From the NCBI GenBank assembly GCA_965237675.1, contig OZ250150.1:1728001-1792000 (forward strand): DNA of 64,000 nt, given 5' to 3'. Both the position numbers and the translations under genes were made by a program. This DNA is from Candidatus Latescibacterota bacterium (GTDB lineage: Bacteria > Latescibacterota > UBA2968 > GCA-2709665). Positions 1 through 64,000 of the stretch are shown here, piece by piece. Each line of letters begins with the position of its first letter. Positions within the stretch are counted from its first letter, which is position 1. The notes under the pieces are model-generated. The model was given only the letters and a program-made list of their open reading frames with translations. It was not told where the DNA came from and made no database searches.

Positions 1-127
1 GAATGGCGACGGGGAGACGGCGTTGATGGGGGTTCTGCCCGCGGGTGCGACCGCCTCGGCGTTTGTGGAGGGATGGCTGGTGCTGGGGTGTGAGGACGGC
101 TCGATTGTCGCGTACTCCACGTTGTGA
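1..127 (+). CDS. 3' end of a beta-propeller protein, probably a fourth member of the large lyase-like/FG-GAP paralog family (partial)
   Basis: Frame 2 reads NGDGETALMGVLPAGATASAFVEGWLVLGCEDGSIVAYSTL*, resembling the C-termini of 21258-24974 (VVAGCEDGTLVV) and 24999-28697 (LLLGCSDGTLSMLGL); TGA at 125-127. Confidence 0.6.
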   Translation, partial: NGDGETALMGVLPAGATASAFVEGWLVLGCEDGSIVAYSTL

Positions 128-197
128 TAGCGGTCGGTGGCAGGACGAAGGTGACGGTCGGCTCCGAATTTTAGGGACTGAGGAGGGAGTCGGAGAG

Positions 198-2936
198 ATG
201 CTGCGAATTTTCTTTTTGTTCCTTTCCTGCCTTTTGTGGATCGAACGACCCGCGCTCGCCCTGCCGGACGATCCGTCGACGAGCGATCTTATCCGGGAAG
301 AAGTGCTCTTTTCAGCAGAGGGTGAAGCGCTGAAACAGGTGGCTTCAGGGGGGTTCGATCTGGTGCAGCGGGAGGTGGGTACGGTAGTTCGCACTCTGAC
401 GGCGGATTTCGCGTTAACGTTCGAGCCGGAACTGATGCCGGGGATCTACCGCCTGAGCGTTCTCTGTTCCGCCCCGACCACGTCGACCGATTCGTTCTGG
501 CTGGAAGTGAAAGGCGAGCGTCTGCCGCACCCGATCGTGTTGCCCAGGGGCGCGTACGGGGAGGCGTACCGCGCGTTTCGGCTGGATGTGCAAGGAAAAA
601 CGAACATACGCCTTGTGCTGCGGGAGCGGCCCGGTGTCAGCGTGGCTCGCCTGAAGCTCACGCATTTGACGGTACAGGTCGATGCGGCATCGGTGATCCG
701 GCCGGCCCTGGCGGAGGAGCGCCCGCGTCTGTTTATGACGCGGTGGGACGCCGAGCGTTTGCGCAACGCACAACGCAGCGCGGCCGGCCAGCGGCTCTAT
801 CGCCGGCCGGGGATGTTGAGGGGCACGCCGCCTCCCCCATCGGGTCCGCCAAAGCGCGCGGGGTGGGCGTGGAGGATGGAGAGCCAGGCGATTCCCTGTC
901 TGCTCTCCAATTCGCCGGATGCGACCGAGCGTTTCGAGGCTATCCGGCGCCACATACTCGCGATCTGTACATACGATAAGTGGCTTCCGGACGGCTGGTC
1001 GCACAGCACACCGGATCTGGACCTGGACGCGGCCTATATGATCCACGGGACCGCGATTGCCTACGACTGGCTTTACAACTGGTTCACCGACGAGGAGCGG
1101 CGGATCATCCGGGAGAAGCTGGCGTACCAGGCCCGGCTCATGTTCGAGGCGTCCTTTATGGAGCGGATGTACTGGGCGCGCACGGTGCAGCAGAACCACT
1201 ACTGGTTCGATAATTACGCCATCGGCGTGGCCGGCGCAGCGCTTTACGGCGAGGTCCCCGAGGCCGAGGTGTGGATGGCCTGGAGCTGGGACCGCCTGCA
1301 GGGGACGCTGAAGACCTTTGCGGAGGACGGGGGGTTCCACGAGGGACCTGCCTACTGGAACTTCTCCGTGGGGTCGCTGTTTCGATGGATCGACCTGTAT
1401 GAGCATACAACGGGGCAGACCATCGCCCATGCGGACGCGTGGCTGAGAAAGACAGGCTATTTTCCGATCCATTACGTGTATCCCGATCTGCGTTCCGGCG
1501 CGGCGATCGAAGATACGTTTCGGCCCGGGGTTGTACCCGCGCTGGAGAGCCTGCTCTGGCTGGCCGGGCGCAATGGCGACGCCCGGCTGTTTCGTGTTGC
1601 CGAGTTGATTCACGCGGGCAGGCAGAGTACCCACTGGTGGACGTTGAAGGCACTGGCCGGGGACATGGGCACGGCGTTCGGACCGTTGGACGACCTGATG
1701 CCGAAGCTGGCCTATTACCCGGATGTGGAGATGTACTTTGCACGGACCTCGTGGCAGCCGGAGGCCACGATGTTGGCGCTTGGCGCGCGGCCTCTGGGGG
1801 GCCACACACTGGCTCGGTTGATCGAGGCGTATCCCTGGATCGGCGGTGTGGGGCACAACCATCCCGCGCAGAACAGCTTTGTGCTTTACGGTAGCGGGAA
1901 GGAGTTGGTGATCGACCCGGGCTATACGCTGAAGAAGGAAACGGCGAACCACAATACGGTTCTGGTGGACGGGCAGGGGCAGTACGGCGATGGAGAGCGG
2001 TGGCAGCGCTGGTATCCGGGATGGGCGCACATCGGGTACGCTTCCACGCAGTTTCCCTATGTGCGGGGGGAAGCGGCATCGGCGTACCCGCCCCAGTTGG
2101 GTCTGAAGCGCTTTACGCGCCAGATATTGATGGTGGACCGCCAGCGGGTCTTGATTGCCGATCACCTGGAGGCGGAACGACCGCGGCGGTTCACGTGGCT
2201 GCTGCATTTCGATGAGGACGCGGAGATAGTGTCGGCGGGCGAGGGGCGGTTTGCAGCGACTTACGAAGGCGCTTCGCTGCAGGTCGATATCCTGACCCCC
2301 GCGGGCATGGTCGCACGGATCGACCGCTACGAGCCGACGTGGAACAATATCCTTCGGCCTGACTATCACCCCCGGATCGGACAGCTCGCATTGACGACCG
2401 GTCCGGTAACGGCCACGCCGATAGTGGCCGCGTTGGGCCTCGACCCCGCGGCGGCGCGTCCGGCGCTGGAGATCAGGCCCCGCGTCCTGCTGGTGACGTT
2501 TGCGGACAGTACCCGCGTGGGTTTCAATCGAACGGGCGACGTGGTCACGGTGGATGGGCTCGAGACCGACGGGCGCGCCGTGGTGATCGCGCTGGATGAA
2601 ACCGGGGGACGCAGGGCCCGGGTTCTGGACATGCTTCGGTATCGCGACGGGTCCGGTCGGTTGCGCGACTTCTCGGAGGGCGAGGGAGAATTCGTCCTGA
2701 CGGACGGGGTCTGGCTGCCGACTTTCCAGGAGGGGCCCGTTGCGTTGCGGGGGGACTTCGACGGGAACGGTACGGTGGGTTTCAGCGACTTCGTGGCGTT
2801 CGCGCAGGGGTTCGGGTCCCGCGCCGGGACGGCGGGATGGGACGCCAGGTTCGACCTGAACGGCGACGGCGACGTGGGCTTTCAGGATTTCCTCATCCTT
2901 GCGGCTCAATTTGGACGGCGTGGTTACGGGGATTGA
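198..2936 (+). CDS. Secreted DUF4962/heparinase II/III-like polysaccharide lyase with C-terminal dockerin/EF-hand module
   Basis: ATG 198 after GGAG; signal peptide MLRIFFLFLSCLLWIERPALA; QQNH, DGGFHEGPAYW, GHNHPAQNSF, DPGY, ANHNTVLVDG motifs; paired DFDGNG/DLNGDG loops at the C-terminus. Confidence 0.85.
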   Translation: MLRIFFLFLSCLLWIERPALALPDDPSTSDLIREEVLFSAEGEALKQVASGGFDLVQREVGTVVRTLTADFALTFEPELMPGIYRLSVLCSAPTTSTDSFWLEVKGERLPHPIVLPRGAYGEAYRAFRLDVQGKTNIRLVLRERPGVSVARLKLTHLTVQVDAASVIRPALAEERPRLFMTRWDAERLRNAQRSAAGQRLYRRPGMLRGTPPPPSGPPKRAGWAWRMESQAIPCLLSNSPDATERFEAIRRHILAICTYDKWLPDGWSHSTPDLDLDAAYMIHGTAIAYDWLYNWFTDEERRIIREKLAYQARLMFEASFMERMYWARTVQQNHYWFDNYAIGVAGAALYGEVPEAEVWMAWSWDRLQGTLKTFAEDGGFHEGPAYWNFSVGSLFRWIDLYEHTTGQTIAHADAWLRKTGYFPIHYVYPDLRSGAAIEDTFRPGVVPALESLLWLAGRNGDARLFRVAELIHAGRQSTHWWTLKALAGDMGTAFGPLDDLMPKLAYYPDVEMYFARTSWQPEATMLALGARPLGGHTLARLIEAYPWIGGVGHNHPAQNSFVLYGSGKELVIDPGYTLKKETANHNTVLVDGQGQYGDGERWQRWYPGWAHIGYASTQFPYVRGEAASAYPPQLGLKRFTRQILMVDRQRVLIADHLEAERPRRFTWLLHFDEDAEIVSAGEGRFAATYEGASLQVDILTPAGMVARIDRYEPTWNNILRPDYHPRIGQLALTTGPVTATPIVAALGLDPAAARPALEIRPRVLLVTFADSTRVGFNRTGDVVTVDGLETDGRAVVIALDETGGRRARVLDMLRYRDGSGRLRDFSEGEGEFVLTDGVWLPTFQEGPVALRGDFDGNGTVGFSDFVAFAQGFGSRAGTAGWDARFDLNGDGDVGFQDFLILAAQFGRRGYGD

Positions 2937-3071
2937 CCGTGGATCGTGCGGTTCCACGATACGCGACAAGGAAGCCAATATTTCCGTGCGACCCGGCGCC
3001 CGAATTCCCGCAACCTGTTTCCGGGACAATACACTCATGGTTCTTTCTTCAGGTGCAGGAGGTGGACTGAA

Positions 3072-4106
3072 TTGTTCGAACTCGTTGTTTCGGTAAGCAC
3101 CGTAATTGTCGTCTCAGCAATCTGCTCTCTTTTCGAGGCGGTACTCTACGCCGTTCCCGTCAGCTACATTGAAAGCCTCTCCCAGAGGGGTGGCGTCTCC
3201 GGCAGGATCTTGAAGAACCTGCGTATGCAGAATGTGGATCGTCCCATTTCGGCCATCCTTTCCCTGAATACCATTGCGAATACCGGCGGCGCTTTTGTGG
3301 CCGGCGCGGCGTTTATCAAGGTTTTCGGAGGGCAGTGGGAGCATTATTTCACCATTTTTATCACACTGTCCGTCCTGGTCCTCTCGGAAGTCATCCCCAA
3401 GACCATAGGCGTGGTCTATAATCGATCCCTGGCGAAATTTATCGCGATTCCAGTCCAACTCCTGGTCTGGGTCTTATTTCCCTTTGTCGAGATGTGCCGG
3501 CTGGTGACCCGGACGTTTTCAAAGGGCCGGGCAAGCCAGGAGGTCTCCGAGGAAGAGATCACCGTTATGGCGCGTATGGGTCGACGGACCGGGGCCATAC
3601 AGCCGGATGAAGCACGCGTCATGCAGAACATCCTTTCTCTCAAACGCAAGACCGCGAGGGACGTGATGACACCGCGAACGGTCGTATTCGCGCTGAGCGC
3701 CGATCTGACCGTGGAACAGGCCCAGAAAGAGGCGGGCGTCTGGCCGTACAGCCGCGTTCCCGTTTACGAGAATGAATTCGAGGATTTGATCGGCGTCGTG
3801 ATGCGTCGCGATGCATTCAATGCGTTGACGGATGGGCGTGGGCAAACGCCTATCTCGGAACTGATGCATCCGGTTCACTTTGTAACCGAGACGGTCTCGC
3901 TGGACCGCGTTCTCGAGATGTTCCTGGTACGCAAGCAGCACCTCTTTGCGGTGATCGACGAATATGGCGGGCTGGCCGGGATCCTCACGCTGGAAGACGT
4001 GCTGGAAGAGATTCTGGGCAGGGAGATCGTGGATGAGTCCGATACCGTCACGGACATGCGGGAACTCGCGCGTCGCCGCCGCCGGCAGGTTGCTGAGGGC
4101 GAGTAA
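3072..4106 (+). CDS. CNNM/DUF21-CBS domain membrane protein (hemolysin/CorC-like)
   Basis: In-frame TTG at 3072 after GGAGGT; SAICSLFEA, SEVIPKT, DVMTPR, YSRVPVY, VIDEYGGLAGILTLEDVLEEILG motifs. Confidence 0.9.
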   Translation: MFELVVSVSTVIVVSAICSLFEAVLYAVPVSYIESLSQRGGVSGRILKNLRMQNVDRPISAILSLNTIANTGGAFVAGAAFIKVFGGQWEHYFTIFITLSVLVLSEVIPKTIGVVYNRSLAKFIAIPVQLLVWVLFPFVEMCRLVTRTFSKGRASQEVSEEEITVMARMGRRTGAIQPDEARVMQNILSLKRKTARDVMTPRTVVFALSADLTVEQAQKEAGVWPYSRVPVYENEFEDLIGVVMRRDAFNALTDGRGQTPISELMHPVHFVTETVSLDRVLEMFLVRKQHLFAVIDEYGGLAGILTLEDVLEEILGREIVDESDTVTDMRELARRRRRQVAEGE

Positions 4107-4220
4107 CCGTTACCTCGACCGAGAGTGTCGGGGGCGCCTGGACACGGATTTCCGGTTGGTGCGGAAATCGCTGTGAGTTTTTTTCGGCGCCATGCGCTTG
4201 AACTATTCGGGAGGATGTGA

Positions 4221-5492
4221 GTGGCGGCCAGACAGTTAGAGCTCTTCGACCGGCCTGACATGTCAAAAGGACGACTATCTTACGACGATTTCCTGGACGA
4301 AATTGAGAGTTTCGCCGAATTCCACAAGGAAACAGCAATCCTCGAATTCCCCGATTCGGACTTCGATATTCCTGTCTATGTCAATGAGTTCTGGACATCC
4401 AAACAGAGGGCGGCCCACTCGCTTCACGAGATCTCGTATCGCGCCTGCTTCAAGCCCCAGTTGCCGCGGTTTTTCGTTGAACGCCTGACTTCTCCCGGCG
4501 ACGTGGTCTACGATCCCTTCCTGGGGCGCGGCACGACCGTCATCGAAGCCGCATTGCTGGGGCGGACGCCCGTGGGGACGGACATCAATCCACTAAGCGA
4601 AATCATCGTGGCGCCGCGGCTCGACCCACCCCCGCTTGCGGCCGTTTCAGAAAGGCTGAAAGGGCTGACGCTTGAGAGCGAATGCGACACGTGGGACGAC
4701 TTGCTGGCGTTCTATCATCCGAATACATTGCGCCAGATAACGAATCTGAGGAAATACCTGCTGGGAAAAGGGGAAGACGGCAGCCTGGACGCGACCGACA
4801 GGTGGATCAGGATGGTGGCGACGAACCGGCTGACGGGTCATTCTTCGGGTTTCTTCTCGGTCTACACGTTGCCGCCGAACCAGGCCGTCACGGTCGAGCG
4901 GCAGCGGAGCATAAATGAGAGCCGAAAGCAGACACCTCCCGAACGGGATGTTCGGGTATCGATCCTGAAGAAATCCGGATCGCTCCTCAGTAAACTGGAA
5001 CAACACGACGCCGAACGGCTGCGCGAGATTTCCCGGATGGCGTTGCTCATCACCGGATCGTCGGACAATACGCCCGGGATTGGGAGCGATTCCGTCAGCC
5101 TTGTCGTCACGTCGCCCCCGTTTCTGGACGTGGTGGACTACCAGACGGACAACTGGTTACGATGCTGGTTCAACGGCATCGACGTGCAAACCGTCGACGT
5201 ATGGCATTACAAGAACCTGGAAGCGTGGCAGGCGGGAATGACGCGGGTATTCGTCGAGCTCAAACGCGTTCTGAAGCCTGGGGGCTATGTCGCATTCGAA
5301 GTCGGTGAAGTCCGCGGCGGGAGAGTCCTCCTTGAAACGCTGGTCGTTCCCGCGGCGTCCGAAGCGGGCCTGGTGCCGCTCATGGTTCTGGTGAATGATC
5401 AGGTGTTCACCAAGACGTCGAACTGCTGGGGCGTGGACAACCTGAAAAAGGGAACCAATACCAACAGGATCGTGCTGCTGAGGAAGTCCTGA
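4221..5492 (+). CDS. Amino (N4/N6) DNA methyltransferase, orphan
   Basis: SAM motif YDPFLGRGTT precedes catalytic VTSPPF; RVLKPGG; GTG start after GGAGG. Confidence 0.85.
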   Translation: MAARQLELFDRPDMSKGRLSYDDFLDEIESFAEFHKETAILEFPDSDFDIPVYVNEFWTSKQRAAHSLHEISYRACFKPQLPRFFVERLTSPGDVVYDPFLGRGTTVIEAALLGRTPVGTDINPLSEIIVAPRLDPPPLAAVSERLKGLTLESECDTWDDLLAFYHPNTLRQITNLRKYLLGKGEDGSLDATDRWIRMVATNRLTGHSSGFFSVYTLPPNQAVTVERQRSINESRKQTPPERDVRVSILKKSGSLLSKLEQHDAERLREISRMALLITGSSDNTPGIGSDSVSLVVTSPPFLDVVDYQTDNWLRCWFNGIDVQTVDVWHYKNLEAWQAGMTRVFVELKRVLKPGGYVAFEVGEVRGGRVLLETLVVPAASEAGLVPLMVLVNDQVFTKTSNCWGVDNLKKGTNTNRIVLLRKS

Positions 5493-5609
5493 AGGTGCTT
5501 CGCAGACTACGCTACTTTCGCCCGTTTCATGTCAAAATCGCTGTTTGCAAAGGCGTTACCGCCCTGGCCGATCCCGGCTTTCATATGGACATAAGGAAAG
5601 CCGACGCCC

Positions 5610-5775
5610 TAACAGCCCGTTGAAAAAGTCCATCCGGGCTGCGGCCGGCTCTTGTAGCCGAATTACTGCGTTGCGCTTCCTCCCCGAATCCCCCGATTCG
5701 ACTCGGTCGCGCGCCTTGTCTTCGGTCACAATGGCTCGGCCTCGCCTGCAGAGCAACTTTATCAACGGACTGCTA
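5610..5775. mobile_element. MITE (~165 bp) with IS5/IS1182-style terminal inverted repeats
   Basis: Left TAACAGCCCGTTGAAAAAGT versus reverse complement of right end TAGCAGTCCGTTGATAAAGT (17/20); internal imperfect palindrome; intergenic. Confidence 0.7.
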
Positions 5776-5955
5776 ACCATCTGTCACGAAAAGCAGGATG
5801 GGAGATCAAACGATGAACTGTGACCTGTCTCCGCAGCCATTTTTTCGACAAGCCCTTTAGAGTCAGGAACGGGTCGGAATATCGGCATCACGTTTACCAC
5901 ACCACTCTTTTTAACCGCGTTAGCATCACCGTACTACTGGGGAGGATCGCACCGG

Positions 5956-7989
5956 ATGTTTTCAAAAAAGAATATTGTGTTCATTGCCACTTTGGCGTTG
6001 CTGGTATTCGTGGCATTCGTCGCTGCGGGTTCGGACGCGGATGCTGATCGCACGACAGTACAAGGGATCTCCGTCAATTCCTATGACCATGTCACCGCGT
6101 TTCTTCCGGACTTCGACGGCGACGGGACGGTTAGCTTCAGTGATTTCTTGCAGTTTGCGGCAAAATTCGGACTAAGTCAGGGCGATGACCGATATGATGC
6201 GATGTTCGATCTGAATGGCGACGGGGAAATCGGGTTTTCGGACTTTGTGATCTTTGCACGGAACTACGGGAAGGACCTTTCTTTCGGGATGCTCCTGCCC
6301 TGGGACCTTTCCAGGATTGTGCCGATCGAATCCGTCCGGTCCGTGCCTGCGGGCACGCGTGTTTTTATGCGGACCGAATTCGCCAACGGCGAACTCGCCG
6401 ACCTGGAAATGAAGTTCATCCAGGTCGTGGACGATTTCATGCCGCCCATGCCGGTCTACATGGTGGAAGCCTCCGATTCGGTCCTGGTAAGCCTGGGAGG
6501 CATTTCCAAGGGCATGAGCGGTTCCCCCATTTTTTCTGAGCAGGGCGCGTGGGGCGCGATCGCCTTCGGCTTTAACGCCCAGGACAGCCCACCTTATTAC
6601 TTTTTCGCCACGCCCATGGAATGGGTCATTGGCGCCAGGGGAACGGTACCCCTGGCCAAACGCGCAGCCACGTGGGGCGGAAGCAGCATCGTACCTCTGG
6701 ACGTTCCGCTGTTGAGTACCGGTCTCAGCCGTGGCCAGCTAACGCCGGAAGGGCGTCCGTCTCTCCTGAGCGACGCGGTCGCCGCCGGTTTGACGACGGA
6801 CCGCCAGACCAGCTTCGCGCCGGGCAGGCCGCTGGCGGTGGGTTTGCTGCTGGGCGAACTGACACGCGCCGCCTTCGGGACCATCTCCTTCGTGGACGGC
6901 GACCGGATCTATGGTTTCGGACATTCCATGCGGGATGCAGGACCTGTGGCGCTTCCCATTATTGAAGCAAAGGTGCTCGGAGAAATCTCCAATCTGTCGG
7001 CGCCCTTCAAATTCGCAACACTGAACCCGACGGTGCGTGGCACGCTGACAGAAGACCGCTTGCCGGGGGTTCGGGGCGTGCTCGGCGACGGGCCGACCCT
7101 GGTGTCGATCAAGAGCGTGTATGTGTTTCCATCGGGCGGCGACGTGGAGCTCTTGCATCGGATGCCCACCGCCGGCGTGAGCCCGAATATGTCTGTCGAT
7201 CTGGTCGTCAATGCGTTTTTCAGACCTCTGTCCAACCGGGTCGAGCAGGATCCGGACCACAGTATCCGCGTTACCGCGGACGTTTCCTTTGACGGTACCG
7301 ACTCCACGCTCTCGCGTACCCGTCTCCATGCCTCGCCCGACGGACGGCTCGGCTCCCTGATCCGGAATGCCGCTTCCGACGTGTCCTTCGCGCTCTCCGG
7401 TCTGATGACGAGGGACGATTACGCATTGCAGGTGAGGGATGCCGGTGTCCACCTCGAAATAATCTCCGAGCCTCGTTTCGCCAGGGTCGTTGAAGTGACT
7501 GCGGACACCGTCATCAGTCCCGGCGACATGCTCGCGGTTACCGCAGCATTGCGCGTAGGGCGGCGCAGCGACCGGGAGATCGAATTGTCGCTCAGTGTGC
7601 CGGATTCGTTTCCCGCCGGCGTCTACCGGCTCGAAGCGGGTTCGGTTGCGGCTTTGGGGGAAGACGACGCCGGTGGCGGCGGACCGCCTTCGTTTTTCGG
7701 CCCCTTCAGGGGCGAGGAGACGGTCGACGAAGTCTTTGCGAGGGTCAATAGCGAGGACGACAACATCGTGTTGAAAGCCCGGCTGACGTTCGAAATGCCG
7801 CTCGAAGCGCCCGGGGGTGCGGGCTCCCCGCCGGGCTCCGGGTCTGGGGGCGCATCACCGCCCGGTCGAGGGAGAGGCGTTCCGCGCCAGGCGCCCCCGC
7901 CGATTCTTTCCGCACAAAAGGACGTCGATCTGTTTCTGGAGGGCTCAAAGAGCCTGAACATAAAGGTCGTCACCTCGACAGGGCCGTGA
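5956..7989 (+). CDS. Secreted SpoIVB-like peptidase S55 domain protein with N-terminal dockerin/EF-hand module
   Basis: Signal peptide; DFDGDG...DLNGDG module; GISKGMSGSPIF serine motif; IYGFGHSM; Gly/Pro-rich C-terminal linkers. Confidence 0.8.
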   Translation: MFSKKNIVFIATLALLVFVAFVAAGSDADADRTTVQGISVNSYDHVTAFLPDFDGDGTVSFSDFLQFAAKFGLSQGDDRYDAMFDLNGDGEIGFSDFVIFARNYGKDLSFGMLLPWDLSRIVPIESVRSVPAGTRVFMRTEFANGELADLEMKFIQVVDDFMPPMPVYMVEASDSVLVSLGGISKGMSGSPIFSEQGAWGAIAFGFNAQDSPPYYFFATPMEWVIGARGTVPLAKRAATWGGSSIVPLDVPLLSTGLSRGQLTPEGRPSLLSDAVAAGLTTDRQTSFAPGRPLAVGLLLGELTRAAFGTISFVDGDRIYGFGHSMRDAGPVALPIIEAKVLGEISNLSAPFKFATLNPTVRGTLTEDRLPGVRGVLGDGPTLVSIKSVYVFPSGGDVELLHRMPTAGVSPNMSVDLVVNAFFRPLSNRVEQDPDHSIRVTADVSFDGTDSTLSRTRLHASPDGRLGSLIRNAASDVSFALSGLMTRDDYALQVRDAGVHLEIISEPRFARVVEVTADTVISPGDMLAVTAALRVGRRSDREIELSLSVPDSFPAGVYRLEAGSVAALGEDDAGGGGPPSFFGPFRGEETVDEVFARVNSEDDNIVLKARLTFEMPLEAPGGAGSPPGSGSGGASPPGRGRGVPRQAPPPILSAQKDVDLFLEGSKSLNIKVVTSTGP

Positions 7990-8071
7990 TATTGAGGCGA
8001 ACCTCGTTACCACGGGCGCTGTTGGCGAATTGACCCGCAAATACCGGAATCAAACGGATGAGGGTGTTGTC

Positions 8072-9094
8072 ATGTCCGATAGCAAAATAGGGATTGGAAT
8101 CATCGGTGGAGGCAAGGCGGGACGGAACTTCGCCCTGGCCATCCGGTCCTGCGCGGGCGCCGAAGTGCGGATGCTCTGCACCCGGCACGAGGCGTCGGCC
8201 AGGGAGGCGGCGGAGTCCTGCGGGGTTGGGGGATGGACCACCGATTATCACGCGATGTTGCGGGATCCGCACATCCAGGCGATCATCGTTGCCACGCCCG
8301 ATGAATTTCACTGCGAGCACACGGTCCTGGCCGCCCGGGCGAAAAAACACGTGTTGTGCGAGAAACCGATGTGCCGCTCTCCCGAAGAGGCGGATCGGAT
8401 GATTCGAGCGGCGCGGGAGAACGGCGTGATTCTGATGGTTGGATTTACGGAGCGGTACAGCCATCCCTGCGCCGAAGCCAAAAGGCGGATCGATGCCGGA
8501 GAGATCGGCACGCCCAGGATGATGCTTGCCAGGCGATGCCATCCGCTTTCCGTGCTGAGAGGCAGGGCATGGGTGAATGACGATGAGACTGGCGGCGTTC
8601 TGAACTATGCCGGCCCGCACAATATCGATCTGGTTTGCTGGTTGATGGGAGGGGCGCCGGAACGGGTGTACGGTGAGATGGGCCAACTCATTCTGAAGGA
8701 TCAGAATTTCACGGATTGCGCGGTGATGACGTTCAAGTTTCCCAATGGGTCCATCGCGGCGCTCTATGAGACCTTTGCGTATCCGGGTACCTATCCCCAC
8801 GGCGTGGACAGGAACATCGAGATCCTGGGAGACCGGGGGGTCCTGCACGTGGATTTCATGTCCCAGCCACTGAAGGTGTTTACGGATGCGGGTTACCAGG
8901 TGGCCGATTCGATTACGTGGCCGATGGCCGAACGGGGGATTCAGGGGGCGTTGCTGGCCGAAGTCGAGCATTTCATCGGTTGCGTACGAGAGGGAAAAAC
9001 GCCCCTGACGACCGGTGAGGATGGCAAACTCGCCATGAAGATCGCGCTTGCGGCAAGAGCGGCCGCCAACTCGGGAAGAGCGATACCCATCTAA
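8072..9094 (+). CDS. Gfo/Idh/MocA family oxidoreductase
   Basis: IGIIGGGKAG, ATPDEFH, HVLCEKPM, GGVLNYAGPHNID. Confidence 0.92.
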   Translation: MSDSKIGIGIIGGGKAGRNFALAIRSCAGAEVRMLCTRHEASAREAAESCGVGGWTTDYHAMLRDPHIQAIIVATPDEFHCEHTVLAARAKKHVLCEKPMCRSPEEADRMIRAARENGVILMVGFTERYSHPCAEAKRRIDAGEIGTPRMMLARRCHPLSVLRGRAWVNDDETGGVLNYAGPHNIDLVCWLMGGAPERVYGEMGQLILKDQNFTDCAVMTFKFPNGSIAALYETFAYPGTYPHGVDRNIEILGDRGVLHVDFMSQPLKVFTDAGYQVADSITWPMAERGIQGALLAEVEHFIGCVREGKTPLTTGEDGKLAMKIALAARAAANSGRAIPI

Positions 9095-9150
9095 GGCGCG
9101 TTCGAGCACTTAAGGGCGTTGTGCACAAATTCGATGGAAAGGGAGAGCTT

Positions 9151-12100
9151 ATGTTGCCTATCGATCAGGAAGCGCCGGTGCCACGGCCGGGAAGGTCCAT
9201 CTGGTACACGGAGGATGGGATTCGCCGGGCCCGGGAGAATATCCGTACGCAGGCGTGGGCCGCGAAGGAATGGGAGCGGATCAGTGAGGTCGCAGAGAGG
9301 TGGGTCCGGGTGTCCGACGAGGATATACGGGCGCTGGTGCCGGCTCGAGGGTCGATCTTCTGCAGCGGACGGAACGGAAGCCCCTGCTGCAAGGCGGCCT
9401 GGCGGTGCGACGTGTCGCAACCCCGGAGGGCTTTCTGTGCGGACTGCGGTCGCGAATATCCGGAGAACCGGAAAGGGTCCGGGTTCCGCGACGAAGGACA
9501 CGGCTTTTACTACGAAGGCAAATGGTTCGCGCCGGTGCCCGTGTGGAACAGCTACGTCGTGAGTATGCTGAGTACCTATTCGTACGGGTCCGGCGGGCCC
9601 ACGGACAACGCGCTGTTGAATCTGGCCCTGGCCTATGCGATTAACGGCGAGACCAGGTTTGGCGAAAAAGCTCTGCTGATTTACGACGCGCTGGCCACGC
9701 TGGCGCCCACGACGATCGGTCCACTCGATATTCCCGAGGGTCAGGAGCGGGAGATGGGGCGCATGCACGCGGAGACGTGCCACGTCAACCGGCAGCGTTT
9801 TGTGGACATGCAGGCGTACGACCTGATCTCCGGTCTTGCAGAGATGGATGAGCCGTCTCCGACACGGGGCGACCGGCGCGTGAGCATCCGGGAAAATATC
9901 GCCGAAGGCATGCTGGAAGACTACGTGATGACAGAGGGAGGCGGGTATAACCTGCGTGAGGGAAATCTCACCCATTTCCAGAATCACGAACTGGACGGAT
10001 TCCGGGCGCTGCTGTCCATCGGGCTGGCAACGGACAGACCCGATTACATCACCTGGGCCGGCAGCGCGTTCCGGTCTTTTCTGGAGAATGTCCTCGGGCG
10101 GGACGGGGGATACTACGAGAATTCCGAGATGTACGCGTATTTCTCCGGTACGTTGATGCAGGACGTGGCGGAATTGTTGTACCACTACGATCCCGGCAAG
10201 TACGCTTCGCCCGAGGATTACCCGCGGGCGGAAGCGATGGTGGGACTGAAGAACGCCTTCGATCATCCGCGCCTTGTCCGGTTGTGTCTGGAATACACGG
10301 AATTGATCCGGGCGTGCGGTCGCATCCCCTCTTATGGAAATACAAACGCGCTCCCGGGTTACCGGCCGCCTTCGGAACGCCAGGTGATGCCCTCGCACTG
10401 GTCGCTGCTGGAACGGCTCTATTTCCGGAGCGGCGACGCGGAGACACGGCTGCAGGCGAAGGAATTGATGCTGGATCTGTCGGGTGGCGCGGCGGAGAAC
10501 GTCCGTAACGGCGCATGGGCGCTGTTCAATACTGAACCCGGGCCTGCCGGGGAAGCCCGGGCCGAGCCCGCATCCGGCTCTTCATTTGTCGGCCATAAAG
10601 GCGTGGTGGTCCTGCGCAGCGGGACAGGAGATCGGTCGCGTGCGCTGATCGTGCGGGGAGGCGCGAATCTGCTGTCGCAGGACGACCAGTTGGCGGTATT
10701 TCTGTACGACAAGGGCCGGACGGTCATCGAAGACGTGGGTTATGCCCTGGCCGGTTCGCACGTGCACAAAGGATGGGGCATGCGGGCGATCTCCCACGCG
10801 ATGGTAACCGTGGACGAGGATATTCCCACATCTCAGGGTTACGAATTCGCGCCGAGCGCGGACCTGGTCGCCTTTGAGGATCTGGGCGGCGTGAAGATCG
10901 CGGAGTACTCCGCGCCGCTGTCGCGGATTCACCAGGGAGCAACCGAGTACCGCCGGGCACTGGTCTTTTGTGACGTGGACGAGGAGACGTCCTACACGCT
11001 GGACCTGTTCCTGGTGGCCGGCGGGCGAATCCACGACTATGCGATGAACGGCCCCAGATTCTTCGAGGAGGACTCAGGGTCGTATTCGCTGGAGGGCGTG
11101 TCGCCGGAGGCCCGCGCGGGCGTCTGGACGCTTGCGGCGCTTGGGACCATGGACGGTTCCGAAGAGGCGAACGCACCCGGAAAAAGCTGGGGGGAACGGA
11201 TCGGTCCCAACGATCGCATCCAGGGCGTGGCCGCTCCGGACGGAAGCCCGTTGCCCTACGGATGGCTGTCGCCCCCCGGAAACGGGTACGCGTTCATCCA
11301 CGACGTGAAGACCGCCGCGCTGGAACGCGATGCGTACGCGCACTGGCGTTTCGGGGACGCGCGGGATACCCATTACGGTGTCTGGTTTCCCGCCGATCCC
11401 GCGGCGACCCTGATCGCTGCGAAGGGACCCGATTTGAGAGGCGAACAACAGATCCATCGCCTGATCGTCCGGAGGGAAGGCCAGGATCTGAAGAGCCTGT
11501 TTGTCAGTGTATTCGAGGCGTTTTCCGGTTCGCGCAACGTGATGGGCGTCAGGGTGCTTGCTCGCGACGCAGAAACAGGCAGCGCCGCGGTTCGGGTCGA
11601 ACTGGCGGACGGCAGGCGGGATACGCATCTCTTTTCGAGGGACGGTTCGATCGAAATCCGGGATCGCGACGGAGTTCCCATCGCGCTCTCAGGGCGGTTC
11701 GGAGTCGTACGCGAACGGGGCGGAGAGGTGGCGCTTTGCCTGGTGGAAGGGACGCGCCTGCGGTTTGGAGACGCAGAGACGACACTTCCTCTAACGCATT
11801 TCGAAGCTCGGATCACGGCATTGGATGCCGATGCGGAAACCGTGTCGATCGACCGGGGCCTGCCGGAAGGGATGCCTCTGGAGGGACGGTTGTGCCGCGT
11901 GGAAGCAGACGCCGGGGACACGGCCTATTCCCACGGATCGGGCTACCGGGTTACGGCCGCCGTGGACGGGCGAAACGCCCGGCTTGTTCTTCAGCACGGC
12001 GATCCCCGGCTGGTGCGGGGTACGGTTGTGGAGGTCGAGGCCCCGGATATTCTGGTCTGCGACGTACCGCTTGCGTTTGCATGGGGGTTCAACAACAGCG

Positions 12101-12312
12101 GCGACAAGGGTGAATACAGGGGAAAGGTGCTGCGTACGGAAGACGGGTCGTTCATGTCCCGGATCGTCGAACTGCTGGCGTTCAAAAAAATCCGGCTGGA
12201 ATCGGTTGTGGGGCTGCGGGAGGGCAGCCGGTTTGAGATTCTGGACTTCAAGCCGGGCGATCGGATTTCGATTCCGAATTCCGGGAGCGAAAGCCCGTCC
12301 CGGAGGCTGTGA
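9151..12312 (+). CDS. Heparinase II/III-like protein with Cys-rich N-terminal insert, no signal peptide
   Basis: ATG 9151 after GGAGAG; QNHE, DGGYYENSEMY, IPSYGN, DVGY, SHAMVTVDE, YRRALV pattern; CCxxxxxC...CADC cluster. Confidence 0.75.
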   Translation: MLPIDQEAPVPRPGRSIWYTEDGIRRARENIRTQAWAAKEWERISEVAERWVRVSDEDIRALVPARGSIFCSGRNGSPCCKAAWRCDVSQPRRAFCADCGREYPENRKGSGFRDEGHGFYYEGKWFAPVPVWNSYVVSMLSTYSYGSGGPTDNALLNLALAYAINGETRFGEKALLIYDALATLAPTTIGPLDIPEGQEREMGRMHAETCHVNRQRFVDMQAYDLISGLAEMDEPSPTRGDRRVSIRENIAEGMLEDYVMTEGGGYNLREGNLTHFQNHELDGFRALLSIGLATDRPDYITWAGSAFRSFLENVLGRDGGYYENSEMYAYFSGTLMQDVAELLYHYDPGKYASPEDYPRAEAMVGLKNAFDHPRLVRLCLEYTELIRACGRIPSYGNTNALPGYRPPSERQVMPSHWSLLERLYFRSGDAETRLQAKELMLDLSGGAAENVRNGAWALFNTEPGPAGEARAEPASGSSFVGHKGVVVLRSGTGDRSRALIVRGGANLLSQDDQLAVFLYDKGRTVIEDVGYALAGSHVHKGWGMRAISHAMVTVDEDIPTSQGYEFAPSADLVAFEDLGGVKIAEYSAPLSRIHQGATEYRRALVFCDVDEETSYTLDLFLVAGGRIHDYAMNGPRFFEEDSGSYSLEGVSPEARAGVWTLAALGTMDGSEEANAPGKSWGERIGPNDRIQGVAAPDGSPLPYGWLSPPGNGYAFIHDVKTAALERDAYAHWRFGDARDTHYGVWFPADPAATLIAAKGPDLRGEQQIHRLIVRREGQDLKSLFVSVFEAFSGSRNVMGVRVLARDAETGSAAVRVELADGRRDTHLFSRDGSIEIRDRDGVPIALSGRFGVVRERGGEVALCLVEGTRLRFGDAETTLPLTHFEARITALDADAETVSIDRGLPEGMPLEGRLCRVEADAGDTAYSHGSGYRVTAAVDGRNARLVLQHGDPRLVRGTVVEVEAPDILVCDVPLAFAWGFNNSGDKGEYRGKVLRTEDGSFMSRIVELLAFKKIRLESVVGLREGSRFEILDFKPGDRISIPNSGSESPSRRL

Positions 12313-12495
12313 AATTGTTCGATATAGAGCCTCAGGCCTGCTGACGTAAAGGCGGGGCACGCGACCTGAAGTTCCGGCATCGGAATCTTTTTCCCTATGA
12401 ACACTCAAGACATTTCGATATGTTGCGCTTGGTGGTTTCCGACCCCGTGCGACGCGAAATAAAGCAGGCGGCGCGGCGGGTCAGGCGCGAGGTCA

Positions 12496-14499
12496 GTGAC
12501 CACCGATTCGAACCAGGTTGCGTGGGAGACGGTTATGCAGCAAGCACAACAGGATTCACACCCTGAAACGTCAGTGGCCCAGGAGCGACGGGGCGTAACC
12601 GTGCGTGCGGTCGCCATCGGTCTTGGCGTGGCCCTTTTCATTCAGGGATGGGGCATTTTCTCCAGCCGGGTGATCCGGTCGTCCGGCGTGACGTCGGGTT
12701 TTCTTTCGCCAGCCCTCTTCATTGCGATCCTGCTTGTACTGTTCGTCCTGAATCCCCTCCTGAAACGGGTCCTGCGGTCTCGTGGGCTGAACCTTGCGGA
12801 GATACTTACGATTTTCGCGATGGGGCTGATGGGCGGCGCTCCCATCGCTGCATTGTATGCCTTTATCACGATTCCCTATTACCTGGCCACTCCCGAGAAC
12901 CAGTGGGGCAACCTCCTTCACCCCCACCTGCCTTCCTGGGTCGCGCCCCTCGACGTGGACGGCGCCGTCACACTTCTCTTCAACGGTTTGCCGGACGGTC
13001 GGGGGACGGTTCCCTGGGGTGCGTGGGTCGTGCCCATGTTCTGGTGGGTGCTGCTGTTCTGTGTGCTGGGGTTCGCGGCGGCCTCGCTTGCGGTTGTACT
13101 CCGGAAACAATGGGTGGAACACGAGCGGCTGCGGTACCCGGTCCTGGAACCGATCGTGGAAATGGCCAGGGGATCCGACACCGACGCTTGGTGGCCGCAG
13201 TTCGCCCGGGGTAAGCTGTTCTGGTTCGGCACGGGGATCGCGTTCGTGTTTATTTTCTGGAATGCGTTGCCCTGGATCTCACCGGCCTTTCCCGAGATGC
13301 CGGTTCGGGGACGGGTGTATGCCTTCTTCGGGCGGGATATGCCGCCGATGTTCAGCTATATCGATCCGTTCACCTTCGCGTTTTCCTATTTTGCAAATCT
13401 GGATGTCCTGTTCAGCGTCTGGTTCTTCTTCGCGGTGTTCGTGCTGGAATTCGGGATTTTCAACCGGCTGGGCTACAGCATCGGCGGGCGCGGCGACCGG
13501 TATGGTTCCTACGACGCGGCGTCGAGCTGGCAGGGTCTTGGCGCGTTCTGCGTTTTCGTGTTATTCGGACTTTGGATGGCCAGGCGCCATCTGAAAGACG
13601 TAGCGATGAAGGCGTGGCGGTCGGACCATCCCGTGGACGATTCGCGCGAGATGCTGTCGTATCGTACCGCGGTTGTGGGCATTGTGGTGGGTATTGTATT
13701 CACGGTCGTGTGGCTGAATCGGGCTGGGATGGACCTGCAGATGGCGATTCCACTGGTGGCGATGCTGTTCATTCTCTACATCGGAGTCGCGCGGATCATC
13801 GCCGAGTCGGGCCTGTTGTATGTGCAGGGGCCGATGACGGCGCAGAGCTTTTCGGTGTATCTGCTCGGCGCCAAAGCGGTGTCGCCGTCGAGTTTGACCA
13901 CGCTTCTGTTTTCCTATCCGATCCACGCGAATTCGACGTCGCAGATGTCGCACGTAGCCAAGGTGGCCGAAGGGATACGGGATCGGGGAAGGCGGCTGTT
14001 CTGGGCGGTCGTCCTGTCGTTCCTGGCGACGACCATAGTTGTGATCGTTGGGACGCTCTACCTGGGCTATGAACGGGGCGCCGAGAATTTCGGACACGGT
14101 TTTATCTGCGGGGGCGTGCACAATTTTCCGGATACGGTGAGCAAGATCAAGGAGCCATTCGACGTCGATTGGAATCGGATTATGTTTTTCGGTATCGGCG
14201 CCGCGGCCATGGCGGTCCTGACGTTCCTCCGCTACCGGTTTCCGTGGTGGCCGATTCATCCGGTCGGGTTCGCGATTATGGGGACGGATCTGGTACGGAA
14301 TTTTGCGTTGACGTTGTTTCTGGCATGGTCGTGCAAGTCGGTTATCCTGCGGGTGGGCGGGAACTCGCTGTTTCGACAGGCGCAGCCGTTTTTTCTTGGC
14401 CTGCTCGTAGGACACGTGCTGGGGATAACGGGTGCGTTTCTCGTGGATATGTTTATGTTTCCCGGGGCCGGACATAGCATCCACCCGTGGATTGAATAG
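12496..14499 (+). CDS. DUF6785/DUF6784-like polytopic membrane protein (OPT-like transporter candidate) A
   Basis: Many hydrophobic helices; YYLATPENQW, QWVEHERLRYP, WWPIHPVGF, PFFLGLLVG motifs shared with 19259-21226. Confidence 0.8.
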   Translation: MTTDSNQVAWETVMQQAQQDSHPETSVAQERRGVTVRAVAIGLGVALFIQGWGIFSSRVIRSSGVTSGFLSPALFIAILLVLFVLNPLLKRVLRSRGLNLAEILTIFAMGLMGGAPIAALYAFITIPYYLATPENQWGNLLHPHLPSWVAPLDVDGAVTLLFNGLPDGRGTVPWGAWVVPMFWWVLLFCVLGFAAASLAVVLRKQWVEHERLRYPVLEPIVEMARGSDTDAWWPQFARGKLFWFGTGIAFVFIFWNALPWISPAFPEMPVRGRVYAFFGRDMPPMFSYIDPFTFAFSYFANLDVLFSVWFFFAVFVLEFGIFNRLGYSIGGRGDRYGSYDAASSWQGLGAFCVFVLFGLWMARRHLKDVAMKAWRSDHPVDDSREMLSYRTAVVGIVVGIVFTVVWLNRAGMDLQMAIPLVAMLFILYIGVARIIAESGLLYVQGPMTAQSFSVYLLGAKAVSPSSLTTLLFSYPIHANSTSQMSHVAKVAEGIRDRGRRLFWAVVLSFLATTIVVIVGTLYLGYERGAENFGHGFICGGVHNFPDTVSKIKEPFDVDWNRIMFFGIGAAAMAVLTFLRYRFPWWPIHPVGFAIMGTDLVRNFALTLFLAWSCKSVILRVGGNSLFRQAQPFFLGLLVGHVLGITGAFLVDMFMFPGAGHSIHPWIE

Positions 14500-14517
14500 G
14501 CTGGCGTGCGAGGGTGA

Positions 14518-17500
14518 ATGATGTTTAATCGTCTCAAGAGGGTTCTTCTGGTTCTGCTGACGCTCGGCGTCCTCTCGCTCGTGGTGGTGTACGATCCCGA
14601 GGACGTGTCCGACGTGATACGGGATGCGCTCCATATCCGGCAGGTGGCGCCCCCCGAGCAAGCCCGGGGGGATCTCTCGGCCGAGGATCGGGCCGTTCGC
14701 CGGGTTGTGGATGCGATCACCGAAGAGGAGGTCCGGTCTCACGTGGCGGCATTAACCCGGATGCCGTCCCGCGTGGTGGGGTATGGCGGGGAGCGGCAGG
14801 CGCGGGATTACGTCCGGTCGCAATTCGAGGCGCTGGGTCTGGAGCGAATTACCACGGAAACGTTCGACGTGACCGTGCCAATCGACGCGGGAGGCGCGCT
14901 GAAGTTGACGGCAACCGGGGAGGAGATGCCCATTTACTGCCTCTGGCCTAACGATGTGCGTACCTCCACGCTTCCGGCCGACGGGGTTGGCGGGCCGCTG
15001 ATCTACGGGCGAAAGGGGGAATTCTCGGATTTCAACGGGTCGGTTGTGGACGGCAGCGTCGTGTTGATGGACTTCGGCTGCGGGCAGAATTACGTGAACG
15101 CACTGGCCCTCGGCGCCAAGGCGATTCTGTTCTTCGACGACGGCAACGTGACGCGCGGGGAGGCGGAGGACAAATTCCTGGAGGTGCCCGTGAATGCGCC
15201 CCGGTTCTGGGTAAACCGGGAGGATGCGCAGCGCCTCCTGAAGTGGATCCGGCGGGGGGATGCGCGGGTCCACCTGACGGGCAGGATGGACTGGAAGACG
15301 GTGGAGGCGGCAAATGTGTACGGGTATCTGCCCGGATCCGGGGAGCGCATTCCGGGAGGGACGGGCCGCAGGTGGAAGGACCGCCTGATTGTGGTGGGCG
15401 CGTATTACGACGCGATGTCGGTGGTGCCGGCGCTCGCTCCCGGCGCGGAAAGCGCCTCGGGAGTTGCCGCGTTGCTTGAGGTGGTCCGGTCGTTGAAGCA
15501 ACACGGTTCGAGGTACTCCTTCCTCTTTCTGGCGACATCCGCGCACTTTGAGGGATTGACGGGAATCAACGATTTCCTCTATCGACATTCCCGGCGAAGC
15601 GATTATTTCAGGGACCGGATTCCCGAAGGGGACCGCATTGACTTCAGCCTGTTCGTCGGGCTGGATCTGTCCAGCCGCAGCAGACAGGTGGGCGGATTTG
15701 CGATGGGAACATTCTACAACGCCGGCAAGGGAACGGACGAATACCTGAAGAATCTGCTGACGCCCTATTCGCACAGGTTCCGAGAGTACGCAACTGCGCT
15801 TTTCCAGGGTGAGGAGCGCTACGTGGACGTGGTGGCTCCGGCCAAGCGCCCCTGGACGTCGTTTATGCCGGTCCCCCTGGCCCTGGAGAGCGAGGCGGCG
15901 GTATTCGTGGGTCAGGAGGCCATGACGCTGGCGACCCTGTATGACGGCCGCGTCCGCACGGATACGCCAGCGGATCGTCCGGAGAAGATGGCGTTCGACC
16001 GGTTGACCGACCAGGTGCGTTCGGTGGCTGCAATGATGATCAGGGCGGGTAACGATCCGGGCTTTTTCCGGGAGACCCAGCTTCTCCTGATGGACCGGGG
16101 ACATCGCCTGGCCGGGCGTGTTCTCTGGTTCGACCGGGACGTGGACTTCGCGATTCCAAGGGTGCCGGTGCCGGGCGCGCTGGTGACGTACAAACAGCCG
16201 GGGCCCGGTAGCCTGGCCGGCGTTCGGACGCTGATGGTCACCCAGACCACCCGGGGCCCGATCTATGAAGCTCCGGACTCGAAAGGGGCGCTGTACGGTT
16301 CGCGGAACGCGATTGCGCAGACCGGTCGGTTTGCATTCGACATCGTAAGAAACCGGTTTTCCAACCAGATACTGGCTTACGAGATCGACGGAGAGGGGCG
16401 GATCGTTTCGGCCCCGGATATGGGAAGAGAGGGCGCCGGTCCGGATGGGAAAAACGGGAAATTTCCCCTGGTGCAGAGATACGGCTGGTGGGACAACGAG
16501 ATGATGAGTGTGCTGTTCAGGTGCCGGTCGCTGAGCCTCTTCGAAATTGTGGATTCGAGCTATCTCTCGGTGCTGGATCATATGAAGGTGCTGGGGCGGG
16601 ACAACAGCGAGCCGATCGAGTACGGTTTTCGGTACGTGGCCAACCAGGGCCGGAAGGAGGGAAAGGTCACGCAGGCGTCGGTGGCATTCGCTCCGCCGGG
16701 GGAACGAATCAAGATCCTGATGAGCAGCGGGCTCTTCGGAATCAAGTACCTGCTCATCAACGCGCCGGATGATCTGCTGACCGATCCCGTCGCTCCGCGG
16801 CAAGTGGATGCAGCCACGGTGAAACGTTCCATGGGAACAGGCTACGTCCCGGACGGGAACGTGATTTCCCTGCCTTCGTACAGGGCGGCGCGGGATATGT
16901 GGATCGTGGATGACGTGCGGATGAAGCAACTGGCTCGATACGGCGTGGAAAACCAGCGGCTTTCACGGCTTCACGATGACGCACGCGCGTCTCTTTTGGA
17001 GGCGAAACGCCACCTGGATAATCGCAGCTACGACCGGTTCATCGCAGCGGCCAGGAAAGGTTGGGGGCTGGAGGCGCGCGGCTACCCCGAGGTCAAGGAG
17101 ACGGCCAACGACACCGTGCGGGGCGTCATTTTCTATTTCGTCCTGTTGCTGCCGTTTTCGTTCTTTTGCGAGCGGCTGTTTTTCGGGTTTCCCGACGTCC
17201 AGCGACGGATCGTCGGATTCGCCGCGATTCTCGTCGCCATGTTCCTTGCGCTGCGGTGGGTGCATCCCGCGTTTCAGCTGTCCGGGTCTCCATACATCAT
17301 CTTTCTTGCGTTTGTGATTCTGTGCCTGGGAGGGATGGCGATGGTGATTGTGGTTTCCAGGTTCGCGGATCAGGTCAGGCGTTTGAAGCAGGCGGCTACG
17401 GGCGTGTACGAGGAGGATGTGGGGCGGATTTCCGCAACGATCGTGGCCTTTACACTGGGCGTATCGAATCTGCGAAAGCGCCCGTTGCGCAGCGGGCTGA

Positions 17501-19233
17501 CGGCCGTCACACTCACGTTGTTGACGTTCACGGTGCTTTCGTTCACGTCAGTTCAGACGTATCTGCGCTTTTATAAGCTGCCGAGGGACAACCGCCCGCC
17601 CTACCAGGGCGCGCTGGTGAGAGACCGCAATTGGAGAGGGATGCAGCCTTCCGTGCTGACCTACATCCAGAGCCATTTTGGCGGTTTCGCCAGGGTGGCG
17701 CCCCGGGCATTCTACATTTCCGAAAAGCGGGGCGAGCGTGCGTATATCGACTTTGAGGAACCGGTAAGCGGCCGGCGGAGTTTCGCGAACGGTTTGTTGG
17801 GTGTGACGCCACAGGAACCGAAGATAATGGGTATGGACCGGCTGCTGGCGGCTGGCCGGTGGTTCATGGAGGGAGAACGCCACGCGGTCATCCTGCCTGG
17901 AGAACTGGCGGAACTGGTGGGGATCTCTCACGCGGACGTGGAAGCCGGGCGGGCGCGGGTGCGTATGTTGGGGGTCGAGCTTGCCGTTATCGGCATCCTG
18001 GATTCCAGGGCGGTCGACAGGCTGGCGGACATGGACGACGAACGGTTGACGCCCATCGACACCACAATGGAGACAGCGGGGACGAGCGACTGGCGCAACC
18101 TGAGCCAGGACCCGAGGTTGATGGGAGCGGAGCCGATCGAGGCGTTTATCCACCTGGACGCCAGCAATACGGCGTTGCTTCCGTACGAATTCGTCGTTGA
18201 AATGGGGGGCACGCTCCGGTCGATTGCGATCACCGATTTCAGAGATGCGCAGGGCAACCCGAGCCCGGACGTCCGGCGGCAGATCGAAGAGTTCATGTCC
18301 CGTGTGGCGCTGACCATGTTTGTTGGGATCGGCGAAGAGGTGGCCGTCTACAGTTCGATCGGAACCACGTCGCTTTCAGGCATCGCGAATCTCTTCATAC
18401 CGCTTTTGATCGCCTCCCTGATCGTTCTGAATACGATGATGGGCGCCGTATACGAAAGGTTCCGGGAAATCGGTGTGTACTCGGCCGTGGGGCTGGCGCC
18501 GAGCCACATTTCCGCGCTGTTTCTCGCCGAAGCGGCCGTGTTCGCCACGCTGGGCGCGGCGTTCGGTTACCTGATCGGCCAGGCCGTGGCGATGTTTCTG
18601 TACGAGCGCGGTGCGCTGGGTGGGTTGTCGTTGAACTATTCGTCGCTTTCGGCCGTTTCTTCAACGCTGCTGGTGATGTTGGCGGTGTTCCTGTCCACCC
18701 TCTATCCGGCCAGGAAGGCCGAGCAGATGTCCGTGCCCGACGTGACCCGGCGGTGGCAGTTTCCACATCCGAAGGGAGACGAATGGACTTTTGACTTTCC
18801 GTTTACACTGGCCGGATCGGAAGCCCTTGGGATGTATACGTATCTCTTTCGGTGTTTCGAGTCCTTCGGCGAGGGCTCTCTTGGCAGGTTTGTTTCGCGG
18901 GATGTGCGCTTTCAGTCCGAGCCACTTTCGGCTGGCACGGGGTACAAGATCGCGCTGCGGATGTGGCTGGCTCCCTACGATATGGGCATCAGCCAGGATG
19001 TCCAGATGAATGCGATTTCCACGGGAGAACACGAGATATACCGCATCGAGGTTCGAATCCATCGCCTGAGCGGAGACGTGAACTCCTGGCAGCGGGTGAA
19101 TCGAGGCTTCCTGAACGACATCCGCAAGCTCTTTCTGGTATGGAAAACAATGCCTCCGGAAACAAAGACGGACTATGCCCGGCAGGGCCAGGCGGAACTG
19201 GAGACGTCGGCGGGCCGGGAGGTCGTGTCTTGA
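14518..19233 (+). CDS. Fusion of a degenerate M28 peptidase-like domain and a MacB/FtsX-like permease
   Basis: N-terminal anchor; IVVGAYYDA...APGAESASGVAALLE (M28-like); SNLRKRPLRSGLT TM1, GRWF periplasmic motif and ERFREIGVYSAVG...LFLAEA FtsX motif. Confidence 0.85.
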   Translation: MMFNRLKRVLLVLLTLGVLSLVVVYDPEDVSDVIRDALHIRQVAPPEQARGDLSAEDRAVRRVVDAITEEEVRSHVAALTRMPSRVVGYGGERQARDYVRSQFEALGLERITTETFDVTVPIDAGGALKLTATGEEMPIYCLWPNDVRTSTLPADGVGGPLIYGRKGEFSDFNGSVVDGSVVLMDFGCGQNYVNALALGAKAILFFDDGNVTRGEAEDKFLEVPVNAPRFWVNREDAQRLLKWIRRGDARVHLTGRMDWKTVEAANVYGYLPGSGERIPGGTGRRWKDRLIVVGAYYDAMSVVPALAPGAESASGVAALLEVVRSLKQHGSRYSFLFLATSAHFEGLTGINDFLYRHSRRSDYFRDRIPEGDRIDFSLFVGLDLSSRSRQVGGFAMGTFYNAGKGTDEYLKNLLTPYSHRFREYATALFQGEERYVDVVAPAKRPWTSFMPVPLALESEAAVFVGQEAMTLATLYDGRVRTDTPADRPEKMAFDRLTDQVRSVAAMMIRAGNDPGFFRETQLLLMDRGHRLAGRVLWFDRDVDFAIPRVPVPGALVTYKQPGPGSLAGVRTLMVTQTTRGPIYEAPDSKGALYGSRNAIAQTGRFAFDIVRNRFSNQILAYEIDGEGRIVSAPDMGREGAGPDGKNGKFPLVQRYGWWDNEMMSVLFRCRSLSLFEIVDSSYLSVLDHMKVLGRDNSEPIEYGFRYVANQGRKEGKVTQASVAFAPPGERIKILMSSGLFGIKYLLINAPDDLLTDPVAPRQVDAATVKRSMGTGYVPDGNVISLPSYRAARDMWIVDDVRMKQLARYGVENQRLSRLHDDARASLLEAKRHLDNRSYDRFIAAARKGWGLEARGYPEVKETANDTVRGVIFYFVLLLPFSFFCERLFFGFPDVQRRIVGFAAILVAMFLALRWVHPAFQLSGSPYIIFLAFVILCLGGMAMVIVVSRFADQVRRLKQAATGVYEEDVGRISATIVAFTLGVSNLRKRPLRSGLTAVTLTLLTFTVLSFTSVQTYLRFYKLPRDNRPPYQGALVRDRNWRGMQPSVLTYIQSHFGGFARVAPRAFYISEKRGERAYIDFEEPVSGRRSFANGLLGVTPQEPKIMGMDRLLAAGRWFMEGERHAVILPGELAELVGISHADVEAGRARVRMLGVELAVIGILDSRAVDRLADMDDERLTPIDTTMETAGTSDWRNLSQDPRLMGAEPIEAFIHLDASNTALLPYEFVVEMGGTLRSIAITDFRDAQGNPSPDVRRQIEEFMSRVALTMFVGIGEEVAVYSSIGTTSLSGIANLFIPLLIASLIVLNTMMGAVYERFREIGVYSAVGLAPSHISALFLAEAAVFATLGAAFGYLIGQAVAMFLYERGALGGLSLNYSSLSAVSSTLLVMLAVFLSTLYPARKAEQMSVPDVTRRWQFPHPKGDEWTFDFPFTLAGSEALGMYTYLFRCFESFGEGSLGRFVSRDVRFQSEPLSAGTGYKIALRMWLAPYDMGISQDVQMNAISTGEHEIYRIEVRIHRLSGDVNSWQRVNRGFLNDIRKLFLVWKTMPPETKTDYARQGQAELETSAGREVVS

Positions 19234-19258
19234 ACGCACACGCGAGGGAAAACGCGGT

Positions 19259-21226
19259 ATGCCGAGACCTGCCGGGCAACGCGAAGCGGCGGTAGCCGGC
19301 ACGAAGTCGGCTTTGCGCGGGGTTTCGGTGCGCGCCCTGAGCGTTGGTCTGGGTATTGCCGCCCTGCACAATTTCTGGAGCCTGCACTCGCTCTATATCA
19401 TCCGGGGATCATGGCTTAACCGGACGCACTTCCCCATGGGCGTGTTCGTGCCGTTCCTGATCCTTGTTCTGACGGTGCCCGCCCTCCGGCGGTTCGTTCC
19501 CAGGATGGCGTTGTCCGGCCCGGAACTCCTGGTGGCGCTGTGCGCGGGCCTGGCGGGTGGGATGGTGCCCACGTTCGGTCTGTCCACGACCTGGATCGGG
19601 ATGCTGGCGATCCCCCACTATCTTGCCACGCCCGAGAATATGTGGGGAGAGTACCTGCTGCCCCACGTACCCGGCTGGATGTTGCCTTCAAACGCGCAGG
19701 GGGCCATGAGATGGCTCTTTGAGGGTCTGCCGCCCGGTGAGGGGATTCCCTGGCACGCGTGGGCGGCCCCGATGTTCTGGTGGACGGCGCTGCTAGGCGG
19801 GATGGCGCTGGTTTCTTTCTGCACGGTCGTGGTGTTGCACCGTCAGTGGTCGGGGCACGAACGCCTGGCCTATCCCATTCCCGCGGTGGCCGTGGATATG
19901 GCGGAGGGAGCCGAGGGCAGAGGCGAGTGGGCCGGGTTGTTGCGGAACCGGTTGTTCATTGCGGGGATGCTTGCCGCGCTGACGATCAAGGTCTGGAACC
20001 TGGTTCCGGCCTTTGTTCACGGATTTCCGATGATCCGGTTGTTTCACCAGCAGTTGTGGGTGCACTTTACGCAATACACACAGGTCCATGTGAGCCTGAA
20101 TTTCTATACCATCGGGTTCGCGTATTTGACCGGCCTGGACCTGCTGCTGAGTATCTGGCTGTTCCATCTGTTTTACATTCTGGAGATCGCGGCTTTCGCA
20201 CGGGTTGGGCTGGGGATTGCCGGATTTTCCGGCGGGGTCGTATCCTGGCAGGGCGGCGGCGCGATGATGTGCTACGTGGGCCTGGCGTTATGGACCGCCC
20301 GGGGGCACCTCAAACGCGTGGTTCGCCGGGCACTGGGGCAGGGGGGCGGAGCGGACGACGCCGGGGCGCTGATGGGCTACAGGTGGGCGGTTTCGGGTCT
20401 GATTCTGGGGGTGGCCTTTGTGATCTGCTGGTTGCGGATGGCGGGCATGGGTCTTCCCCTGGCCACGGCGCTGACCGTGTTCCTGTTCACAAGCTACCTG
20501 GGCCTCGCCAGGGTTGTCGCGCAGACCGGCCTGCTTTACGTCAACTTCCCCCTCAGCGGGCAGGCGCTGATTCTGGGCACGTTGGGCGCGGCCTCCATCC
20601 CGGCGCCGGGGCTCACGGCCATGGCCTTTACAAACGTGTTCGCCAATGACAGCATGGGCCTGTTCATGCCGGCCTTCGCGCAGATCGCAAAGCTGGCCGA
20701 ACGGGTGGAGCGGCACCGGAGGCGTTTGGGCTGGGTTGTGGCGCTGGGCCTGTTGACCAGCATTGCGGCGTCGGTGGTGCTGACACTGTATTGGGGGTAT
20801 TTCGGCGGGGCGTACAATTTTGGAAGTATCGCGCTTTTCCGAAGGACGGTGCCCAGCGTGAACGGGTACGTAAGCCATATGCGCAGCCCGGATCCCGTTC
20901 AGGCGGCGCCGTTTATTCTCTTTGCGGCCGGCGCGGCGGGCATGGCCCTGCTGGCGTTCCTGCGATACCGGTTCAACTGGTGGCCGGTGCACCCGGCCGG
21001 GTTGGCCGTGGCCTACACGGGGTTGACGAAGCACGCTGCTTTCAGCATCTTTGCCGCCTGGATCTGCAAGTTTATCGTGATCAAGACCGGGGGGATGCTG
21101 CTCTATCGACGGACGGTACCATTTTTTATCGGGACGATCGTGGGCTATGCGCTGTCCGTCGCCCTCGGATACGTACTGGATGTGATCTGGTTCGAAGGGC
21201 AGGGGCACGCCGTGCACGCATATTGA
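19259..21226 (+). CDS. DUF6785/DUF6784-like polytopic membrane protein B
   Basis: ATG 19259; HYLATPENMW, QWSGHERLAYP, WWPVHPAGL, PFFIGTIVG; clear paralog of 12496-14499. Confidence 0.8.
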   Translation: MPRPAGQREAAVAGTKSALRGVSVRALSVGLGIAALHNFWSLHSLYIIRGSWLNRTHFPMGVFVPFLILVLTVPALRRFVPRMALSGPELLVALCAGLAGGMVPTFGLSTTWIGMLAIPHYLATPENMWGEYLLPHVPGWMLPSNAQGAMRWLFEGLPPGEGIPWHAWAAPMFWWTALLGGMALVSFCTVVVLHRQWSGHERLAYPIPAVAVDMAEGAEGRGEWAGLLRNRLFIAGMLAALTIKVWNLVPAFVHGFPMIRLFHQQLWVHFTQYTQVHVSLNFYTIGFAYLTGLDLLLSIWLFHLFYILEIAAFARVGLGIAGFSGGVVSWQGGGAMMCYVGLALWTARGHLKRVVRRALGQGGGADDAGALMGYRWAVSGLILGVAFVICWLRMAGMGLPLATALTVFLFTSYLGLARVVAQTGLLYVNFPLSGQALILGTLGAASIPAPGLTAMAFTNVFANDSMGLFMPAFAQIAKLAERVERHRRRLGWVVALGLLTSIAASVVLTLYWGYFGGAYNFGSIALFRRTVPSVNGYVSHMRSPDPVQAAPFILFAAGAAGMALLAFLRYRFNWWPVHPAGLAVAYTGLTKHAAFSIFAAWICKFIVIKTGGMLLYRRTVPFFIGTIVGYALSVALGYVLDVIWFEGQGHAVHAY

Positions 21227-21257
21227 CGCTAACGCACGTAACGGAGGGTATGATCTG

Positions 21258-24200
21258 ATGCGTATTCCACCGGTGTACACGGAACGGAAGGATCTCAATC
21301 TCGATACGGAACTGGTCCGAAACGGCCGGGCGAACGTCACGATCGTGGTTCCGGAAGGGCGGCTTTACGGTGGCCCGTCGAAACGCCTGCAGGCGGCTAT
21401 TCAGGCGCGGACCGGCGTGCGCGTGCCCATTGCCGAGGAAACGTCCAAGGCAGGAGCCGCGCCCATTTCCGCACACGTGATCGTGCTGGGCAACCGGTCC
21501 AGCAGCCGCACGATAGAAGCGCTCTACAACCAATACTACACGCTGCTGGATCTGCGCTATCCGGGGCCGGGCGGGTACGAGGTCCGGTCGCTTCACAATC
21601 CGTTCGGTAACGGGTACAATGTGATCTTCGTGGGCGGTAGCGATGAAGACGGTGTGTCGGCGGCAGCCGATGCGCTGGCGAGAAGGGTGTCCGAAGCGGA
21701 GGGCGAAGAAGGCGCGCTTTCGCTGGGTTGGCTGATGGAGATTGAACTGGGACGGGGGATCGCGGTACCACGGGACATCCGGGATTTTGAGACCTGGGAG
21801 GCCTCCGCGGGATACGGATCGGTGGGGTATTTCGGGTGGAACAGCATCAGCAAGCGGATGGCCATGTACTATATGACGGGAGACCCCTTCCACGCGCGGG
21901 AAGCCCTCCGGCTGGCCTTCCCGGACGATCGGGCAAAGGCAGAGATAACCGAGATCGACGGGGAACGGATCGAGAACAAGGACGAGCCGCTCGGCGGTCC
22001 CTACCACTACAACGCGCATATGATGATTCTGTACTGGGATCTGATTGAGGAAAGTCCGGTGTTTACGGATGATGAACGCCTGCGGGTGACAAACGCCTTC
22101 GCGTCTCAGTTCGGCCACGCGCAGGACCAGGGCGCGCGCAGGCAGGTGGCGGAGAATGTGCGACGCGGCGCGAGGGGTTTCGGAGACCCGCCGCGCAGCG
22201 TGGGGTCGCGGCACGGGCAGTGGTCCGCGATTTCGCTCTACTGCCTGGGGCGTTACTTCCAGACCCATTACCCGCATGAACTCTGGGAGCAGTCCATGGA
22301 GGCGGCGAGGTGGCATTTTGCATCGCTGCATCGCCACGCCTGGGTCGACGGGGAGCAGGACAATCTGTTCTGGTACAATACCGGGATGGCCCCCGTTCTG
22401 AGTTATATGCTGATTACCGGGGACCGCAAGCCGATGGATAACGGGGTGCTGGACACCCTCCTTCGCGGGCAGGAGATCCTGGCCTCGGGACGTGAGCCGG
22501 ACTGGGCGTTGAATTCGGCGTCAATCGGTTTTCTCAACAAGGCCGCCTATCTGACGAAGGACGGCCGCTACCTCGAATACCTGCGCCGTACCGGCATGGA
22601 CCTGGACGTCTTCCGGCTGGGGCAGTCCTTCTGGCCTGAGGGCGGCCTTACGGCGAAGCAGCCCACGGATCTTGTGAACAGGTGGTGCATCCATCCCATC
22701 CCGGAGCCGATGTGGCGGGAACGCGCGGGCGGATTGCCACTGGAAGAGTCCTTCCTGTTCGGAAGCTTTCGGAGCGCGGCCGATGCCACGGGCGATTTCA
22801 TCCTGGTGAAGGGGATGAACGGCGCGTCGCGTAACGCGTACCATACCTTTGTGATTCTGGAACTGCGACTGGGCGGACAGACGCTGCTGGAAGGCTATTT
22901 GAACCAGGTGCTGACCCGGTCGGACGGGACCGTGGAGCCGGCGGTGGCGATGGATTCGGCGTTGAAGTATCGGGGTGTGGTTGGAGGCGCCGCCGTGGTT
23001 GTCGGCGAAGTGCCGAGAGCGGCGTTCTGTTCCTGGCGGCGAACACTGGTTCAGCGCATCGGCCGGTACGCGTTGTTTGCGGACGAACTGACCTTTCGCG
23101 CGGACAGCGCAGAGTTGGAGGTGGAGGTCCTGTGGCAGGGCAAGGGCGCGTGGGAGGTGTTGCCGGACCGGGGCGCGGTCCGGATTCGGGATGTCGCGGA
23201 GATCCGCATGTCGGATCCGATGGAGACTGCCGTTGCTGACGGGCAGGCACGCATGGCCTGGCGGGGAATCGTGGAAAAGGGAAGCGGGAGATGCTTTTTC
23301 TCGCTGGTGGGAGGGACGGGGACAGCATGCGCGCGGCTGGGTGTCAATGCGGCGGCCCTGGCGCTGCCCGAGCCGGCGGTTGCCGCCCTGGGCGAATACC
23401 AGGGACTTCATGGAGATCTGGTCGTTCTGGCGTCCAGCCACCTCCATGGCGTCAATGCGACCGATGTCGCTTTTGGCGATCTGCTGTTCCACGCAAGCGC
23501 GCCGGTGCAGGTCGACTGGGACTTTCATAGCGGCACCCTGGAGGTGGTTGCGGGTGAGGAGGTCGAATTACGCCTGGCCGTCGCCGATCCGGGTAGCGCG
23601 CGCGTGGGCGGAAGCGTTCCCGGGGGCGGTTCGGATGACTCCGGTATGTTGACCATCGGAATCCCCGCGGGGCGGCATACGGTTTCGGGCGTGTTACCCG
23701 ATGCGGATACGATTGAAAAGGTGACCGCACGGCTCGAGGGCCTTCTGGAGCAGGGCCGCGAGGCCAGAAGGCTATCCGCGGCCGCGCCATCGCCTGTTCT
23801 GCCGGATGTACCCTCCATGGCGCCTGTTTTCGCCACCGGCGTGGGTGGTGCGGTGGTAGACCTCGTCGTCGCCGATTCTGGCGAGGAAACGCGAATCTGT
23901 GCGGCTGAGGCTAAGAATGTCCACGTGTTGTCACAGGAGGGGAAAGAACTCCGAACCCTGCGGACGGATGGTCCCATCCGTCTCCTCCACTGGTGGGCGG
24001 AGCACAACCTGCTCCTGGCGGGATGTGTGGACGAGAAGGTCATTGCGTTCGATCCGGATACGGGAGATCGGCAATGGACGTTTGTGTCCGAGGAAGACCC
24101 GGCGGTGTTCCAGGCCGCAAAACCGTACTGGTTCAAGACGGCGCCGGGGCACGCGGGCGTTCATGGACTCCATTCCGGCGTGTTCCTGGATGGCGAAAGC

Positions 24201-24974
24201 CAGGCATTCGTGGGCAGCGCCTGCACACTCGAAATACTGGATCATGATGGAAATCTCGTGAAACGGCTTCCGGTATTCTGGGGCCCGGGTTCGCGGTTTG
24301 CCCTGATGGACCGACCCGACGGCAGCATTGATCTTCTGATTGCACGGCAGCCCACGGATTCGCACGCGATGGCCGTTGTGAACAACCGCGAGTTGGACCC
24401 GAAACAGCGCGGCTTCCAAGACGTGCCGGACGGACATACGAATATAGGCGGGTGGGCGTGCATGAGCCGGAAGCACATCTTTAACGAGGATCTGGACGGG
24501 GACGGCAGGAGGGAAGTGGTCAGCGAGATCAACGGGACCTGGAACCGGGTGACGGTCTGGACGGAGGATGGGCGGGCGCTGCACAACGTCCACCTCGGCC
24601 CGGGGCAGCGCATTCCGGCGGACAACGTGCGGGATTTCGACGTTGTCGACCTGGATGGCGATGGCAGAAAAGAGCTCCTCGCGGCGCTTTCGGGCGGGCT
24701 GATACTTGCCCTCGATCACCAATGTGAGAAGGTCTGGGCAAGGCGGCTGCCTTTTCCACCGACGGTGATGGCAGGCATTGGAGCCGGGGGCGGCGCCAGG
24801 GTCGTGGCCGGCTGCGAAGACGGTACGCTGGTCGTCCTGGATGGCGGTGGCAAGGTCGTCGGGTCGGGCAGGATGACGGGGAGGCCGACCGGAATTGTCC
24901 GTGTGGATGGAAATGTCGTTCTGGCAACGGATCAGGGGGAGGTCACGGGATGGCGGGTGGATAACCGCAGGTAA
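21258..24974 (+). CDS. Large lyase-like protein with C-terminal FG-GAP/PQQ beta-propeller (paralog 1)
   Basis: YPGPGGYEVRSLHNPFGNG, WDLIEESPVF motifs; DLDGDG repeats; no signal peptide. Confidence 0.75.
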   Translation: MRIPPVYTERKDLNLDTELVRNGRANVTIVVPEGRLYGGPSKRLQAAIQARTGVRVPIAEETSKAGAAPISAHVIVLGNRSSSRTIEALYNQYYTLLDLRYPGPGGYEVRSLHNPFGNGYNVIFVGGSDEDGVSAAADALARRVSEAEGEEGALSLGWLMEIELGRGIAVPRDIRDFETWEASAGYGSVGYFGWNSISKRMAMYYMTGDPFHAREALRLAFPDDRAKAEITEIDGERIENKDEPLGGPYHYNAHMMILYWDLIEESPVFTDDERLRVTNAFASQFGHAQDQGARRQVAENVRRGARGFGDPPRSVGSRHGQWSAISLYCLGRYFQTHYPHELWEQSMEAARWHFASLHRHAWVDGEQDNLFWYNTGMAPVLSYMLITGDRKPMDNGVLDTLLRGQEILASGREPDWALNSASIGFLNKAAYLTKDGRYLEYLRRTGMDLDVFRLGQSFWPEGGLTAKQPTDLVNRWCIHPIPEPMWRERAGGLPLEESFLFGSFRSAADATGDFILVKGMNGASRNAYHTFVILELRLGGQTLLEGYLNQVLTRSDGTVEPAVAMDSALKYRGVVGGAAVVVGEVPRAAFCSWRRTLVQRIGRYALFADELTFRADSAELEVEVLWQGKGAWEVLPDRGAVRIRDVAEIRMSDPMETAVADGQARMAWRGIVEKGSGRCFFSLVGGTGTACARLGVNAAALALPEPAVAALGEYQGLHGDLVVLASSHLHGVNATDVAFGDLLFHASAPVQVDWDFHSGTLEVVAGEEVELRLAVADPGSARVGGSVPGGGSDDSGMLTIGIPAGRHTVSGVLPDADTIEKVTARLEGLLEQGREARRLSAAAPSPVLPDVPSMAPVFATGVGGAVVDLVVADSGEETRICAAEAKNVHVLSQEGKELRTLRTDGPIRLLHWWAEHNLLLAGCVDEKVIAFDPDTGDRQWTFVSEEDPAVFQAAKPYWFKTAPGHAGVHGLHSGVFLDGESQAFVGSACTLEILDHDGNLVKRLPVFWGPGSRFALMDRPDGSIDLLIARQPTDSHAMAVVNNRELDPKQRGFQDVPDGHTNIGGWACMSRKHIFNEDLDGDGRREVVSEINGTWNRVTVWTEDGRALHNVHLGPGQRIPADNVRDFDVVDLDGDGRKELLAALSGGLILALDHQCEKVWARRLPFPPTVMAGIGAGGGARVVAGCEDGTLVVLDGGGKVVGSGRMTGRPTGIVRVDGNVVLATDQGEVTGWRVDNRR

Positions 24975-24998
24975 GCTGGACAACGGTCAGGAGGAAAA

Positions 24999-27900
24999 AT
25001 GGACGCGGATCGAGGGCCGGTCGGACTGAAAATCGATACGTTGAGACAAATGCACCTGGAGACGGTGCTGGCGGCAGACCGCGAACCCGGTGGGAAGATC
25101 GTCATCGGGGAAAATCCGGAGCACCAGCGGCAGGCGCAACGCATCGTGGAATGTATTCAATCGGCCACGGGCGCCCGTCTGCCGGTCGTCCGCGCCGATG
25201 ACGCGACAGGGGGAGGCCTGCTTGACAGTCACGTGGTCGCTCTGGGAAATATGGCCGACAACCCCTTTGTCCGCTGGCTGTATCACCAGTGGTGGGCCAT
25301 AGAGGATCTCTGTTATCCCGGCGAGGGAGGGTATACGCTCCGTACGCTGCACAACCTGCTGGGAAACGGGAAGAATGTGGTCCTGCTGGGAGCCAGCGAC
25401 GAAAGCGGGCTGGACCGCGCGGCATCCCGTTTTTTGTCGCGGGTCGGCGCGGGCGAGAGGCTGAGTTTCGGTTGGCTGATGGACGTCGCGCCGGGCCCGG
25501 CCTTCGATTCTCTCGAACATCCGCCGGACGGGTGGCTTGAGGAGCGGCGGGAGGATTTTATCGGACGGGTAAGCCAGCCGCATGCCTCCGAAGCGGGGGC
25601 AGGCCACGGGATGGTTACGGAGGCGGGAAGGCAGGGCCTGGCATATCATCGGACGGGGTTCGAGGTCTATGCGAAGGCATTGCGCGAGGCGGTGGATGCG
25701 CATCTGAAGATGGGGGAGCACGGCGTGATGGCCCACTTCAACGTGTGGTGGCTTGCGGTGATCTGGGACCTGATCGAGGAGAGTCCGGTGTTTTCAGACG
25801 CGGATCGCCTGCGGATCACGCGGTATCTGCTGTGGATTATGGATTCGCAGGAGGGCGCGTACAACCCCTTCTTCCGCCAGGGGGTGGGTCACCGGATGGT
25901 GCGGCAGAACCACCAGACGCTGGTGGGTCTTTCGTCGTGGTTCGCGGGTCGATACTTCTCCACGCATTACGAAATGCCGGAGGCGGAGGAATGGCAGGCG
26001 GCGTCAGCGGATCTGTTCAAGGGGCAGGCGGAGTCCTTCAAGCCGACCGAGGATGCGAATGCCTACCAGTGGACGACACTGGACCATCTCCTGACCTATA
26101 CGCTGGCCAGCGGGGACAGGACGTACGTTGAAAACGGAAATTGCCGCCGGTCGCTGGACCAGGCGGTATTGTACTGCAACAATCTCGGGGCCATGCCGGC
26201 GTTCGGCGACTCGGGGGGATGCCAGGTACCTCCACCGGCCAGTTTCCTGGTGAAAGCGGGGCACGTACTGCGGGATGGCCGTGCGGAGTTCCTGATTCGC
26301 GCGCGATCGGACCGGGTTTCGCTTGTACACGGATTCGAGAAATATTTCTGCGATGGCCTGGAACCCGAGGCGCCCCGGGAAATGGCAGGCGTGCGGATAC
26401 TTGAGGTGGCGAAGGGATTCTACGATTTCGCCAGCGACCCGATGGCGCGCCCGTCGGAAGTAAAACCTCTCAATCTGCCGCTGGACACGGCGTTCGATAC
26501 GGTGTGTTTTCGAGAGGGTTTCGACCGGGCGGATCAGTACCTGATGCTGCACGGGATTTCCTACGGCAACCACGGGCACGACGACGGAAACACAATTGTG
26601 GAGTTCTCCGCGAATGACCGGGTGTTCCTGGTGGACGCCTCTTACACGGAGGGGCCCACCCTGAAACATCACAACGGGTGCACGGCGGTCCGAAACGGAG
26701 AGCCCTGGCAGGTGCCCGCGCTGTGCCGTCTGGAGGGGCTGGCGGACCTCGACCGTATGGGAATGAGCCGGACATCGATGGAAGTGGAATCGGGAGCGCG
26801 GTGGACCCGAAATATGGTATGGCGGGTCGGCCGGTTCTTCGTCGCCATCGATGAAATCCAGGCCACTGAAGCGGGTGCGTTCGCACTCCAATGCAACTGG
26901 CGGACGCTGGGGACGCCCACGCTGGACGGGAATCGGCTGGAGACCGTCCAGAAGGATCCGGACGACGGGCGGGAGGATCGGTTCGTTCTGGAAGGTGTGG
27001 GCGGTGACCGCATTGATATGGAGCGGGATTGGGAGGCTTTCGGGCATTGGTGGAAGGACTATCCGTACTCGGACGATTACGTCAATATCCTGCGTCAGTC
27101 CGTCAACCGCGAGATGGCGGCGGGAGACCGGCACACCTTCATCAATCTGTTTTACGCGACAAACGACACGAAACCGCTGGACGTGCGGATGCGTCGTGTT
27201 GGGGAGTCCGCGATCCTGGTGGAGGGATCGGAGGGGCGGATGCTGATCGGGACAGGCGGCGCCGACGGGACGTTTGCGGTTGGACCCGTGTCCGGAAAGG
27301 CCGACGTCTACGCGATCGGGCCGGGCTGGTTCACCCTGTGCGGGGGAACGCTGTTGCGCGGGGAAACAACGCTATTCGAAAGCGACGCCCCGGTGTCCGT
27401 TGAGTTCGACCTGGAGACGGGCGTCGGTGTGGCAGACGTATCGGAACCCGCAAACGCTGAGTTGTGCGGAGGGGTGCATACGCTCTCGGCCGGGAAACAG
27501 CGCGTGCGCCAGGCGCCCGCGGGCAGTGGCGGTATACCGGAACGTGTGTGGCGCCTGGACGATTGGCGGGCAGGCGCGGAGAAACGCGTACGGCCGGCAT
27601 CGGCGGCATCCCTGCGCCCTGTATGGTCGCGCGACTTCGGGTCGGCGGTACGATGTGTGGCGCGCAGGGGCGATGGCGTGGTTGCAGGTATGGAGGACGG
27701 GCGCGTGGTTGCATTGTGGGAGGGAGGAGAGCCCGACTGGACCTTCCGGGCGGGGGATGCGGTGCTGTCGGTGTGCGCGGCGGGGCAGGCCGGGGACGCC
27801 CGCTCACCGGTGGCGGCCGGGGCAAACGACCGGCGCCTCTATTTTCTGGAGCATGACGGCGCCGTGCGCTGGTCCCACGAGTTCGCGATCTTTCGAGGAG

Positions 27901-28697
27901 GGTGGGAGTGGTATACCCGGAACTCCTCGGTTGAACTGGTCAAGTCCGCGGACCTTCGCGGCACGGGACGGCCGGATATTCTCGCTGCGGTCACCGACCG
28001 GCAACTCCACTGTTTCGACGCGGACGGCAACAAACGCTGGAACTTCTTCATCTACGGGATCTTCGACCCCTTTTGCCTGGCGGATGTCAATGGAGACGGC
28101 CGTCCGGAGGTGATCGGCGGGCCGGGCCGGATTTCCTGCGGGGGAACGTGCTATGTGCTGGACGCGGACGGCAGCCAAATCGCCAGCAACGGGCTGGACG
28201 GTTGGCCGTCGATGCTACCGGGGTGCGACGTGTATCTGTACGAAAATGGCGACAATCTGATCGCGTGCGGTACGACCCGGTCGAAGGTTCACGCGCTTCG
28301 GCTTGACGGCGATTCTCTGACACCCCAGTGGTCACGGGAGGTGGGTGAAGAGGTGCACGCGGTTGCGGCGGTGGACGTGGACGGGGATGGGAGGCCCGAA
28401 GTCGCGGCCGGATCGGATTGTTTCTACATCTACCTGTTCGATGAAAACGGCGCCGAGCGATGGCGGCGCAACCTGGAGGCGCCCGTGCGCCGGCTGGTTG
28501 CCACCGACGTCAATGGAGATGGCCGGCCGGAAATTGTCGCCGGATGTGACGACGGGAGCGTATGGATACTGGACGGAGATGGACAGACCCTCGGTGTCCA
28601 CCGTTCAGAGGCGAAGATTCACGCCCTGACGCCCCACGGAGAAGGCCGCCTGCTGCTCGGGTGTTCGGACGGGACCCTTTCGATGCTGGGTCTCTGA
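24999..28697 (+). CDS. Large heparinase II/III-like protein with C-terminal FG-GAP/PQQ beta-propeller (paralog 2)
   Basis: AGGAGG RBS; YPGEGGYTLRTLHN, WDLIEESPVF, QNHQ, PAFGD, NHGHDDGN, HHN; DVNGDGRPE repeats. Confidence 0.8.
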   Translation: MDADRGPVGLKIDTLRQMHLETVLAADREPGGKIVIGENPEHQRQAQRIVECIQSATGARLPVVRADDATGGGLLDSHVVALGNMADNPFVRWLYHQWWAIEDLCYPGEGGYTLRTLHNLLGNGKNVVLLGASDESGLDRAASRFLSRVGAGERLSFGWLMDVAPGPAFDSLEHPPDGWLEERREDFIGRVSQPHASEAGAGHGMVTEAGRQGLAYHRTGFEVYAKALREAVDAHLKMGEHGVMAHFNVWWLAVIWDLIEESPVFSDADRLRITRYLLWIMDSQEGAYNPFFRQGVGHRMVRQNHQTLVGLSSWFAGRYFSTHYEMPEAEEWQAASADLFKGQAESFKPTEDANAYQWTTLDHLLTYTLASGDRTYVENGNCRRSLDQAVLYCNNLGAMPAFGDSGGCQVPPPASFLVKAGHVLRDGRAEFLIRARSDRVSLVHGFEKYFCDGLEPEAPREMAGVRILEVAKGFYDFASDPMARPSEVKPLNLPLDTAFDTVCFREGFDRADQYLMLHGISYGNHGHDDGNTIVEFSANDRVFLVDASYTEGPTLKHHNGCTAVRNGEPWQVPALCRLEGLADLDRMGMSRTSMEVESGARWTRNMVWRVGRFFVAIDEIQATEAGAFALQCNWRTLGTPTLDGNRLETVQKDPDDGREDRFVLEGVGGDRIDMERDWEAFGHWWKDYPYSDDYVNILRQSVNREMAAGDRHTFINLFYATNDTKPLDVRMRRVGESAILVEGSEGRMLIGTGGADGTFAVGPVSGKADVYAIGPGWFTLCGGTLLRGETTLFESDAPVSVEFDLETGVGVADVSEPANAELCGGVHTLSAGKQRVRQAPAGSGGIPERVWRLDDWRAGAEKRVRPASAASLRPVWSRDFGSAVRCVARRGDGVVAGMEDGRVVALWEGGEPDWTFRAGDAVLSVCAAGQAGDARSPVAAGANDRRLYFLEHDGAVRWSHEFAIFRGGWEWYTRNSSVELVKSADLRGTGRPDILAAVTDRQLHCFDADGNKRWNFFIYGIFDPFCLADVNGDGRPEVIGGPGRISCGGTCYVLDADGSQIASNGLDGWPSMLPGCDVYLYENGDNLIACGTTRSKVHALRLDGDSLTPQWSREVGEEVHAVAAVDVDGDGRPEVAAGSDCFYIYLFDENGAERWRRNLEAPVRRLVATDVNGDGRPEIVAGCDDGSVWILDGDGQTLGVHRSEAKIHALTPHGEGRLLLGCSDGTLSMLGL

Positions 28698-28774
28698 TTG
28701 TGACGATCTCTGCGATGGTTCGGGTAGACTGAATTCACGAAACCCTCGAGCGGCGCTGTTCAAAGGAGAGTTCC

Positions 28775-29767
28775 ATGACGAAAATGCTGCGCGTCGGGCT
28801 GGTCGGTTGCGGGGGGCAGACCCGCCTCAATCTCGCGCCGGCGGTCGCCCGTATCGAATCCGCGCGTCTGGTTTCGTGCGCGGACGTCGATGAAGCCAGG
28901 GCGCAACAACTGGCCGAAGCGTTACGGATCGAAAGGGTGTCCGCCCGTTCCGAGGACGTCACGGAAAGCGCGGACGTGGATGCCGTAGTCGTGGCCGTCC
29001 CGCACCGCCACCTCAAGGATGTTGCGCTCTCGGCCATTGGCGCCGGCAAGCACGTGTTTATCGAAAAACCTATGGGCCTCAACGCGGCGGAGGGCGCCGA
29101 GGTGGTGGAAGCCGCCGCCCGTCGGGGCGTGGTGGCCATGGTGGGCTATTGCATGCGCTATTCTCTCAGCCGGATGTTCATCAAGTCACTGCTCGACCGC
29201 GGGGCGGTTGGCGACGTCAGCTTCGTGGCGGCCGGCAAGGGGGGCGGCCCGCTGGGCGGGTGGCTCGGGGGGCCTTACGAGAAAGGGGGCGGCCAGCTTC
29301 TCTTTCTGGGTTCCCATCTGACCGACCAGGTGCTGTGGATGACGGGCGACGACGCCGAAGCCGTGTCGGGAACCGTGCGATGGACGCCCGGCGGGACGGA
29401 CGAGACGTCGGTATACACCGTGCGCCTGAAGGGTGGGGCCGCCGCGACGTTTTCCGTCTCCCAGGCTTCCGGCGTCGGCTACGATTTCGTGGACGTGTTC
29501 GGTACCCGCGGACGCGTACGGGGAGACTGGAAGGGCGACGTCGTGACCGTGGAAAGCCGGGTGATTCCCGAATATGCGCACCCCACGGTCCTCCGCATCC
29601 CCGGCGACGATCTCGCCCAGATGTGCTATCGGGAGTTGGCCGCGTTCGTCGAGGCGGCGGCGTCGGGCGCTCCCCCGCCTATCCCGGTTTCGGACGGCCT
29701 GCGCGTGCTCCGGATCCTGGATGCCGTGGTTTCGTCATCCACGGAGAACAGATGGATCGAGTTGTAG
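28775..29767 (+). CDS. Gfo/Idh/MocA family oxidoreductase
   Basis: VGLVGCGG, GKHVFIEKPM, GGQLLFLGSHLTD; AAGGAG RBS. Confidence 0.92.
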   Translation: MTKMLRVGLVGCGGQTRLNLAPAVARIESARLVSCADVDEARAQQLAEALRIERVSARSEDVTESADVDAVVVAVPHRHLKDVALSAIGAGKHVFIEKPMGLNAAEGAEVVEAAARRGVVAMVGYCMRYSLSRMFIKSLLDRGAVGDVSFVAAGKGGGPLGGWLGGPYEKGGGQLLFLGSHLTDQVLWMTGDDAEAVSGTVRWTPGGTDETSVYTVRLKGGAAATFSVSQASGVGYDFVDVFGTRGRVRGDWKGDVVTVESRVIPEYAHPTVLRIPGDDLAQMCYRELAAFVEAAASGAPPPIPVSDGLRVLRILDAVVSSSTENRWIEL

Positions 29768-29785
29768 GCGGTCGCCCTGGGCGGA

Positions 29786-29885
29786 ACCTCTCCCCCCGGC
29801 CCCGCGCCGAGCGGCGCCCTTCTTTTTCGCCCTTTTTCTTGGGCGAAGCAAGAAAAAGGGCAAGGGAATAGGGGACGTTAGGGGG
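29786..29885. repeat. Composite intergenic palindromic (REP/MITE-like) element
   Basis: ACCTCTCCCCCCGGCCCC (29786-29803) is identical to 34745-34762; perfect 13-bp stem GCCCTTTTTCTTG/CAAGAAAAAGGGC at 29829-29861. Confidence 0.7.
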
Positions 29886-29919
29886 TGGTGGTTCATCTAC
29901 CTGAATAAAGGACATATAC

Positions 29920-31113
29920 GTGCCATCCGTACCACGTAGCCAATGGAAAGAACACAGAGTGATCCGATTGAGTCCGGATGCGGATCGCGTCGAACTGCCC
30001 GCCCAGTCGCAGATTGTGACCGAAAGCTGGAACCGGGTGGTGGCCGTGCCCCACATTGTGTATATGCCCGAGAAGGAACGGGTGCTCATGTTGCTCAGTT
30101 GCGACTATCCCGGCAGTCCCTGGATACACTTCGCCGTGGTCCTGTTCAGCGACGACCGGGGCGCCACGTGGAGCGATCCTGCGTACGTACACACCGACAC
30201 ACAGGGCAACCCCGGCTGCGGGCTCGGGCACGCGCTGACCTATCTGGGCGCGGGCGAATTGATCCTGGTTTCGCACCATCCGCCCCTGCGCTGGTTCAGC
30301 GCCGATTTTGGAGAGACGTGGGGAGACACGGTGCCCGTGGAGCCGGCGCCCGGCGGAAAAAGGTGGATGGCCTGGGACCCGGTACTGGTGGACCTGGATC
30401 CAAAGACGGGCAGGGTGGCCCGTCTGATGGAAACGGGATATTACGGCGATTCCGAGACCATGACCTCCCAGGCCTACGTCAGGTTCAGCTCGGACGCCGG
30501 GAGAACCTGGACCGGCGCCCATCATGTTCCGGAGTTTGTCGGCATCAACGAGGTCTGCCCGATTCGATCGGCCAACGGCGATATCGTCGCAACCTGCCGG
30601 ACCGATCCGCCCGAGGCGTACAGGAGCCTTCGATTCGATCACTACGAAGGTTTCGGAATATCCATCTCGAAAGACAACGGTTACACCTGGAGCGAGGTCC
30701 ATCAGCTCTACGACTGGGGGCGCCATCACGCCAGTACGGCGCTTCTGCCGTGTAACTACATTGTAGCCACATACGTGGTTCGCCTCGGCTATCCCGACAC
30801 CGCTGAGGGTTACCCGCGGTTCGGCATCGAGGCGGTGGTGAGCCGCGACAACGGGCGGACCTGGGACCTGGAACGCCGCTATATTCTTGCCGCCTGGACA
30901 GGAAACAAACAGGGTTCGCCCTCGCCTGCCGGAAAGCTGCGTTCCGGCGCCTGGCAGGCGAGTCCCCACACGACGTCCTCACTTGTGCTTCCCAATGGCT
31001 CGATCCTGACCGCCTACGGCACGGGCTATCGCCAGCGGGATGATGCCTACGGACCCGGACTCTACGGCCCCCGGGACGTCGGTCTGTTAAAGTGGAACAT
31101 CGAACCGGAATAG
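29920..31113 (+). CDS. BNR/Asp-box sialidase-fold protein
   Basis: Five Asp-boxes: SDDRGATW, SADFGETW, SSDAGRTW, SKDNGYTW, SRDNGRTW; start codon uncertain. Confidence 0.85.
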   Translation: MPSVPRSQWKEHRVIRLSPDADRVELPAQSQIVTESWNRVVAVPHIVYMPEKERVLMLLSCDYPGSPWIHFAVVLFSDDRGATWSDPAYVHTDTQGNPGCGLGHALTYLGAGELILVSHHPPLRWFSADFGETWGDTVPVEPAPGGKRWMAWDPVLVDLDPKTGRVARLMETGYYGDSETMTSQAYVRFSSDAGRTWTGAHHVPEFVGINEVCPIRSANGDIVATCRTDPPEAYRSLRFDHYEGFGISISKDNGYTWSEVHQLYDWGRHHASTALLPCNYIVATYVVRLGYPDTAEGYPRFGIEAVVSRDNGRTWDLERRYILAAWTGNKQGSPSPAGKLRSGAWQASPHTTSSLVLPNGSILTAYGTGYRQRDDAYGPGLYGPRDVGLLKWNIEPE

Positions 31114-31190
31114 GGACTGCGCCCCGGCTGCATCGGGGCATCTCAACGGGGCAACAGGACAGGCGATTCGACACAGCGAAAGGGGCGGGT

Positions 31191-31961
31191 ATGATTACCG
31201 ATCAACAAGTTGAATTTTTCCGGACGTTCGGCTTTCTTGCGCTGCGCGGGGCGTTCGGCCCGGAGGAGATGGCCGAGATCACCCGTACGTTCGACGACAT
31301 GCTTGAGAACGACCGGGAAGGCCGGCCTTTTTCCGGCGAGATACGGCAGTCGCTCTATGGAATCGCCGAGCACCATCCGCTGCTGACGGATCTCGTCGAG
31401 GACGACCGCATCTATGTGACCGTGGAACGCCTGCTGGGCCCCGGGTTTCACTGGCTCTGCTCCGAGGGCAATCTGTACGTGGGCGAAACGGAATGGCATC
31501 CCGACGGTAGCCGACTGAACTTTCCGCCGATGAAGGTCTCTCTGTATCTGGATACCCTCACCAAAGACACCGGCTGTCTGCGGGTGATCCCCGGATCGCA
31601 CCGCCTGCCGTTTCATGAGGCATTGAGGCCCATGGATAAAATCGGCGTGCCCGGTGCGGACGTACCGTGCTACTTCCTGGAATCCACGCCGGGAGACGTC
31701 TTGTTCCTGAACATGAACATCTGGCATGCGGCCTACGGCGGCGCGGTGGGAAGGCGCCACCTGGCGGTGAATTTCGTTCCGGAGGCCACGGAGCAAGAGC
31801 ACATTGAGATATTGAAGGCGAACCACCGCGTCTTGATCGATCTGATGTCGCGGTTCCAGTACAGCCAGCCGGGCAGGGCCTTCACCGACGATTTTCTGAA
31901 CAGCGAAAGCCCGCGTATCCGCCGCATGGCCTCAAAGTGGGTGGAACTCGAGTTGCAATAG
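31191..31961 (+). CDS. Phytanoyl-CoA dioxygenase (PhyH) family protein
   Basis: QVEFFRTFGF, WHPD, GCLRVIPGSH, PGDVLF, distal WH. Confidence 0.9.
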   Translation: MITDQQVEFFRTFGFLALRGAFGPEEMAEITRTFDDMLENDREGRPFSGEIRQSLYGIAEHHPLLTDLVEDDRIYVTVERLLGPGFHWLCSEGNLYVGETEWHPDGSRLNFPPMKVSLYLDTLTKDTGCLRVIPGSHRLPFHEALRPMDKIGVPGADVPCYFLESTPGDVLFLNMNIWHAAYGGAVGRRHLAVNFVPEATEQEHIEILKANHRVLIDLMSRFQYSQPGRAFTDDFLNSESPRIRRMASKWVELELQ

Positions 31962-32051
31962 TGTTCTGTCCCGGAAATAGATTGCCGAATGGAGACATAT
32001 TTCTGGGACGGGACACGGAAGGCGATGGCGGCGAATTCGGGAGGGACCGGA

Positions 32052-33026
32052 ATGCACCGGATGATCCGGGTTTCCGAACGGGACGGATATAGCAGAAGAA
32101 ACTTTCCGTGCACGGTAACGGTGGGCTTTGAGCCCGGCGAGTTCACCGCGGGCGGCCCGGCGAGAATGCTGGACGGCGGCGGCGAAGCGCGTCCCGTGCA
32201 GGTGGACGGATTGGAGACCTGGGACGATGGCAGCGTGAGGACCGCGGAGGTCGCGTTTCCTGCCCGGCTCCCCGCCGGAGGGGAGGAGGTCCTCACGTTC
32301 GAGTACGGACAGGGGACGCCGCCGCCGCCCCCGCCGCAGCCGAACCCAATCGGGGTTCGCGCGGGCAAGGACCTGATCGAGGTGCAGCAGGGACCGGTGA
32401 TTTACCAGGTCCGACGATGGCGCTTCAACCTGGTGGAGAACGTGATTTTCGACGGCAGGGCGTTTCACGAGGCGGGAGCGCCCGGGCCGGCGCTCGTACT
32501 CAAGGACGGCAGGATCCTGTTCCCCTCGGGCGAGGTCCGGATCGATATCCAGACGCGCGGTCCCCGGACGGCCCGTCTGAGGGTGGATGGAACCTACGGC
32601 GGCGGATACGAGTTTGTCGCGTTTTTGACCTTTTACTCGGGGGTTTCCTGGTTCCGGGCCGAGCACGAGGTCGTGTCGGGCGATGTGTCGCAAATTGCGA
32701 CAGTAGTCGTCGAAAGCAACTTCAGCCTGCCGGATGGGCCCCTGCATTCCGCGTTCGGCGCGAGACAGCGGGCCGACGGCGAGGGCACAAGCTGGGCCGT
32801 GGTGACGGACAACGCGTCGACCGTGGACGTCGCGGCTGTCGGTGCATGGTCCGGGAAAGCCGCCGTACGCTACGAGGTGGAACCCAATGGGCGCTTCCGG
32901 ACGATCTTCCCGTTCCCCGGGCAGCCCTGCATCCTGTACGTGCACTACCTGACAACCCCGCCGATGGACCATCACCATACGCCCGCAGCGGCTATGGCGA
33001 CGGACCTGGAGTGCCGGGTAATGTAG
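32052..33026 (+). CDS. Hypothetical beta-rich protein resembling the N-terminal domains of YetA/exo-rhamnogalacturonan lyases
   Basis: ATG after GGAGG; PCTVTVGFEPGE...PVQVDGLETWDDGSVRTA, RGPRTARLRVDG patterns. Confidence 0.55.
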   Translation: MHRMIRVSERDGYSRRNFPCTVTVGFEPGEFTAGGPARMLDGGGEARPVQVDGLETWDDGSVRTAEVAFPARLPAGGEEVLTFEYGQGTPPPPPPQPNPIGVRAGKDLIEVQQGPVIYQVRRWRFNLVENVIFDGRAFHEAGAPGPALVLKDGRILFPSGEVRIDIQTRGPRTARLRVDGTYGGGYEFVAFLTFYSGVSWFRAEHEVVSGDVSQIATVVVESNFSLPDGPLHSAFGARQRADGEGTSWAVVTDNASTVDVAAVGAWSGKAAVRYEVEPNGRFRTIFPFPGQPCILYVHYLTTPPMDHHHTPAAAMATDLECRVM

Positions 33027-33046
33027 AATCCGAGGTGGGCGTAAAC

Positions 33047-34099
33047 GTGAAAAAAGCGACGTACCGCGTGGGAATCATCGGCTGCGGGCGCATGGCCAGT
33101 ACGATGGACGATGAGAAGCGCAGACAGCCGGGTCGGGTTCCCCAGCCCGGCGTTCTGGCGGGCGCCTATGGCCAGGTGGGCAGCACCGAGGTGGTGGCCG
33201 CCGCGGATATCAATGGCGAGAGGCTGGCCGATTTTTCGGCCAGGTGGGGCGTGCATCGCCTCTATGCCGATTATCGCGACATGCTGGAGGCGGAAGCCCT
33301 GGACATCGCCAGCGTGGCGACGCACGCGCACCTGCACGCCGAGATGACGGTGGCGGCCGCCGAAGCGGGCGTGAAGGCGGTCCTGTGCGAGAAAGCGATG
33401 GCGACCAGCCTGCCGGACGCGGACCGCATGATCGAAGCGTGCAGAAAAGCGGGAACCACGTTGTCTGTCCTTTACCACAACCGGTGGGACCCCCTGATGG
33501 TCCGCGTGAAAGAACTGGTTGCGGGGGGCACGATTGGTGAGTTGATCAGTATTGCCGGCAATATGGGCCCCGAACTGGTGCACGAGGCGACCCACATGTT
33601 CGACCTGATGCGGTTCTGGTCCGGCGAGGAGGCGGCGTGGGTGTTCGGCCAGTTGGACGGCGGGCGAAAGCCGCATGACGATCCGGGCGGCAGCGGTTAT
33701 ATCCAGTTTCAAAACGGGATGCACGCCTTCGTGAACGCGGTGGAAGGATCTCCGGTGGGATTCGAGTTCGATCTGGTAGGTACGATGGGGAGGATCCGGA
33801 TCGGCTACAACGTGGACGAACTCTGGACCTTGGAGGAAGGCGTCTATGAAGGTCGCGCCCTGGTGGGGCGGAAGATCCCACAGAACATCGAAGCCAGGAG
33901 CGGTGTTGTAAAGGCGATCGAGGAACTGGTAACTTGCATCGAGGAGGAAAAGGGGTCCTCCTGTACGGGCGAGGACGGGCGAAGTGCGCTGGAAATCGCA
34001 CTGGCGTTCCATATTTCCCACCGGGAGGGCGGAGTGAAAGTCGAACTGCCGCTGGACGATATCTCGTTGGCGGTGACCAACCCGAAATATTACAGTTGA
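33047..34099 (+). CDS. Gfo/Idh/MocA family oxidoreductase
   Basis: GTG 33047 after GAGGT; VGIIGCGRMA, VLCEKAM, THMFD. Confidence 0.9.
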   Translation: MKKATYRVGIIGCGRMASTMDDEKRRQPGRVPQPGVLAGAYGQVGSTEVVAAADINGERLADFSARWGVHRLYADYRDMLEAEALDIASVATHAHLHAEMTVAAAEAGVKAVLCEKAMATSLPDADRMIEACRKAGTTLSVLYHNRWDPLMVRVKELVAGGTIGELISIAGNMGPELVHEATHMFDLMRFWSGEEAAWVFGQLDGGRKPHDDPGGSGYIQFQNGMHAFVNAVEGSPVGFEFDLVGTMGRIRIGYNVDELWTLEEGVYEGRALVGRKIPQNIEARSGVVKAIEELVTCIEEEKGSSCTGEDGRSALEIALAFHISHREGGVKVELPLDDISLAVTNPKYYS

Positions 34100-34133
34100 C
34101 GAAAAGACCAGCGTACAGCTTCAGGATATCCGC

Positions 34134-34167
34134 TTGACACAGAAGTGGTATATACATACATTGTATG
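34134..34167 (+). promoter_or_regulatory. Sigma70-type promoter with overlapping operator palindrome for the brnT-brnA pair
   Basis: TTGACA 34134-34139, 17-bp spacer, TACATT 34157-34162; inverted repeat CATACA-T-TGTATG 34155-34167. Confidence 0.7.
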
Positions 34168-34168
34168 C

Positions 34169-34462
34169 ATGGAAAGAATCCGGTTTGTATGGGATGGGCG
34201 AAAGGAAAGCGCGAACTTCAGGAAACATCGTGTCTCGTTCGAAGAAGCGCGTACGGCTTTCTATGACGAAAACGCGGTTCAATTCTTCGATCCCGACCAT
34301 TCTGAAGACGAGGACCGATTCCTGCTCCTGGGAATGAGTTTCAAACTGCGTGTGCTTGTTGTCTGCCATTGCTTTCGAGAGAGTGAAACGCTCGTACGCA
34401 TCATCTCGGCGAGAAAGGCTAACAAGACAGAAGAGTTTGGCTACTGGAGGAGAAGATCATGA
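34169..34462 (+). CDS. brnT: BrnT family toxin (DUF497)
   Basis: FVWDGRKESANFRKHRVSFEEA, HSEDEDRF, RIISARKA. Confidence 0.92.
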   Translation: MERIRFVWDGRKESANFRKHRVSFEEARTAFYDENAVQFFDPDHSEDEDRFLLLGMSFKLRVLVVCHCFRESETLVRIISARKANKTEEFGYWRRRS

Positions 34463-34677
34463 GAGACCATTATGAATTCTCAAAGATGAAGGGACGCAAG
34501 AATCCCTACATCAAGTACCTCAAGCAGCCGGTCACCATGCGGCTGGATCGGGACACGGTATCCTGGTTCAAGGCTATGGCGGAGGAAACAGGCATTCCGT
34601 ACCAGACCCTGATCAATCTTTACCTCCGGGATTGTGCTGTCCATGAACGAAAACTGCAAATGAAATGGGCTACGTAG
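34459..34677 (+). CDS. brnA: BrnA family antitoxin (RHH)
   Basis: ATGA overlap with toxin; VTMRLDRDTVSWFK...GIPYQTLINLYL. Confidence 0.9.
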   Translation: MRDHYEFSKMKGRKNPYIKYLKQPVTMRLDRDTVSWFKAMAEETGIPYQTLINLYLRDCAVHERKLQMKWAT

Positions 34678-34743
34678 CGCCTCGCCTCTCACAAAAAGCA
34701 ATCAGCTTGAATCAAAAATCCAATCCGTTGACGTCAGCGCCGT

Positions 34744-34855
34744 GACCTCTCCCCCCGGCCCCCTCTCCCGCGGGGAGAGGGGGAGAAGATCTAGGTGTTC
34801 ATCAACCGATGACAGTTCCCCCCTTCCCCTCGGGAAGGGGGAAAGGGGGTAGGTC
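34744..34855. repeat. Paired palindromic REP-like element
   Basis: Hairpins CCCCCTCTCCC-GCG-GGGAGAGGGGG (34759-34783) and CCCCCTTCCC-CTC-GGGAAGGGGG (34819-34841); outer ends GACCT.../...AGGTC are inverted. Confidence 0.75.
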
Positions 34856-35053
34856 TCGCCTTATTGCGTGTCGCATCCTTCGTCCGCCCGGAACGCAGTT
34901 CCAAGACGCAGTAAGAGGTGAGCGGTCAGACGTAAGAAGGAGGGGCGATTCTATCTCACGGGAGGACATTGCGTTAATGAAGGGGCTTTTCCAGTGGATT
35001 CCCGAATGCGCCTGGCGATCGCATCTGCATGGTTGTTCGAAAGGAGTTACAGG

Positions 35054-37459
35054 ATGATGGGGATTCTGGTCATTATTGGAGCGGCGCTGCTGTTGATGGT
35101 GGCGTCACGGACGCAAGCATCCGGGCGCCCGGAGATTGATGAGACGCCCGCGAAGCCCGGCGAGTGGGGCTTTCGTCCCGCGGAAGGGGGTACGTCTCAG
35201 GTGACGCCCCCGGGGTTTTCCTGGCGGCCGCAGAAAGACGCCGCAAGTTACGACCTTCAGTGTGCGGGAGAACGCGGCTTCGAAGACCTGGCGTACGAGG
35301 CGACGGGGGTGACATTCAACGTTCACTGCCCACCCAGCACCCTCACGCCGGGCCGCTGGTTCTGGCGATTCCGCTTTACCGATCGGGCTGGAGAGACGTC
35401 CGAATGGAGCACGGTGAGGATGTTTACAATTGCAAAAGATGCAAACGCACATCCGCTGCCTTCGCGCGACGACCTCCTGGCGCGCATTCCTGCGGGCCAT
35501 CCGCGGCTGTTCGTGAGGCCGGAACAGGTGCCGGAACTGGGACGGCGCGCCAGAACGGACCTGGCGGTCAAATACGAGGAACTCGTGGCCGCCTCGGAGA
35601 AATTGCTCGAGAATCCGCCGCCCACCGAGGAGCCGCCGCTCTATCCCGAAGGCACGGTGCGGCTCAGTGAGGAGTGGCGCGCGATCTGGTGGCCGAACCG
35701 GGAGTATACGATCGCCGCCCTGAACGGCGCGGCGACGCTGGCTTTCACCCGGCTGTTGGGAGGGCGGGAGGAGTACGGCCAACTCGCCCGGGAATTGCTG
35801 ATGGCCTGCGCCGAGTGGGATCCGAAAGGGGCGACGGGATTTCGGTATAACGACGAGGCCGGGATGCCCTACGCGTACTATTTCTCCCGGACGTACAGCT
35901 ATCTCAACGATCTGCTGACGGAAGACGAACGGGAGCGGTGCCGCAGGATGATGACCGTTCGGGGAAGGGAAATGTACGGGCATCTCTACCCCCGGTTCCT
36001 GTGGCATCCGTACGGAAGCCACGATACCCGGTCATGGCATTTTCTGGGAGAGGTGGGCATTGCGTTTCTGGACGAGATCCCGGAGGCCGCGGACTGGGTG
36101 TGGTTTGCAGCGAACGTGTTCGCCAACACGTATCCGGTCTGGAGCGATGACGACGGTGGCTGGCACCAGGGCATGGGCTATTGGCGAAGCTACATCCAGC
36201 GATTTACCTGGTGGGCGGACATTATGCGGGAGGCAATGGGCATCGATGCCTTCGATAAGCCCTATTTCTCGAAGGTCGGCTATTATCCGATGTATCTCCA
36301 ACCGCCGGGTACGCGGGGCGGCGGTTTCGGGGATCTGACGGCCCACCTCGAATCCGGGCAGAATCGCGGCGTTATGGCCCTATTCGCTGCAATGGCACGG
36401 AATCCGTACTGGCAATGGTACGTTGAGGCGCACGGTGAGTTGCCTTCCGAGCCGGGGTATATCGGCTTTGTCCGGGGCGCGCTGCCCCGGGTGGAGGCGA
36501 AGCGGCCGGTCGACCTGCCGACGTCTCGCTGCTTCCGGGGTACCGGCCAGGCCGTGTTCAATACCGATCTGGAGGATGCCCGCAACAACGTGGAGGTGAT
36601 CTTCAAGAGCAGCCCGTTCGGGTCACACAGCCACGGGTACGAAGCCCAGAATTCGTTCCTGCTCTATGCCTTCGGAGAGCGGTTGCTGATTCGCACGGGG
36701 CGGCGCGACATCCACGGCAGCGCGCACCACAGACAATGGATGCACCATACGAAGTCGGTGAATAACATCACCGTCAACGGTGAGGGGCAGATACCGAACG
36801 CAAGCGAGGCCGTGGGCGAGATCCTGGATTTCCACACCTCGGAAACTTTCGACTATGTGGCGGGAGAGGCGGGCGGCGCCTACGCGGGCAAACTCGAACG
36901 GTTTACCCGTCGTATCATGTTCGTAAAACCCGATGCGATTCTCATCTTCGACACGCTGGTCGCGCCAGAACCCGCGAGCTTCGAGTGGCGGCTGCACGCG
37001 CCCGTGGAGATGGATGTCCTGAACCAGCGGGATGTAAGGGTCGTCAACGGTGGCGCGAGTTGCCAGGTATCGTTCCTTTATCCCCATTGGCTTGCGTTGA
37101 GCCAGACCGACCGGTTCGAACCGCCGCCACGGGCTCGCATCCAGCTTGTCGAGTATCACCTGACGGCAATACCCTCCTCGTCTGCCCGCGAACAGACGTT
37201 CGTGACGGTCCTCAGGCCGCATCGGTCCGGCGAGACGCTGAACGGCGAGGCCGAATTGGTGGAGATTGACGGCGGGTATGCGGTCACCCTTCCCTTGGCC
37301 GCCGGCCACGCGGCTGTGCTCTTGCAGCCGGCAGCGGGCCGGGTCCTGACGGGAGCGGGCATCACAACCGACGGCGAGGTCGGCGCCGCCAGGTTTGACG
37401 CTCGCGGCGAGGTGAAGGATACCTTTGTGGCGGCCGGAACGCTTATCGAAGCTCTTTGA
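35054..37459 (+). CDS. Secreted DUF4962/heparinase II/III (oligo-alginate lyase-like) protein
   Basis: ATG after AAGGAG; signal peptide; HPRLF, PYGSH, DGGWHQGMGYW, GFGD, SHGYEAQNSF, NNITVNG. Confidence 0.88.
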   Translation: MMGILVIIGAALLLMVASRTQASGRPEIDETPAKPGEWGFRPAEGGTSQVTPPGFSWRPQKDAASYDLQCAGERGFEDLAYEATGVTFNVHCPPSTLTPGRWFWRFRFTDRAGETSEWSTVRMFTIAKDANAHPLPSRDDLLARIPAGHPRLFVRPEQVPELGRRARTDLAVKYEELVAASEKLLENPPPTEEPPLYPEGTVRLSEEWRAIWWPNREYTIAALNGAATLAFTRLLGGREEYGQLARELLMACAEWDPKGATGFRYNDEAGMPYAYYFSRTYSYLNDLLTEDERERCRRMMTVRGREMYGHLYPRFLWHPYGSHDTRSWHFLGEVGIAFLDEIPEAADWVWFAANVFANTYPVWSDDDGGWHQGMGYWRSYIQRFTWWADIMREAMGIDAFDKPYFSKVGYYPMYLQPPGTRGGGFGDLTAHLESGQNRGVMALFAAMARNPYWQWYVEAHGELPSEPGYIGFVRGALPRVEAKRPVDLPTSRCFRGTGQAVFNTDLEDARNNVEVIFKSSPFGSHSHGYEAQNSFLLYAFGERLLIRTGRRDIHGSAHHRQWMHHTKSVNNITVNGEGQIPNASEAVGEILDFHTSETFDYVAGEAGGAYAGKLERFTRRIMFVKPDAILIFDTLVAPEPASFEWRLHAPVEMDVLNQRDVRVVNGGASCQVSFLYPHWLALSQTDRFEPPPRARIQLVEYHLTAIPSSSAREQTFVTVLRPHRSGETLNGEAELVEIDGGYAVTLPLAAGHAAVLLQPAAGRVLTGAGITTDGEVGAARFDARGEVKDTFVAAGTLIEAL

Positions 37460-37799
37460 CTACCATCGGTTTGAAAGGAAGCTGCCTTGCGTTTCAGTCG
37501 AGATTCTCGGATAATACCTTTGCGTATCCATCGTTTCCGTTCAGGTGCAGGTCGACCTGAATTCGAATAGATAAATCCGCACTATCAATTCTTCCTTTAC
37601 TCCTTTACCTTTTTGAAACATCTTCTTATAACCCGAGCCACCTGCCTCAGTGATCGACCGGCGATGATTTCCATTCTCCTGTGACTCCATTACCGGTCAC
37701 AAATGGAGAGCATTCTGCAACCGCAACAAGAAGACCAGACGCAACTGGTTTCGCCGAATGGTTCGTACGAAGTTTGAGCAATTTTGCTAAAGGATACGA

Positions 37800-38048
37800 A
37801 TGCCGCTCAACCTGTATCCGGACATCTATGCGTCCGGATCGTTGCCGCAGAATTGGATGCCCGACCGGGGAGGTACCCTCAAATATCCCGTACGTAACCG
37901 GGCAGTGCATCGTGAATTGCGGCGTGTGCGTCGCAGCAGGTGGAGAAAGGTCATCAGGCAGGGAAATCTCGGCGAAGCTCATTATTTCGAGCACGAATCC
38001 GGCAGCGTTGCCGGTGTCAAATACTATTCAAGCACGACAATGCCATGA
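37800..38048 (+). CDS. Small basic protein, putative stand-alone toxin domain
   Basis: 82 aa, Arg-rich, RWRKV...HYFEHESGSVAGVK; ATGA overlap with the next gene; lower-GC islet. Confidence 0.6.
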   Translation: MPLNLYPDIYASGSLPQNWMPDRGGTLKYPVRNRAVHRELRRVRRSRWRKVIRQGNLGEAHYFEHESGSVAGVKYYSSTTMP

Positions 38049-38422
38049 AGCAGACCTATCCATTTCGCATTGTGCTTTCAGACACGAGCCGTGACACTGG
38101 TGTGACAGACCAACTGGGATTCTTCGCACTTCTGAATCTGGGCATGGTGCAATCATTGGCCGCAGGGATTCTCAACGCAACAGAAGCAATTCAGCGCTTC
38201 TATCATGCGGATAACTGTCTCTACGTCCGAAAGCACCTTCGAAACCGACAGGCCAATGCGGTTATGAGCCACGGGATACAACTAACCGATCTTTTCGACA
38301 GTTTGCCGGCAGAAGAAGCGCAGCGCGAGTACCTTCACGAACTTGAGATGATGCGATCTCTATGTTTAAAGCTGCTGGAGAATGCGCGATCGCCCGACGT
38401 TGCCGATCGTGCGACTGTATAG
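38045..38422 (+). CDS. Small helical protein, putative immunity/antitoxin (DUF3969-like)
   Basis: ATG 38045 overlaps the upstream stop; LLNLGMVQSLAAGIL...EA...HGIQLTDLFDSLP pattern recalled from DUF3969 proteins. Confidence 0.55.
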   Translation: MKQTYPFRIVLSDTSRDTGVTDQLGFFALLNLGMVQSLAAGILNATEAIQRFYHADNCLYVRKHLRNRQANAVMSHGIQLTDLFDSLPAEEAQREYLHELEMMRSLCLKLLENARSPDVADRATV

Positions 38423-38528
38423 GAATCGAACAGGACTCCCACCCGATTCTCGTCATGATGTGAACGAATTTTTCGCATTTCGATCTCCCCTGACAACCGA
38501 TGCTTGGGGAATCATTGAGGTGAAAACA

Positions 38529-41500
38529 ATGGCTGAAACAGGACGTCGCAGCGCGCGGAGACGGCGGCAGGAGTCTTACGATATCGAGATCGCGAACAAG
38601 GAGATCCCGACGCTGAAAGATCTCCATCTTGAAACGGACCTGTCGGGCGATGTGCTGGTGGCGGCGCCCGAAGGCCGGGCCGGAGAGAAGATCGGCGTGG
38701 CGATCGCGCAGGCCCTCGGCGGCGGGGCGGAAGTCCGTTCCGCATCGGAGATCGGCGAGAACGATTGGGAGGGCGCGCATATTGTCGCGGCGGGTAACGT
38801 ATTCACCAACGGGGCGATCCGGCGCCTGGGGATGAATTTCTACGCGTGGACGGACGAATATTACCCCGGTGGGGACGGGTACGAGGTAAGAACGGTCCAC
38901 AATCCCTTCGGGACGGGCCGCAACGCGGTTCTTTTGGGAGGAAGTACGCCCGAAGGGGTGGCGCGTGCGGTGGACCAATTCATCAAAATCCTCGAAGCGG
39001 AAGGACCGCGCATCGGAAGGATCAACCGGTCCGTGTCCCGCCAGAACCCGGAGTCGGCGCCCACGGACGCCGAAGCCCGGAGGATCATCGACACGGTGAA
39101 CGAACAGGTGGCGCTTTCCGGGAGCCAGGGCCCGTTGCGCCGCATGGTGGACCACGCGATGCTCTACTATCTGTCGGGCCAGGATGTCTGGGGCCGGATT
39201 TTCAGGGAGGAATTCCTGCATTTCATCGATCTGGCGCATGAGGCCGGAGACTGGTGCCTGTCGCAGGGGACGCATCTCTACTTCTGGATTTACCGCATGC
39301 TGACGGCCTGGGACGTGATGGAGGAGGGGGACGTGTTGAGCGACGGCGACCGGCTGAAGATGACGAACGCGATTTACAATATCATCCGGTGGACGTCCGA
39401 ACTGACCCACTTTCGATTCAAGTCCGTGGACGACGTGGTTCAGAACCAGAATCATCAGAGTTTCGCCGCGTTGAGTCTGTTTACCGGGGCGAGGTATTTC
39501 AAGAAGTATTACGGGCTCACGGATTTCGACGAAAAGCTGCCCCTGGCGCATCGGACCCTGGAACTGCATGCCCGGTCGTACAAGCCCAACGACAACGCGG
39601 GCACCGGGTACGTCTGGATTACGCCCGGACATCTGATCAAGTACGGCTTGATGACGGACGATCTTTCGTACCTGGAAGACGGTCATCTTGCCCGCCTGCT
39701 GGACAGCGCCGTGCTTACCATCGACAGCCGGGGCGACGACTGCTCGTATGGTGACGTCGGCGCCTACCGGGCAGCCCGGGCAAGCCGTCCCAGCGGATTG
39801 CAGACCGCGGCGGTCGGCGCGTGGTTCTACAACGACGGGCGCTACCGGTGGCTATACGATTGGTTGGAGCAGGGGCAGGAGTGGAAGGAGTCCTTCCGCC
39901 GGGACAGGAACTGGGGGATCGGCGGATGGGAGGTGTACGATGGATTTTTCTTCAAGGACGTGGCGCCGGTGGAGCCCTCGGAACTGCTGGGGGTTCGCGC
40001 GTCCATGCTGGACGGGGCCGCTCACGAATTTGCAACGGAACGGGCACGGAAAACGGGGCAATACCACGGCGATCCTCTGCCGGAATCGGACGTGCCCCTT
40101 GCGGAGGCGTTCGACAAGCTGGCGTTCCGACGCAGCTTCGACAGGCGCAGTGAGTATCTTCTGATCGACGGGCCGACGGGTTTTTCTCATTCCCAGGAGG
40201 ATGGCAATTCGATCATCCGCCTGTGCTGGAACGATCGGATCTGGCTGGCGGATCTGGACTACATCCGCCGGCTGGCGAGATATCACAACACGGTAGTGAT
40301 CGTGAAGGACGGGACGTGTGTTCCCAAGCCGGGCCAGGTGGCGCTCAGGGCGATCGGTGATTTCGAGAACTGGGGGTACAGCCGGACGGTGTCGCCCGGG
40401 GACAATGGAACGGACTGGGCGCGTAGTATCTTCTGGCGAAAGGGTTCCTATTTTCTGGTGATCGATACTGTAGACGCGCTCGAGGACGGAGACTTTTTTC
40501 TGGACGCCATCTGGCGGGTGCTGGGGCAGGTGGAGGCGGATGGAAACGCGTTGCGCCTCGAGCAGGACGGGGAACGGTTCCACATTGTGAATGCGGACGA
40601 CTCCGAGAAATCGTTGACGGACCGTGAGGCGGACTTCGCGCCGGACTGGGAAAGCAACTGGGAGAATTACGAGCACGCGGACGGGACGGTGCGGATGTGG
40701 CATCAGAAGAAGCGCCTCGCCATGAACGTCGGCGAGCAGACAACCTTTGTCAATCTCCTGTATCCGTCGAATTCGGAGATGGATCAGGAGTTTGCCCTGG
40801 AGCGGGTGGGTCCGTCCGTTGCGATGGTCCGGGATAAACGGTCCGACGAGGTGGTGTTGGCCGGGGCAGGGACGTTCAGTTCGGGCGACCTGGAGGTGGA
40901 AGCGAAGCTGTTCCGGATCGACGGAGACGGGTTTGCCCTCGTGGAGGGCACCACACTATCGTGGGAAGGACCGTTGTTCCGGAGTTGGGCGCCCGTGTCG
41001 GTGGAGATGGATCTGGCCAGCGGCGTGGGGGTTGTCGAGACCCGTACCGAGACCCGAATAGGTATCCGCGCCGACGCCGTGCATCTGAACGGCGAACGGA
41101 TTTCCGGTGGCGGCGAAGGAAAACTGCGCTGGTTCACGCTGTCGGCCGGCAGGCACGACCTTGAGGTCTTGCCCCGCGCACCCGGGACGTTCGACCGGGC
41201 GTTGCGGAAGGCGCCGTCCTACCGTGAAGGCTCCGTGTCCATTGGCGTGGCGCCCGTCTCCCGAGCCGGGCTGGAGCCCGCGTGGTCGTTCGACGCTGGA
41301 GCGTGCGTAACGGCCGTTGCGTCGGATGGATCGGGCCGGACGCTGGCGGGTACGGTCAACGGGGACGTTCACCTCCTTGGCGCTGACGGCGCCGAGGCGT
41401 GGTCGTTCGAGGCGGGGGGCGAAGTCCGTGCCGTGCACCTGGCGGATATCGACGGGGACGGCGCGCCGGAGGCAATTGTCGGAACGCGGGATTGCCGGCT

Positions 41501-42395
41501 CTACGTTCTGGACGCCGGGGGTGAACCGCGCTGGACGCACGAGTTTCCGCCGGGAAGCGGCATGCGCCCGCAACGTCTGACGACCCTTTCGTCGGCCGAT
41601 CTCGACGGCGACGGCCGGAAGCAGGTGCTGGCCGGCGCAGAGGGTTGGCTTTTCCACGCGTTCGAGGCCGACGGGTCGCTGAAGTGGCAGACCGAGACCC
41701 ACTATCACTGCATCACCGGATGCCTGGCCGTGGACCTGGACGGCGACGGAAAGGACGAGATCCTGGTGGGCACCGAGTATTACACGATCAATTGTCTCAA
41801 TCCCGACGGGACGGCGCGCTGGCGGCAAAGCACGGGCTGTGTCTCACCGACGATTCTCTCGGCCGATCTGGACGGAGACGGGGCGATGGAGGTCGTCTAT
41901 GGAGATTGGAGGGCGGTGAACGCGGCGTCGAGCGGGGAGTTGTTCGGCCAGACCGGCCTGGGCGGCAGGGGCAAGTTTTCGGGGCCGGGGACGTACAGCA
42001 GCAAACCCGGCAGGATGGGGGCCCTCTCATGGCGCGTGAATATGGGTGGGGAGGTGGAGGACATCGCCCTTGCGGACGTGAACGGAGATGGACGGCCGGA
42101 GGTGATCGCGGCCAGCGACGTGGGCCAACTGGCCTGCATCGCGGGGGGTGGCGAGGTCCTGTGGCGCCGGGATCTGGTGGACAAGATCACGTGGCTGACG
42201 GCCGTGCAGGGCAATGGACGGGTGAAAGTCCTGGTGGGTTTCGAAACCGGCGAGATCCGGACTTATGACGCGGACGGCGGCCTGGTCGCCGGGGATCGGG
42301 TCGACGGCGAGGTCACGCACCTCCGGGCGGACGGCGACCGGGTCGTGTGCGCCACCTCAAGGGGGACGGTGACGGCGTTCCGGGCGGTGGGATAA
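38529..42395 (+). CDS. Large heparinase II/III-like protein with C-terminal FG-GAP/PQQ beta-propeller (paralog 3)
   Basis: ATG 38529 after GAGGT; YPGGDGYEVRTVHNPFGTG, QNHQ, SYGD, HSQEDGN, YHNT; multiple DLDGDG repeats. Confidence 0.8.
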   Translation: MAETGRRSARRRRQESYDIEIANKEIPTLKDLHLETDLSGDVLVAAPEGRAGEKIGVAIAQALGGGAEVRSASEIGENDWEGAHIVAAGNVFTNGAIRRLGMNFYAWTDEYYPGGDGYEVRTVHNPFGTGRNAVLLGGSTPEGVARAVDQFIKILEAEGPRIGRINRSVSRQNPESAPTDAEARRIIDTVNEQVALSGSQGPLRRMVDHAMLYYLSGQDVWGRIFREEFLHFIDLAHEAGDWCLSQGTHLYFWIYRMLTAWDVMEEGDVLSDGDRLKMTNAIYNIIRWTSELTHFRFKSVDDVVQNQNHQSFAALSLFTGARYFKKYYGLTDFDEKLPLAHRTLELHARSYKPNDNAGTGYVWITPGHLIKYGLMTDDLSYLEDGHLARLLDSAVLTIDSRGDDCSYGDVGAYRAARASRPSGLQTAAVGAWFYNDGRYRWLYDWLEQGQEWKESFRRDRNWGIGGWEVYDGFFFKDVAPVEPSELLGVRASMLDGAAHEFATERARKTGQYHGDPLPESDVPLAEAFDKLAFRRSFDRRSEYLLIDGPTGFSHSQEDGNSIIRLCWNDRIWLADLDYIRRLARYHNTVVIVKDGTCVPKPGQVALRAIGDFENWGYSRTVSPGDNGTDWARSIFWRKGSYFLVIDTVDALEDGDFFLDAIWRVLGQVEADGNALRLEQDGERFHIVNADDSEKSLTDREADFAPDWESNWENYEHADGTVRMWHQKKRLAMNVGEQTTFVNLLYPSNSEMDQEFALERVGPSVAMVRDKRSDEVVLAGAGTFSSGDLEVEAKLFRIDGDGFALVEGTTLSWEGPLFRSWAPVSVEMDLASGVGVVETRTETRIGIRADAVHLNGERISGGGEGKLRWFTLSAGRHDLEVLPRAPGTFDRALRKAPSYREGSVSIGVAPVSRAGLEPAWSFDAGACVTAVASDGSGRTLAGTVNGDVHLLGADGAEAWSFEAGGEVRAVHLADIDGDGAPEAIVGTRDCRLYVLDAGGEPRWTHEFPPGSGMRPQRLTTLSSADLDGDGRKQVLAGAEGWLFHAFEADGSLKWQTETHYHCITGCLAVDLDGDGKDEILVGTEYYTINCLNPDGTARWRQSTGCVSPTILSADLDGDGAMEVVYGDWRAVNAASSGELFGQTGLGGRGKFSGPGTYSSKPGRMGALSWRVNMGGEVEDIALADVNGDGRPEVIAASDVGQLACIAGGGEVLWRRDLVDKITWLTAVQGNGRVKVLVGFETGEIRTYDADGGLVAGDRVDGEVTHLRADGDRVVCATSRGTVTAFRAVG

Positions 42396-42470
42396 GTCCG
42401 GATCGGAAATGCGGACGGTGTAACTGTGTAGTCAATATGGGAATTTCTGAAGAATATCGAGAGAACGTCT

Positions 42471-43334
42471 ATGGCCGGCCTGAGCGCGGATCAGCTTTCC
42501 GCTTATCTTGACGACGGCGTTTTGCTGCTGGAGGATGTGTTGTCACCGGCGGATCTGCAGCCGCTGATCAACGACATCACCGCGGAGATCGATCGAAAGG
42601 CGCGGGAGGCCTTCGCGGATGAAAGGCTTTCCGATCCGTTCGCGGGTGCGCCGTTTGACCGGCGACTGACGCGTATCCGCGACGCGATGGACGATCCGTC
42701 GGCAATCGAGAAGGCCGTGACGGGTAAACGCCTCAAGACGGCCGGGATGTTTTCACTGATCACGCACCCGGCGATCCTGGATATCGTGGAATCGGTCATC
42801 GGGTCGGAGATCCTTGCCCATCCCCAGTTCAATTGCCAGGCGAAGATGCCCAACGAAGCCCGTTCGCAGATCCCGTGGCACCAGGACCTGGGTTTTCTGC
42901 ATCCCGAAGCGGAAGCGACGTTTATGGTGAATTTCTGGATTCCGCTGGTGGACGTAACGGTGGAAAACGGATGCCTGGAGGTGATTCCGGGGAGCCACCG
43001 CGCCGGGTTGATGCCTCACGGAGAACTTACGGATTATCCGAACGAGGGGATCCTCGCGGGGTGGGTTCCCGATGGGCAGCCTGTCGCCTGTCCGGTGCGA
43101 AAGGGCGGTCTGGTGGTGTTCCAGCACAAGACGGCGCACCGGTCCTTTCCCAACCGGACGGACCGCATCCGCTGGAGCCTGGATGTTCGATACTCCGATC
43201 CATCGAAACCCACGGGGCGGGACGAGGTGCCAGGATTCGTCGCGCGCAGCAGGGCGCGTCCTGAGCGGGTCGCGAAAACACACCTGGATTGGTTGCGGCT
43301 GATGGACGGCGTGGACACGTCGCATTATGAGTAG
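42471..43334 (+). CDS. Phytanoyl-CoA dioxygenase (PhyH) family protein
   Basis: PWHQD, ENGCLEVIPGSH, HRSFPN, RWSLDVRY. Confidence 0.92.
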   Translation: MAGLSADQLSAYLDDGVLLLEDVLSPADLQPLINDITAEIDRKAREAFADERLSDPFAGAPFDRRLTRIRDAMDDPSAIEKAVTGKRLKTAGMFSLITHPAILDIVESVIGSEILAHPQFNCQAKMPNEARSQIPWHQDLGFLHPEAEATFMVNFWIPLVDVTVENGCLEVIPGSHRAGLMPHGELTDYPNEGILAGWVPDGQPVACPVRKGGLVVFQHKTAHRSFPNRTDRIRWSLDVRYSDPSKPTGRDEVPGFVARSRARPERVAKTHLDWLRLMDGVDTSHYE

Positions 43335-43418
43335 GTCGGACTGAAGAAGCGCCAGCGTGGACTCCTGGCTCGGAATAAATCGCCGCAGATTGTTTTCCAG
43401 CAACGCAGGTGGGTGCCG

Positions 43419-45239
43419 TTACTCGCCCGCGTGTGCAAGGGCCCTGTCGACCCTTTCCGTCCATGGGTCCGCGACGCGCTCCTCGTATCTCCCGTCGCTG
43501 AAGTAGGCGGCCTTGGGCATATTGCGGTCTTCCAGGATCGCTTGGCGGTGTGACCTCTTGAGACGTGGTCTGAGTTTGCGAAGGCCCGCGGCCTTCTCCC
43601 GGGCCTCCGGCCCTGCGGGCAATGCGCAGATTTCGTCTGAAACGTGCCAGCCGCGGATGAGGGTTGCGGGAAACTGGAACCAGCGGCGGATATACTTGAT
43701 TCTGAGGCGGACGACGGGGTCCCGCGTGGCCTTGTAGGCGCGCGAGAGCATGGCTTCGAGGGCGTTCGCGTCGTCGATGGTGTAACAGTTGACTTGGTCG
43801 TTCAACCCGCGCAGGCCCTGGAACCACCGGCCCTGCCGGGGGCGGCGCCAGATGGATTCGAGAAGGTCGTAAAAGGAGCGGACCTCGCCCGCTGCCCCGC
43901 CGAACAGACGCGTGAAGAATTCTTCAAGGAGCTTTTCCGGGTCCTGGTCGGCGTTCCACCAGAGCTTGGATGCCAGCCAGATCTGCGGCCCGGCGGCGGG
44001 CCAGTGAGGATAGGCTTCGGCATAGAAGCCTTTGACGCCCGCGCTGTGCTGGAACTTGATGTCGTCGGCCATCAGGCGCGGGAAGTAACGCGGTAGCACC
44101 CAGCCCAGGCCATAGTAGTCGTACTTGCAGACGTGGTCGCACTGTTTGAGCCAGGCGAGGATGAATTCACGGTCTTTGTCCCGGTATTCGGAATCCAGGT
44201 GCTGTGCGGTATCCTGCGTGAGGTAAATGGCCGTATTGGGCTCGAGGCGTTCGATGCGTCGGGGCGGCTCCTCCACGTTATGGTAGGCCAGGCATCCCAC
44301 GAATTTTCCGGGATGGGATTCCTGCAGCGCGCGCGCCACGGCGTTGAAGTAGGTGAACCACCGGTCGGAGTAGATCGGGCGGTCCCGGAATTTCAGACCC
44401 GGAACGTCGAGCGCACGGCAGTTGTCGCACAGGCAGAAGTTCCCGTTGTCGTTCATGCCCAGAGAGAAACAGTGTGCCTCGGGGTGTTCGTCGAAATAGG
44501 CTCGTGTTTCCCGGATGGTGATATCAACGACTTCGGGGTTGCTGGTGCACGGTTGACCGAACAGGCCGTTGCTCACAGTGTCGCTCTCGGGGACAAGGCG
44601 CTCCCCGTCGATGAGCGCGTAGTACTCCGGGTTCGTCTTTCCGTATCGGGCGACGGGAAAGATCTGATACAGGGCGTGGTGGAAGCCGGCATAGGGCAGT
44701 TCGTGCCTGCGGCTGGAGACGCGGTTCCGGTGTTCCCAGCGATGACCCTCCAGTCCTGCGATTCCGCTGAAGACGCGGAAGAGGAAGTGGGGAGTTCTCG
44801 TCTCGTTTACCGGCGCGATTTTCAGGGTGGTTCTCATCGGGATGTCTTCGAAGAGTTCCCCGGGCATGAACCAGCGCACGTCGAGGTGGTCTTCCAGCAG
44901 ACCGTAGACGCCGTAGGACGTGCCGCTGTCGCTTCCGCCGAGGATGAAGAGGTCCCTGCCCGCCGTGTGGATGCGGTAGCCCTCCACGCCGGCGTCTCCG
45001 GCATCCAGGTTCAGCGATCGGGCGTACGCGGTGGCGCCGACGTGGATGGCGGTTCTGCCCCAGGGCGCGGGCTTTCCGCCGTCCGTTCCCATCGGGGGCG
45101 CCATACCGGTGATCTTCTCCAGCATGGCTTGCAGGTCCGCGGCGGCGTCGCGAAGGATATCGCCGGCGCCTTCCGGCACGATGATGGCGGTACGGGGCTG
45201 TCCCCTGTCCGCCAGGGTGAGCGTTCTGGATCGAGCCAT
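43419..45239 (-). CDS. DUF4838-like putative glycan-active protein
   Basis: N-terminal EGYRI...ILGGSDSGTSYGVYGLLEDHLDVRWFMPG; NPEYYAL, QPCTSNP, SLGMND, CLCDNC. Confidence 0.8.
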   Translation of the reverse strand: MARSRTLTLADRGQPRTAIIVPEGAGDILRDAAADLQAMLEKITGMAPPMGTDGGKPAPWGRTAIHVGATAYARSLNLDAGDAGVEGYRIHTAGRDLFILGGSDSGTSYGVYGLLEDHLDVRWFMPGELFEDIPMRTTLKIAPVNETRTPHFLFRVFSGIAGLEGHRWEHRNRVSSRRHELPYAGFHHALYQIFPVARYGKTNPEYYALIDGERLVPESDTVSNGLFGQPCTSNPEVVDITIRETRAYFDEHPEAHCFSLGMNDNGNFCLCDNCRALDVPGLKFRDRPIYSDRWFTYFNAVARALQESHPGKFVGCLAYHNVEEPPRRIERLEPNTAIYLTQDTAQHLDSEYRDKDREFILAWLKQCDHVCKYDYYGLGWVLPRYFPRLMADDIKFQHSAGVKGFYAEAYPHWPAAGPQIWLASKLWWNADQDPEKLLEEFFTRLFGGAAGEVRSFYDLLESIWRRPRQGRWFQGLRGLNDQVNCYTIDDANALEAMLSRAYKATRDPVVRLRIKYIRRWFQFPATLIRGWHVSDEICALPAGPEAREKAAGLRKLRPRLKRSHRQAILEDRNMPKAAYFSDGRYEERVADPWTERVDRALAHAGE

Positions 45240-45240
45240 A

Positions 45241-46491
45241 TCAGTGTCCCTCCTGAAGAGGTTGAGGATGGCGTTGTTTTTCTTTGGGTAGAAACCGTGC
45301 GGTCAAACGCCGGCTGATCTCCGGATAGATGGCGATGAAGTGGTCCCGCATGGTCGGAAACTGAAACGCCTCGGCGGTTTCAAACCCGGTTTCAATGTCC
45401 TGTTTCCGGGGCATGTGGCAGTCGATGCAGTTGGTCAGGATCGAGTCCCCGAGTTCAGCTGCCATACCGCAGGTGTGGGCCGTGTGACAGGCGGCACACC
45501 GCCCGGAGAACAGGGCAAGGTCTCCGCGCTCCAGGACGTGCGGGTTGTGGCAGGTGATGCAGGTCATCGTTGAGCTCTGCTGGAAGCATTTCGATTTGGT
45601 GAGTCGCGGTAGCTGGTTGGTGCTGTGTACGCCGATTCTGTTCTGTTCTTCGGGGGCGTCCATTTCCAGGTAATCGTTAAGGGGGGCGCCCGGTCGGAAG
45701 GAAAAAGGCCGCTGGCGCGGGCCCCCCACGCCGGAGTGGCATTGGGCGCACAGGTCGATCAATCGCGGCGGTTCGAGCCGGCCGGGGTGGAGGATGTAGG
45801 GCAGGTCGCTCGCATCGGGATGGCCGCGTTGATAGGCCGCGTGTTCGGCGCCGGGTCCGTGACACCGCTCGCAGGAGATGCCAAGCACGAAACGATCCCT
45901 GTTGTATGCGTTACTGGAATAGGATTCCGATTCGAAATAGGTTGCGTGGCACTCCAGGCATCGGGGGACGACACCACGGGAGAAGTTCACCTCGCCGTCG
46001 GGATAGCCCGGGCTGTTGATCCACCGTTGCTGCTGCGTGAAGTAGGAGATGGGCAACTGATAGAGGCGGTCGCCCTGCCAGAAGAGGTAGGTCTGGCCGA
46101 TTTTTCCGGAGCCGGTGACAATGTCGATGCGCTCGGTCCGGCGGTAGCTGCCATCCCCCTTTCCAATGATGGCGGTCTGATAGTATCCATCTTCTCCGGC
46201 GGTGATTTCGAAACGGAGATTGGGGTTCCGGGTTCGGACCGTGGCGTGGTCCGGAGAGAAGCTGCCCAGAATCGTTTTGGCATCGGGCAGGCGGGAGGTG
46301 AGATGGTGGGCTGTGCGCCGGAACTCCTCGAACCTGTCCCGGTGACACTCCGCGCAGGCCTGGGCGCCGATGTAGCCCGATGAACGGGTTTCGCCGTTCG
46401 CGTCCCCGTCGCCCGCGCCGATTCGAGCCGCCGCGGGCAACAGGAACATCGGAATGGCGAGTACGGTTAGCCTGGAGCAGAATCTTGTCAT
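45241..46491 (-). CDS. Multiheme c-type cytochrome (7 CxxCH motifs)
   Basis: Signal peptide; CAECH, CLECH, CERCH, CAQCH, CITCH, CAACH, CIDCH. Confidence 0.9.
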   Translation of the reverse strand: MTRFCSRLTVLAIPMFLLPAAARIGAGDGDANGETRSSGYIGAQACAECHRDRFEEFRRTAHHLTSRLPDAKTILGSFSPDHATVRTRNPNLRFEITAGEDGYYQTAIIGKGDGSYRRTERIDIVTGSGKIGQTYLFWQGDRLYQLPISYFTQQQRWINSPGYPDGEVNFSRGVVPRCLECHATYFESESYSSNAYNRDRFVLGISCERCHGPGAEHAAYQRGHPDASDLPYILHPGRLEPPRLIDLCAQCHSGVGGPRQRPFSFRPGAPLNDYLEMDAPEEQNRIGVHSTNQLPRLTKSKCFQQSSTMTCITCHNPHVLERGDLALFSGRCAACHTAHTCGMAAELGDSILTNCIDCHMPRKQDIETGFETAEAFQFPTMRDHFIAIYPEISRRLTARFLPKEKQRHPQPLQEGH

Positions 46492-46587
46492 AGCCGTCTC
46501 GATTTCCGCCTGACAGATGGCCCGGCAACAACGAAATTATGCGTGCGGAACCGCCGGATGTCAAACGAAAACTCGAAAGGCAGCGTG

Positions 46588-47610
46588 ATGGCGAAAAAGC
46601 GGATCGCGATTGTGGGAGCGGGGAACATGGCCCGGACACGCGGAAGGGCGTTTCTGGATACCGGCCGGGCGGAAATCTGCGCGGTGGCTTCGCGGCGTCG
46701 GGAGCGCGCTGAAATCTGCGCGAGTGAGTTGGGTTGCGCCGTTTTTGACGATGATTTCCGGAAGCTGGCCGATACCCGCCCGGACGCGTTTCTGATCGAG
46801 GTGCCCCATCGGGTTCAGGATGAGGTGACCCTTTGGGCGCTGAATGCAGGCTACGACCTTCTCGTCGGCGGTTGTCTCGCCTCGTCTCTGAAGAATGGGA
46901 AACGGATTGTGGAGATGGCGAACCGGTCTGGGCGGATCGTGGAGGCCGGGTTTCAACGCCGTTACGACCCGGCCTGGGAGGAGATCCGGCGCCTGGTGGC
47001 GGGAGGCGAACTTGGAGCGCCGGTGATGGCCGTGACCATGGCCCTGTGGAACCCGGACGCCGACGGCTGGTACTACGACCAGGAGGCCAGCGGCGGCATG
47101 CCGCTGACCCACATGAGCTACTGCTATCTCAATGCCGTCCGCTGGATTCTCGGCAGGCCGACCACCGTGTCCGCGATGGCCAACCGGAAGCGGAATACGG
47201 CTCCCGGTCACGTTACGGAGGAGACATGCGGAGTGCTGATCGGATTTGACAACGGCGCGTTCGCTTCGGCCACGGCCAGCTATATCGGCCCGGAGGGCAT
47301 GCCCGACCCACAGCCGCGATTTGTCTGTACCGAGGGCGGAATCCTGCCCAATGCCGACAGTCCGCCAGGCAAGGATTCCATCACTGTTTATAGGGAGGAC
47401 CGCTCGGAGGTGCGCGTTTTTGAGGCAGAGCCTTCCTCTACCGTAAGGCAGGCAGACGCCTTTCTGGATGCGATAGACGGGCGCCGCGAAGCCAGTAATC
47501 CTCCCGAGGATGCCCTGCTGGACGTCGAGATTGCCGAAGCCGTTTCCATCTCGGCCAGGGAACACCGAACGGTCTCGCTGGCCGAGATTCGATCGGGAGG
47601 ATCGGTATGA
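46588..47610 (+). CDS. Gfo/Idh/MocA family oxidoreductase, atypical (no EKP motif)
   Basis: IAIVGAGNMA Rossmann motif; GFQRRYDP; LLVGGCLA where HVxxEKP is expected. Confidence 0.8.
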   Translation: MAKKRIAIVGAGNMARTRGRAFLDTGRAEICAVASRRRERAEICASELGCAVFDDDFRKLADTRPDAFLIEVPHRVQDEVTLWALNAGYDLLVGGCLASSLKNGKRIVEMANRSGRIVEAGFQRRYDPAWEEIRRLVAGGELGAPVMAVTMALWNPDADGWYYDQEASGGMPLTHMSYCYLNAVRWILGRPTTVSAMANRKRNTAPGHVTEETCGVLIGFDNGAFASATASYIGPEGMPDPQPRFVCTEGGILPNADSPPGKDSITVYREDRSEVRVFEAEPSSTVRQADAFLDAIDGRREASNPPEDALLDVEIAEAVSISAREHRTVSLAEIRSGGSV

Positions 47611-48449
47611 CAGTGGTGGAGTTGTGGCCGGGCCCGGTTCCCGGAGACGTTGGCATAGACGGTCAGGAGAAAAGCCGCATACACGACTCCAGGTTTGTGG
47701 GGAACACGCTGCTGATCACCAACGTCACCCGACCTTCCATGGCGGTACACCTCCCTCCGGCGGAGAAGAACACGGGCACTGCCATGCTCATCTGCCCGGG
47801 AGGAGGGTACTGGGATCTCTTTTGGGATCTGGAAGGTGAGGAGGTTGCGGCTTGGCTGAATTCCCAGGGCGTAGCTGGAATCATTCTGAAATACAGGGTT
47901 CCGCGCCGTCCGGGCGATGTGAAAGGGGTTCCCCCGGCAGGCCCTCTGTCGGACGCCCAGCGTGCGGTCAGTATGGTGCGCAGCCATGCGAGCGAGTGGC
48001 GTATTGATCCCAATCGTATCGGTATGGTAGGGTTCTCCGCGGGGGGCCACCTGTCGCTGGCGACCGCCACCGGTTACCAGGACCGAAGCTACCAGCCAAT
48101 TGATGCAATCGATGCCGTGAGTTGCCGGCCGGACTTTGCCGTGCTATGTTACTCGGGGTACCTGAAGGATACGGCCCGCGATAGAGTTTCGGAAGGGATT
48201 CACATTCCGGCCGATACGCCTCCTGTGTTTCTTGCCCACGCCAGCGACGACAGCGAATCCGACGTCGAGCACAGCGTGATCATGTACCTGGCGCTGCACC
48301 GAGCCGGGGTTCCGACAGAATTGCATGTCTACGCAACCGGCGAGCACGATTTCGGTGTACGCCACAACGGCGAGCTGCCTTCCAGTTGGCCGCAGCTATG
48401 CCTCAAGTGGCAGCGCAGCATGGGTCTGCTCTCTGCACCACCAGGTTGA
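47607..48449 (+). CDS. Alpha/beta hydrolase (acetylxylan/BD-FAE-like esterase)
   Basis: ICPGGGY, GFSAGG nucleophile, RPDF, HASDD, GEHDFG; ATGA overlap. Confidence 0.9.
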   Translation: MTVVELWPGPVPGDVGIDGQEKSRIHDSRFVGNTLLITNVTRPSMAVHLPPAEKNTGTAMLICPGGGYWDLFWDLEGEEVAAWLNSQGVAGIILKYRVPRRPGDVKGVPPAGPLSDAQRAVSMVRSHASEWRIDPNRIGMVGFSAGGHLSLATATGYQDRSYQPIDAIDAVSCRPDFAVLCYSGYLKDTARDRVSEGIHIPADTPPVFLAHASDDSESDVEHSVIMYLALHRAGVPTELHVYATGEHDFGVRHNGELPSSWPQLCLKWQRSMGLLSAPPG

Positions 48450-48539
48450 CTGACATCTGGTGTTCTGTCCTGGAAATAGATTGCCGAAATTCGGCCGCCG
48501 AGTCGCCCGGCGGGCGAGGCGCGTGCGACCTTAGCCGCT

Positions 48540-48620
48540 CCCTGAGCTTGTCGAAGGGTCGGCGAAGGTCGTTGAAGAGCGCCAAACAGGTTACGAAACG
48601 CGGGCATTTCGACAAGCTCA
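48540..48620. repeat. REP-like inverted repeat pair
   Basis: TGAGCTTGTCGAA (48543-48555) and TTCGACAAGCTCA (48608-48620) form a perfect 13-bp inverted repeat; intergenic. Confidence 0.7.
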
Positions 48621-48712
48621 ATGACCTCGTTTCTACAAGCTGTATCGATAAGTGCAGCGCAAACAGCGCATGCACTTCAACAGGCTCATTGAAGACAACG
48701 CGTCGAGACGGG

Positions 48713-51553
48713 ATGAATAGGCGGATGAATGGTAACCATCGAATGTTGAGAGCGTTGCACCGTTTGATCGTCGCAACGCTCTTCTTTTCCGTCTCAACAT
48801 ACGCCGAGGAGACCCACGTCATGAAAACCGGAGAGGGTACCAGTGATCCCACACCGTCCAGGACTTTTGCCGTTAGCGGAACGATCGTCATGCAGGCGGA
48901 GGCCGCCGGGATTGACCCCGGTCGGGCAGAGGTCGTAGCGCAGAGCTCGTTCACCGGTGGGAAAGGCGTCTCGCTCAAGGCTGGTCTGGCCGCCAACGTG
49001 GGGTCGCCCGCCACCGAACCGGATTTGGTTTTCAAGGTGCAGGCCTCCAGGGCCGGGCGGTACGTGATTCGCACGCACGCGGCCACGGACGCCAGGGGCA
49101 GCGAGGCGATGCGCGAGGCCGGGAGCAAGCATGATTCGCCGCACCTGATGATCGCTGTCGGCGATGGCCGCCCCACCAAACGCGTGGTGTTCGTGCCGTG
49201 GAGCCGTTCGGAGAGCTGCACGCAGATGACGGGCAAGTTCGATCTCAACGGACAGGAGCAGGAGATCCGGATCTGGCTGCCGGAGAGCGTGCGCCTCGAT
49301 TACCTCGAAGTCAGCCCGTACACGCCTCCGGAAGTCACGGCGGCCGTGACCGGCTACCGGCCGACGGTCGTTCCGCCGGCATCCCGCCCGCGCATCTGGG
49401 TGAATGAGGAGTCGCTGCCGAAGGTTCGGGCGAACCTCACGGAAGGTGAAAACGCGCCGCTTTGGGCCCAGGTCAGGGAAATGGCGGCCGAACCATTCGC
49501 ATTTAAAGTTGAACCGGGTACGGAAGTCAGCTATAACCCCGGACTCGAGAAAGCGGCCGTAGCCAGGGCTTTCGTTTACCTGATGAATGGCGAAAAGACG
49601 CGCGGCCGGGAAGCGGTGGCGCTGATCCGCGACTATCTCGCCGCAGTCGAATTCGGAAACCTGCTCGATATTACCCGGGAAATCGGCCGGGCCATCTACT
49701 CGGCCGCACAGGTTTACGACTGGTGCTACGAACTGATGACACCCGACGACCGGGACAGCATCCGCGGCGATCTCATGCGCCTCGCCGACGACATGGAAAT
49801 CGGCTGGCCGCCGTTCAAGCAGATGATCGTCAACGGTCACGGAAACGAGGCGCAGGTCAACCGCGATCTGCTCTGCCTGGCCATCGCTGTCTACGACGAG
49901 GATCCGGTGCCGTATCGCTACTGCTCCTACCGCATCCTGGAAGAGCTGGTGCCGATGCGCCGGTTCGAATACCAATCCCCGCGCCACAACCAGGGCGTCA
50001 GTTACGGCCCGTACCGGTTCGGCTGGGATATGCACGCCGCCTGGCTCTTATACCGCATGACCGGCAAGCGGGTCTTCGATGACAACATCGCGGATGTCTG
50101 CAAGTTCTGGCTTTACATGCGCCTGCCCAACGAAGAGACCCTGCGGGACGGCGACGGATTTTCCGACGGCAGTCCCGCAAGTCTCGGAGCTACCGCACTG
50201 CTCAGCTACGCCTACAGCAACGATCCGGTCATCAAGCGCGACTTCGAGCGGCAGGGCGGGCTGCCCTTCGACCCGATCCTGGTGCTGCTGCTGAACGACC
50301 CGGACCTGGAGGCGGCGAAGAATTTCGATTCATTGCCGCTCACCCTCGATTTTGGCCCGGTCCTCGGTTCAATGGTTGCCCGAACCGGCTGGAACATGGG
50401 CCCGGGTGCGTCCGACGTGGTGGTGGAAATGAAGGGCGGGGGGTATCACTTTGGCAATCACCAGCACTCTGACGCGGGCAGTTTCCAGATCTACTACGGT
50501 GGGCTGCAGGCGGCTGACCTCGGGCAGTACCATTTCTATGGAACGCCCTACGATTTCAACTTCTGCAAGCGTTCGATCTCGCACAGCATGATGCTCGCGG
50601 TCGATCCTGACGAGGAGTTCCGTCGCAACGCTTCCAACGACGGAGGCACCCGCTTCATTCAATCCTGCCCCACCACACCGGAACAGGCACGTACGGATCC
50701 AACATTCGCCAACGGGGCCGTCCTGTCAGCCGACTTCGGCCCGTCTCCACAGCGGCCGTTCTACAGCTACTTCTCGGTCAACCTGACATCGGCTTACAGC
50801 AAGAAGATCGTGGACTACATCCGGACCTTCTGCTTCCTCAACCTCGACAACGCCCGGACCCCGGCGGTGCTGATCGTGCTGGACAACATGACCACCGCCA
50901 GACCGGAGTTCAGGAAATACTGGCAGGTCAATACCCTCAGCCCGCCTGAAACCACGGCCGACGGCGTCATCCTGAGAAACAGCAACTTTGACGTCACCGG
51001 CAAGGTCGCTCTCCGAATGCTACGGCCGAAGGCGGGTGAGCGGAACCTGCAGGTCCTGAGCGGCAAGGACGCCAACAGCGTGTTCGGGCAGTTCTTCACA
51101 CCTCCAAAACCCGACCGACCGGAAGCGGAGGGCCATCGCGTATTGTTCTCGCCCGCCAAAGAGCAGCGCAACGATGTGTTTCTGACGGTCATGTCGATGT
51201 CTGACGACCAGGGGCCGGATCTGCCGGTTGATCTTGCGGAACTCCCTGAGGCCTTCGTTGTCACGCTGGCCGATCGGGTGGTGGTCTTGAGCAAGACCGG
51301 CAAACTGCTCAAGCAGACGCTGCAGGTGGACGTCGAGGCCGTTGAAAGCTGCCAGTTGCTGCTGGCCGGTCTGGCTCCGGGCGCATGGAGTATCCGCGAC
51401 CGGGTCGGCAAGGTCCGGTTCAACACCCGTGTCGACGCCAACCGGAACACCGCGTTTTTCGTGGTTCCCGGCGGGGAATACACGGTTCGGCCCGAAGCCA
51501 TCCCTGGCGCGACCGACTTCCGGGCCGCACCGGACTTCATGCCCGCCCTCTGA
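48713..51553 (+). CDS. Heparin/heparan sulfate lyase II-like protein (PL21-like), secreted
   Basis: Signal peptide ending VSTYA; NGHGNEAQ, HNQGVSYG, LRDGD, ARTGW, GNHQHSDAGSFQIYY, NDGG; exact start uncertain (48713-48742). Confidence 0.82.
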   Translation: MNRRMNGNHRMLRALHRLIVATLFFSVSTYAEETHVMKTGEGTSDPTPSRTFAVSGTIVMQAEAAGIDPGRAEVVAQSSFTGGKGVSLKAGLAANVGSPATEPDLVFKVQASRAGRYVIRTHAATDARGSEAMREAGSKHDSPHLMIAVGDGRPTKRVVFVPWSRSESCTQMTGKFDLNGQEQEIRIWLPESVRLDYLEVSPYTPPEVTAAVTGYRPTVVPPASRPRIWVNEESLPKVRANLTEGENAPLWAQVREMAAEPFAFKVEPGTEVSYNPGLEKAAVARAFVYLMNGEKTRGREAVALIRDYLAAVEFGNLLDITREIGRAIYSAAQVYDWCYELMTPDDRDSIRGDLMRLADDMEIGWPPFKQMIVNGHGNEAQVNRDLLCLAIAVYDEDPVPYRYCSYRILEELVPMRRFEYQSPRHNQGVSYGPYRFGWDMHAAWLLYRMTGKRVFDDNIADVCKFWLYMRLPNEETLRDGDGFSDGSPASLGATALLSYAYSNDPVIKRDFERQGGLPFDPILVLLLNDPDLEAAKNFDSLPLTLDFGPVLGSMVARTGWNMGPGASDVVVEMKGGGYHFGNHQHSDAGSFQIYYGGLQAADLGQYHFYGTPYDFNFCKRSISHSMMLAVDPDEEFRRNASNDGGTRFIQSCPTTPEQARTDPTFANGAVLSADFGPSPQRPFYSYFSVNLTSAYSKKIVDYIRTFCFLNLDNARTPAVLIVLDNMTTARPEFRKYWQVNTLSPPETTADGVILRNSNFDVTGKVALRMLRPKAGERNLQVLSGKDANSVFGQFFTPPKPDRPEAEGHRVLFSPAKEQRNDVFLTVMSMSDDQGPDLPVDLAELPEAFVVTLADRVVVLSKTGKLLKQTLQVDVEAVESCQLLLAGLAPGAWSIRDRVGKVRFNTRVDANRNTAFFVVPGGEYTVRPEAIPGATDFRAAPDFMPAL

Positions 51554-51923
51554 TAGACGGCGGGCTGAAAACAAGCTTGAAAGAAGGGTGATATACAGGT
51601 GTTTGTGGATCGGTGGATATGCGACGCCTGAAAGATGTCAGGTGCCTGCGCAGGATACCGATTGACATCATAAGGGATTTTAATCATGGTTGGAGCGGAG
51701 GTTGCATGTGGCACATGGGTCCCGCATGTTTTCGATCTGTAGGGGAATCCGAAAGGCTGGCGGCAAGGTCGTGGTTAACCTGCCAGATCGGGCGAGGATC
51801 TTAGCGCTGTGAAGCGGCATTGTGAAGCAATTAGACCCGCAGCGCAACCGTCACGGCGAGTCGACTGGACGCCTCTTCACGTCACGACTTCGTGGAAAAT
51901 GCATGATAATCAGGAGAGCGTGA

Positions 51924-52703
51924 ATGAAATTGGAATTGCAGCAGGAATACGATGAGAAGGGTTTCTGTATCGCCCGCGGGGCCATTGACGCGGGTCTTGC
52001 GGCCGAAACGGTCGAGCACGTACAATGGTTGGTCAGAAAACATCCGGATACGCGGCCGGAGCGCTTGCACCATCAACTGATTGTGGACGACCCGTTTATG
52101 CACCGCCTGGTCTGCGACGACCGCCTCGTGGACATCGCGGCGCAGTTCATCGGCCCTAACGTGGCCATGTTCGGGGCCCACTATATTGCCAAGAAACCCG
52201 AAACGGGACAGGCCGTGCGGTGGCACCAGGATGGTTCCTACTGGCCCCTGGAGCCGATGGAGGTCACCACGCTGTGGGTCGCGGGCACGGACTCCACCGT
52301 GGAGAACGGATGTATGCGCGTCGTGCCGGGGACGCATACCCAGCGCCTGTTGAAGCGCTCGGAGATGGTGGACCTGGATCCGGACAAGTACGTCCTCGGC
52401 ATCGGGATGCGTCCCGATCAAATTGACGAGGCCGACGCCTTTGACCTGGAACTCAATGCTGGGGATATTTCCATCCATCACCCCAATATCGTCCACGGCT
52501 CCAACAGCAATACGTCGGACCAGTGGCGGGTGGGGCTCACCCTTCGCTATATTCCCACCAGCACCCGGGTGACACGAGACGGGCATCCGTCCATCCTGTG
52601 CCGGGGGGCGGTGATCCCCGAGGTGGGAAACCTTTACGCGCCGCGGCCGACGTACGTGGAAGGAAAGCACATGCCCTTCGACGGTTGTGAGACCTGGGCG
52701 TAG
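51924..52703 (+). CDS. Phytanoyl-CoA dioxygenase (PhyH) family protein
   Basis: AGGAG RBS; WHQDGSYW, ENGCMRVVPGTH, HGSNSN, RVGLTLRY. Confidence 0.92.
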   Translation: MKLELQQEYDEKGFCIARGAIDAGLAAETVEHVQWLVRKHPDTRPERLHHQLIVDDPFMHRLVCDDRLVDIAAQFIGPNVAMFGAHYIAKKPETGQAVRWHQDGSYWPLEPMEVTTLWVAGTDSTVENGCMRVVPGTHTQRLLKRSEMVDLDPDKYVLGIGMRPDQIDEADAFDLELNAGDISIHHPNIVHGSNSNTSDQWRVGLTLRYIPTSTRVTRDGHPSILCRGAVIPEVGNLYAPRPTYVEGKHMPFDGCETWA

Positions 52704-52706
52704 CGG

Positions 52707-54330
52707 CGTTCCCGGGATCGAGGGCATCCTGCCCTCGACACATAGGGCGCGAGGCCCGGGCGCCATCGTTTCCCGCCGAGATCATTGAGTCCCCGAGCGG
52801 CGGTTTTAAAGCCTGGCGATAGGTGGCCACGCCGCACACGGATGTGACCAAAGGCGGGACGCCCGCCCGGAGAGTTCACCCGTAACGGAAGGGTTAACGC
52901 CGAACAGACGGGGATGGAACAGCAATCACGAATGTCGTTCCCGGGATCGAGGGCATCCTGCCCTCGGCGGGTAATGCACGAGGTCCTTGCCCCGTCATTT
53001 CTGGCCACACTTATTGATTCCGCTAGCGCCAGCGGGCACAAACCATGGGTAACGAAGGGGATGCCGTACACGGTTGCGGCCGCGAGCGGAACGTCCGGAC
53101 GCCCGCCACCTAGGGGGTATTGCGGATGTACCCTCTTAAATTCGTCTTGGAGAGAGAACGCACGTGGAGTTCGCTCCGTGCCAAATCAACGCACTCACCT
53201 CGTTCTCCGAACTGGTGGTGTCAGCAATTGTACGGTCCATGCGTGATTAAATAGGGCCAACGGCGTCCTGCCGTCGTCGAGTACAGGATGCTCGCGAACC
53301 GGGTATTAGCAGGTCACGTTTTGTTCGAGGGCAGGATGCCCTCGGTCCCAGGGTTCGGACGTCCGGTGTGACGCCCCCTTCTCCGATCTGGTGTCAGATG
53401 TAATGGAACGCGTCAAATACGGCAATTCAGATTCGATGAAACCCAGTTCAAGTCGAGTGCAGGATGCCGTCGGTCCGGGTATTGGTGGGTCACGTCCTAG
53501 TCGAGGGCAGGATGCCCTCGATCCTGAGACGGGGAGTGGAAGGAGTGGAGTGGCGCCGTCAAGCCAATTTCACCGCACCCACCTTCCGCACTTTGAGGCC
53601 GGAGAAGTACCCCAACACATCTGTTTCAGACTGGCGGACAGCCTGTCGCAGAACCTGCTCCAACAATGGGAGCGCGAATTGGAGGGACTCCCGGAGGCGG
53701 AGCGCCTAAAACGCCGCCGAATTGAGGAGGCACTTGATCTGGGCCATGGTGCCTGCTGGTTGCGCCGCCCCGAGATCGCCGCCCTGGTGCGCGATTCCCT
53801 GCAGTACTTTGATGGTGACCTGTATCGTCTTCATGCGTGGGTCGTCATGCCCAATCATGTCCATGTACTGGTCACACCACTGGGTGATCACTCCTTGTCC
53901 GGCATCGTGCACTCCTGTAAATCTTACACGGGCAACCAGGCGAACAAGATACTGGAGCGGAATGGAAAGTTCTGGTATGAGGACTACTTTGACCGTTTCG
54001 TGCGCGACGAAGATCACTTTGCAGCGATTGTAAATTACATCCATTTGAACCCGGTCAAGGCAGGGCTGTGTGCGGATCCGGAAGATTGGGAATGGAGCAG
54101 TCGTCACAATCGTCGCTCCCGGGGCCGAGGGCATCATGCCCTCGACACATAGGGCGCGAGCCCCTGGCGGGAAGTGGCGATGTCCCACGCCGACGTGGCT
54201 GCAGGCGGGACGCCCCGGAGAATTCACCCGTAATGTAAAGGTTGACGCCGGGCAGATGCGAATGGAGCAGGTGTCACGATCGTCGTTCCCGGGACCGAGG
54301 GCATCCTGCCCTCGACAGGTAGGGTGCGAG
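52707..54330. repeat. REP array around the RAYT gene (about 9 copies of the CGAGGGCA-TCC-TGCCCTCG hairpin)
   Basis: Copies near 52718(+), 52948(+), 53257(+, degenerate), 53277(-, degenerate), 53325(-), 53453(-, degenerate), 53501(-), 54126(+), 54296(+). Confidence 0.9.
53550..54152 (+). mobile_element. REP-associated tyrosine (Y1/IS200-like HUH) transposase
   Basis: GTG 53550 after AGGAG; HLPHF...FRLADSL, VVMPNHVH (HUH), FW..DYFDRFVR, YIHLNPVKAGL, WEWSS. Confidence 0.9.
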
Positions 54331-54420
54331 GGATGGGCGCAGCGTCGCACATTTCTGTGCATCCATCCAGAGAAGCCGACGGGTAGCGAACTTCCGTCGT
54401 AATTACGAAACAAATATCCA

Positions 54421-57993
<3,573 letters not shown>

Positions 57994-58080
57994 TTGGAGG
58001 GAAATCGCCTCACAAAAGTAGATTGTGACGTGTCTATATTGTCTGGAATGTCCGGCCCGAATTCTTCTTTGGTAGAGAGG

Positions 58081-58260
58081 TCATCCTTGACGGGCTTCGG
58101 ATAAATCGTTACCATTTCTGACCACTTGTCCGTGTACCAGATCTTCGATCTCGTCTTCAAAGTTCTCGATGTAGGCTTTCACTTCAATCTCCAAGGCGGC
58201 ATGCAGCATTTGCCTTGCGCCAGCAGAGAGCAGATCTTCCGAGCTCGGTTTCTCTTCACT
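58081..58260 (-). pseudogene. IS256-family transposase N-terminal remnant
   Basis: DLLSAGARQMLHAALEIEVKAYI...QVVRNG resembles IS256 N-termini; truncated. Confidence 0.6.
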
Positions 58261-58384
58261 TCTTGCTATCCCTTCTGCCTCGTCCGACGTGTCCAGGGGT
58301 AATGGTAACACTCCAGGATACACTCTTGTGTCTCTTTTTATCCGCAGCATTTGAGTATAAGTCCCTTCAATCACAGGGATTGCG

Positions 58385-59257
58385 ATGATCTATTATCTTC
58401 CGACCGTGCGCAGTACACGCGAGGGGTGGGAAACGCTCGCCAAACTCGCCAAAACTGCTCAGGGTCTCTATTCGGATGAACTGCAACTCAACATGTCAAA
58501 GTTGGATTTTTTCGACGCCAACATGGCCGCACCCCTTGGCGCGATTCTTTCAAGGGTCGCTGACGGTTTCAATACCATTCGCATCGTCGATATGCCGGGC
58601 CCAGTCGAGACTATACTTCGCAAGAATCTGTTTCTAACTCATTATTGGTACAAATCACTGGATGACAACAATAATACAACCATGCCATTTCGCCGGCTGC
58701 GCCTGAGTGACGAGGGTGAGTTCGAAGAATATATCCATTGGCAACTTACCGGAAGAGGCATCCCCAGAATGTCCGATGGCGCAAGCAGAATCTTCAAAAA
58801 AAAGGTTTTTGAAGTGTATCAGAATGCCGTATTCCATTCTGAATCAAATCTTGGTGTCTTCGTCTGTGGCCAGTTTTTCCCGCAACAGAACCGGCTTGAT
58901 TTTACGGTTGCAGATGCCGGTATCGGAATTCGAGAGAATGTTCGTCGGTATTTCAATAATCCTCGTATCAACTCGCTTCCAGCTCTCAAATGGGCACTCG
59001 AGCCATATCACACCACGAAAAGTGGGCCGTATCCCGGTGGGTTAGGCCTTGAGTTTCTACAGAAATTCGCTCGTCTGAATGACGGTAAGATTCAGATTGC
59101 CTCCCGTTTCGCATTCTATGAGTTAAGCCGTGGCACGGAAACTTTCGCGAATATGGCGGTTGACTTTCCCGGGACTGCCGTGACCATTGAAAATAACACT
59201 GCTGATGAGAGTATTTATTTCCTGGAGAGTGAAAGAAAAGCCGACAGTCCGTTTTGA
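58385..59257 (+). CDS. GHKL (HATPase, anti-sigma-kinase-like) ATP-binding protein with STAS-like N-terminus
   Basis: N box EVYQNAVFH, G1 VADAGIGI, G2 TTK...GGLGL, G3 FPGT; no sensor or HisKA helix evident. Confidence 0.8.
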   Translation: MIYYLPTVRSTREGWETLAKLAKTAQGLYSDELQLNMSKLDFFDANMAAPLGAILSRVADGFNTIRIVDMPGPVETILRKNLFLTHYWYKSLDDNNNTTMPFRRLRLSDEGEFEEYIHWQLTGRGIPRMSDGASRIFKKKVFEVYQNAVFHSESNLGVFVCGQFFPQQNRLDFTVADAGIGIRENVRRYFNNPRINSLPALKWALEPYHTTKSGPYPGGLGLEFLQKFARLNDGKIQIASRFAFYELSRGTETFANMAVDFPGTAVTIENNTADESIYFLESERKADSPF

Positions 59258-59276
59258 ATTGGGAAAGAGGACAAGC

Positions 59277-59636
59277 ATGACGCGAGAAATTACAGTTCGA
59301 GTATTTGACATCATTGGTGGTCCCCTGTGCGTATCTACCAGCGACGGCCAACGTCTGTACGACAAGATTGCTCCACTCTTGAGGGCCGGGTCGCCGGTGG
59401 TTCTATCCTTCGAACGGATAGAGATTCTCATCTCGGCTTTTCTCAACGCGGCAGTGGGTCAGCTTTACGGCGAGTTACCCGAGGAAAGCATCCGTGCGTT
59501 GCTCTCGTTTCGCGATTTGGCGGATGACGACCGGGAGATGCTGGAACGTGTAATTGAAAACGCAAAAATGTACTTTAAAACCCCCGATGATTTCGATCGC
59601 GTGTGGCGTGAGGAACTAGGCGATGAAGAAGAATAA
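59277..59636 (+). CDS. STAS-like domain protein (DUF4325-like)
   Basis: ATG after GAGG; DGQRLY...VVLSFERIEILISAFLNAAVGQLY. Confidence 0.82.
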   Translation: MTREITVRVFDIIGGPLCVSTSDGQRLYDKIAPLLRAGSPVVLSFERIEILISAFLNAAVGQLYGELPEESIRALLSFRDLADDDREMLERVIENAKMYFKTPDDFDRVWREELGDEEE

Positions 59637-60177
59637 GGCGTACGACTTGGCTGCATATCCGTTTAGCAGAGGCGAGACGTTCTTGCTTGATGCGAACGTT
59701 TGGCTCTATTTGTATCCACCGCCATCGGGGAACAGGAGCACAATCACCCAGAAATATAGTAACGGATTAAAGTCCATTCGATCCGTAGGTTCACGGTTGA
59801 TCATGGACGCTATGGTCTTGAGTGAATACTTGAATACCTATTGTCGCATTGAATGGAAGGCTCTACACCTGACCCGGTATCCCAATTTCAAGACATTTCG
59901 CAAATCGGCGGCCTTCAGTGGGGTCGGCAAAGGTGCGGCATCCTTTGCAACATCCATGCTCAAGCTCTGTGCGCGCCACGATCATCCGTTTGCCACGGCC
60001 AATATCAAGCAGGTGCTGGCAGATTTTACAGCGGGAGTGACTGATTTCAATGACGGATTGCTGGCTGAGACCTGTCGTCGCAATGGCTGGAAACTGATTA
60101 CGAACGACGGCGACTTCAGCACGGGAGGCATAGAAGTGTTAACCGCAAACTCGAGACTTCTGGCAGCATGCCAATGA
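59623..60177 (+). CDS. PIN-domain ribonuclease
   Basis: LLDANVW, LSEY, DFND, LITNDGDF acidic tetrad; overlaps the STAS gene by 14 bp. Confidence 0.88.
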   Translation: MKKNKAYDLAAYPFSRGETFLLDANVWLYLYPPPSGNRSTITQKYSNGLKSIRSVGSRLIMDAMVLSEYLNTYCRIEWKALHLTRYPNFKTFRKSAAFSGVGKGAASFATSMLKLCARHDHPFATANIKQVLADFTAGVTDFNDGLLAETCRRNGWKLITNDGDFSTGGIEVLTANSRLLAACQ

Positions 60178-60383
60178 AGGCTTTCACAATACGTGCATCG
60201 ACCTCACCCTATATCTCAATGCCATCGCCGAGGCAAATCCCCGGCCGAGCGCGTTGGTCTCGATACGTCTGACGAGCTGAGTCACGGGTTTCGCGATCTA
60301 CGCGACGCAGTCGAAGAGAATTCTTGTCTGAGTTCATCTGATATATCCTGAGGAGACGTCGAAGCAAGATCTGAATTGCCCGT

Positions 60384-60418
60384 GAGGATAGCCTGCCTGA
60401 CACAGGCCGGCTATCCTC
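60384..60418. promoter_or_regulatory. Hairpin upstream of the higA-like gene (terminator or operator)
   Basis: GAGGATAGCC-T-GCCTG-ACA-CAGGC-C-GGCTATCCTC. Confidence 0.4.
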
Positions 60419-60436
60419 GCAGGCGGAGAGCAAGTA

Positions 60437-60882
60437 ATGGCGACGAACCAGTACCGCCCCGACTATGCGGTTCCCCCTGGTTGGGTCCTGGCGGAAAGAC
60501 TTTCGGCCCAGGATATTTCGCGCGCGGAGTTCGCACGAAGATGTGATCGCTCGGCTAAACTCATCAGCGAGATTATCTCGGGGAAAGCCCCCATAGAGCC
60601 GAAGACGGCGCTTAAATTCGAAAGGGTGCTGGGGGTCGATGCGGATATCTGGTTGGATATTGAGAAGGACTATCAGTTGCACCAGATCCGACAAGCCGGG
60701 GCCAGGGAAGCGTAGCCGGTAGCGACGCCGAAGGCGCATTCGCGATGGCGGAGGTACGCTGCATTGCCAATAAGCAGAGCATAGCGCCCGGCATCGTCGT
60801 CGGAAGCCTCCTGCATGTATGGCACCTCCCCTGGAATCGGCTGAACAACCTGAAAGTGCGATTGGAGTGGGTTGAGAATTGA
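60437..60882 (+). pseudogene. Internally deleted HigA-ImmA/IrrE-type gene: intact HTH (60437-60715) plus out-of-frame C-terminal fragment
   Basis: PDYAVPPGWVLAE...SEIISGKAPI HTH; another frame encodes IAPGIVVGSLLH..LPWNRLNNLKVRLEW* ending at 60882. Confidence 0.7.
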
Positions 60883-60933
60883 TTCCCAATGTAACGGCCG
60901 TAAGAAGCGCCCTCGTGAGTCGTCAGACCGGAG

Positions 60934-62475
60934 ATGGAAGTTATGGTAGATTCAACCATACGAGACTCGCTTGAACTCGAAGTCGCTGATTTCGGACCGA
61001 TCGTCAATGCCAAAATCGATCTGCGCCCGTTGACGGTATTCATCGGACCGAGCAATACTGGGAAATCTTATCTGGCAACGTTGATCTATGCGCTGCATAT
61101 GTATTTTACGGGTAGATCGATCACTTCGCGGTTCTTTTTGAACTACGAGAGACTTCTTGATCTTGGTCCAAGCTTCGTAGACAGGGAAACTCTCAACGCG
61201 CTTAACGAATTTCTGAAGCAAGTGACGAACGGGATAGGAGATATCCGGAGCGAAAACGAAGCGGTTCTTCCCATCCCAATTGTCAAGGCAATTTGCTCAA
61301 TGTTTGAGTTACAGAACGATCAACTCCACAGTGAAATCGAAAGGTGCTTTGGGATCGACAGTGCCAGCGCACTTATCCGGAAAGGGAACAGGCGATGTGC
61401 GCGGATTGTATTACGGAAATCTACTTCAAGGGATTCGGCATCGTTTGAACACGAACTGATTCTGAAGTCTAATGCACCAGAATTCGTGACGGCGATGCCC
61501 AATGTGGAACAACTGAGGGTTAAACTCGACGATAGGAAAGAGTTCGTTGAGTACTACGACCGCCTGAAGAATACGTTCTTGAGAGCTGATCAAATGGGCC
61601 AGGATTCGTATCGACAAGCCTTGGGGCCAATCAATCATTTGCTTGGACTCGCTCTTCCGCACCTTGTAGGTTCCCTTTATCGCGCGGCATTCTATCTCCC
61701 CGCCGATCGAACCGGCGTGATGAATAGCCATCAGGTGGTCGTGAGTGCGTTGATCCAGAACGCTACAACTGCCGGTCTGCGTCCCGATGAAGAAACTCCA
61801 ATGCTGTCGGGTGTTTTGGGTGATTTTCTGCAAAACTTGCTCGTTTTGCCCAGTGCGGCAATTCGTCAAAGCACGTCCAGGAAACATCTGGGTGCGCGAA
61901 TTGAAGATCTGATTCTCGGCGGATCGATTCAGGTCGAAAGATCGGAGTTGATTAGCTACCCGCACTTCACCTACCAGCCATCGGGATGGAAACATCCGAT
62001 GCCGTTGATGAATGCCTCTTCCATGGTATCGGAAATCGCACCGGTAGTGATGTTTCTTCGCCATCTGGTCAGCCCCGGCAGTACACTCATTATCGAAGAA
62101 CCCGAATCACACTTGCACCCTGCCATGCAGGTCGAATTTACCCGTCAGATCGCCGCGCTTGTTAAGGCGGGAGTCAGGGTAATCGTCACGACGCACAGCG
62201 AGTGGGTACTTGAGGAACTCGCCAACGTCGTGCGACGCTCCGAACTTCCCGAGTCCCGTCGAAAGGAGATGCCCCACGGCGAATTTGCCCTTCGTCCCGA
62301 GCAGGTGGGGGCATGGCTGTTCAAGCAGAAGCGCCGCCCGAAGGGATCGGTCGTCGAAGAAATTCGATTCGATCCTGATGCAGGTGGGCTTGAGAGTGAT
62401 TTCAGCGAAGTTGGCCGACAACTCTACAATGATTGGGCGACGATCGGTAACCGTATTGCAGGAAGTACCGAGTAA
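60934..62475 (+). CDS. AAA_15/AAA_21-type (ABC-fold) ATPase
   Basis: Walker A GPSNTGKS, YLPADRTG, ASSMVSE, Walker B IIEEPESHLHP, TTHS. Confidence 0.9.
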   Translation: MEVMVDSTIRDSLELEVADFGPIVNAKIDLRPLTVFIGPSNTGKSYLATLIYALHMYFTGRSITSRFFLNYERLLDLGPSFVDRETLNALNEFLKQVTNGIGDIRSENEAVLPIPIVKAICSMFELQNDQLHSEIERCFGIDSASALIRKGNRRCARIVLRKSTSRDSASFEHELILKSNAPEFVTAMPNVEQLRVKLDDRKEFVEYYDRLKNTFLRADQMGQDSYRQALGPINHLLGLALPHLVGSLYRAAFYLPADRTGVMNSHQVVVSALIQNATTAGLRPDEETPMLSGVLGDFLQNLLVLPSAAIRQSTSRKHLGARIEDLILGGSIQVERSELISYPHFTYQPSGWKHPMPLMNASSMVSEIAPVVMFLRHLVSPGSTLIIEEPESHLHPAMQVEFTRQIAALVKAGVRVIVTTHSEWVLEELANVVRRSELPESRRKEMPHGEFALRPEQVGAWLFKQKRRPKGSVVEEIRFDPDAGGLESDFSEVGRQLYNDWATIGNRIAGSTE

Positions 62476-62960
62476 TGTGTGGCTTAGTCGAACAGCTGAA
62501 AAATGGACTTCCTGAAGGGACCATCGTTAAGAGATGCTCGAAAGAGGGTTGCAAGGTTCCGTTGAAAAACGCCCCGTCGCCGCATCTGGTTATGGATCTG
62601 GATCACCCTTATTTCGACCTGAAGGATAAGACACATTGCGATTTTCTGTTTATCAGTTGCGACTGCAATGGTGGCGACAACTGGGTCATGCCACTGGAAT
62701 TAAAACGTGGCAGCCCGGATGCAACAGAAATGGTATCGCAGCTACAGGCTGGATCCGGCGTCGCCGAAGCTCGGATTCCGGACGAACACAAGACGCATTT
62801 CCTTCCGGTTGGGGCCTATGGAGGCCGTTTGCATATTACGCAAAGGGATAAGCTCAGAAAGTCTCGAGTTTCGTTTCGCAGAAAAGAATACCAGATTAAA
62901 CTCATCCGATGCGGAACACCTTTGAAAAATTCTCTTCTGCGGAGTTCGAGCGCGAAATGA
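62475..62960 (+). CDS. Hypothetical protein, PD-(D/E)xK-like nuclease candidate
   Basis: TAATG coupling to the ATPase; CDFLF...PLELKRG...SQL pattern. Confidence 0.55.
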
Positions 62961-64000
62961 ATACCCACCGAAAAAAACTTATCGAAGTCGCCCTTCCGCT
63001 TGACGCTATCAACGCCGCGTCGGCTCGTGAAAAGTCGATCCGCCACGGCCACCCCAGCACCCTTCACCTCTGGTGGGCGCGACGCCCACTGGCGGCAGCG
63101 CGGGCAGTGATCTTTGCGCAGATGGTGGATGATCCGTCGGCGCACCCGGACCTGTTTCCATCCGAGGCTGATCAGGAGAAAGAACGCCAACGCCTGTTTC
63201 GCCTTATCGAGGAATTGGTGAAGTGGGAGAACACCACCAACGAGGCCGTTCTGGAACGGGCGCGATCCGAGATCCGCAAATCCTGGCGTCGGACCTGCGC
63301 CGACAATGCGGACCATCCACGTGCCAGCGAGTTGTTCAACCCGGACAAGCTGCCCGCCTTCCACGACCCGTTTGCGGGTGGCGGCTCGTTGCCGCTCGAA
63401 GCACAGCGCCTGGGACTTGAGGCCCACGCCAGTGACCTCAACCCGGTGGCCGTGCTTATCAACAAGGCCATGATCGAGATCCCGCCGAGATTTGCAGGCA
63501 GACCACCGGTGAATCCCGAAACAAGGCCCGGCGGATCGTCTACCAAGAAGTCTCTTGTTGAGCGACAATGGAAGGGCGCCGAAGGACTCGCGGAGGACGT
63601 ACGCTACTACGGCCAGTGGATGCGTGACGAAGCTGAGAAACGCATTGGACATCTATATCCTAAGATCGATGTCACCCCGGAGATGGTTCGGGAGCGGCCT
63701 GACCTCAAACAGTACAGTGGGCGCACATTGACGGTGATCGCTTGGCTGTGGGCGCGGACGGTGAAGAGTCCGAACCCGGCCTTTGCCGATGTGGACGTGC
63801 CACTGGCATCAACTTTCACGCTTTCAACGAAGAAAGGGAAGGATGCGTATGTCGAGCCGGTAATTGACGGGCGCGGTTATCAATTTACTGTTAGGGTAGG
63901 AAAGCCGAAAGATGCAGCTGCGGCGAAGGCGGGAACCAAGCTAACGCGAGGAGCGAACTTCCGCTGCATGATGTCCGGTACAGCACTCACGGCTGGTTAC
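62957..64000 (+). CDS. DUF1156 adenine DNA methyltransferase (5' part; runs off the window, absent from the ORF track)
   Basis: ATGA overlap; [49 protein letters not shown]; [17 protein letters not shown]. Confidence 0.92.

Follow-up and report, generated by a model that had tools for sequence, protein, structure and literature searches.

What do two paralogous membrane proteins do on either side of a giant fusion protein that joins a peptidase-like head to a MacB/FtsX-type module? The question is raised by three genes, here called A, F and B, in the window, the whole stretch of 64,000 nucleotides from a Latescibacterota bacterium that was analyzed. An earlier note on this DNA had proposed a glycan importer in which A and B form a heteromeric pore and F captures or delivers oligosaccharides.

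The A-F-B locus and its surroundings

As the earlier note observed, the three genes are tightly packed; all are on the + strand, with gaps of 18 bp between A and F (14500-17) and 25 bp between F and B (19234-58, with the ATG at 19259 as the B start). The A start probably is M14 (12535) rather than the GTG at 12496. Contigs from the RNA libraries of two studies fall on A and B as well as on the A-F junction (13135-15301) and the F-B junction (18915-19354 and 19038-19503), a hint of expression that proves neither transcription nor a single transcript. Pfam matches confirmed the abundance of lyase-like genes in the region, with two DUF4962/Hepar_II_III_C proteins, a HepII_C protein and three carrageenase-propeller giants (Table 1). 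Also as noted earlier, no ABC ATPase, solute-binding protein, SusC/D, TRAP or MFS gene was detected among the 39 window ORFs that were scanned with Pfam. The source genome has 23 DUF6785 genes, four F genes and two genes for a more distant OPT-like type (~680-820 aa) that we label X684; for comparison, it has 12 MFS_1, 3 SSF and 19 BPD_transp_1 matches.

Table 1. Features of the window, with positions counted from its first nucleotide
Feature	Positions	Strand	Description and basis
DUF4962/Hepar_II_III_C proteins	45-2936 and 34994-37459		Pfam
CNNM/CBS protein	2946-4106		Sole further transporter-like gene in the window (Pfam)
ORF upstream of A	9121-12312	+	1063 aa, no family match; adjoins A, syntenic in close relatives
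Gene A	12496-14499	+	ORF of 667 aa; DUF6785 + DUF6784, predicted OPT/YSL-fold carrier (Pfam, AF2, Foldseek, VIA)
Gene F	14518-19233	+	1571-aa membrane protein; PA / M28-like / FtsX domains
F residues 159-421	14992-15780	+	PA + M28-like domain, canonical catalytic/metal positions replaced
F residues 530-865	16105-17112	+	Predicted beta-rich periplasmic domain(s) and long helical stalk into the membrane (AF2 secondary structure)
F residues 866-945	17113-17352	+	Three extra predicted TM helices outside the FtsX module (hydropathy, model helices)
F residues 994-1402	17497-18723	+	MacB/FtsX-type module: TM1, periplasmic Porter/Sabre-like domain, TM2-4
F residues 1419-1546	18772-19155	+	Conserved cytoplasmic alpha+beta domain
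Gene B	19259-21226	+	655 aa from the ATG at 19259; DUF6785 + DUF6784; ORF open from 19175
Two FG-GAP/lambda-carrageenase-propeller proteins	21258-28697 (21258-24974, 24999-28697)	+	~1230 aa each, directly downstream of B after a 31-bp gap (Pfam)
Third FG-GAP/lambda-carrageenase-propeller giant	38382-42395		Pfam
HepII_C protein	48386-51553		Pfam

Folds of the putative carriers and of F

A and B both match Pfam DUF6785 and DUF6784 (E values of 2.7e-100 and 1.6e-23 for A, 8.3e-99 and 3.2e-20 for B) and are 36% identical, in line with their earlier description as divergent paralogs; close orthologs of B can be aligned across all 655 residues. The motifs that had been quoted for the pair, W...ERLxYP and WWPxHPxG, are present in both translations (WVEHERLRYP and WWPIHPVG in A, WSGHERLAYP and WWPVHPAG in B) and fall on nearly invariant columns of the family (W206, E210, P215, W585, P586, P589 and G591). 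The suspected resemblance to OPT-type carriers was upheld by structure comparison: the only significant PDB match of an AF2 model of A (pLDDT 92, pTM 0.92) was barley Yellow Stripe 1 (HvYS1) of the OPT superfamily (TC 2.A.67; PDB 7wst/7wsr), with a Foldseek E value of 3e-7 and probability of 1.0. With VIA, 546 of 601 residues were aligned at an rmsd of 4.1 (Z 22.7, next best Z 4.6). The likeness covers the whole length of A and extends to size and polytopic build, but A is only 11-12% identical to Yellow Stripe 1, and no match of the Pfam OPT model to A, B or X684 was obtained with E values allowed up to 10. A profile-profile comparison of DUF6785 with eight true OPT proteins was weak (probability 2.4%, E 0.019), with a colinear alignment of DUF6785 'LRKQWVEHERLRYP' on OPT 'LRRxLIVxExxxLxYPEG'. 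Given the modeled fold, A and B are best read as putative secondary carriers of the OPT/Yellow Stripe type. Characterized OPT members, as far as is known, in general are importers.

In Latescibacterota, unlike in the OPT superfamily proper, the DUF6785 family is expanded to at least 20 copies per genome, with up to 68 first-look candidates. The source genome has no F gene near 19 of its 23 DUF6785 genes, so the carriers clearly are able to stand alone, and a quick, preliminary tree places the F-flanking copies in several clades rather than one. The proposal that A and B are an obligate heteromeric pore is not supported by these observations.

F has ~8 predicted TM helices. An N-terminal anchor is followed by a periplasmic PA/M28-like head, a beta-sandwich with helical stalk and three extra TM helices; the C-terminal part consists of a 4-TM MacB/FtsX module with a periplasmic domain and, last, a cytoplasmic domain. 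Pfam FtsX (3.8e-14, 53.2 bits) and Peptidase_M28 (4e-06, 27.1 bits) scored above their cut-offs of 25.5 and 21.3, whereas PA (2.4e-4, 21.6 bits) was under its cut-off of 23.9. Alignments to the aminopeptidases 2ek8, 2anp and 3b3t, read with the M28 ligand numbering, showed three canonical catalytic motif positions to be replaced, HxD by Y297-D298, the bridging Asp by E311 or a gap, and EE by H343-F344. The substitute residues do not vary among 22 homologs. The M28 domain thus is degenerate, as had been suspected, and the PA/M28 head is best read as probably non-catalytic. Nicalin and the transferrin receptor are non-catalytic M28-like ectodomains that, like F, keep the PA/M28 scaffold with zinc and catalytic residues replaced. 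The sequence match of F to Nicalin is very weak (E 0.078) and no specific relationship to either protein is detectable; in contrast to both, the domain in F is bacterial and fused to an ABC-type membrane module.

Below the head, residues 530-865 gave weak beta-sandwich fold matches (Z 7.5-8.7), and residues 866-945 contain many residues that are invariant in the homolog alignment. The MacB/FtsX assignment proved sound: in addition to the Pfam score, PDB sequence matches were to YtrF and MacB (~1e-7), the C-terminal half matched MacB/LolCE/YtrF/HrtB in Foldseek (E 1.6e-11) and the module matched MacB, LolCE, YtrF, HrtB and FtsX in VIA (Z 12.8-14.9). The stretch E1313-H1330, the most conserved of the family, is invariant in 22/22 aligned homologs, a set that includes the four F paralogs of the source genome, and contains a short TM2-TM3 helix (~1315-1323). 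For the C-terminal domain (1419-1546), VIA matches to Bet v1-like, Aha1 C-terminal and KA1 domains (Z 8.3-9.4) offer a possible helix-grip/KA1-like fold as a lead only.

F is best read as a type VII (MacB/LolC/FtsX-like) ABC membrane module with a large periplasmic head. With the MacB/LolCDE/FtsEX/YtrEF/HrtBA systems, known for mechanotransmission, it has in common the 4-TM FtsX module, the Porter/Sabre-like domain, the short TM2-TM3 helix and, beside paralogous modules, a LolD/FtsE-clade ATPase. It differs from them in ~990 extra N-terminal residues (anchor, PA/M28-like head, beta-sandwich, stalk and three TM helices), a ~150-aa C-terminal cytoplasmic domain, the lack of an ATPase gene at the window locus, and an OPT-fold carrier as constant partner instead of an adaptor, outer-membrane channel or hydrolase.

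Linkage of F to OPT-like genes

All four F genes of this genome adjoin an OPT-like gene, in the orders DUF6785-F-DUF6785 (window), ATPase-DUF6785-F-X684 (L020), DUF6785-F (L023) and F-X684 (L027). X684 matches the DUF6785 profile (E 1.7e-6) and has an ERLPFP motif in common with it. In a survey of neighborhoods, the A-F-B trio was kept in 12/12 close orthologous loci. Of 62 F loci in other genomes whose flanks extend for 3 kb or more in both directions, 59 have a DUF6785 or X684 gene no further than 3 kb away and 14 have one on both sides, many of these loci being non-independent because they are from related genomes. Among 20 further loci, hand-chosen for spread, the order was DUF-F-X684 at 10, F-X684 at six and DUF-F at two; of the last two, one had its DUF6785 gene at a distance of 3 kb and the other had none. 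Adjacency, gene order and short gaps all held from 91% down to ~35-40% F identity. All 34 X684-type genes from 18 genomes of ≤8 contigs had an F gene no more than 3 kb away, and of the 47 genomes with such a gene, 42 carry two at most. In one sampled family (f10) the DUF6785 family, F and X684 were each detected in 0 of 13 genomes; they were detected in nearly all other sampled families. There is also a natural fusion (P0216, 2120 aa; a single case, known from its protein record) that is 37% identical to F over the full F length and continues into DUF6785+DUF6784.

We read these arrangements best as a phylum-wide module of an F gene between OPT-like genes, of which the window trio is the local form. 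Part of the DUF6785 family is hard-linked to a MacB-type protein, and we know of no OPT protein reported to have such a link. We found no mention of the family in the literature. A giant MacB/FtsX protein with a presumably dead peptidase head, flanked by OPT-like carriers in a pairing kept across a whole uncultured phylum, points to a transport machine of an undescribed kind.

A whole-genome ABC_tran scan gave 57 matches, none inside the window (genome coordinates 1728001-1792000), and no ATPase was found within 10 kb of F at the 12 close orthologous loci. The genome-wide search did yield a MacB/LolD-type candidate, a 262-aa ABC_tran gene heading the L020 module near 3.15 Mb. It scored best against the LolD, FtsE, DarD, DevA, MacB and YbbA models, all under their cut-offs, and the order ATPase-DUF6785-F-X684 recurs at three (L111-L113) of the 20 extra loci. 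The machine probably is not ATPase-free.

Possible mechanism, alternatives and substrate

Our leading reading, which we hold tentatively and somewhat short of probable, is that F is complexed with the OPT-fold carriers A and B, driven by a LolD/FtsE-clade ATPase in trans, and captures ligand by its head. F would reside in the inner membrane, the ATPase of the paralogous module would drive it (its use by the window F is an assumption), and the periplasmic head would capture the ligand and load or gate the carriers, which would move it across the membrane. We infer here that F and the carriers bind physically and that transport is inward, perhaps with proton coupling. A functional analogy may be drawn with TRAP and TTT systems, in which a capture domain in the periplasm passes ligand to a secondary carrier; these are not homologous to F, have soluble binding proteins and lack an ATPase.

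An importer without ATPase, with an obligate A/B heteromer as the pore and F only capturing oligosaccharides, appears very doubtful. The lack of an ATPase gene in the window and at its close orthologs would fit, as would the conserved cytoplasmic domain of F, which takes a place that might otherwise call for an ATPase. HvYS1 is described as a proton-driven symporter that forms a scaffold-domain homodimer and works as an elevator (PMC9691689), so an A/B heterodimer is conceivable. Each HvYS1 protomer has its own substrate cavity, however, and a shared A/B pore thus is not expected; many modules have only one OPT-like gene, E1313-H1330 with its TM2-TM3 helix is invariant, and in paralogous and orthologous modules the ATPase gene belongs to the same operon. 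It is quite unlikely that A and B are stand-alone carriers and F an unrelated MacB-type protein of the same operon or regulon. The DUF6785 genes without F, the mixed clades of those beside it and the synteny of 11 loci at ~90% identity along the entire fetched stretch, as expected in near relatives, would agree with independence, but adjacency, order and short gaps persist to low F identity, X684-type genes are linked exclusively to F, all three families are missing together from f10, and one fused protein exists.

We regard as unlikely, though less so, an envelope or export machine in which F-X684, an ancestral pair working with a LolD/FtsE-type ATPase, has a housekeeping role in the periplasm and, as LolCDE, MacB and FtsEX do, would extract, expel or activate something there, with the window trio a specialized paralog. 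To our knowledge, every characterized MacB-type module works either outward or within the periplasm. F-X684 is near-universal and has non-catabolic neighbors (TPR, PqqD-like, small FtsX + ATPase, metallophosphoesterase and pyrimidine genes), and X684, low in copy number, is never apart from F in well-assembled genomes. Inward transport is favored by HvYS1, the one solved OPT-fold relative and an importer, by the location of the window copy and several paralogs within catabolic clusters, and by the dozens of canonical DUF6785 copies per genome, as for nutrient carriers.

With regard to substrate, classical OPT proteins import oligopeptides, the activity for which the family is named, and it is conceivable, if on the unlikely side, that the dead M28/PA head binds peptide N-termini and the carriers import peptides or glycopeptides. 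M28/PA domains are aminopeptidase scaffolds, and some DUF6785 paralogs are near gamma-glutamyltranspeptidase, aminotransferase, amidohydrolase or M14 peptidase genes. The Atlas clusters nearest to X684 are named 'peptide transporter family' (PF03169 in 15-33% of members), but these automatic names are no functional test, no peptidase gene adjoins the trio, and the window neighbors are lyase-like and sugar-oxidoreductase genes. The glycan link drawn by the earlier note held in part. Heparinase-like genes are mildly enriched, being within 10 kb of 6/17 DUF6785 loci against 2.3 expected (P ~0.02), while deeper relatives of the module adjoin TPR, pyrimidine-synthesis, EPSP-synthase and similar genes rather than CAZymes; PhyH genes showed no excess near DUF6785 loci (4/17, 3.5 expected). 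Glycan specificity, as read from gene context alone, is modestly supported, and the ligands in the window most likely are small products of the neighboring lyase-like enzymes.

A, F and B: gene arrangement and carrier fold

The A, F and B genes had been described in an earlier note as tightly packed, with gaps of 18 and 25 bp; the ORF coordinates bear this out, and all three genes lie on the plus strand (table below). The two DUF6785+DUF6784 membrane proteins, A and B, lie on either side of F, a PA/M28-like/FtsX protein, and the trio is embedded in a long plus-strand array in which an ORF without a family match precedes A and a pair of FG-GAP/propeller proteins of ~1230 aa begins 31 bp past B. 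The same note had taken A and B for divergent paralogs, in agreement with their 36% identity and shared DUF6785+DUF6784 content, and the motifs that it quoted were found in both proteins, on nearly invariant family columns. Its statement that ABC ATPase, binding protein, SusC/D, TRAP and MFS genes are absent also held for the 39 window ORFs scanned: no Pfam match to a SusC-like TonB-dependent receptor or a SusD-like lipoprotein was obtained, and the window has no binding-protein-dependent ABC importer (SBP with BPD_transp_1 permeases and an ATPase). Judged from sequence, A probably starts at M14 and the upstream GTG (12496) is an unlikely start, since the M14 column hardly varies across the family and the database protein P0124, the closest relative, begins there. 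Neither Pfam nor NCBIfam gave a match for the ORF immediately 5´ of A, which is kept in 10 of 12 close loci (86-93% identity); in an eleventh, a partial match (79%) lies where the locus is cut off.

Features of the window and RNA-library contigs aligned to it (window positions)
Feature	Position	Strand	Description
1063-aa ORF	9121-12312		candidate new enzyme of the cluster
A	12496-14499	+	ORF, 667 aa
Probable start of A	12535	+	M14
A-F gap	14500-14517		18 bp
F	14518-19233	+	ORF, 1571 aa
F-B gap	19234-19258		25 bp
B	19259-21226	+	ORF, 655 aa; longer frame opens at 19175
A-F junction RNA contig	13135-15301
F-B junction RNA contigs	18915-19354, 19038-19503
Part of F outside RNA-library contigs	~15300-18900
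Multihaem cytochrome c gene	45241-46491	-	several CXXCH-type Pfam matches
Lower-GC region	53391-64000		GC 0.49-0.56 vs ~0.62 elsewhere
SNF2/NOV_C helicase	54421-57993		Pfam
IS200-like transposase	within 53391-64000		Pfam
HTH protein	within 53391-64000		Pfam
AAA_15/AAA_21 ATPase	within 53391-64000		Pfam
HATPase_c and DUF4325 proteins	within 53391-64000		Pfam
DUF1156 methyltransferase	within 53391-64000		Pfam

Bit scores for DUF6785 and DUF6784 were 336.7 and 83.2 for A and 331.8 and 72.6 for B (gathering cut-offs 25 and 26.4), with Pfam E-values of 1e-99 to 1e-100 and 1e-20 to 1e-23, respectively. A PDB sequence search with A and B gave no match. The sole significant PDB fold match of an AlphaFold2 model of A, built from 75 sequences (pLDDT 92, pTM 0.92), was barley Yellow Stripe 1 (HvYS1; Foldseek E 3e-7, probability 1.0, TM 0.56-0.63; VIA-align Z 22.7, 546/601 residues aligned, rmsd 4.1, runner-up Z 4.6). 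YS1, a member of the OPT superfamily, is described in the available part of its report as a proton-driven symporter that homodimerises via its scaffold domains and works by an elevator mechanism (PMC9691689). Although the modeled fold of A is that of this solved member, the Pfam OPT model (PF03169) matched neither A and B nor three proteins of the X684 type, a more distant OPT-like gene type found beside F genes, at E up to 10, and Pfam OPT membership of A and B was rejected on this basis; one paralog reached E 0.006, under the cut-off. Alignment by hhalign of the A family profile (75 sequences) with eight OPT proteins of the same phylum was weak (probability 2.4%, E 0.019) and colinear over 418 columns, with the DUF6785 stretch 'LRKQWVEHERLRYP' falling on the OPT stretch 'LRRxLIVxExxxLxYPEG', and PF20581 and PF03169 co-occur in some ESM Atlas clusters (11-19% of members). 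Because a strong fold match is paired with thin sequence evidence, we call A and B OPT-fold rather than Pfam OPT carriers and class them, by structure, as distant members of the OPT superfamily.

The 23 DUF6785 genes of this genome outnumber the other carrier families counted (12 MFS_1, 3 SSF and 19 BPD_transp_1 matches), making DUF6785 the largest carrier family among them; F genes number four. In Candidatus Latescibacterota, the phylum to which homolog source names assign the window, 107 of 121 sampled genomes carried DUF6785, with a maximum of 68 first-look candidates in one genome; clustering of the DUF6785 family at 50% identity (E up to 0.001) gives 4550 clusters. One sampled bacterial family yielded DUF6785, F and X684 in 0/13 genomes each, whereas all three were found in nearly all the others. 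A literature search found no mention of DUF6785 or DUF6784; the word 'OPT' is absent from the available part of a 2015 Latescibacteria paper (PMC4454575), and the available part of a paper on sponge Latescibacterota names no transporter families (PMC12993501).

F combines a MacB-type module with an M28-like head

The architecture of F is predicted by hydropathy and by an AlphaFold2 model of residues 530-1571 (pLDDT 81). An anchor helix at the N terminus is followed by ~840 periplasmic residues, which make up the PA/M28-like head, a beta-rich domain and a helical stalk; next come three additional membrane helices and the MacB-type module, in which a periplasmic domain of ~270 residues separates TM1 from TM2-4, and ~150 cytoplasmic residues form the C-terminal domain. 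The FtsX match, covering TM2-4, scored 53.2 bits against a Pfam cut-off of 25.5, the PA match was weak, and PF12704 is present in several F homologs. The model matched MacB, LolC/E, YtrF, HrtB and FtsX (Foldseek E to 1.6e-11, VIA Z 12.8-14.9), as well as isolated MacB periplasmic domains (Z 11.3-12.6, rmsd 3.6-5.3). F thus shares with the MacB/FtsX type VII ABC membrane subunit the 4-TM bundle and the Porter/Sabre periplasmic domain between TM1 and TM2; these transporters have a cognate ATPase fused or alongside, and the F locus of the window lacks one. The best-conserved stretch of F, E1313-H1330, lies around the short TM2-TM3 helix, which in MacB-type proteins is the docking site of the ATPase. 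For the C-terminal domain, middling helix-grip/KA1-like matches (Z 8.3-9.4) are a lead only, and the beta-rich domain (530-670) gave middling fold matches at best in the whole-model search.

The Peptidase_M28 match scored 27.1 bits (cut-off 21.3) and covered 114 of 193 model positions. With motif positions placed by the M28 ligand numbering, alignments with the aminopeptidases 2ek8, 2anp and 3b3t covered the HxD, D and EE motifs, with the two later ligands outside them; HxD corresponds to Y297-D298 (H to Y297), the bridging Asp to E311 or a gap, and EE to H343-F344. At the positions covered, the co-catalytic zinc ligands and general-base Glu of M28 are therefore not retained in F. Because the replacing residues are invariant across the F family, we take the head for a conserved non-catalytic scaffold and not for a decaying enzyme. 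No FtsX-M28-permease fusion was found in the literature search.

Linkage of F with OPT-like genes and an ABC ATPase

All four F genes of this genome touch an OPT-like gene, in the orders DUF6785-F-DUF6785 (window), ATPase-DUF6785-F-X684 (locus L020), DUF6785-F (L023) and F-X684 (L027). The X684 proteins are polytopic, ~680-820 aa long and without a Pfam family; they reach E 1.7e-6 against the DUF6785 profile, with which they have the ERLPFP motif in common. In a survey of 80 F loci from species-representative genomes, the A-F-B order was kept in 12/12 of the closest loci (74-91% identity), and the whole neighborhood, from the 1063-aa ORF through the two propeller proteins, in 11 of these, as expected since they are near relatives. 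Of the 62 loci that extend 3 kb or more to either side of F, 59 had DUF6785 or X684 within 3 kb, and 14 had such genes on both sides. Twenty further loci picked for spread comprised ten DUF6785-F-X684, six F-X684 and two DUF6785-F arrangements, one locus with a DUF6785 gene 3 kb off and one without an OPT-like neighbor. Conversely, a check of 18 genomes with no more than 8 contigs placed 34/34 X684-type genes less than or at most 3 kb from F (33 within 550 bp), and 34 of the 51 F genes in these genomes have such a neighbor. These counts overstate independence, since many of the genomes are related; the linkage persists from 91% to ~35-40% F identity. One database protein of 2120 aa, P0216, is a candidate fusion of full-length F (37% identity throughout) followed by DUF6785+DUF6784, the F then B order of the window. 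Two other apparent F-DUF6785 fusions, in open frames of 2179 and 2201 aa (L109 and L110), were rejected, the genes being in separate or overlapping frames.

Two variants of the arrangement were also observed. At L038 (7989-16855), where F is 75% identical, a quick tree shows the two DUF6785 genes beside F as A-like copies that duplicated recently; no B-like gene is present, implying that the downstream partner has been exchanged during evolution. At L084 (6005-15394) and L085, in MAGs labelled Planctomycetota, the F homolog is 3129 aa long with an added Big_5 domain and is followed by an 858-aa X684-type gene.

ABC ATPase genes were found neither in the window nor in the 12 close orthologous loci, and the 57 ABC_tran matches of this genome all lie outside the window. 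A genome-wide check for an orphan MacB/LolD-type ATPase, proposed in the earlier note, was positive: at L020 a 262-aa ABC_tran gene lies immediately upstream of the module on the same strand. Its top NCBIfam scores are to LolD, FtsE, DarD, DevA, MacB and YbbA, all of them partners of MacB-type permeases, and all fall under the curated cut-offs. The ATPase-DUF6785-F-X684 order recurs in three further loci (L111-L113). The closest paralog of this ATPase in the genome adjoins a small FtsX-like gene, and in six loci (L071, L081, L082 and L118-L120) orthologs of the two occur a few kb downstream of F-X684. We infer that the L020 ATPase serves the window F in trans; since the locus itself has none, the claim that F works like MacB rests on such an ATPase.

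A proposed model for ATP-driven uptake, its alternatives and substrate context

The model that we tentatively favor is that F and the OPT-fold carriers form an ATPase-driven complex in the inner membrane that carries a head-captured ligand inward. An ATPase of the LolD/FtsE clade would power F as a MacB-type mechanotransducer, the pseudo-peptidase head would capture the ligand and load or gate the carriers, and the carriers would then bring it in. The known type VII ABC modules expel things from the periplasm or switch on periplasmic enzymes; here, a machine acting outward, on the envelope, is unlikely in our judgment. The known OPT carriers are stand-alone proton symporters; mere co-regulation of F with such carriers, without a complex, appears distinctly improbable alongside a linkage of this breadth and a candidate fusion, and a complex prediction for A 31-667 with only the transmembrane F fragments 860-1025 and 1281-1420 (score 0.00) weighs neither way. 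The ATPase-free heteromeric A/B pore put forward in the earlier note agrees with the gene content of the window and, with an ATPase beside the module at L020, seems very unlikely. That the substrates are peptides instead of glycan products is a doubtful possibility, compatible with the favored model; the nearest Atlas clusters of X684 are named 'peptide transporter family', with PF03169 on 15-33% of members.

A broader reading of the favored complex, for which we see only a modest chance, is a new hybrid transporter class in which an ATP-driven MacB-type F, with its pseudo-peptidase head as receptor, is firmly coupled to one or two elevator carriers of the OPT fold. Cytoplasmic ATP hydrolysis would then act on a proton-coupled carrier, loading or gating it from its periplasmic face, and the OPT-like family, with dozens of copies per genome, would be the main uptake route for organic nutrients in Latescibacterota, including products of glycans, a cargo not known for any OPT protein. 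The parts belong to known superfamilies. Neither the conserved pairing of a type VII ABC module and OPT-fold carriers nor the scale of the DUF6785 expansion was found in print in a literature search that included some papers available in part. If true, the compact module of three or four genes would link ATP, a receptor domain and a secondary carrier in a new way, assign a role to two Pfam DUFs and explain food uptake without SusCD in an uncultured polysaccharide-degrading phylum.

The 17 DUF6785 neighborhoods of this genome are mostly catabolic, with heparinase II/III-like genes, GFO/IDH/MocA oxidoreductases, PhyH dioxygenases, xylose-isomerase-like barrels, amidohydrolases and aminotransferases. 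Of the 17 loci, 6 have heparinase-like genes at a distance of up to 10 kb, against 2.3 expected under random placement (P ~0.02); PhyH genes showed no excess near these 17 loci. The local context makes a glycan-derived substrate for A and B plausible, but deeper relatives of the F module occur in non-glycan contexts, so such a substrate does not belong to the module in general. Two groups are very strongly expanded in this genome, heparinase II/III C-terminal domains (45 matches) and PhyH dioxygenases (78 matches), and each of 14 control genomes had 0 PhyH matches. The L011 locus (genome 43205-63204) combines two DUF6785 genes with three homocysteine S-methyltransferase genes and one for a 491-aa OpuAC-domain protein; this may be a methylated-amine cluster with a betaine-type binding protein beside OPT-like carriers.

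Two studies have RNA-library contigs that are 90-99% alike to the window; these fall on A, both junctions and B. They are a hint of expression of the locus, with DNA carry-over possible and a single transcript not implied; that most of F lies outside them says nothing of silence. The RNA runs with contigs on window positions 11500-22000 carry either 'sponge metagenome' or a coded organism in the organism field, and several close-relative MAGs look sponge-derived by title. Elsewhere in the window, the multihaem cytochrome c gene lies in the glycan cluster, adjoining a DUF4838/GH20b-like gene, and the lower-GC region at the end looks like a mobile or defence island.

Follow-up and report, generated by a model that had tools for sequence, protein, structure and literature searches.

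Background

VapKSC is a phage-defence toxin-antitoxin system published in 2026 (Chambers, Rani, Min, Villa and Corbett, EMBO J 2026, PMC13373217; PDB 9z7o), which consists of a kinase (VapK), a STAS-domain antitoxin (VapS) and a PIN-domain toxin (VapC). As reported there, Escherichia VapC is toxic and its D28A mutant is not, VapS neutralises VapC, and the phosphomimetic exchange S48E in VapS abolishes both binding and neutralisation. The Escherichia system gives about 2-log protection from Bas42, the one phage for which that paper reports protection, and this effect is lost with S48A, D28A or the VapK exchange F54A. In the published model VapK is switched on by ssDNA that results from DNA damage; kinase activity and activation by ssDNA are shown in the paper only for the paralogous CapK, whereas the case for VapK itself is built on an AF3 model and on the F54A and S48A phenotypes. 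CapK and its partner CapS, which are described in the same paper as regulators of adjacent immune operons, likewise combine a STAS+GHKL kinase and a STAS substrate in which the phospho-acceptor serine is conserved, and here too ssDNA is the proposed activator. They differ from VapKSC in that CapK has an N-terminal HTH, CapS has a C-terminal wHTH, and their output is operon de-repression (PMC13373217).

Defence genes are also known to be embedded within larger defence loci. According to the preprint of Payne et al. (2024) the slots between hma genes hold many unrelated autonomous systems, among them HEC-03, which pairs an ABC ATPase with a PIN effector. PIN effectors near BREX are mentioned in a paper on BREX diversity (PMC12839542), which names neither STAS nor GHKL.

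Two further types of module resemble parts of VapKSC. In type II VapBC systems an overlapping upstream gene encodes the protein that neutralises the PIN toxin, and in the SpoIIAB-SpoIIAA and RsbW-RsbV pairs a GHKL serine kinase acts on a STAS antagonist. Classical partner switching of the latter kind includes a sigma factor and a PP2C phosphatase.

Here we describe a kinase-STAS-PIN gene triad of a Candidatus Latescibacterota bacterium. Very probably it is an intact member of the VapKSC family that was acquired horizontally and occupies the slot between hmaA and hmaB of an Hma system as a passenger of low GC content.

Results

Gene layout

The window, that is the whole stretch of 64,000 nucleotides that was analysed, contains the triad and its surroundings as follows.

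hmaA, 54421..57993, plus strand: SNF2 helicase with NOV_C; upstream border of the slot that holds the cassette
vapK (gene A), 58385..59257, plus strand: 290 aa; N-terminal STAS-like domain (about residues 1-125), followed by a GHKL kinase/ATPase domain
vapS (gene B), 59277..59636, plus strand: 119 aa; antitoxin of the STAS type (DUF4325), whose C-terminus has a helical region and an acidic tail
vapC (gene C), 59623..60177, plus strand: 184-aa PIN-domain toxin, predicted RNase
HigA-like HTH gene, 60437-60715, plus strand: NCBIfam HigA TIGR02607, E = 5.8e-15; slot passenger outside VapKSC
AAA_15 ATPase gene resembling PD-T4-4_A, 60934-62475, plus strand: PADLOC PD-T4-4_A, E = 6e-34; slot passenger outside VapKSC
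Gene for a 161-aa partner, 62475-62960, plus strand: slot passenger outside VapKSC
hmaB, 62909..64000 (runs off the window end), plus strand: DUF1156 DNA adenine methylase; downstream border of the slot

The three genes with their coordinates, a gap of 19 bp between vapK and vapS (59258-59276) and an overlap of 14 bp between vapS and vapC (59623-59636) had been recognised in an initial annotation and are borne out by the list of open reading frames. In an alignment with 79 homologues the first residue encoded from the ATG at 59277 is methionine in 77 of 80 sequences, which fixes this codon as the start of vapS and rules out the longer, TTG-initiated reading frame that begins at 59187. Apart from vapS the list contains no small plus-strand gene adjoining vapC. 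The reading frames in the interval between hmaA and vapK all lie on the minus strand (58084-58374 and 57951-58160); neither these nor a 226-aa reading frame antisense to the HigA gene matched any Pfam family, so that an interpretation of 58084-58374 as a transposase fragment is unsupported.

The GC content is 0.49 at 58-60 kb and 0.63-0.64 at 54-58 kb. We read the low GC content of the cassette as a sign of foreign origin and hence, very probably, of horizontal acquisition. A scan of positions 57900-61000 for promoters and terminators revealed no terminator-like site between hmaA and vapK; over the entire range it was uninformative, with five promoter-like sites against 2.4 +/- 1.7 expected, none of them usefully placed, and one terminator-like site against 2.9 expected.

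The VapS antitoxin and the VapC toxin

VapS matches the Pfam family DUF4325 ('STAS-like'; E = 2.2e-16), and its sole sequence match in the PDB is 'Escherichia VapS' (9z7o_A, E = 2.3e-13; query residues 9-113, chain residues 23-125). The motif ILISAFLN, in which the initial annotation had pointed out a retained serine, spans residues 50-57 and contains Ser53. This residue pairs with residue 66 of the 9z7o_A chain, which by residue count corresponds to native S48 after an 18-residue tag. The position is occupied by serine in 72 and by threonine in 8 of 80 sequences, that is by Ser or Thr in all 80, and Ser53 is the predicted phospho-acceptor of VapS. The AF2 model of VapS (pLDDT 87.3) has helices at residues 83-101 and 103-113. 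In Foldseek, searched with a copy of the library that does not hold 9z7o, the model had no match at E <= 0.001; the weak matches included SpoIIAA and RsbV at E = 0.14-0.16 with TMt values of 0.54-0.57.

VapC was assigned to the Pfam family PIN (E = 2.2e-7), with a weak match to a VapC subfamily of NCBIfam (E = 0.0079). Its sole PDB sequence match, weak as well (E = 6.3e-4), is 'Escherichia VapC' (9z7o_C). By residue count D23 pairs with chain residue 28 and thus with D28, the residue whose exchange renders the Escherichia toxin harmless. The acidic residues are conserved almost without exception in the sequences that cover them (D23 in 77/77, E68 in 73/73, D144 in 70/70, D162 and D164 each in 70/71). 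The window therefore encodes a PIN nuclease with all five of these residues present, and since Pfam identifies the upstream neighbour of vapC as DUF4325/STAS only and no VapB-like gene is present, the earlier description of an intact PIN protein lacking a VapB-type antitoxin stands. This also sets the locus apart from type II VapBC modules, an identity that we reject: the antitoxin is a STAS protein without a DNA-binding domain, and release of the toxin is proposed to occur via phosphorylation.

Complex prediction, which had been put forward as a check on the triad, gave a model of VapC with VapS that scored 0.89 as compared to 0.01 for the best of three controls; 116 of 157 solved complexes come up to the mark applied, as do 2 of 215 mismatched pairs. 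Contact agreement between runs was at least 94% and the pLDDT of the partner at least 90. For VapKSC one expects the VapS serine to be buried between the two proteins and the VapS C-terminus to come close to the VapC active site. In the model, in line with this, Ser53 touches VapC residues 30-32 and 108, and the interface includes the C-terminal VapS residues 105-110 and 112-114 as well as VapC residue 161. Because a like complex (9z7o) has already been solved, the passing score speaks for likeness to that complex rather than for binding by the window copy.

The VapK kinase

The assignment of VapK as a STAS-like domain followed by a GHKL ATPase, as made in the initial annotation, is supported by Pfam on its relatives, by the AF2 fold and by Foldseek. 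In the window protein itself HATPase_c is matched only weakly (E = 4.7e-4, 21 bits, under the gathering cut-off of 26.4 bits), and among the members of its family in 34 of 49. Pfam calls no STAS domain at the N-terminus of the window protein, whereas it finds STAS_2 in 6 and STAS in 1 of the 49 family members, and many close homologues carry a precomputed PF13466 assignment. The AF2 model (pLDDT 94.4, pTM 0.92) shows an N-terminal domain of alternating beta and alpha elements that begins at residue 1. Relatives and the secondary structure of the model together thus point to a putative STAS domain. The ATPase motifs are conserved: the N-box with E143, N147 and H151, the G1 box D177-x-G179-x-G181 and the G2 box G218-G219-x-G221 are kept in 78-81 of 81 sequences, with E143, N147, H151, D177, G219 and G221 present in all 81. 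Foldseek matched the model to the P4 domain of CheA (E = 2.2e-5), and the best coverage of a whole target was obtained with SpoIIAB (1l0o_A and 1til_E, TMt 0.63 and 0.65). A profile of 16 VapK sequences, run against the sequences of the PDB, found the catalytic domain of ZraS as its sole match (E = 0.0035) and no structure of a VapK or CapK.

The kinase had also been called sensor-less. This was an interpretation, and it does not sit with the published work, where the interface between the STAS and GHKL domains of VapK is the proposed ssDNA sensor (PMC13373217). Aromatic residues are frequent at two neighbouring VapK positions (F42 and F43 in the window protein), with F or W in 74 of 81 sequences at column 42 and F in 69 of 81 at column 43; any equivalence of these to Escherichia F54 is a guess.

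PADLOC v2.0.0 matched VapK to a single model, DrmA (E = 4.9e-7, 133 of 1750 profile positions), and returned no family for VapS or VapC at E <= 0.01. Since it thus offered neither a named nor a candidate system for these two proteins, the identification as VapKSC came via the literature and the PDB; the check with PADLOC and the literature that had been proposed for the triad was negative in its first half and positive in its second (PMC13373217). HEC-03 and the other HEC or PDC systems are likewise rejected, as the respective PADLOC v2.0.0 models match neither VapS nor VapC; with HEC-03 the triad shares a PIN effector and an ATP-binding partner embedded between hma genes, but the ATPase is of the GHKL and not of the ABC type.

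Conservation of the triad

Homologues of each of the three proteins number in the hundreds, and the relatives of VapK make up 1856 representative clusters at E <= 0.001. Loci were collected with the 16-sequence VapK profile, which yielded 123 confirmed relatives, and the best 80 were kept; because this closer alignment was used, the set is biased towards relatives whose identity to the window protein is 40-96%. Among these best 80 of 123, which come from many phyla, VapS follows VapK in 79 and VapC follows in 77. The three loci without VapC (L019, L063 and L080, the last also without VapS) are all cut by a contig end. The order of kinase, STAS protein and PIN toxin, whose conservation had been named as a check, hence holds wherever the contig allows, and given this order across phyla and the hundreds of homologues the triad is not a chance arrangement. 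A plasmid of Deinococcus gobiensis has a triad of ATP-binding, STAS-like and PIN genes, and with the ATP-binding protein of this triad the window VapK shares 33% identity (E = 5e-45). The genome of D. gobiensis is listed in Dataset EV3 of PMC13373217, as are the organisms of two of our loci (L034 and L059).

From the flanks of the 80 loci 520 reading frames were clustered; for 33 of the 40 largest clusters, representatives were compared with PADLOC only. Clusters present in nine or more loci were HmaA, HmaB, HmaC and PglX. No fourth gene recurs with the triad, and neither a sigma factor nor a PP2C phosphatase is recurrent in these flanks, as judged by non-recurrence and not by family scans. 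A classical SpoIIAB/RsbW partner-switching module is rejected on this ground. Other differences are that VapK carries a STAS domain of its own and that VapS sequesters a nuclease instead of another partner of the kinase; the likeness lies in the GHKL serine kinase acting on a STAS antagonist and in the folds, SpoIIAB providing the best whole-target match for VapK and SpoIIAA/RsbV, with weak E values, for VapS. The earlier proposal that a toxic RNase is set free once the STAS protein is phosphorylated agrees with the published VapKSC model (PMC13373217).

The kinship of VapK and VapS with CapK and CapS (PMC13373217) might instead suggest that the genes form a CapKS-like transcriptional controller of the downstream hmaB or ATPase cassette and no toxin system at all. 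We find this reading barely credible. Pfam and NCBIfam matched no HTH family on either protein: VapS, with 119 aa and a DUF4325 match alone, has no wHTH, and VapK opens directly with its STAS domain and has no N-terminal HTH. CapKS identity is rejected for these reasons. In addition, a PIN gene with intact catalytic residues follows wherever the contig allows, and the proposed output is release of this toxin.

Genomic setting

The hmaA product matches PADLOC HmaA PDLC00659 (E = 0, 1649.7 bits over residues 1-1189) and the Pfam families SNF2-rel_dom, Helicase_C and NOV_C, and the hmaB product matches PADLOC HmaB PDLC00660 (E = 7.2e-189) and Pfam DUF1156 (E = 1.2e-32). The 161-aa protein encoded at 62475-62960 matched no family in Pfam, PADLOC or NCBIfam.

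A similar setting is common among the relatives. Hma context was found in 35 of the 80 loci, 21 of which have the helicase upstream and hmaB downstream, and nine loci lie inside or beside BREX; in eight of these nine the triad is located between pglX and a downstream gene of the BREX locus, mostly an HmaA/BrxHII-like helicase. In every locus inspected the triad is on the strand of these flanking genes. As regards enrichment in defence islands, which had been suggested as a check, recognised defence genes stand beside the triad in at least 38 of the 44 loci whose flanks are full. The association with Hma and BREX in the clade of the window is strong, phylogenetically structured and above the 36% (103 of 289) of published VapKSC operons that lie within 10 kb of any defence gene (PMC13373217).

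It could mean that VapKSC of this clade is less than fully autonomous. The cassette would then be coupled in function to Hma or type III BREX as a second layer, in which VapK senses ssDNA or another product when the SNF2-helicase system engages phage DNA or is blocked, and VapC fires only together with the host system or once this has failed. Besides the numbers of embedded and co-stranded loci, the hmaA-vapK interval without a terminator-like site would fit such coupling, and a comparable coordination has been raised for capKS sandwiched between restriction-modification and immune operons (PMC13373217). Mapped onto the VapK tree, the Hma label requires 9 changes as compared to a mean of 25.9 after shuffling, with none of 500 shuffles as low; this is, however, no proof of coupling, because related sequences share their labels. 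Pairwise distances of HmaA and VapK are only weakly correlated (r = 0.34, n = 21; 40 of 2000 permutations as high), which points to exchange of cassettes rather than to co-evolution. Moreover, cloning of the Escherichia operon by itself is enough for protection, PADLOC recognises nothing within 10 kb of it, and the published operons near a defence gene are a minority (PMC13373217). Finally, Hma slots gather many unrelated autonomous systems (Payne et al. 2024), and Septu, HEC-01, HEC-06 and PD-T4-4-like genes were found in the same slots of our related loci. We therefore think it unlikely that the cassette is coupled to its host system. The earlier idea that the RNase serves as a backup when the neighbouring restriction system is inhibited is unsupported, as in the publication the trigger is ssDNA that stems from DNA damage, and the operon of Escherichia is protective with no PADLOC neighbour within 10 kb (PMC13373217).

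Alternatively, the triad could be a general DNA-damage or stress toxin-antitoxin addiction module, which is found in defence loci because it stabilises mobile islands and not because it defends against phages. The low-GC cassette lies among other mobile passengers, one copy is on the Deinococcus plasmid, the published protection concerns a single phage, and the line between immunity and stress response is called fuzzy for VapKSC by its authors (PMC13373217). Against this, point mutants abolish the 2-log protection of the Escherichia system (PMC13373217), and the defence genes that adjoin the triad in most loci with full flanks speak for a role in defence. We regard a pure addiction function as improbable.

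Discussion

We conclude that the triad, as a VapKSC system, is already known (PMC13373217). It shares with the described system the order of the genes and the three kinds of protein, a kinase built of STAS and GHKL domains, a STAS protein whose C-terminus has a short inhibitory helix, and a PIN protein like VapC. Its VapS and VapC are homologous in sequence to the proteins of the crystal structure, and the Ser/Thr and the catalytic Asp are conserved at equivalent positions. Different from it, the window copy is divergent, as seen from the E value of its VapC match and the 33% identity of its VapK to a listed member, is known from its sequence, and sits inside an Hma system. The initial annotation could recall no characterised system of this composition, and we find that one has been named, an outcome that it had itself listed among those that would refute its proposal. 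The mechanism that it arrived at from the sequence alone is essentially that of the 2026 publication on VapKSC, so that the finding is right without being new.

By analogy with the Escherichia system VapC would be a toxic nuclease, as shown for the homologue and as its intact catalytic residues suggest for the window copy. VapS, by means of its STAS domain and C-terminal helix, would bind and inhibit VapC and bury the conserved serine in the interface, an arrangement that crystal structure and genetics establish for the homologue and that is predicted for the window copy. VapK bound to ssDNA, which may arise from phage infection or DNA damage, would then phosphorylate Ser53 and thereby free VapC to arrest the cell, a step that is deduced for VapK even in the published work (PMC13373217). 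Most likely the module acts on its own, and it most likely lies inside Hma because Hma and BREX loci are known to gather defence cassettes between their genes.

What we contribute is the natural Hma/BREX setting of VapKSC. The main text of PMC13373217 does not mention it: the words 'Hma' and 'embedded' occur there zero times, as does 'hma' in Dataset EV3. In view of the counts of Hma, BREX and other defence genes in the related loci VapKSC is a clear case of 'guilt by embedding'. It seems doubtful that VapKSC of the window clade, as a preferred and long-standing resident beside HmaA/BrxHII-type SNF2 helicases, forms with them a wired two-layer defence that reads ssDNA; if it did, restriction-like defence would come first and RNase-mediated arrest would follow. 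The Hma/BREX setting is in any case a natural place in which to study possible cooperation between a toxin module that senses ssDNA and a helicase-methylase system.

Identity of the gene triad

The feature consists of three consecutive genes:

58385-59257, plus strand: gene A (vapK), ORF of 290 aa, weak HATPase_c match in Pfam
59277-59636, plus strand: gene B (vapS), ORF of 119 aa, Pfam DUF4325
59623-60177, plus strand: gene C (vapC), ORF of 184 aa, Pfam PIN

The feature is real, with the genes lying where the initial annotation had placed them, separated by a 19-bp gap between A and B and joined by a 14-bp overlap of B and C. Pfam assigns gene B to the 'STAS-like' family DUF4325 (E 2.2e-16) and gene C to PIN (E 2.2e-7), and matches gene A weakly to HATPase_c (E 4.7e-4, under the gathering score). 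Judged from its family, the domain identity of gene A is clear: 34 of 49 aligned relatives match HATPase_c and 7 have a STAS_2 or STAS match in their N-terminal half, and each residue of the GHKL N, G1 and G2 boxes (E143, N147, H151, D177, G179, G181, G219, G221) stands unchanged in 78-81 of the 81 sequences of the VapK alignment. Foldseek searches with the AF2 model of gene A (pLDDT 94.4, pTM 0.92) returned GHKL kinases, led by CheA P4 (E 2.2e-5), the highest whole-target coverage being that of the anti-sigma kinase SpoIIAB (TMt 0.63-0.65).

The triad is the already known system VapKSC and is not new. As reported by Chambers et al. (EMBO J 2026, PMC13373217), vapKSC encodes VapK (STAS and GHKL kinase), VapS (STAS with a short stretch at the C-terminus) and the PIN protein VapC; 289 operons were described there and the VapS2VapC2 crystal structure was solved. 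The sole PDB sequence matches of genes B and C are the two chains of entry 9z7o, 'Escherichia VapS' (9z7o_A, E 2.3e-13) and 'Escherichia VapC' (9z7o_C, E 6.3e-4), and by this measure both are homologues of the crystallised proteins. Counting residues through these alignments equates Ser53 (in ILISAFLN) with S48 and Asp23 with D28. Column 53 of the VapS family holds Ser in 72 of 80 sequences and Thr in the other 8, like the 'absolutely conserved serine or threonine' of VapKSC (PMC13373217). In addition, the window's VapK is 33% identical to the kinase of a Deinococcus gobiensis plasmid triad (E 5e-45); that genome is listed in Dataset EV3 of PMC13373217, which also includes the organisms given in the records of two of our loci, L034 and L059. 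The initial annotation named no characterised system of this composition; the literature provides one (PMC13373217).

Conservation and related kinase-STAS genes

Scanning one genome for each species gave 123 confirmed relatives of gene A. The analysis used the best 80, whose identity to the window protein is 40-96%, a sample biased to the clade of the window. Many phyla appear in the record titles of this set, as does a single archaeon, of the Thermoplasmata. Gene B follows A in 79 of the 80 loci and C follows B in 77, always on the same strand, and the three loci lacking C (L019, L063 and L080, the last also without B) all end at a contig edge. No fourth gene accompanies the triad among the flanking-gene clusters of the 80 loci. 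Degraded copies occur: vapC is short in L003, L021 and L033, vapK is split in L075, and the triad is broken throughout in L058, where vapK, vapS, vapC, hmaA and hmaB are all fragmented (region 6001-7838).

Related genes were also seen in other settings. Streptococcus phage Javan172 (L081, MK448860.1, 2129-4171) carries a VapK-like protein (307 aa, HATPase_c) and a DUF4325 protein (114 aa) without a PIN gene, in a prophage lysogeny module ordered HTH repressor, M78 peptidase, kinase, STAS, integrase, and a Francisella prophage table lists a similar pair, its members 293 aa and 112 aa (DUF4325) long (PMC7924643). Such pairs in temperate phages may have a different output. Protein P0380 (581 aa) matches Mrr_cat_2 and a ResIII helicase and aligns in its C-terminal part to VapK 67-285; it is either a restriction helicase-GHKL domain fusion or a gene-call artefact.

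Mechanism

The proposal that a kinase and a STAS protein gate a toxic RNase was a correct guess when set against published VapKSC. For the Escherichia homologue it is reported that VapC is toxic unless mutated (D28A), that VapS neutralises it unless altered by S48E or C-terminal deletion, that the serine is buried in the interface, and that the operon protects about 2-log against phage Bas42, which D28A, S48A or VapK F54A abolishes (PMC13373217). Phosphorylation of VapS by VapK, which was insoluble, and activation of VapK by ssDNA are deduced there, the activities having been demonstrated solely for CapK (PMC13373217). For the window triad we infer every functional statement.

The modelled VapC-VapS complex of the window scored 0.89, against 0.01 for the best of three controls, passing a mark that 116 of the 157 solved complexes had reached, as had 2 of the 215 mismatched pairs, with contact agreement of at least 94% and partner pLDDT of at least 90. 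In the model Ser53 of VapS contacts VapC 30-32 and 108, and the interface includes the VapS C-terminal residues 105-110 and 112-114 and VapC 161, neighbour of D162. The model supports binding of the two proteins; since 9z7o is solved, however, the pass reads as likeness to that entry rather than as binding. Searched by itself with Foldseek, the VapS model matched nothing at E <= 0.001; SpoIIAA and RsbV came up as weak matches.

Other parts of the initial proposal fared less well. The picture is not that of classical partner switching, since neither a sigma factor nor a PP2C gene turns up repeatedly beside the triad in the 80 loci; the kinase was called 'sensor-less', whereas the published VapK model has sensing (PMC13373217); and for firing upon inhibition of the neighbouring restriction system we found no support.

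Embedding in Hma and BREX loci

The triad lies in a slot between two genes of the Hma defence system:

54421-57993: hmaA (SNF2 helicase), upstream border, PADLOC HmaA, E 0
62909 to window end: hmaB (methylase), downstream border, PADLOC HmaB, E 7.2e-189

PADLOC (v2.0.0) identifies the flanks as Hma and has no model matching genes B or C. The slot also carries a HigA-like HTH gene, an AAA_15 ATPase gene resembling PD-T4-4_A and that of the ATPase's 161-aa partner. GC is 0.63-0.64 at 54-58 kb but drops to 0.49 at 58-60 kb, which marks the passengers as foreign to the host genome. A slot with passengers is exactly the Hma habit described by Payne et al., who report embedded genes in 62.7% of 1,485 Hma systems (bioRxiv 10.1101/2024.01.29.577857).

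Several neighbours deserve mention. The HigA-family antitoxin-like gene (60437-60715; TIGR02607, E 5.8e-15, above the family cut-off) lacks an evident HigB toxin gene in the 259 bp before it; it could be an orphan, or it could regulate the ATPase cassette downstream. That second passenger (60934-62960) comprises the 513-aa AAA_15 ATPase (PADLOC PD-T4-4_A, E 6e-34; NsnB, E 2.9e-26) and the 161-aa protein, which has no family match and, by eye, a PD-(D/E)xK nuclease-like D...ELK pattern; the pair also adjoins the triad in L001 and L003. The 391-bp hmaA-vapK spacer (57994-58384) holds minus-strand ORFs only (58081-58374, 57948-58160; no Pfam match), and L001 (96% identical) has a 120-aa minus-strand ORF at the equivalent place. 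Just upstream of hmaA lies an IS200-like Y1 transposase gene (53391-54152; Y1_Tnp, E 1.7e-8), flanked within 52700-54400 by a palindromic element of about 28 nt around CGAGGGCATCCTGCCCTCG that occurs at least six times and in both orientations, an arrangement reminiscent of a REP element and its RAYT transposase.

Context of the triad in related loci (labels from PADLOC scans of flanking-gene cluster representatives; counts are lower bounds)
Context; 80 loci; 44 full-flank loci
Hma; 35 (of which 21 have the helicase upstream, hmaB downstream); 22
BREX; 9 (8 embedded); 5
Adjoining other labelled defence genes; 9; 6
Unlabelled; 27 (many on short contigs); 11

A second PADLOC scan, covering 81 of 84 candidate ORFs in 10 of the 11 unlabelled full-flank loci (all but L012), gave matches at E <= 1e-10 in five (L010, L011, L038, L057, L065), so that defence genes adjoin the triad in at least 38 of the 44. 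On the VapK tree (79 rows, without the short L058 and L062) loci with the Hma label group strongly: 9 changes suffice, whereas shuffled labels need 25.9 on average and none of 500 shuffles is as low. Kin sequences carry the same labels, and the 'other' group takes in loci of unlabelled context. Only a weak correlation links the distances of HmaA to those of VapK (r 0.34, n=21; 40 of 2000 permutations gave a value at least as large). The simplest reading is that the triad is a cassette that moves between slots of Hma and BREX loci; a two-layer defence in which the triad is wired to Hma or BREX would be a less likely alternative. The main text of PMC13373217 never mentions Hma or embedding, and in its Dataset EV3 brex_type_III occurs 6 times and 'hma' 0 times. 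The new element, VapKSC embedded in Hma and BREX, adds modestly to a known system.
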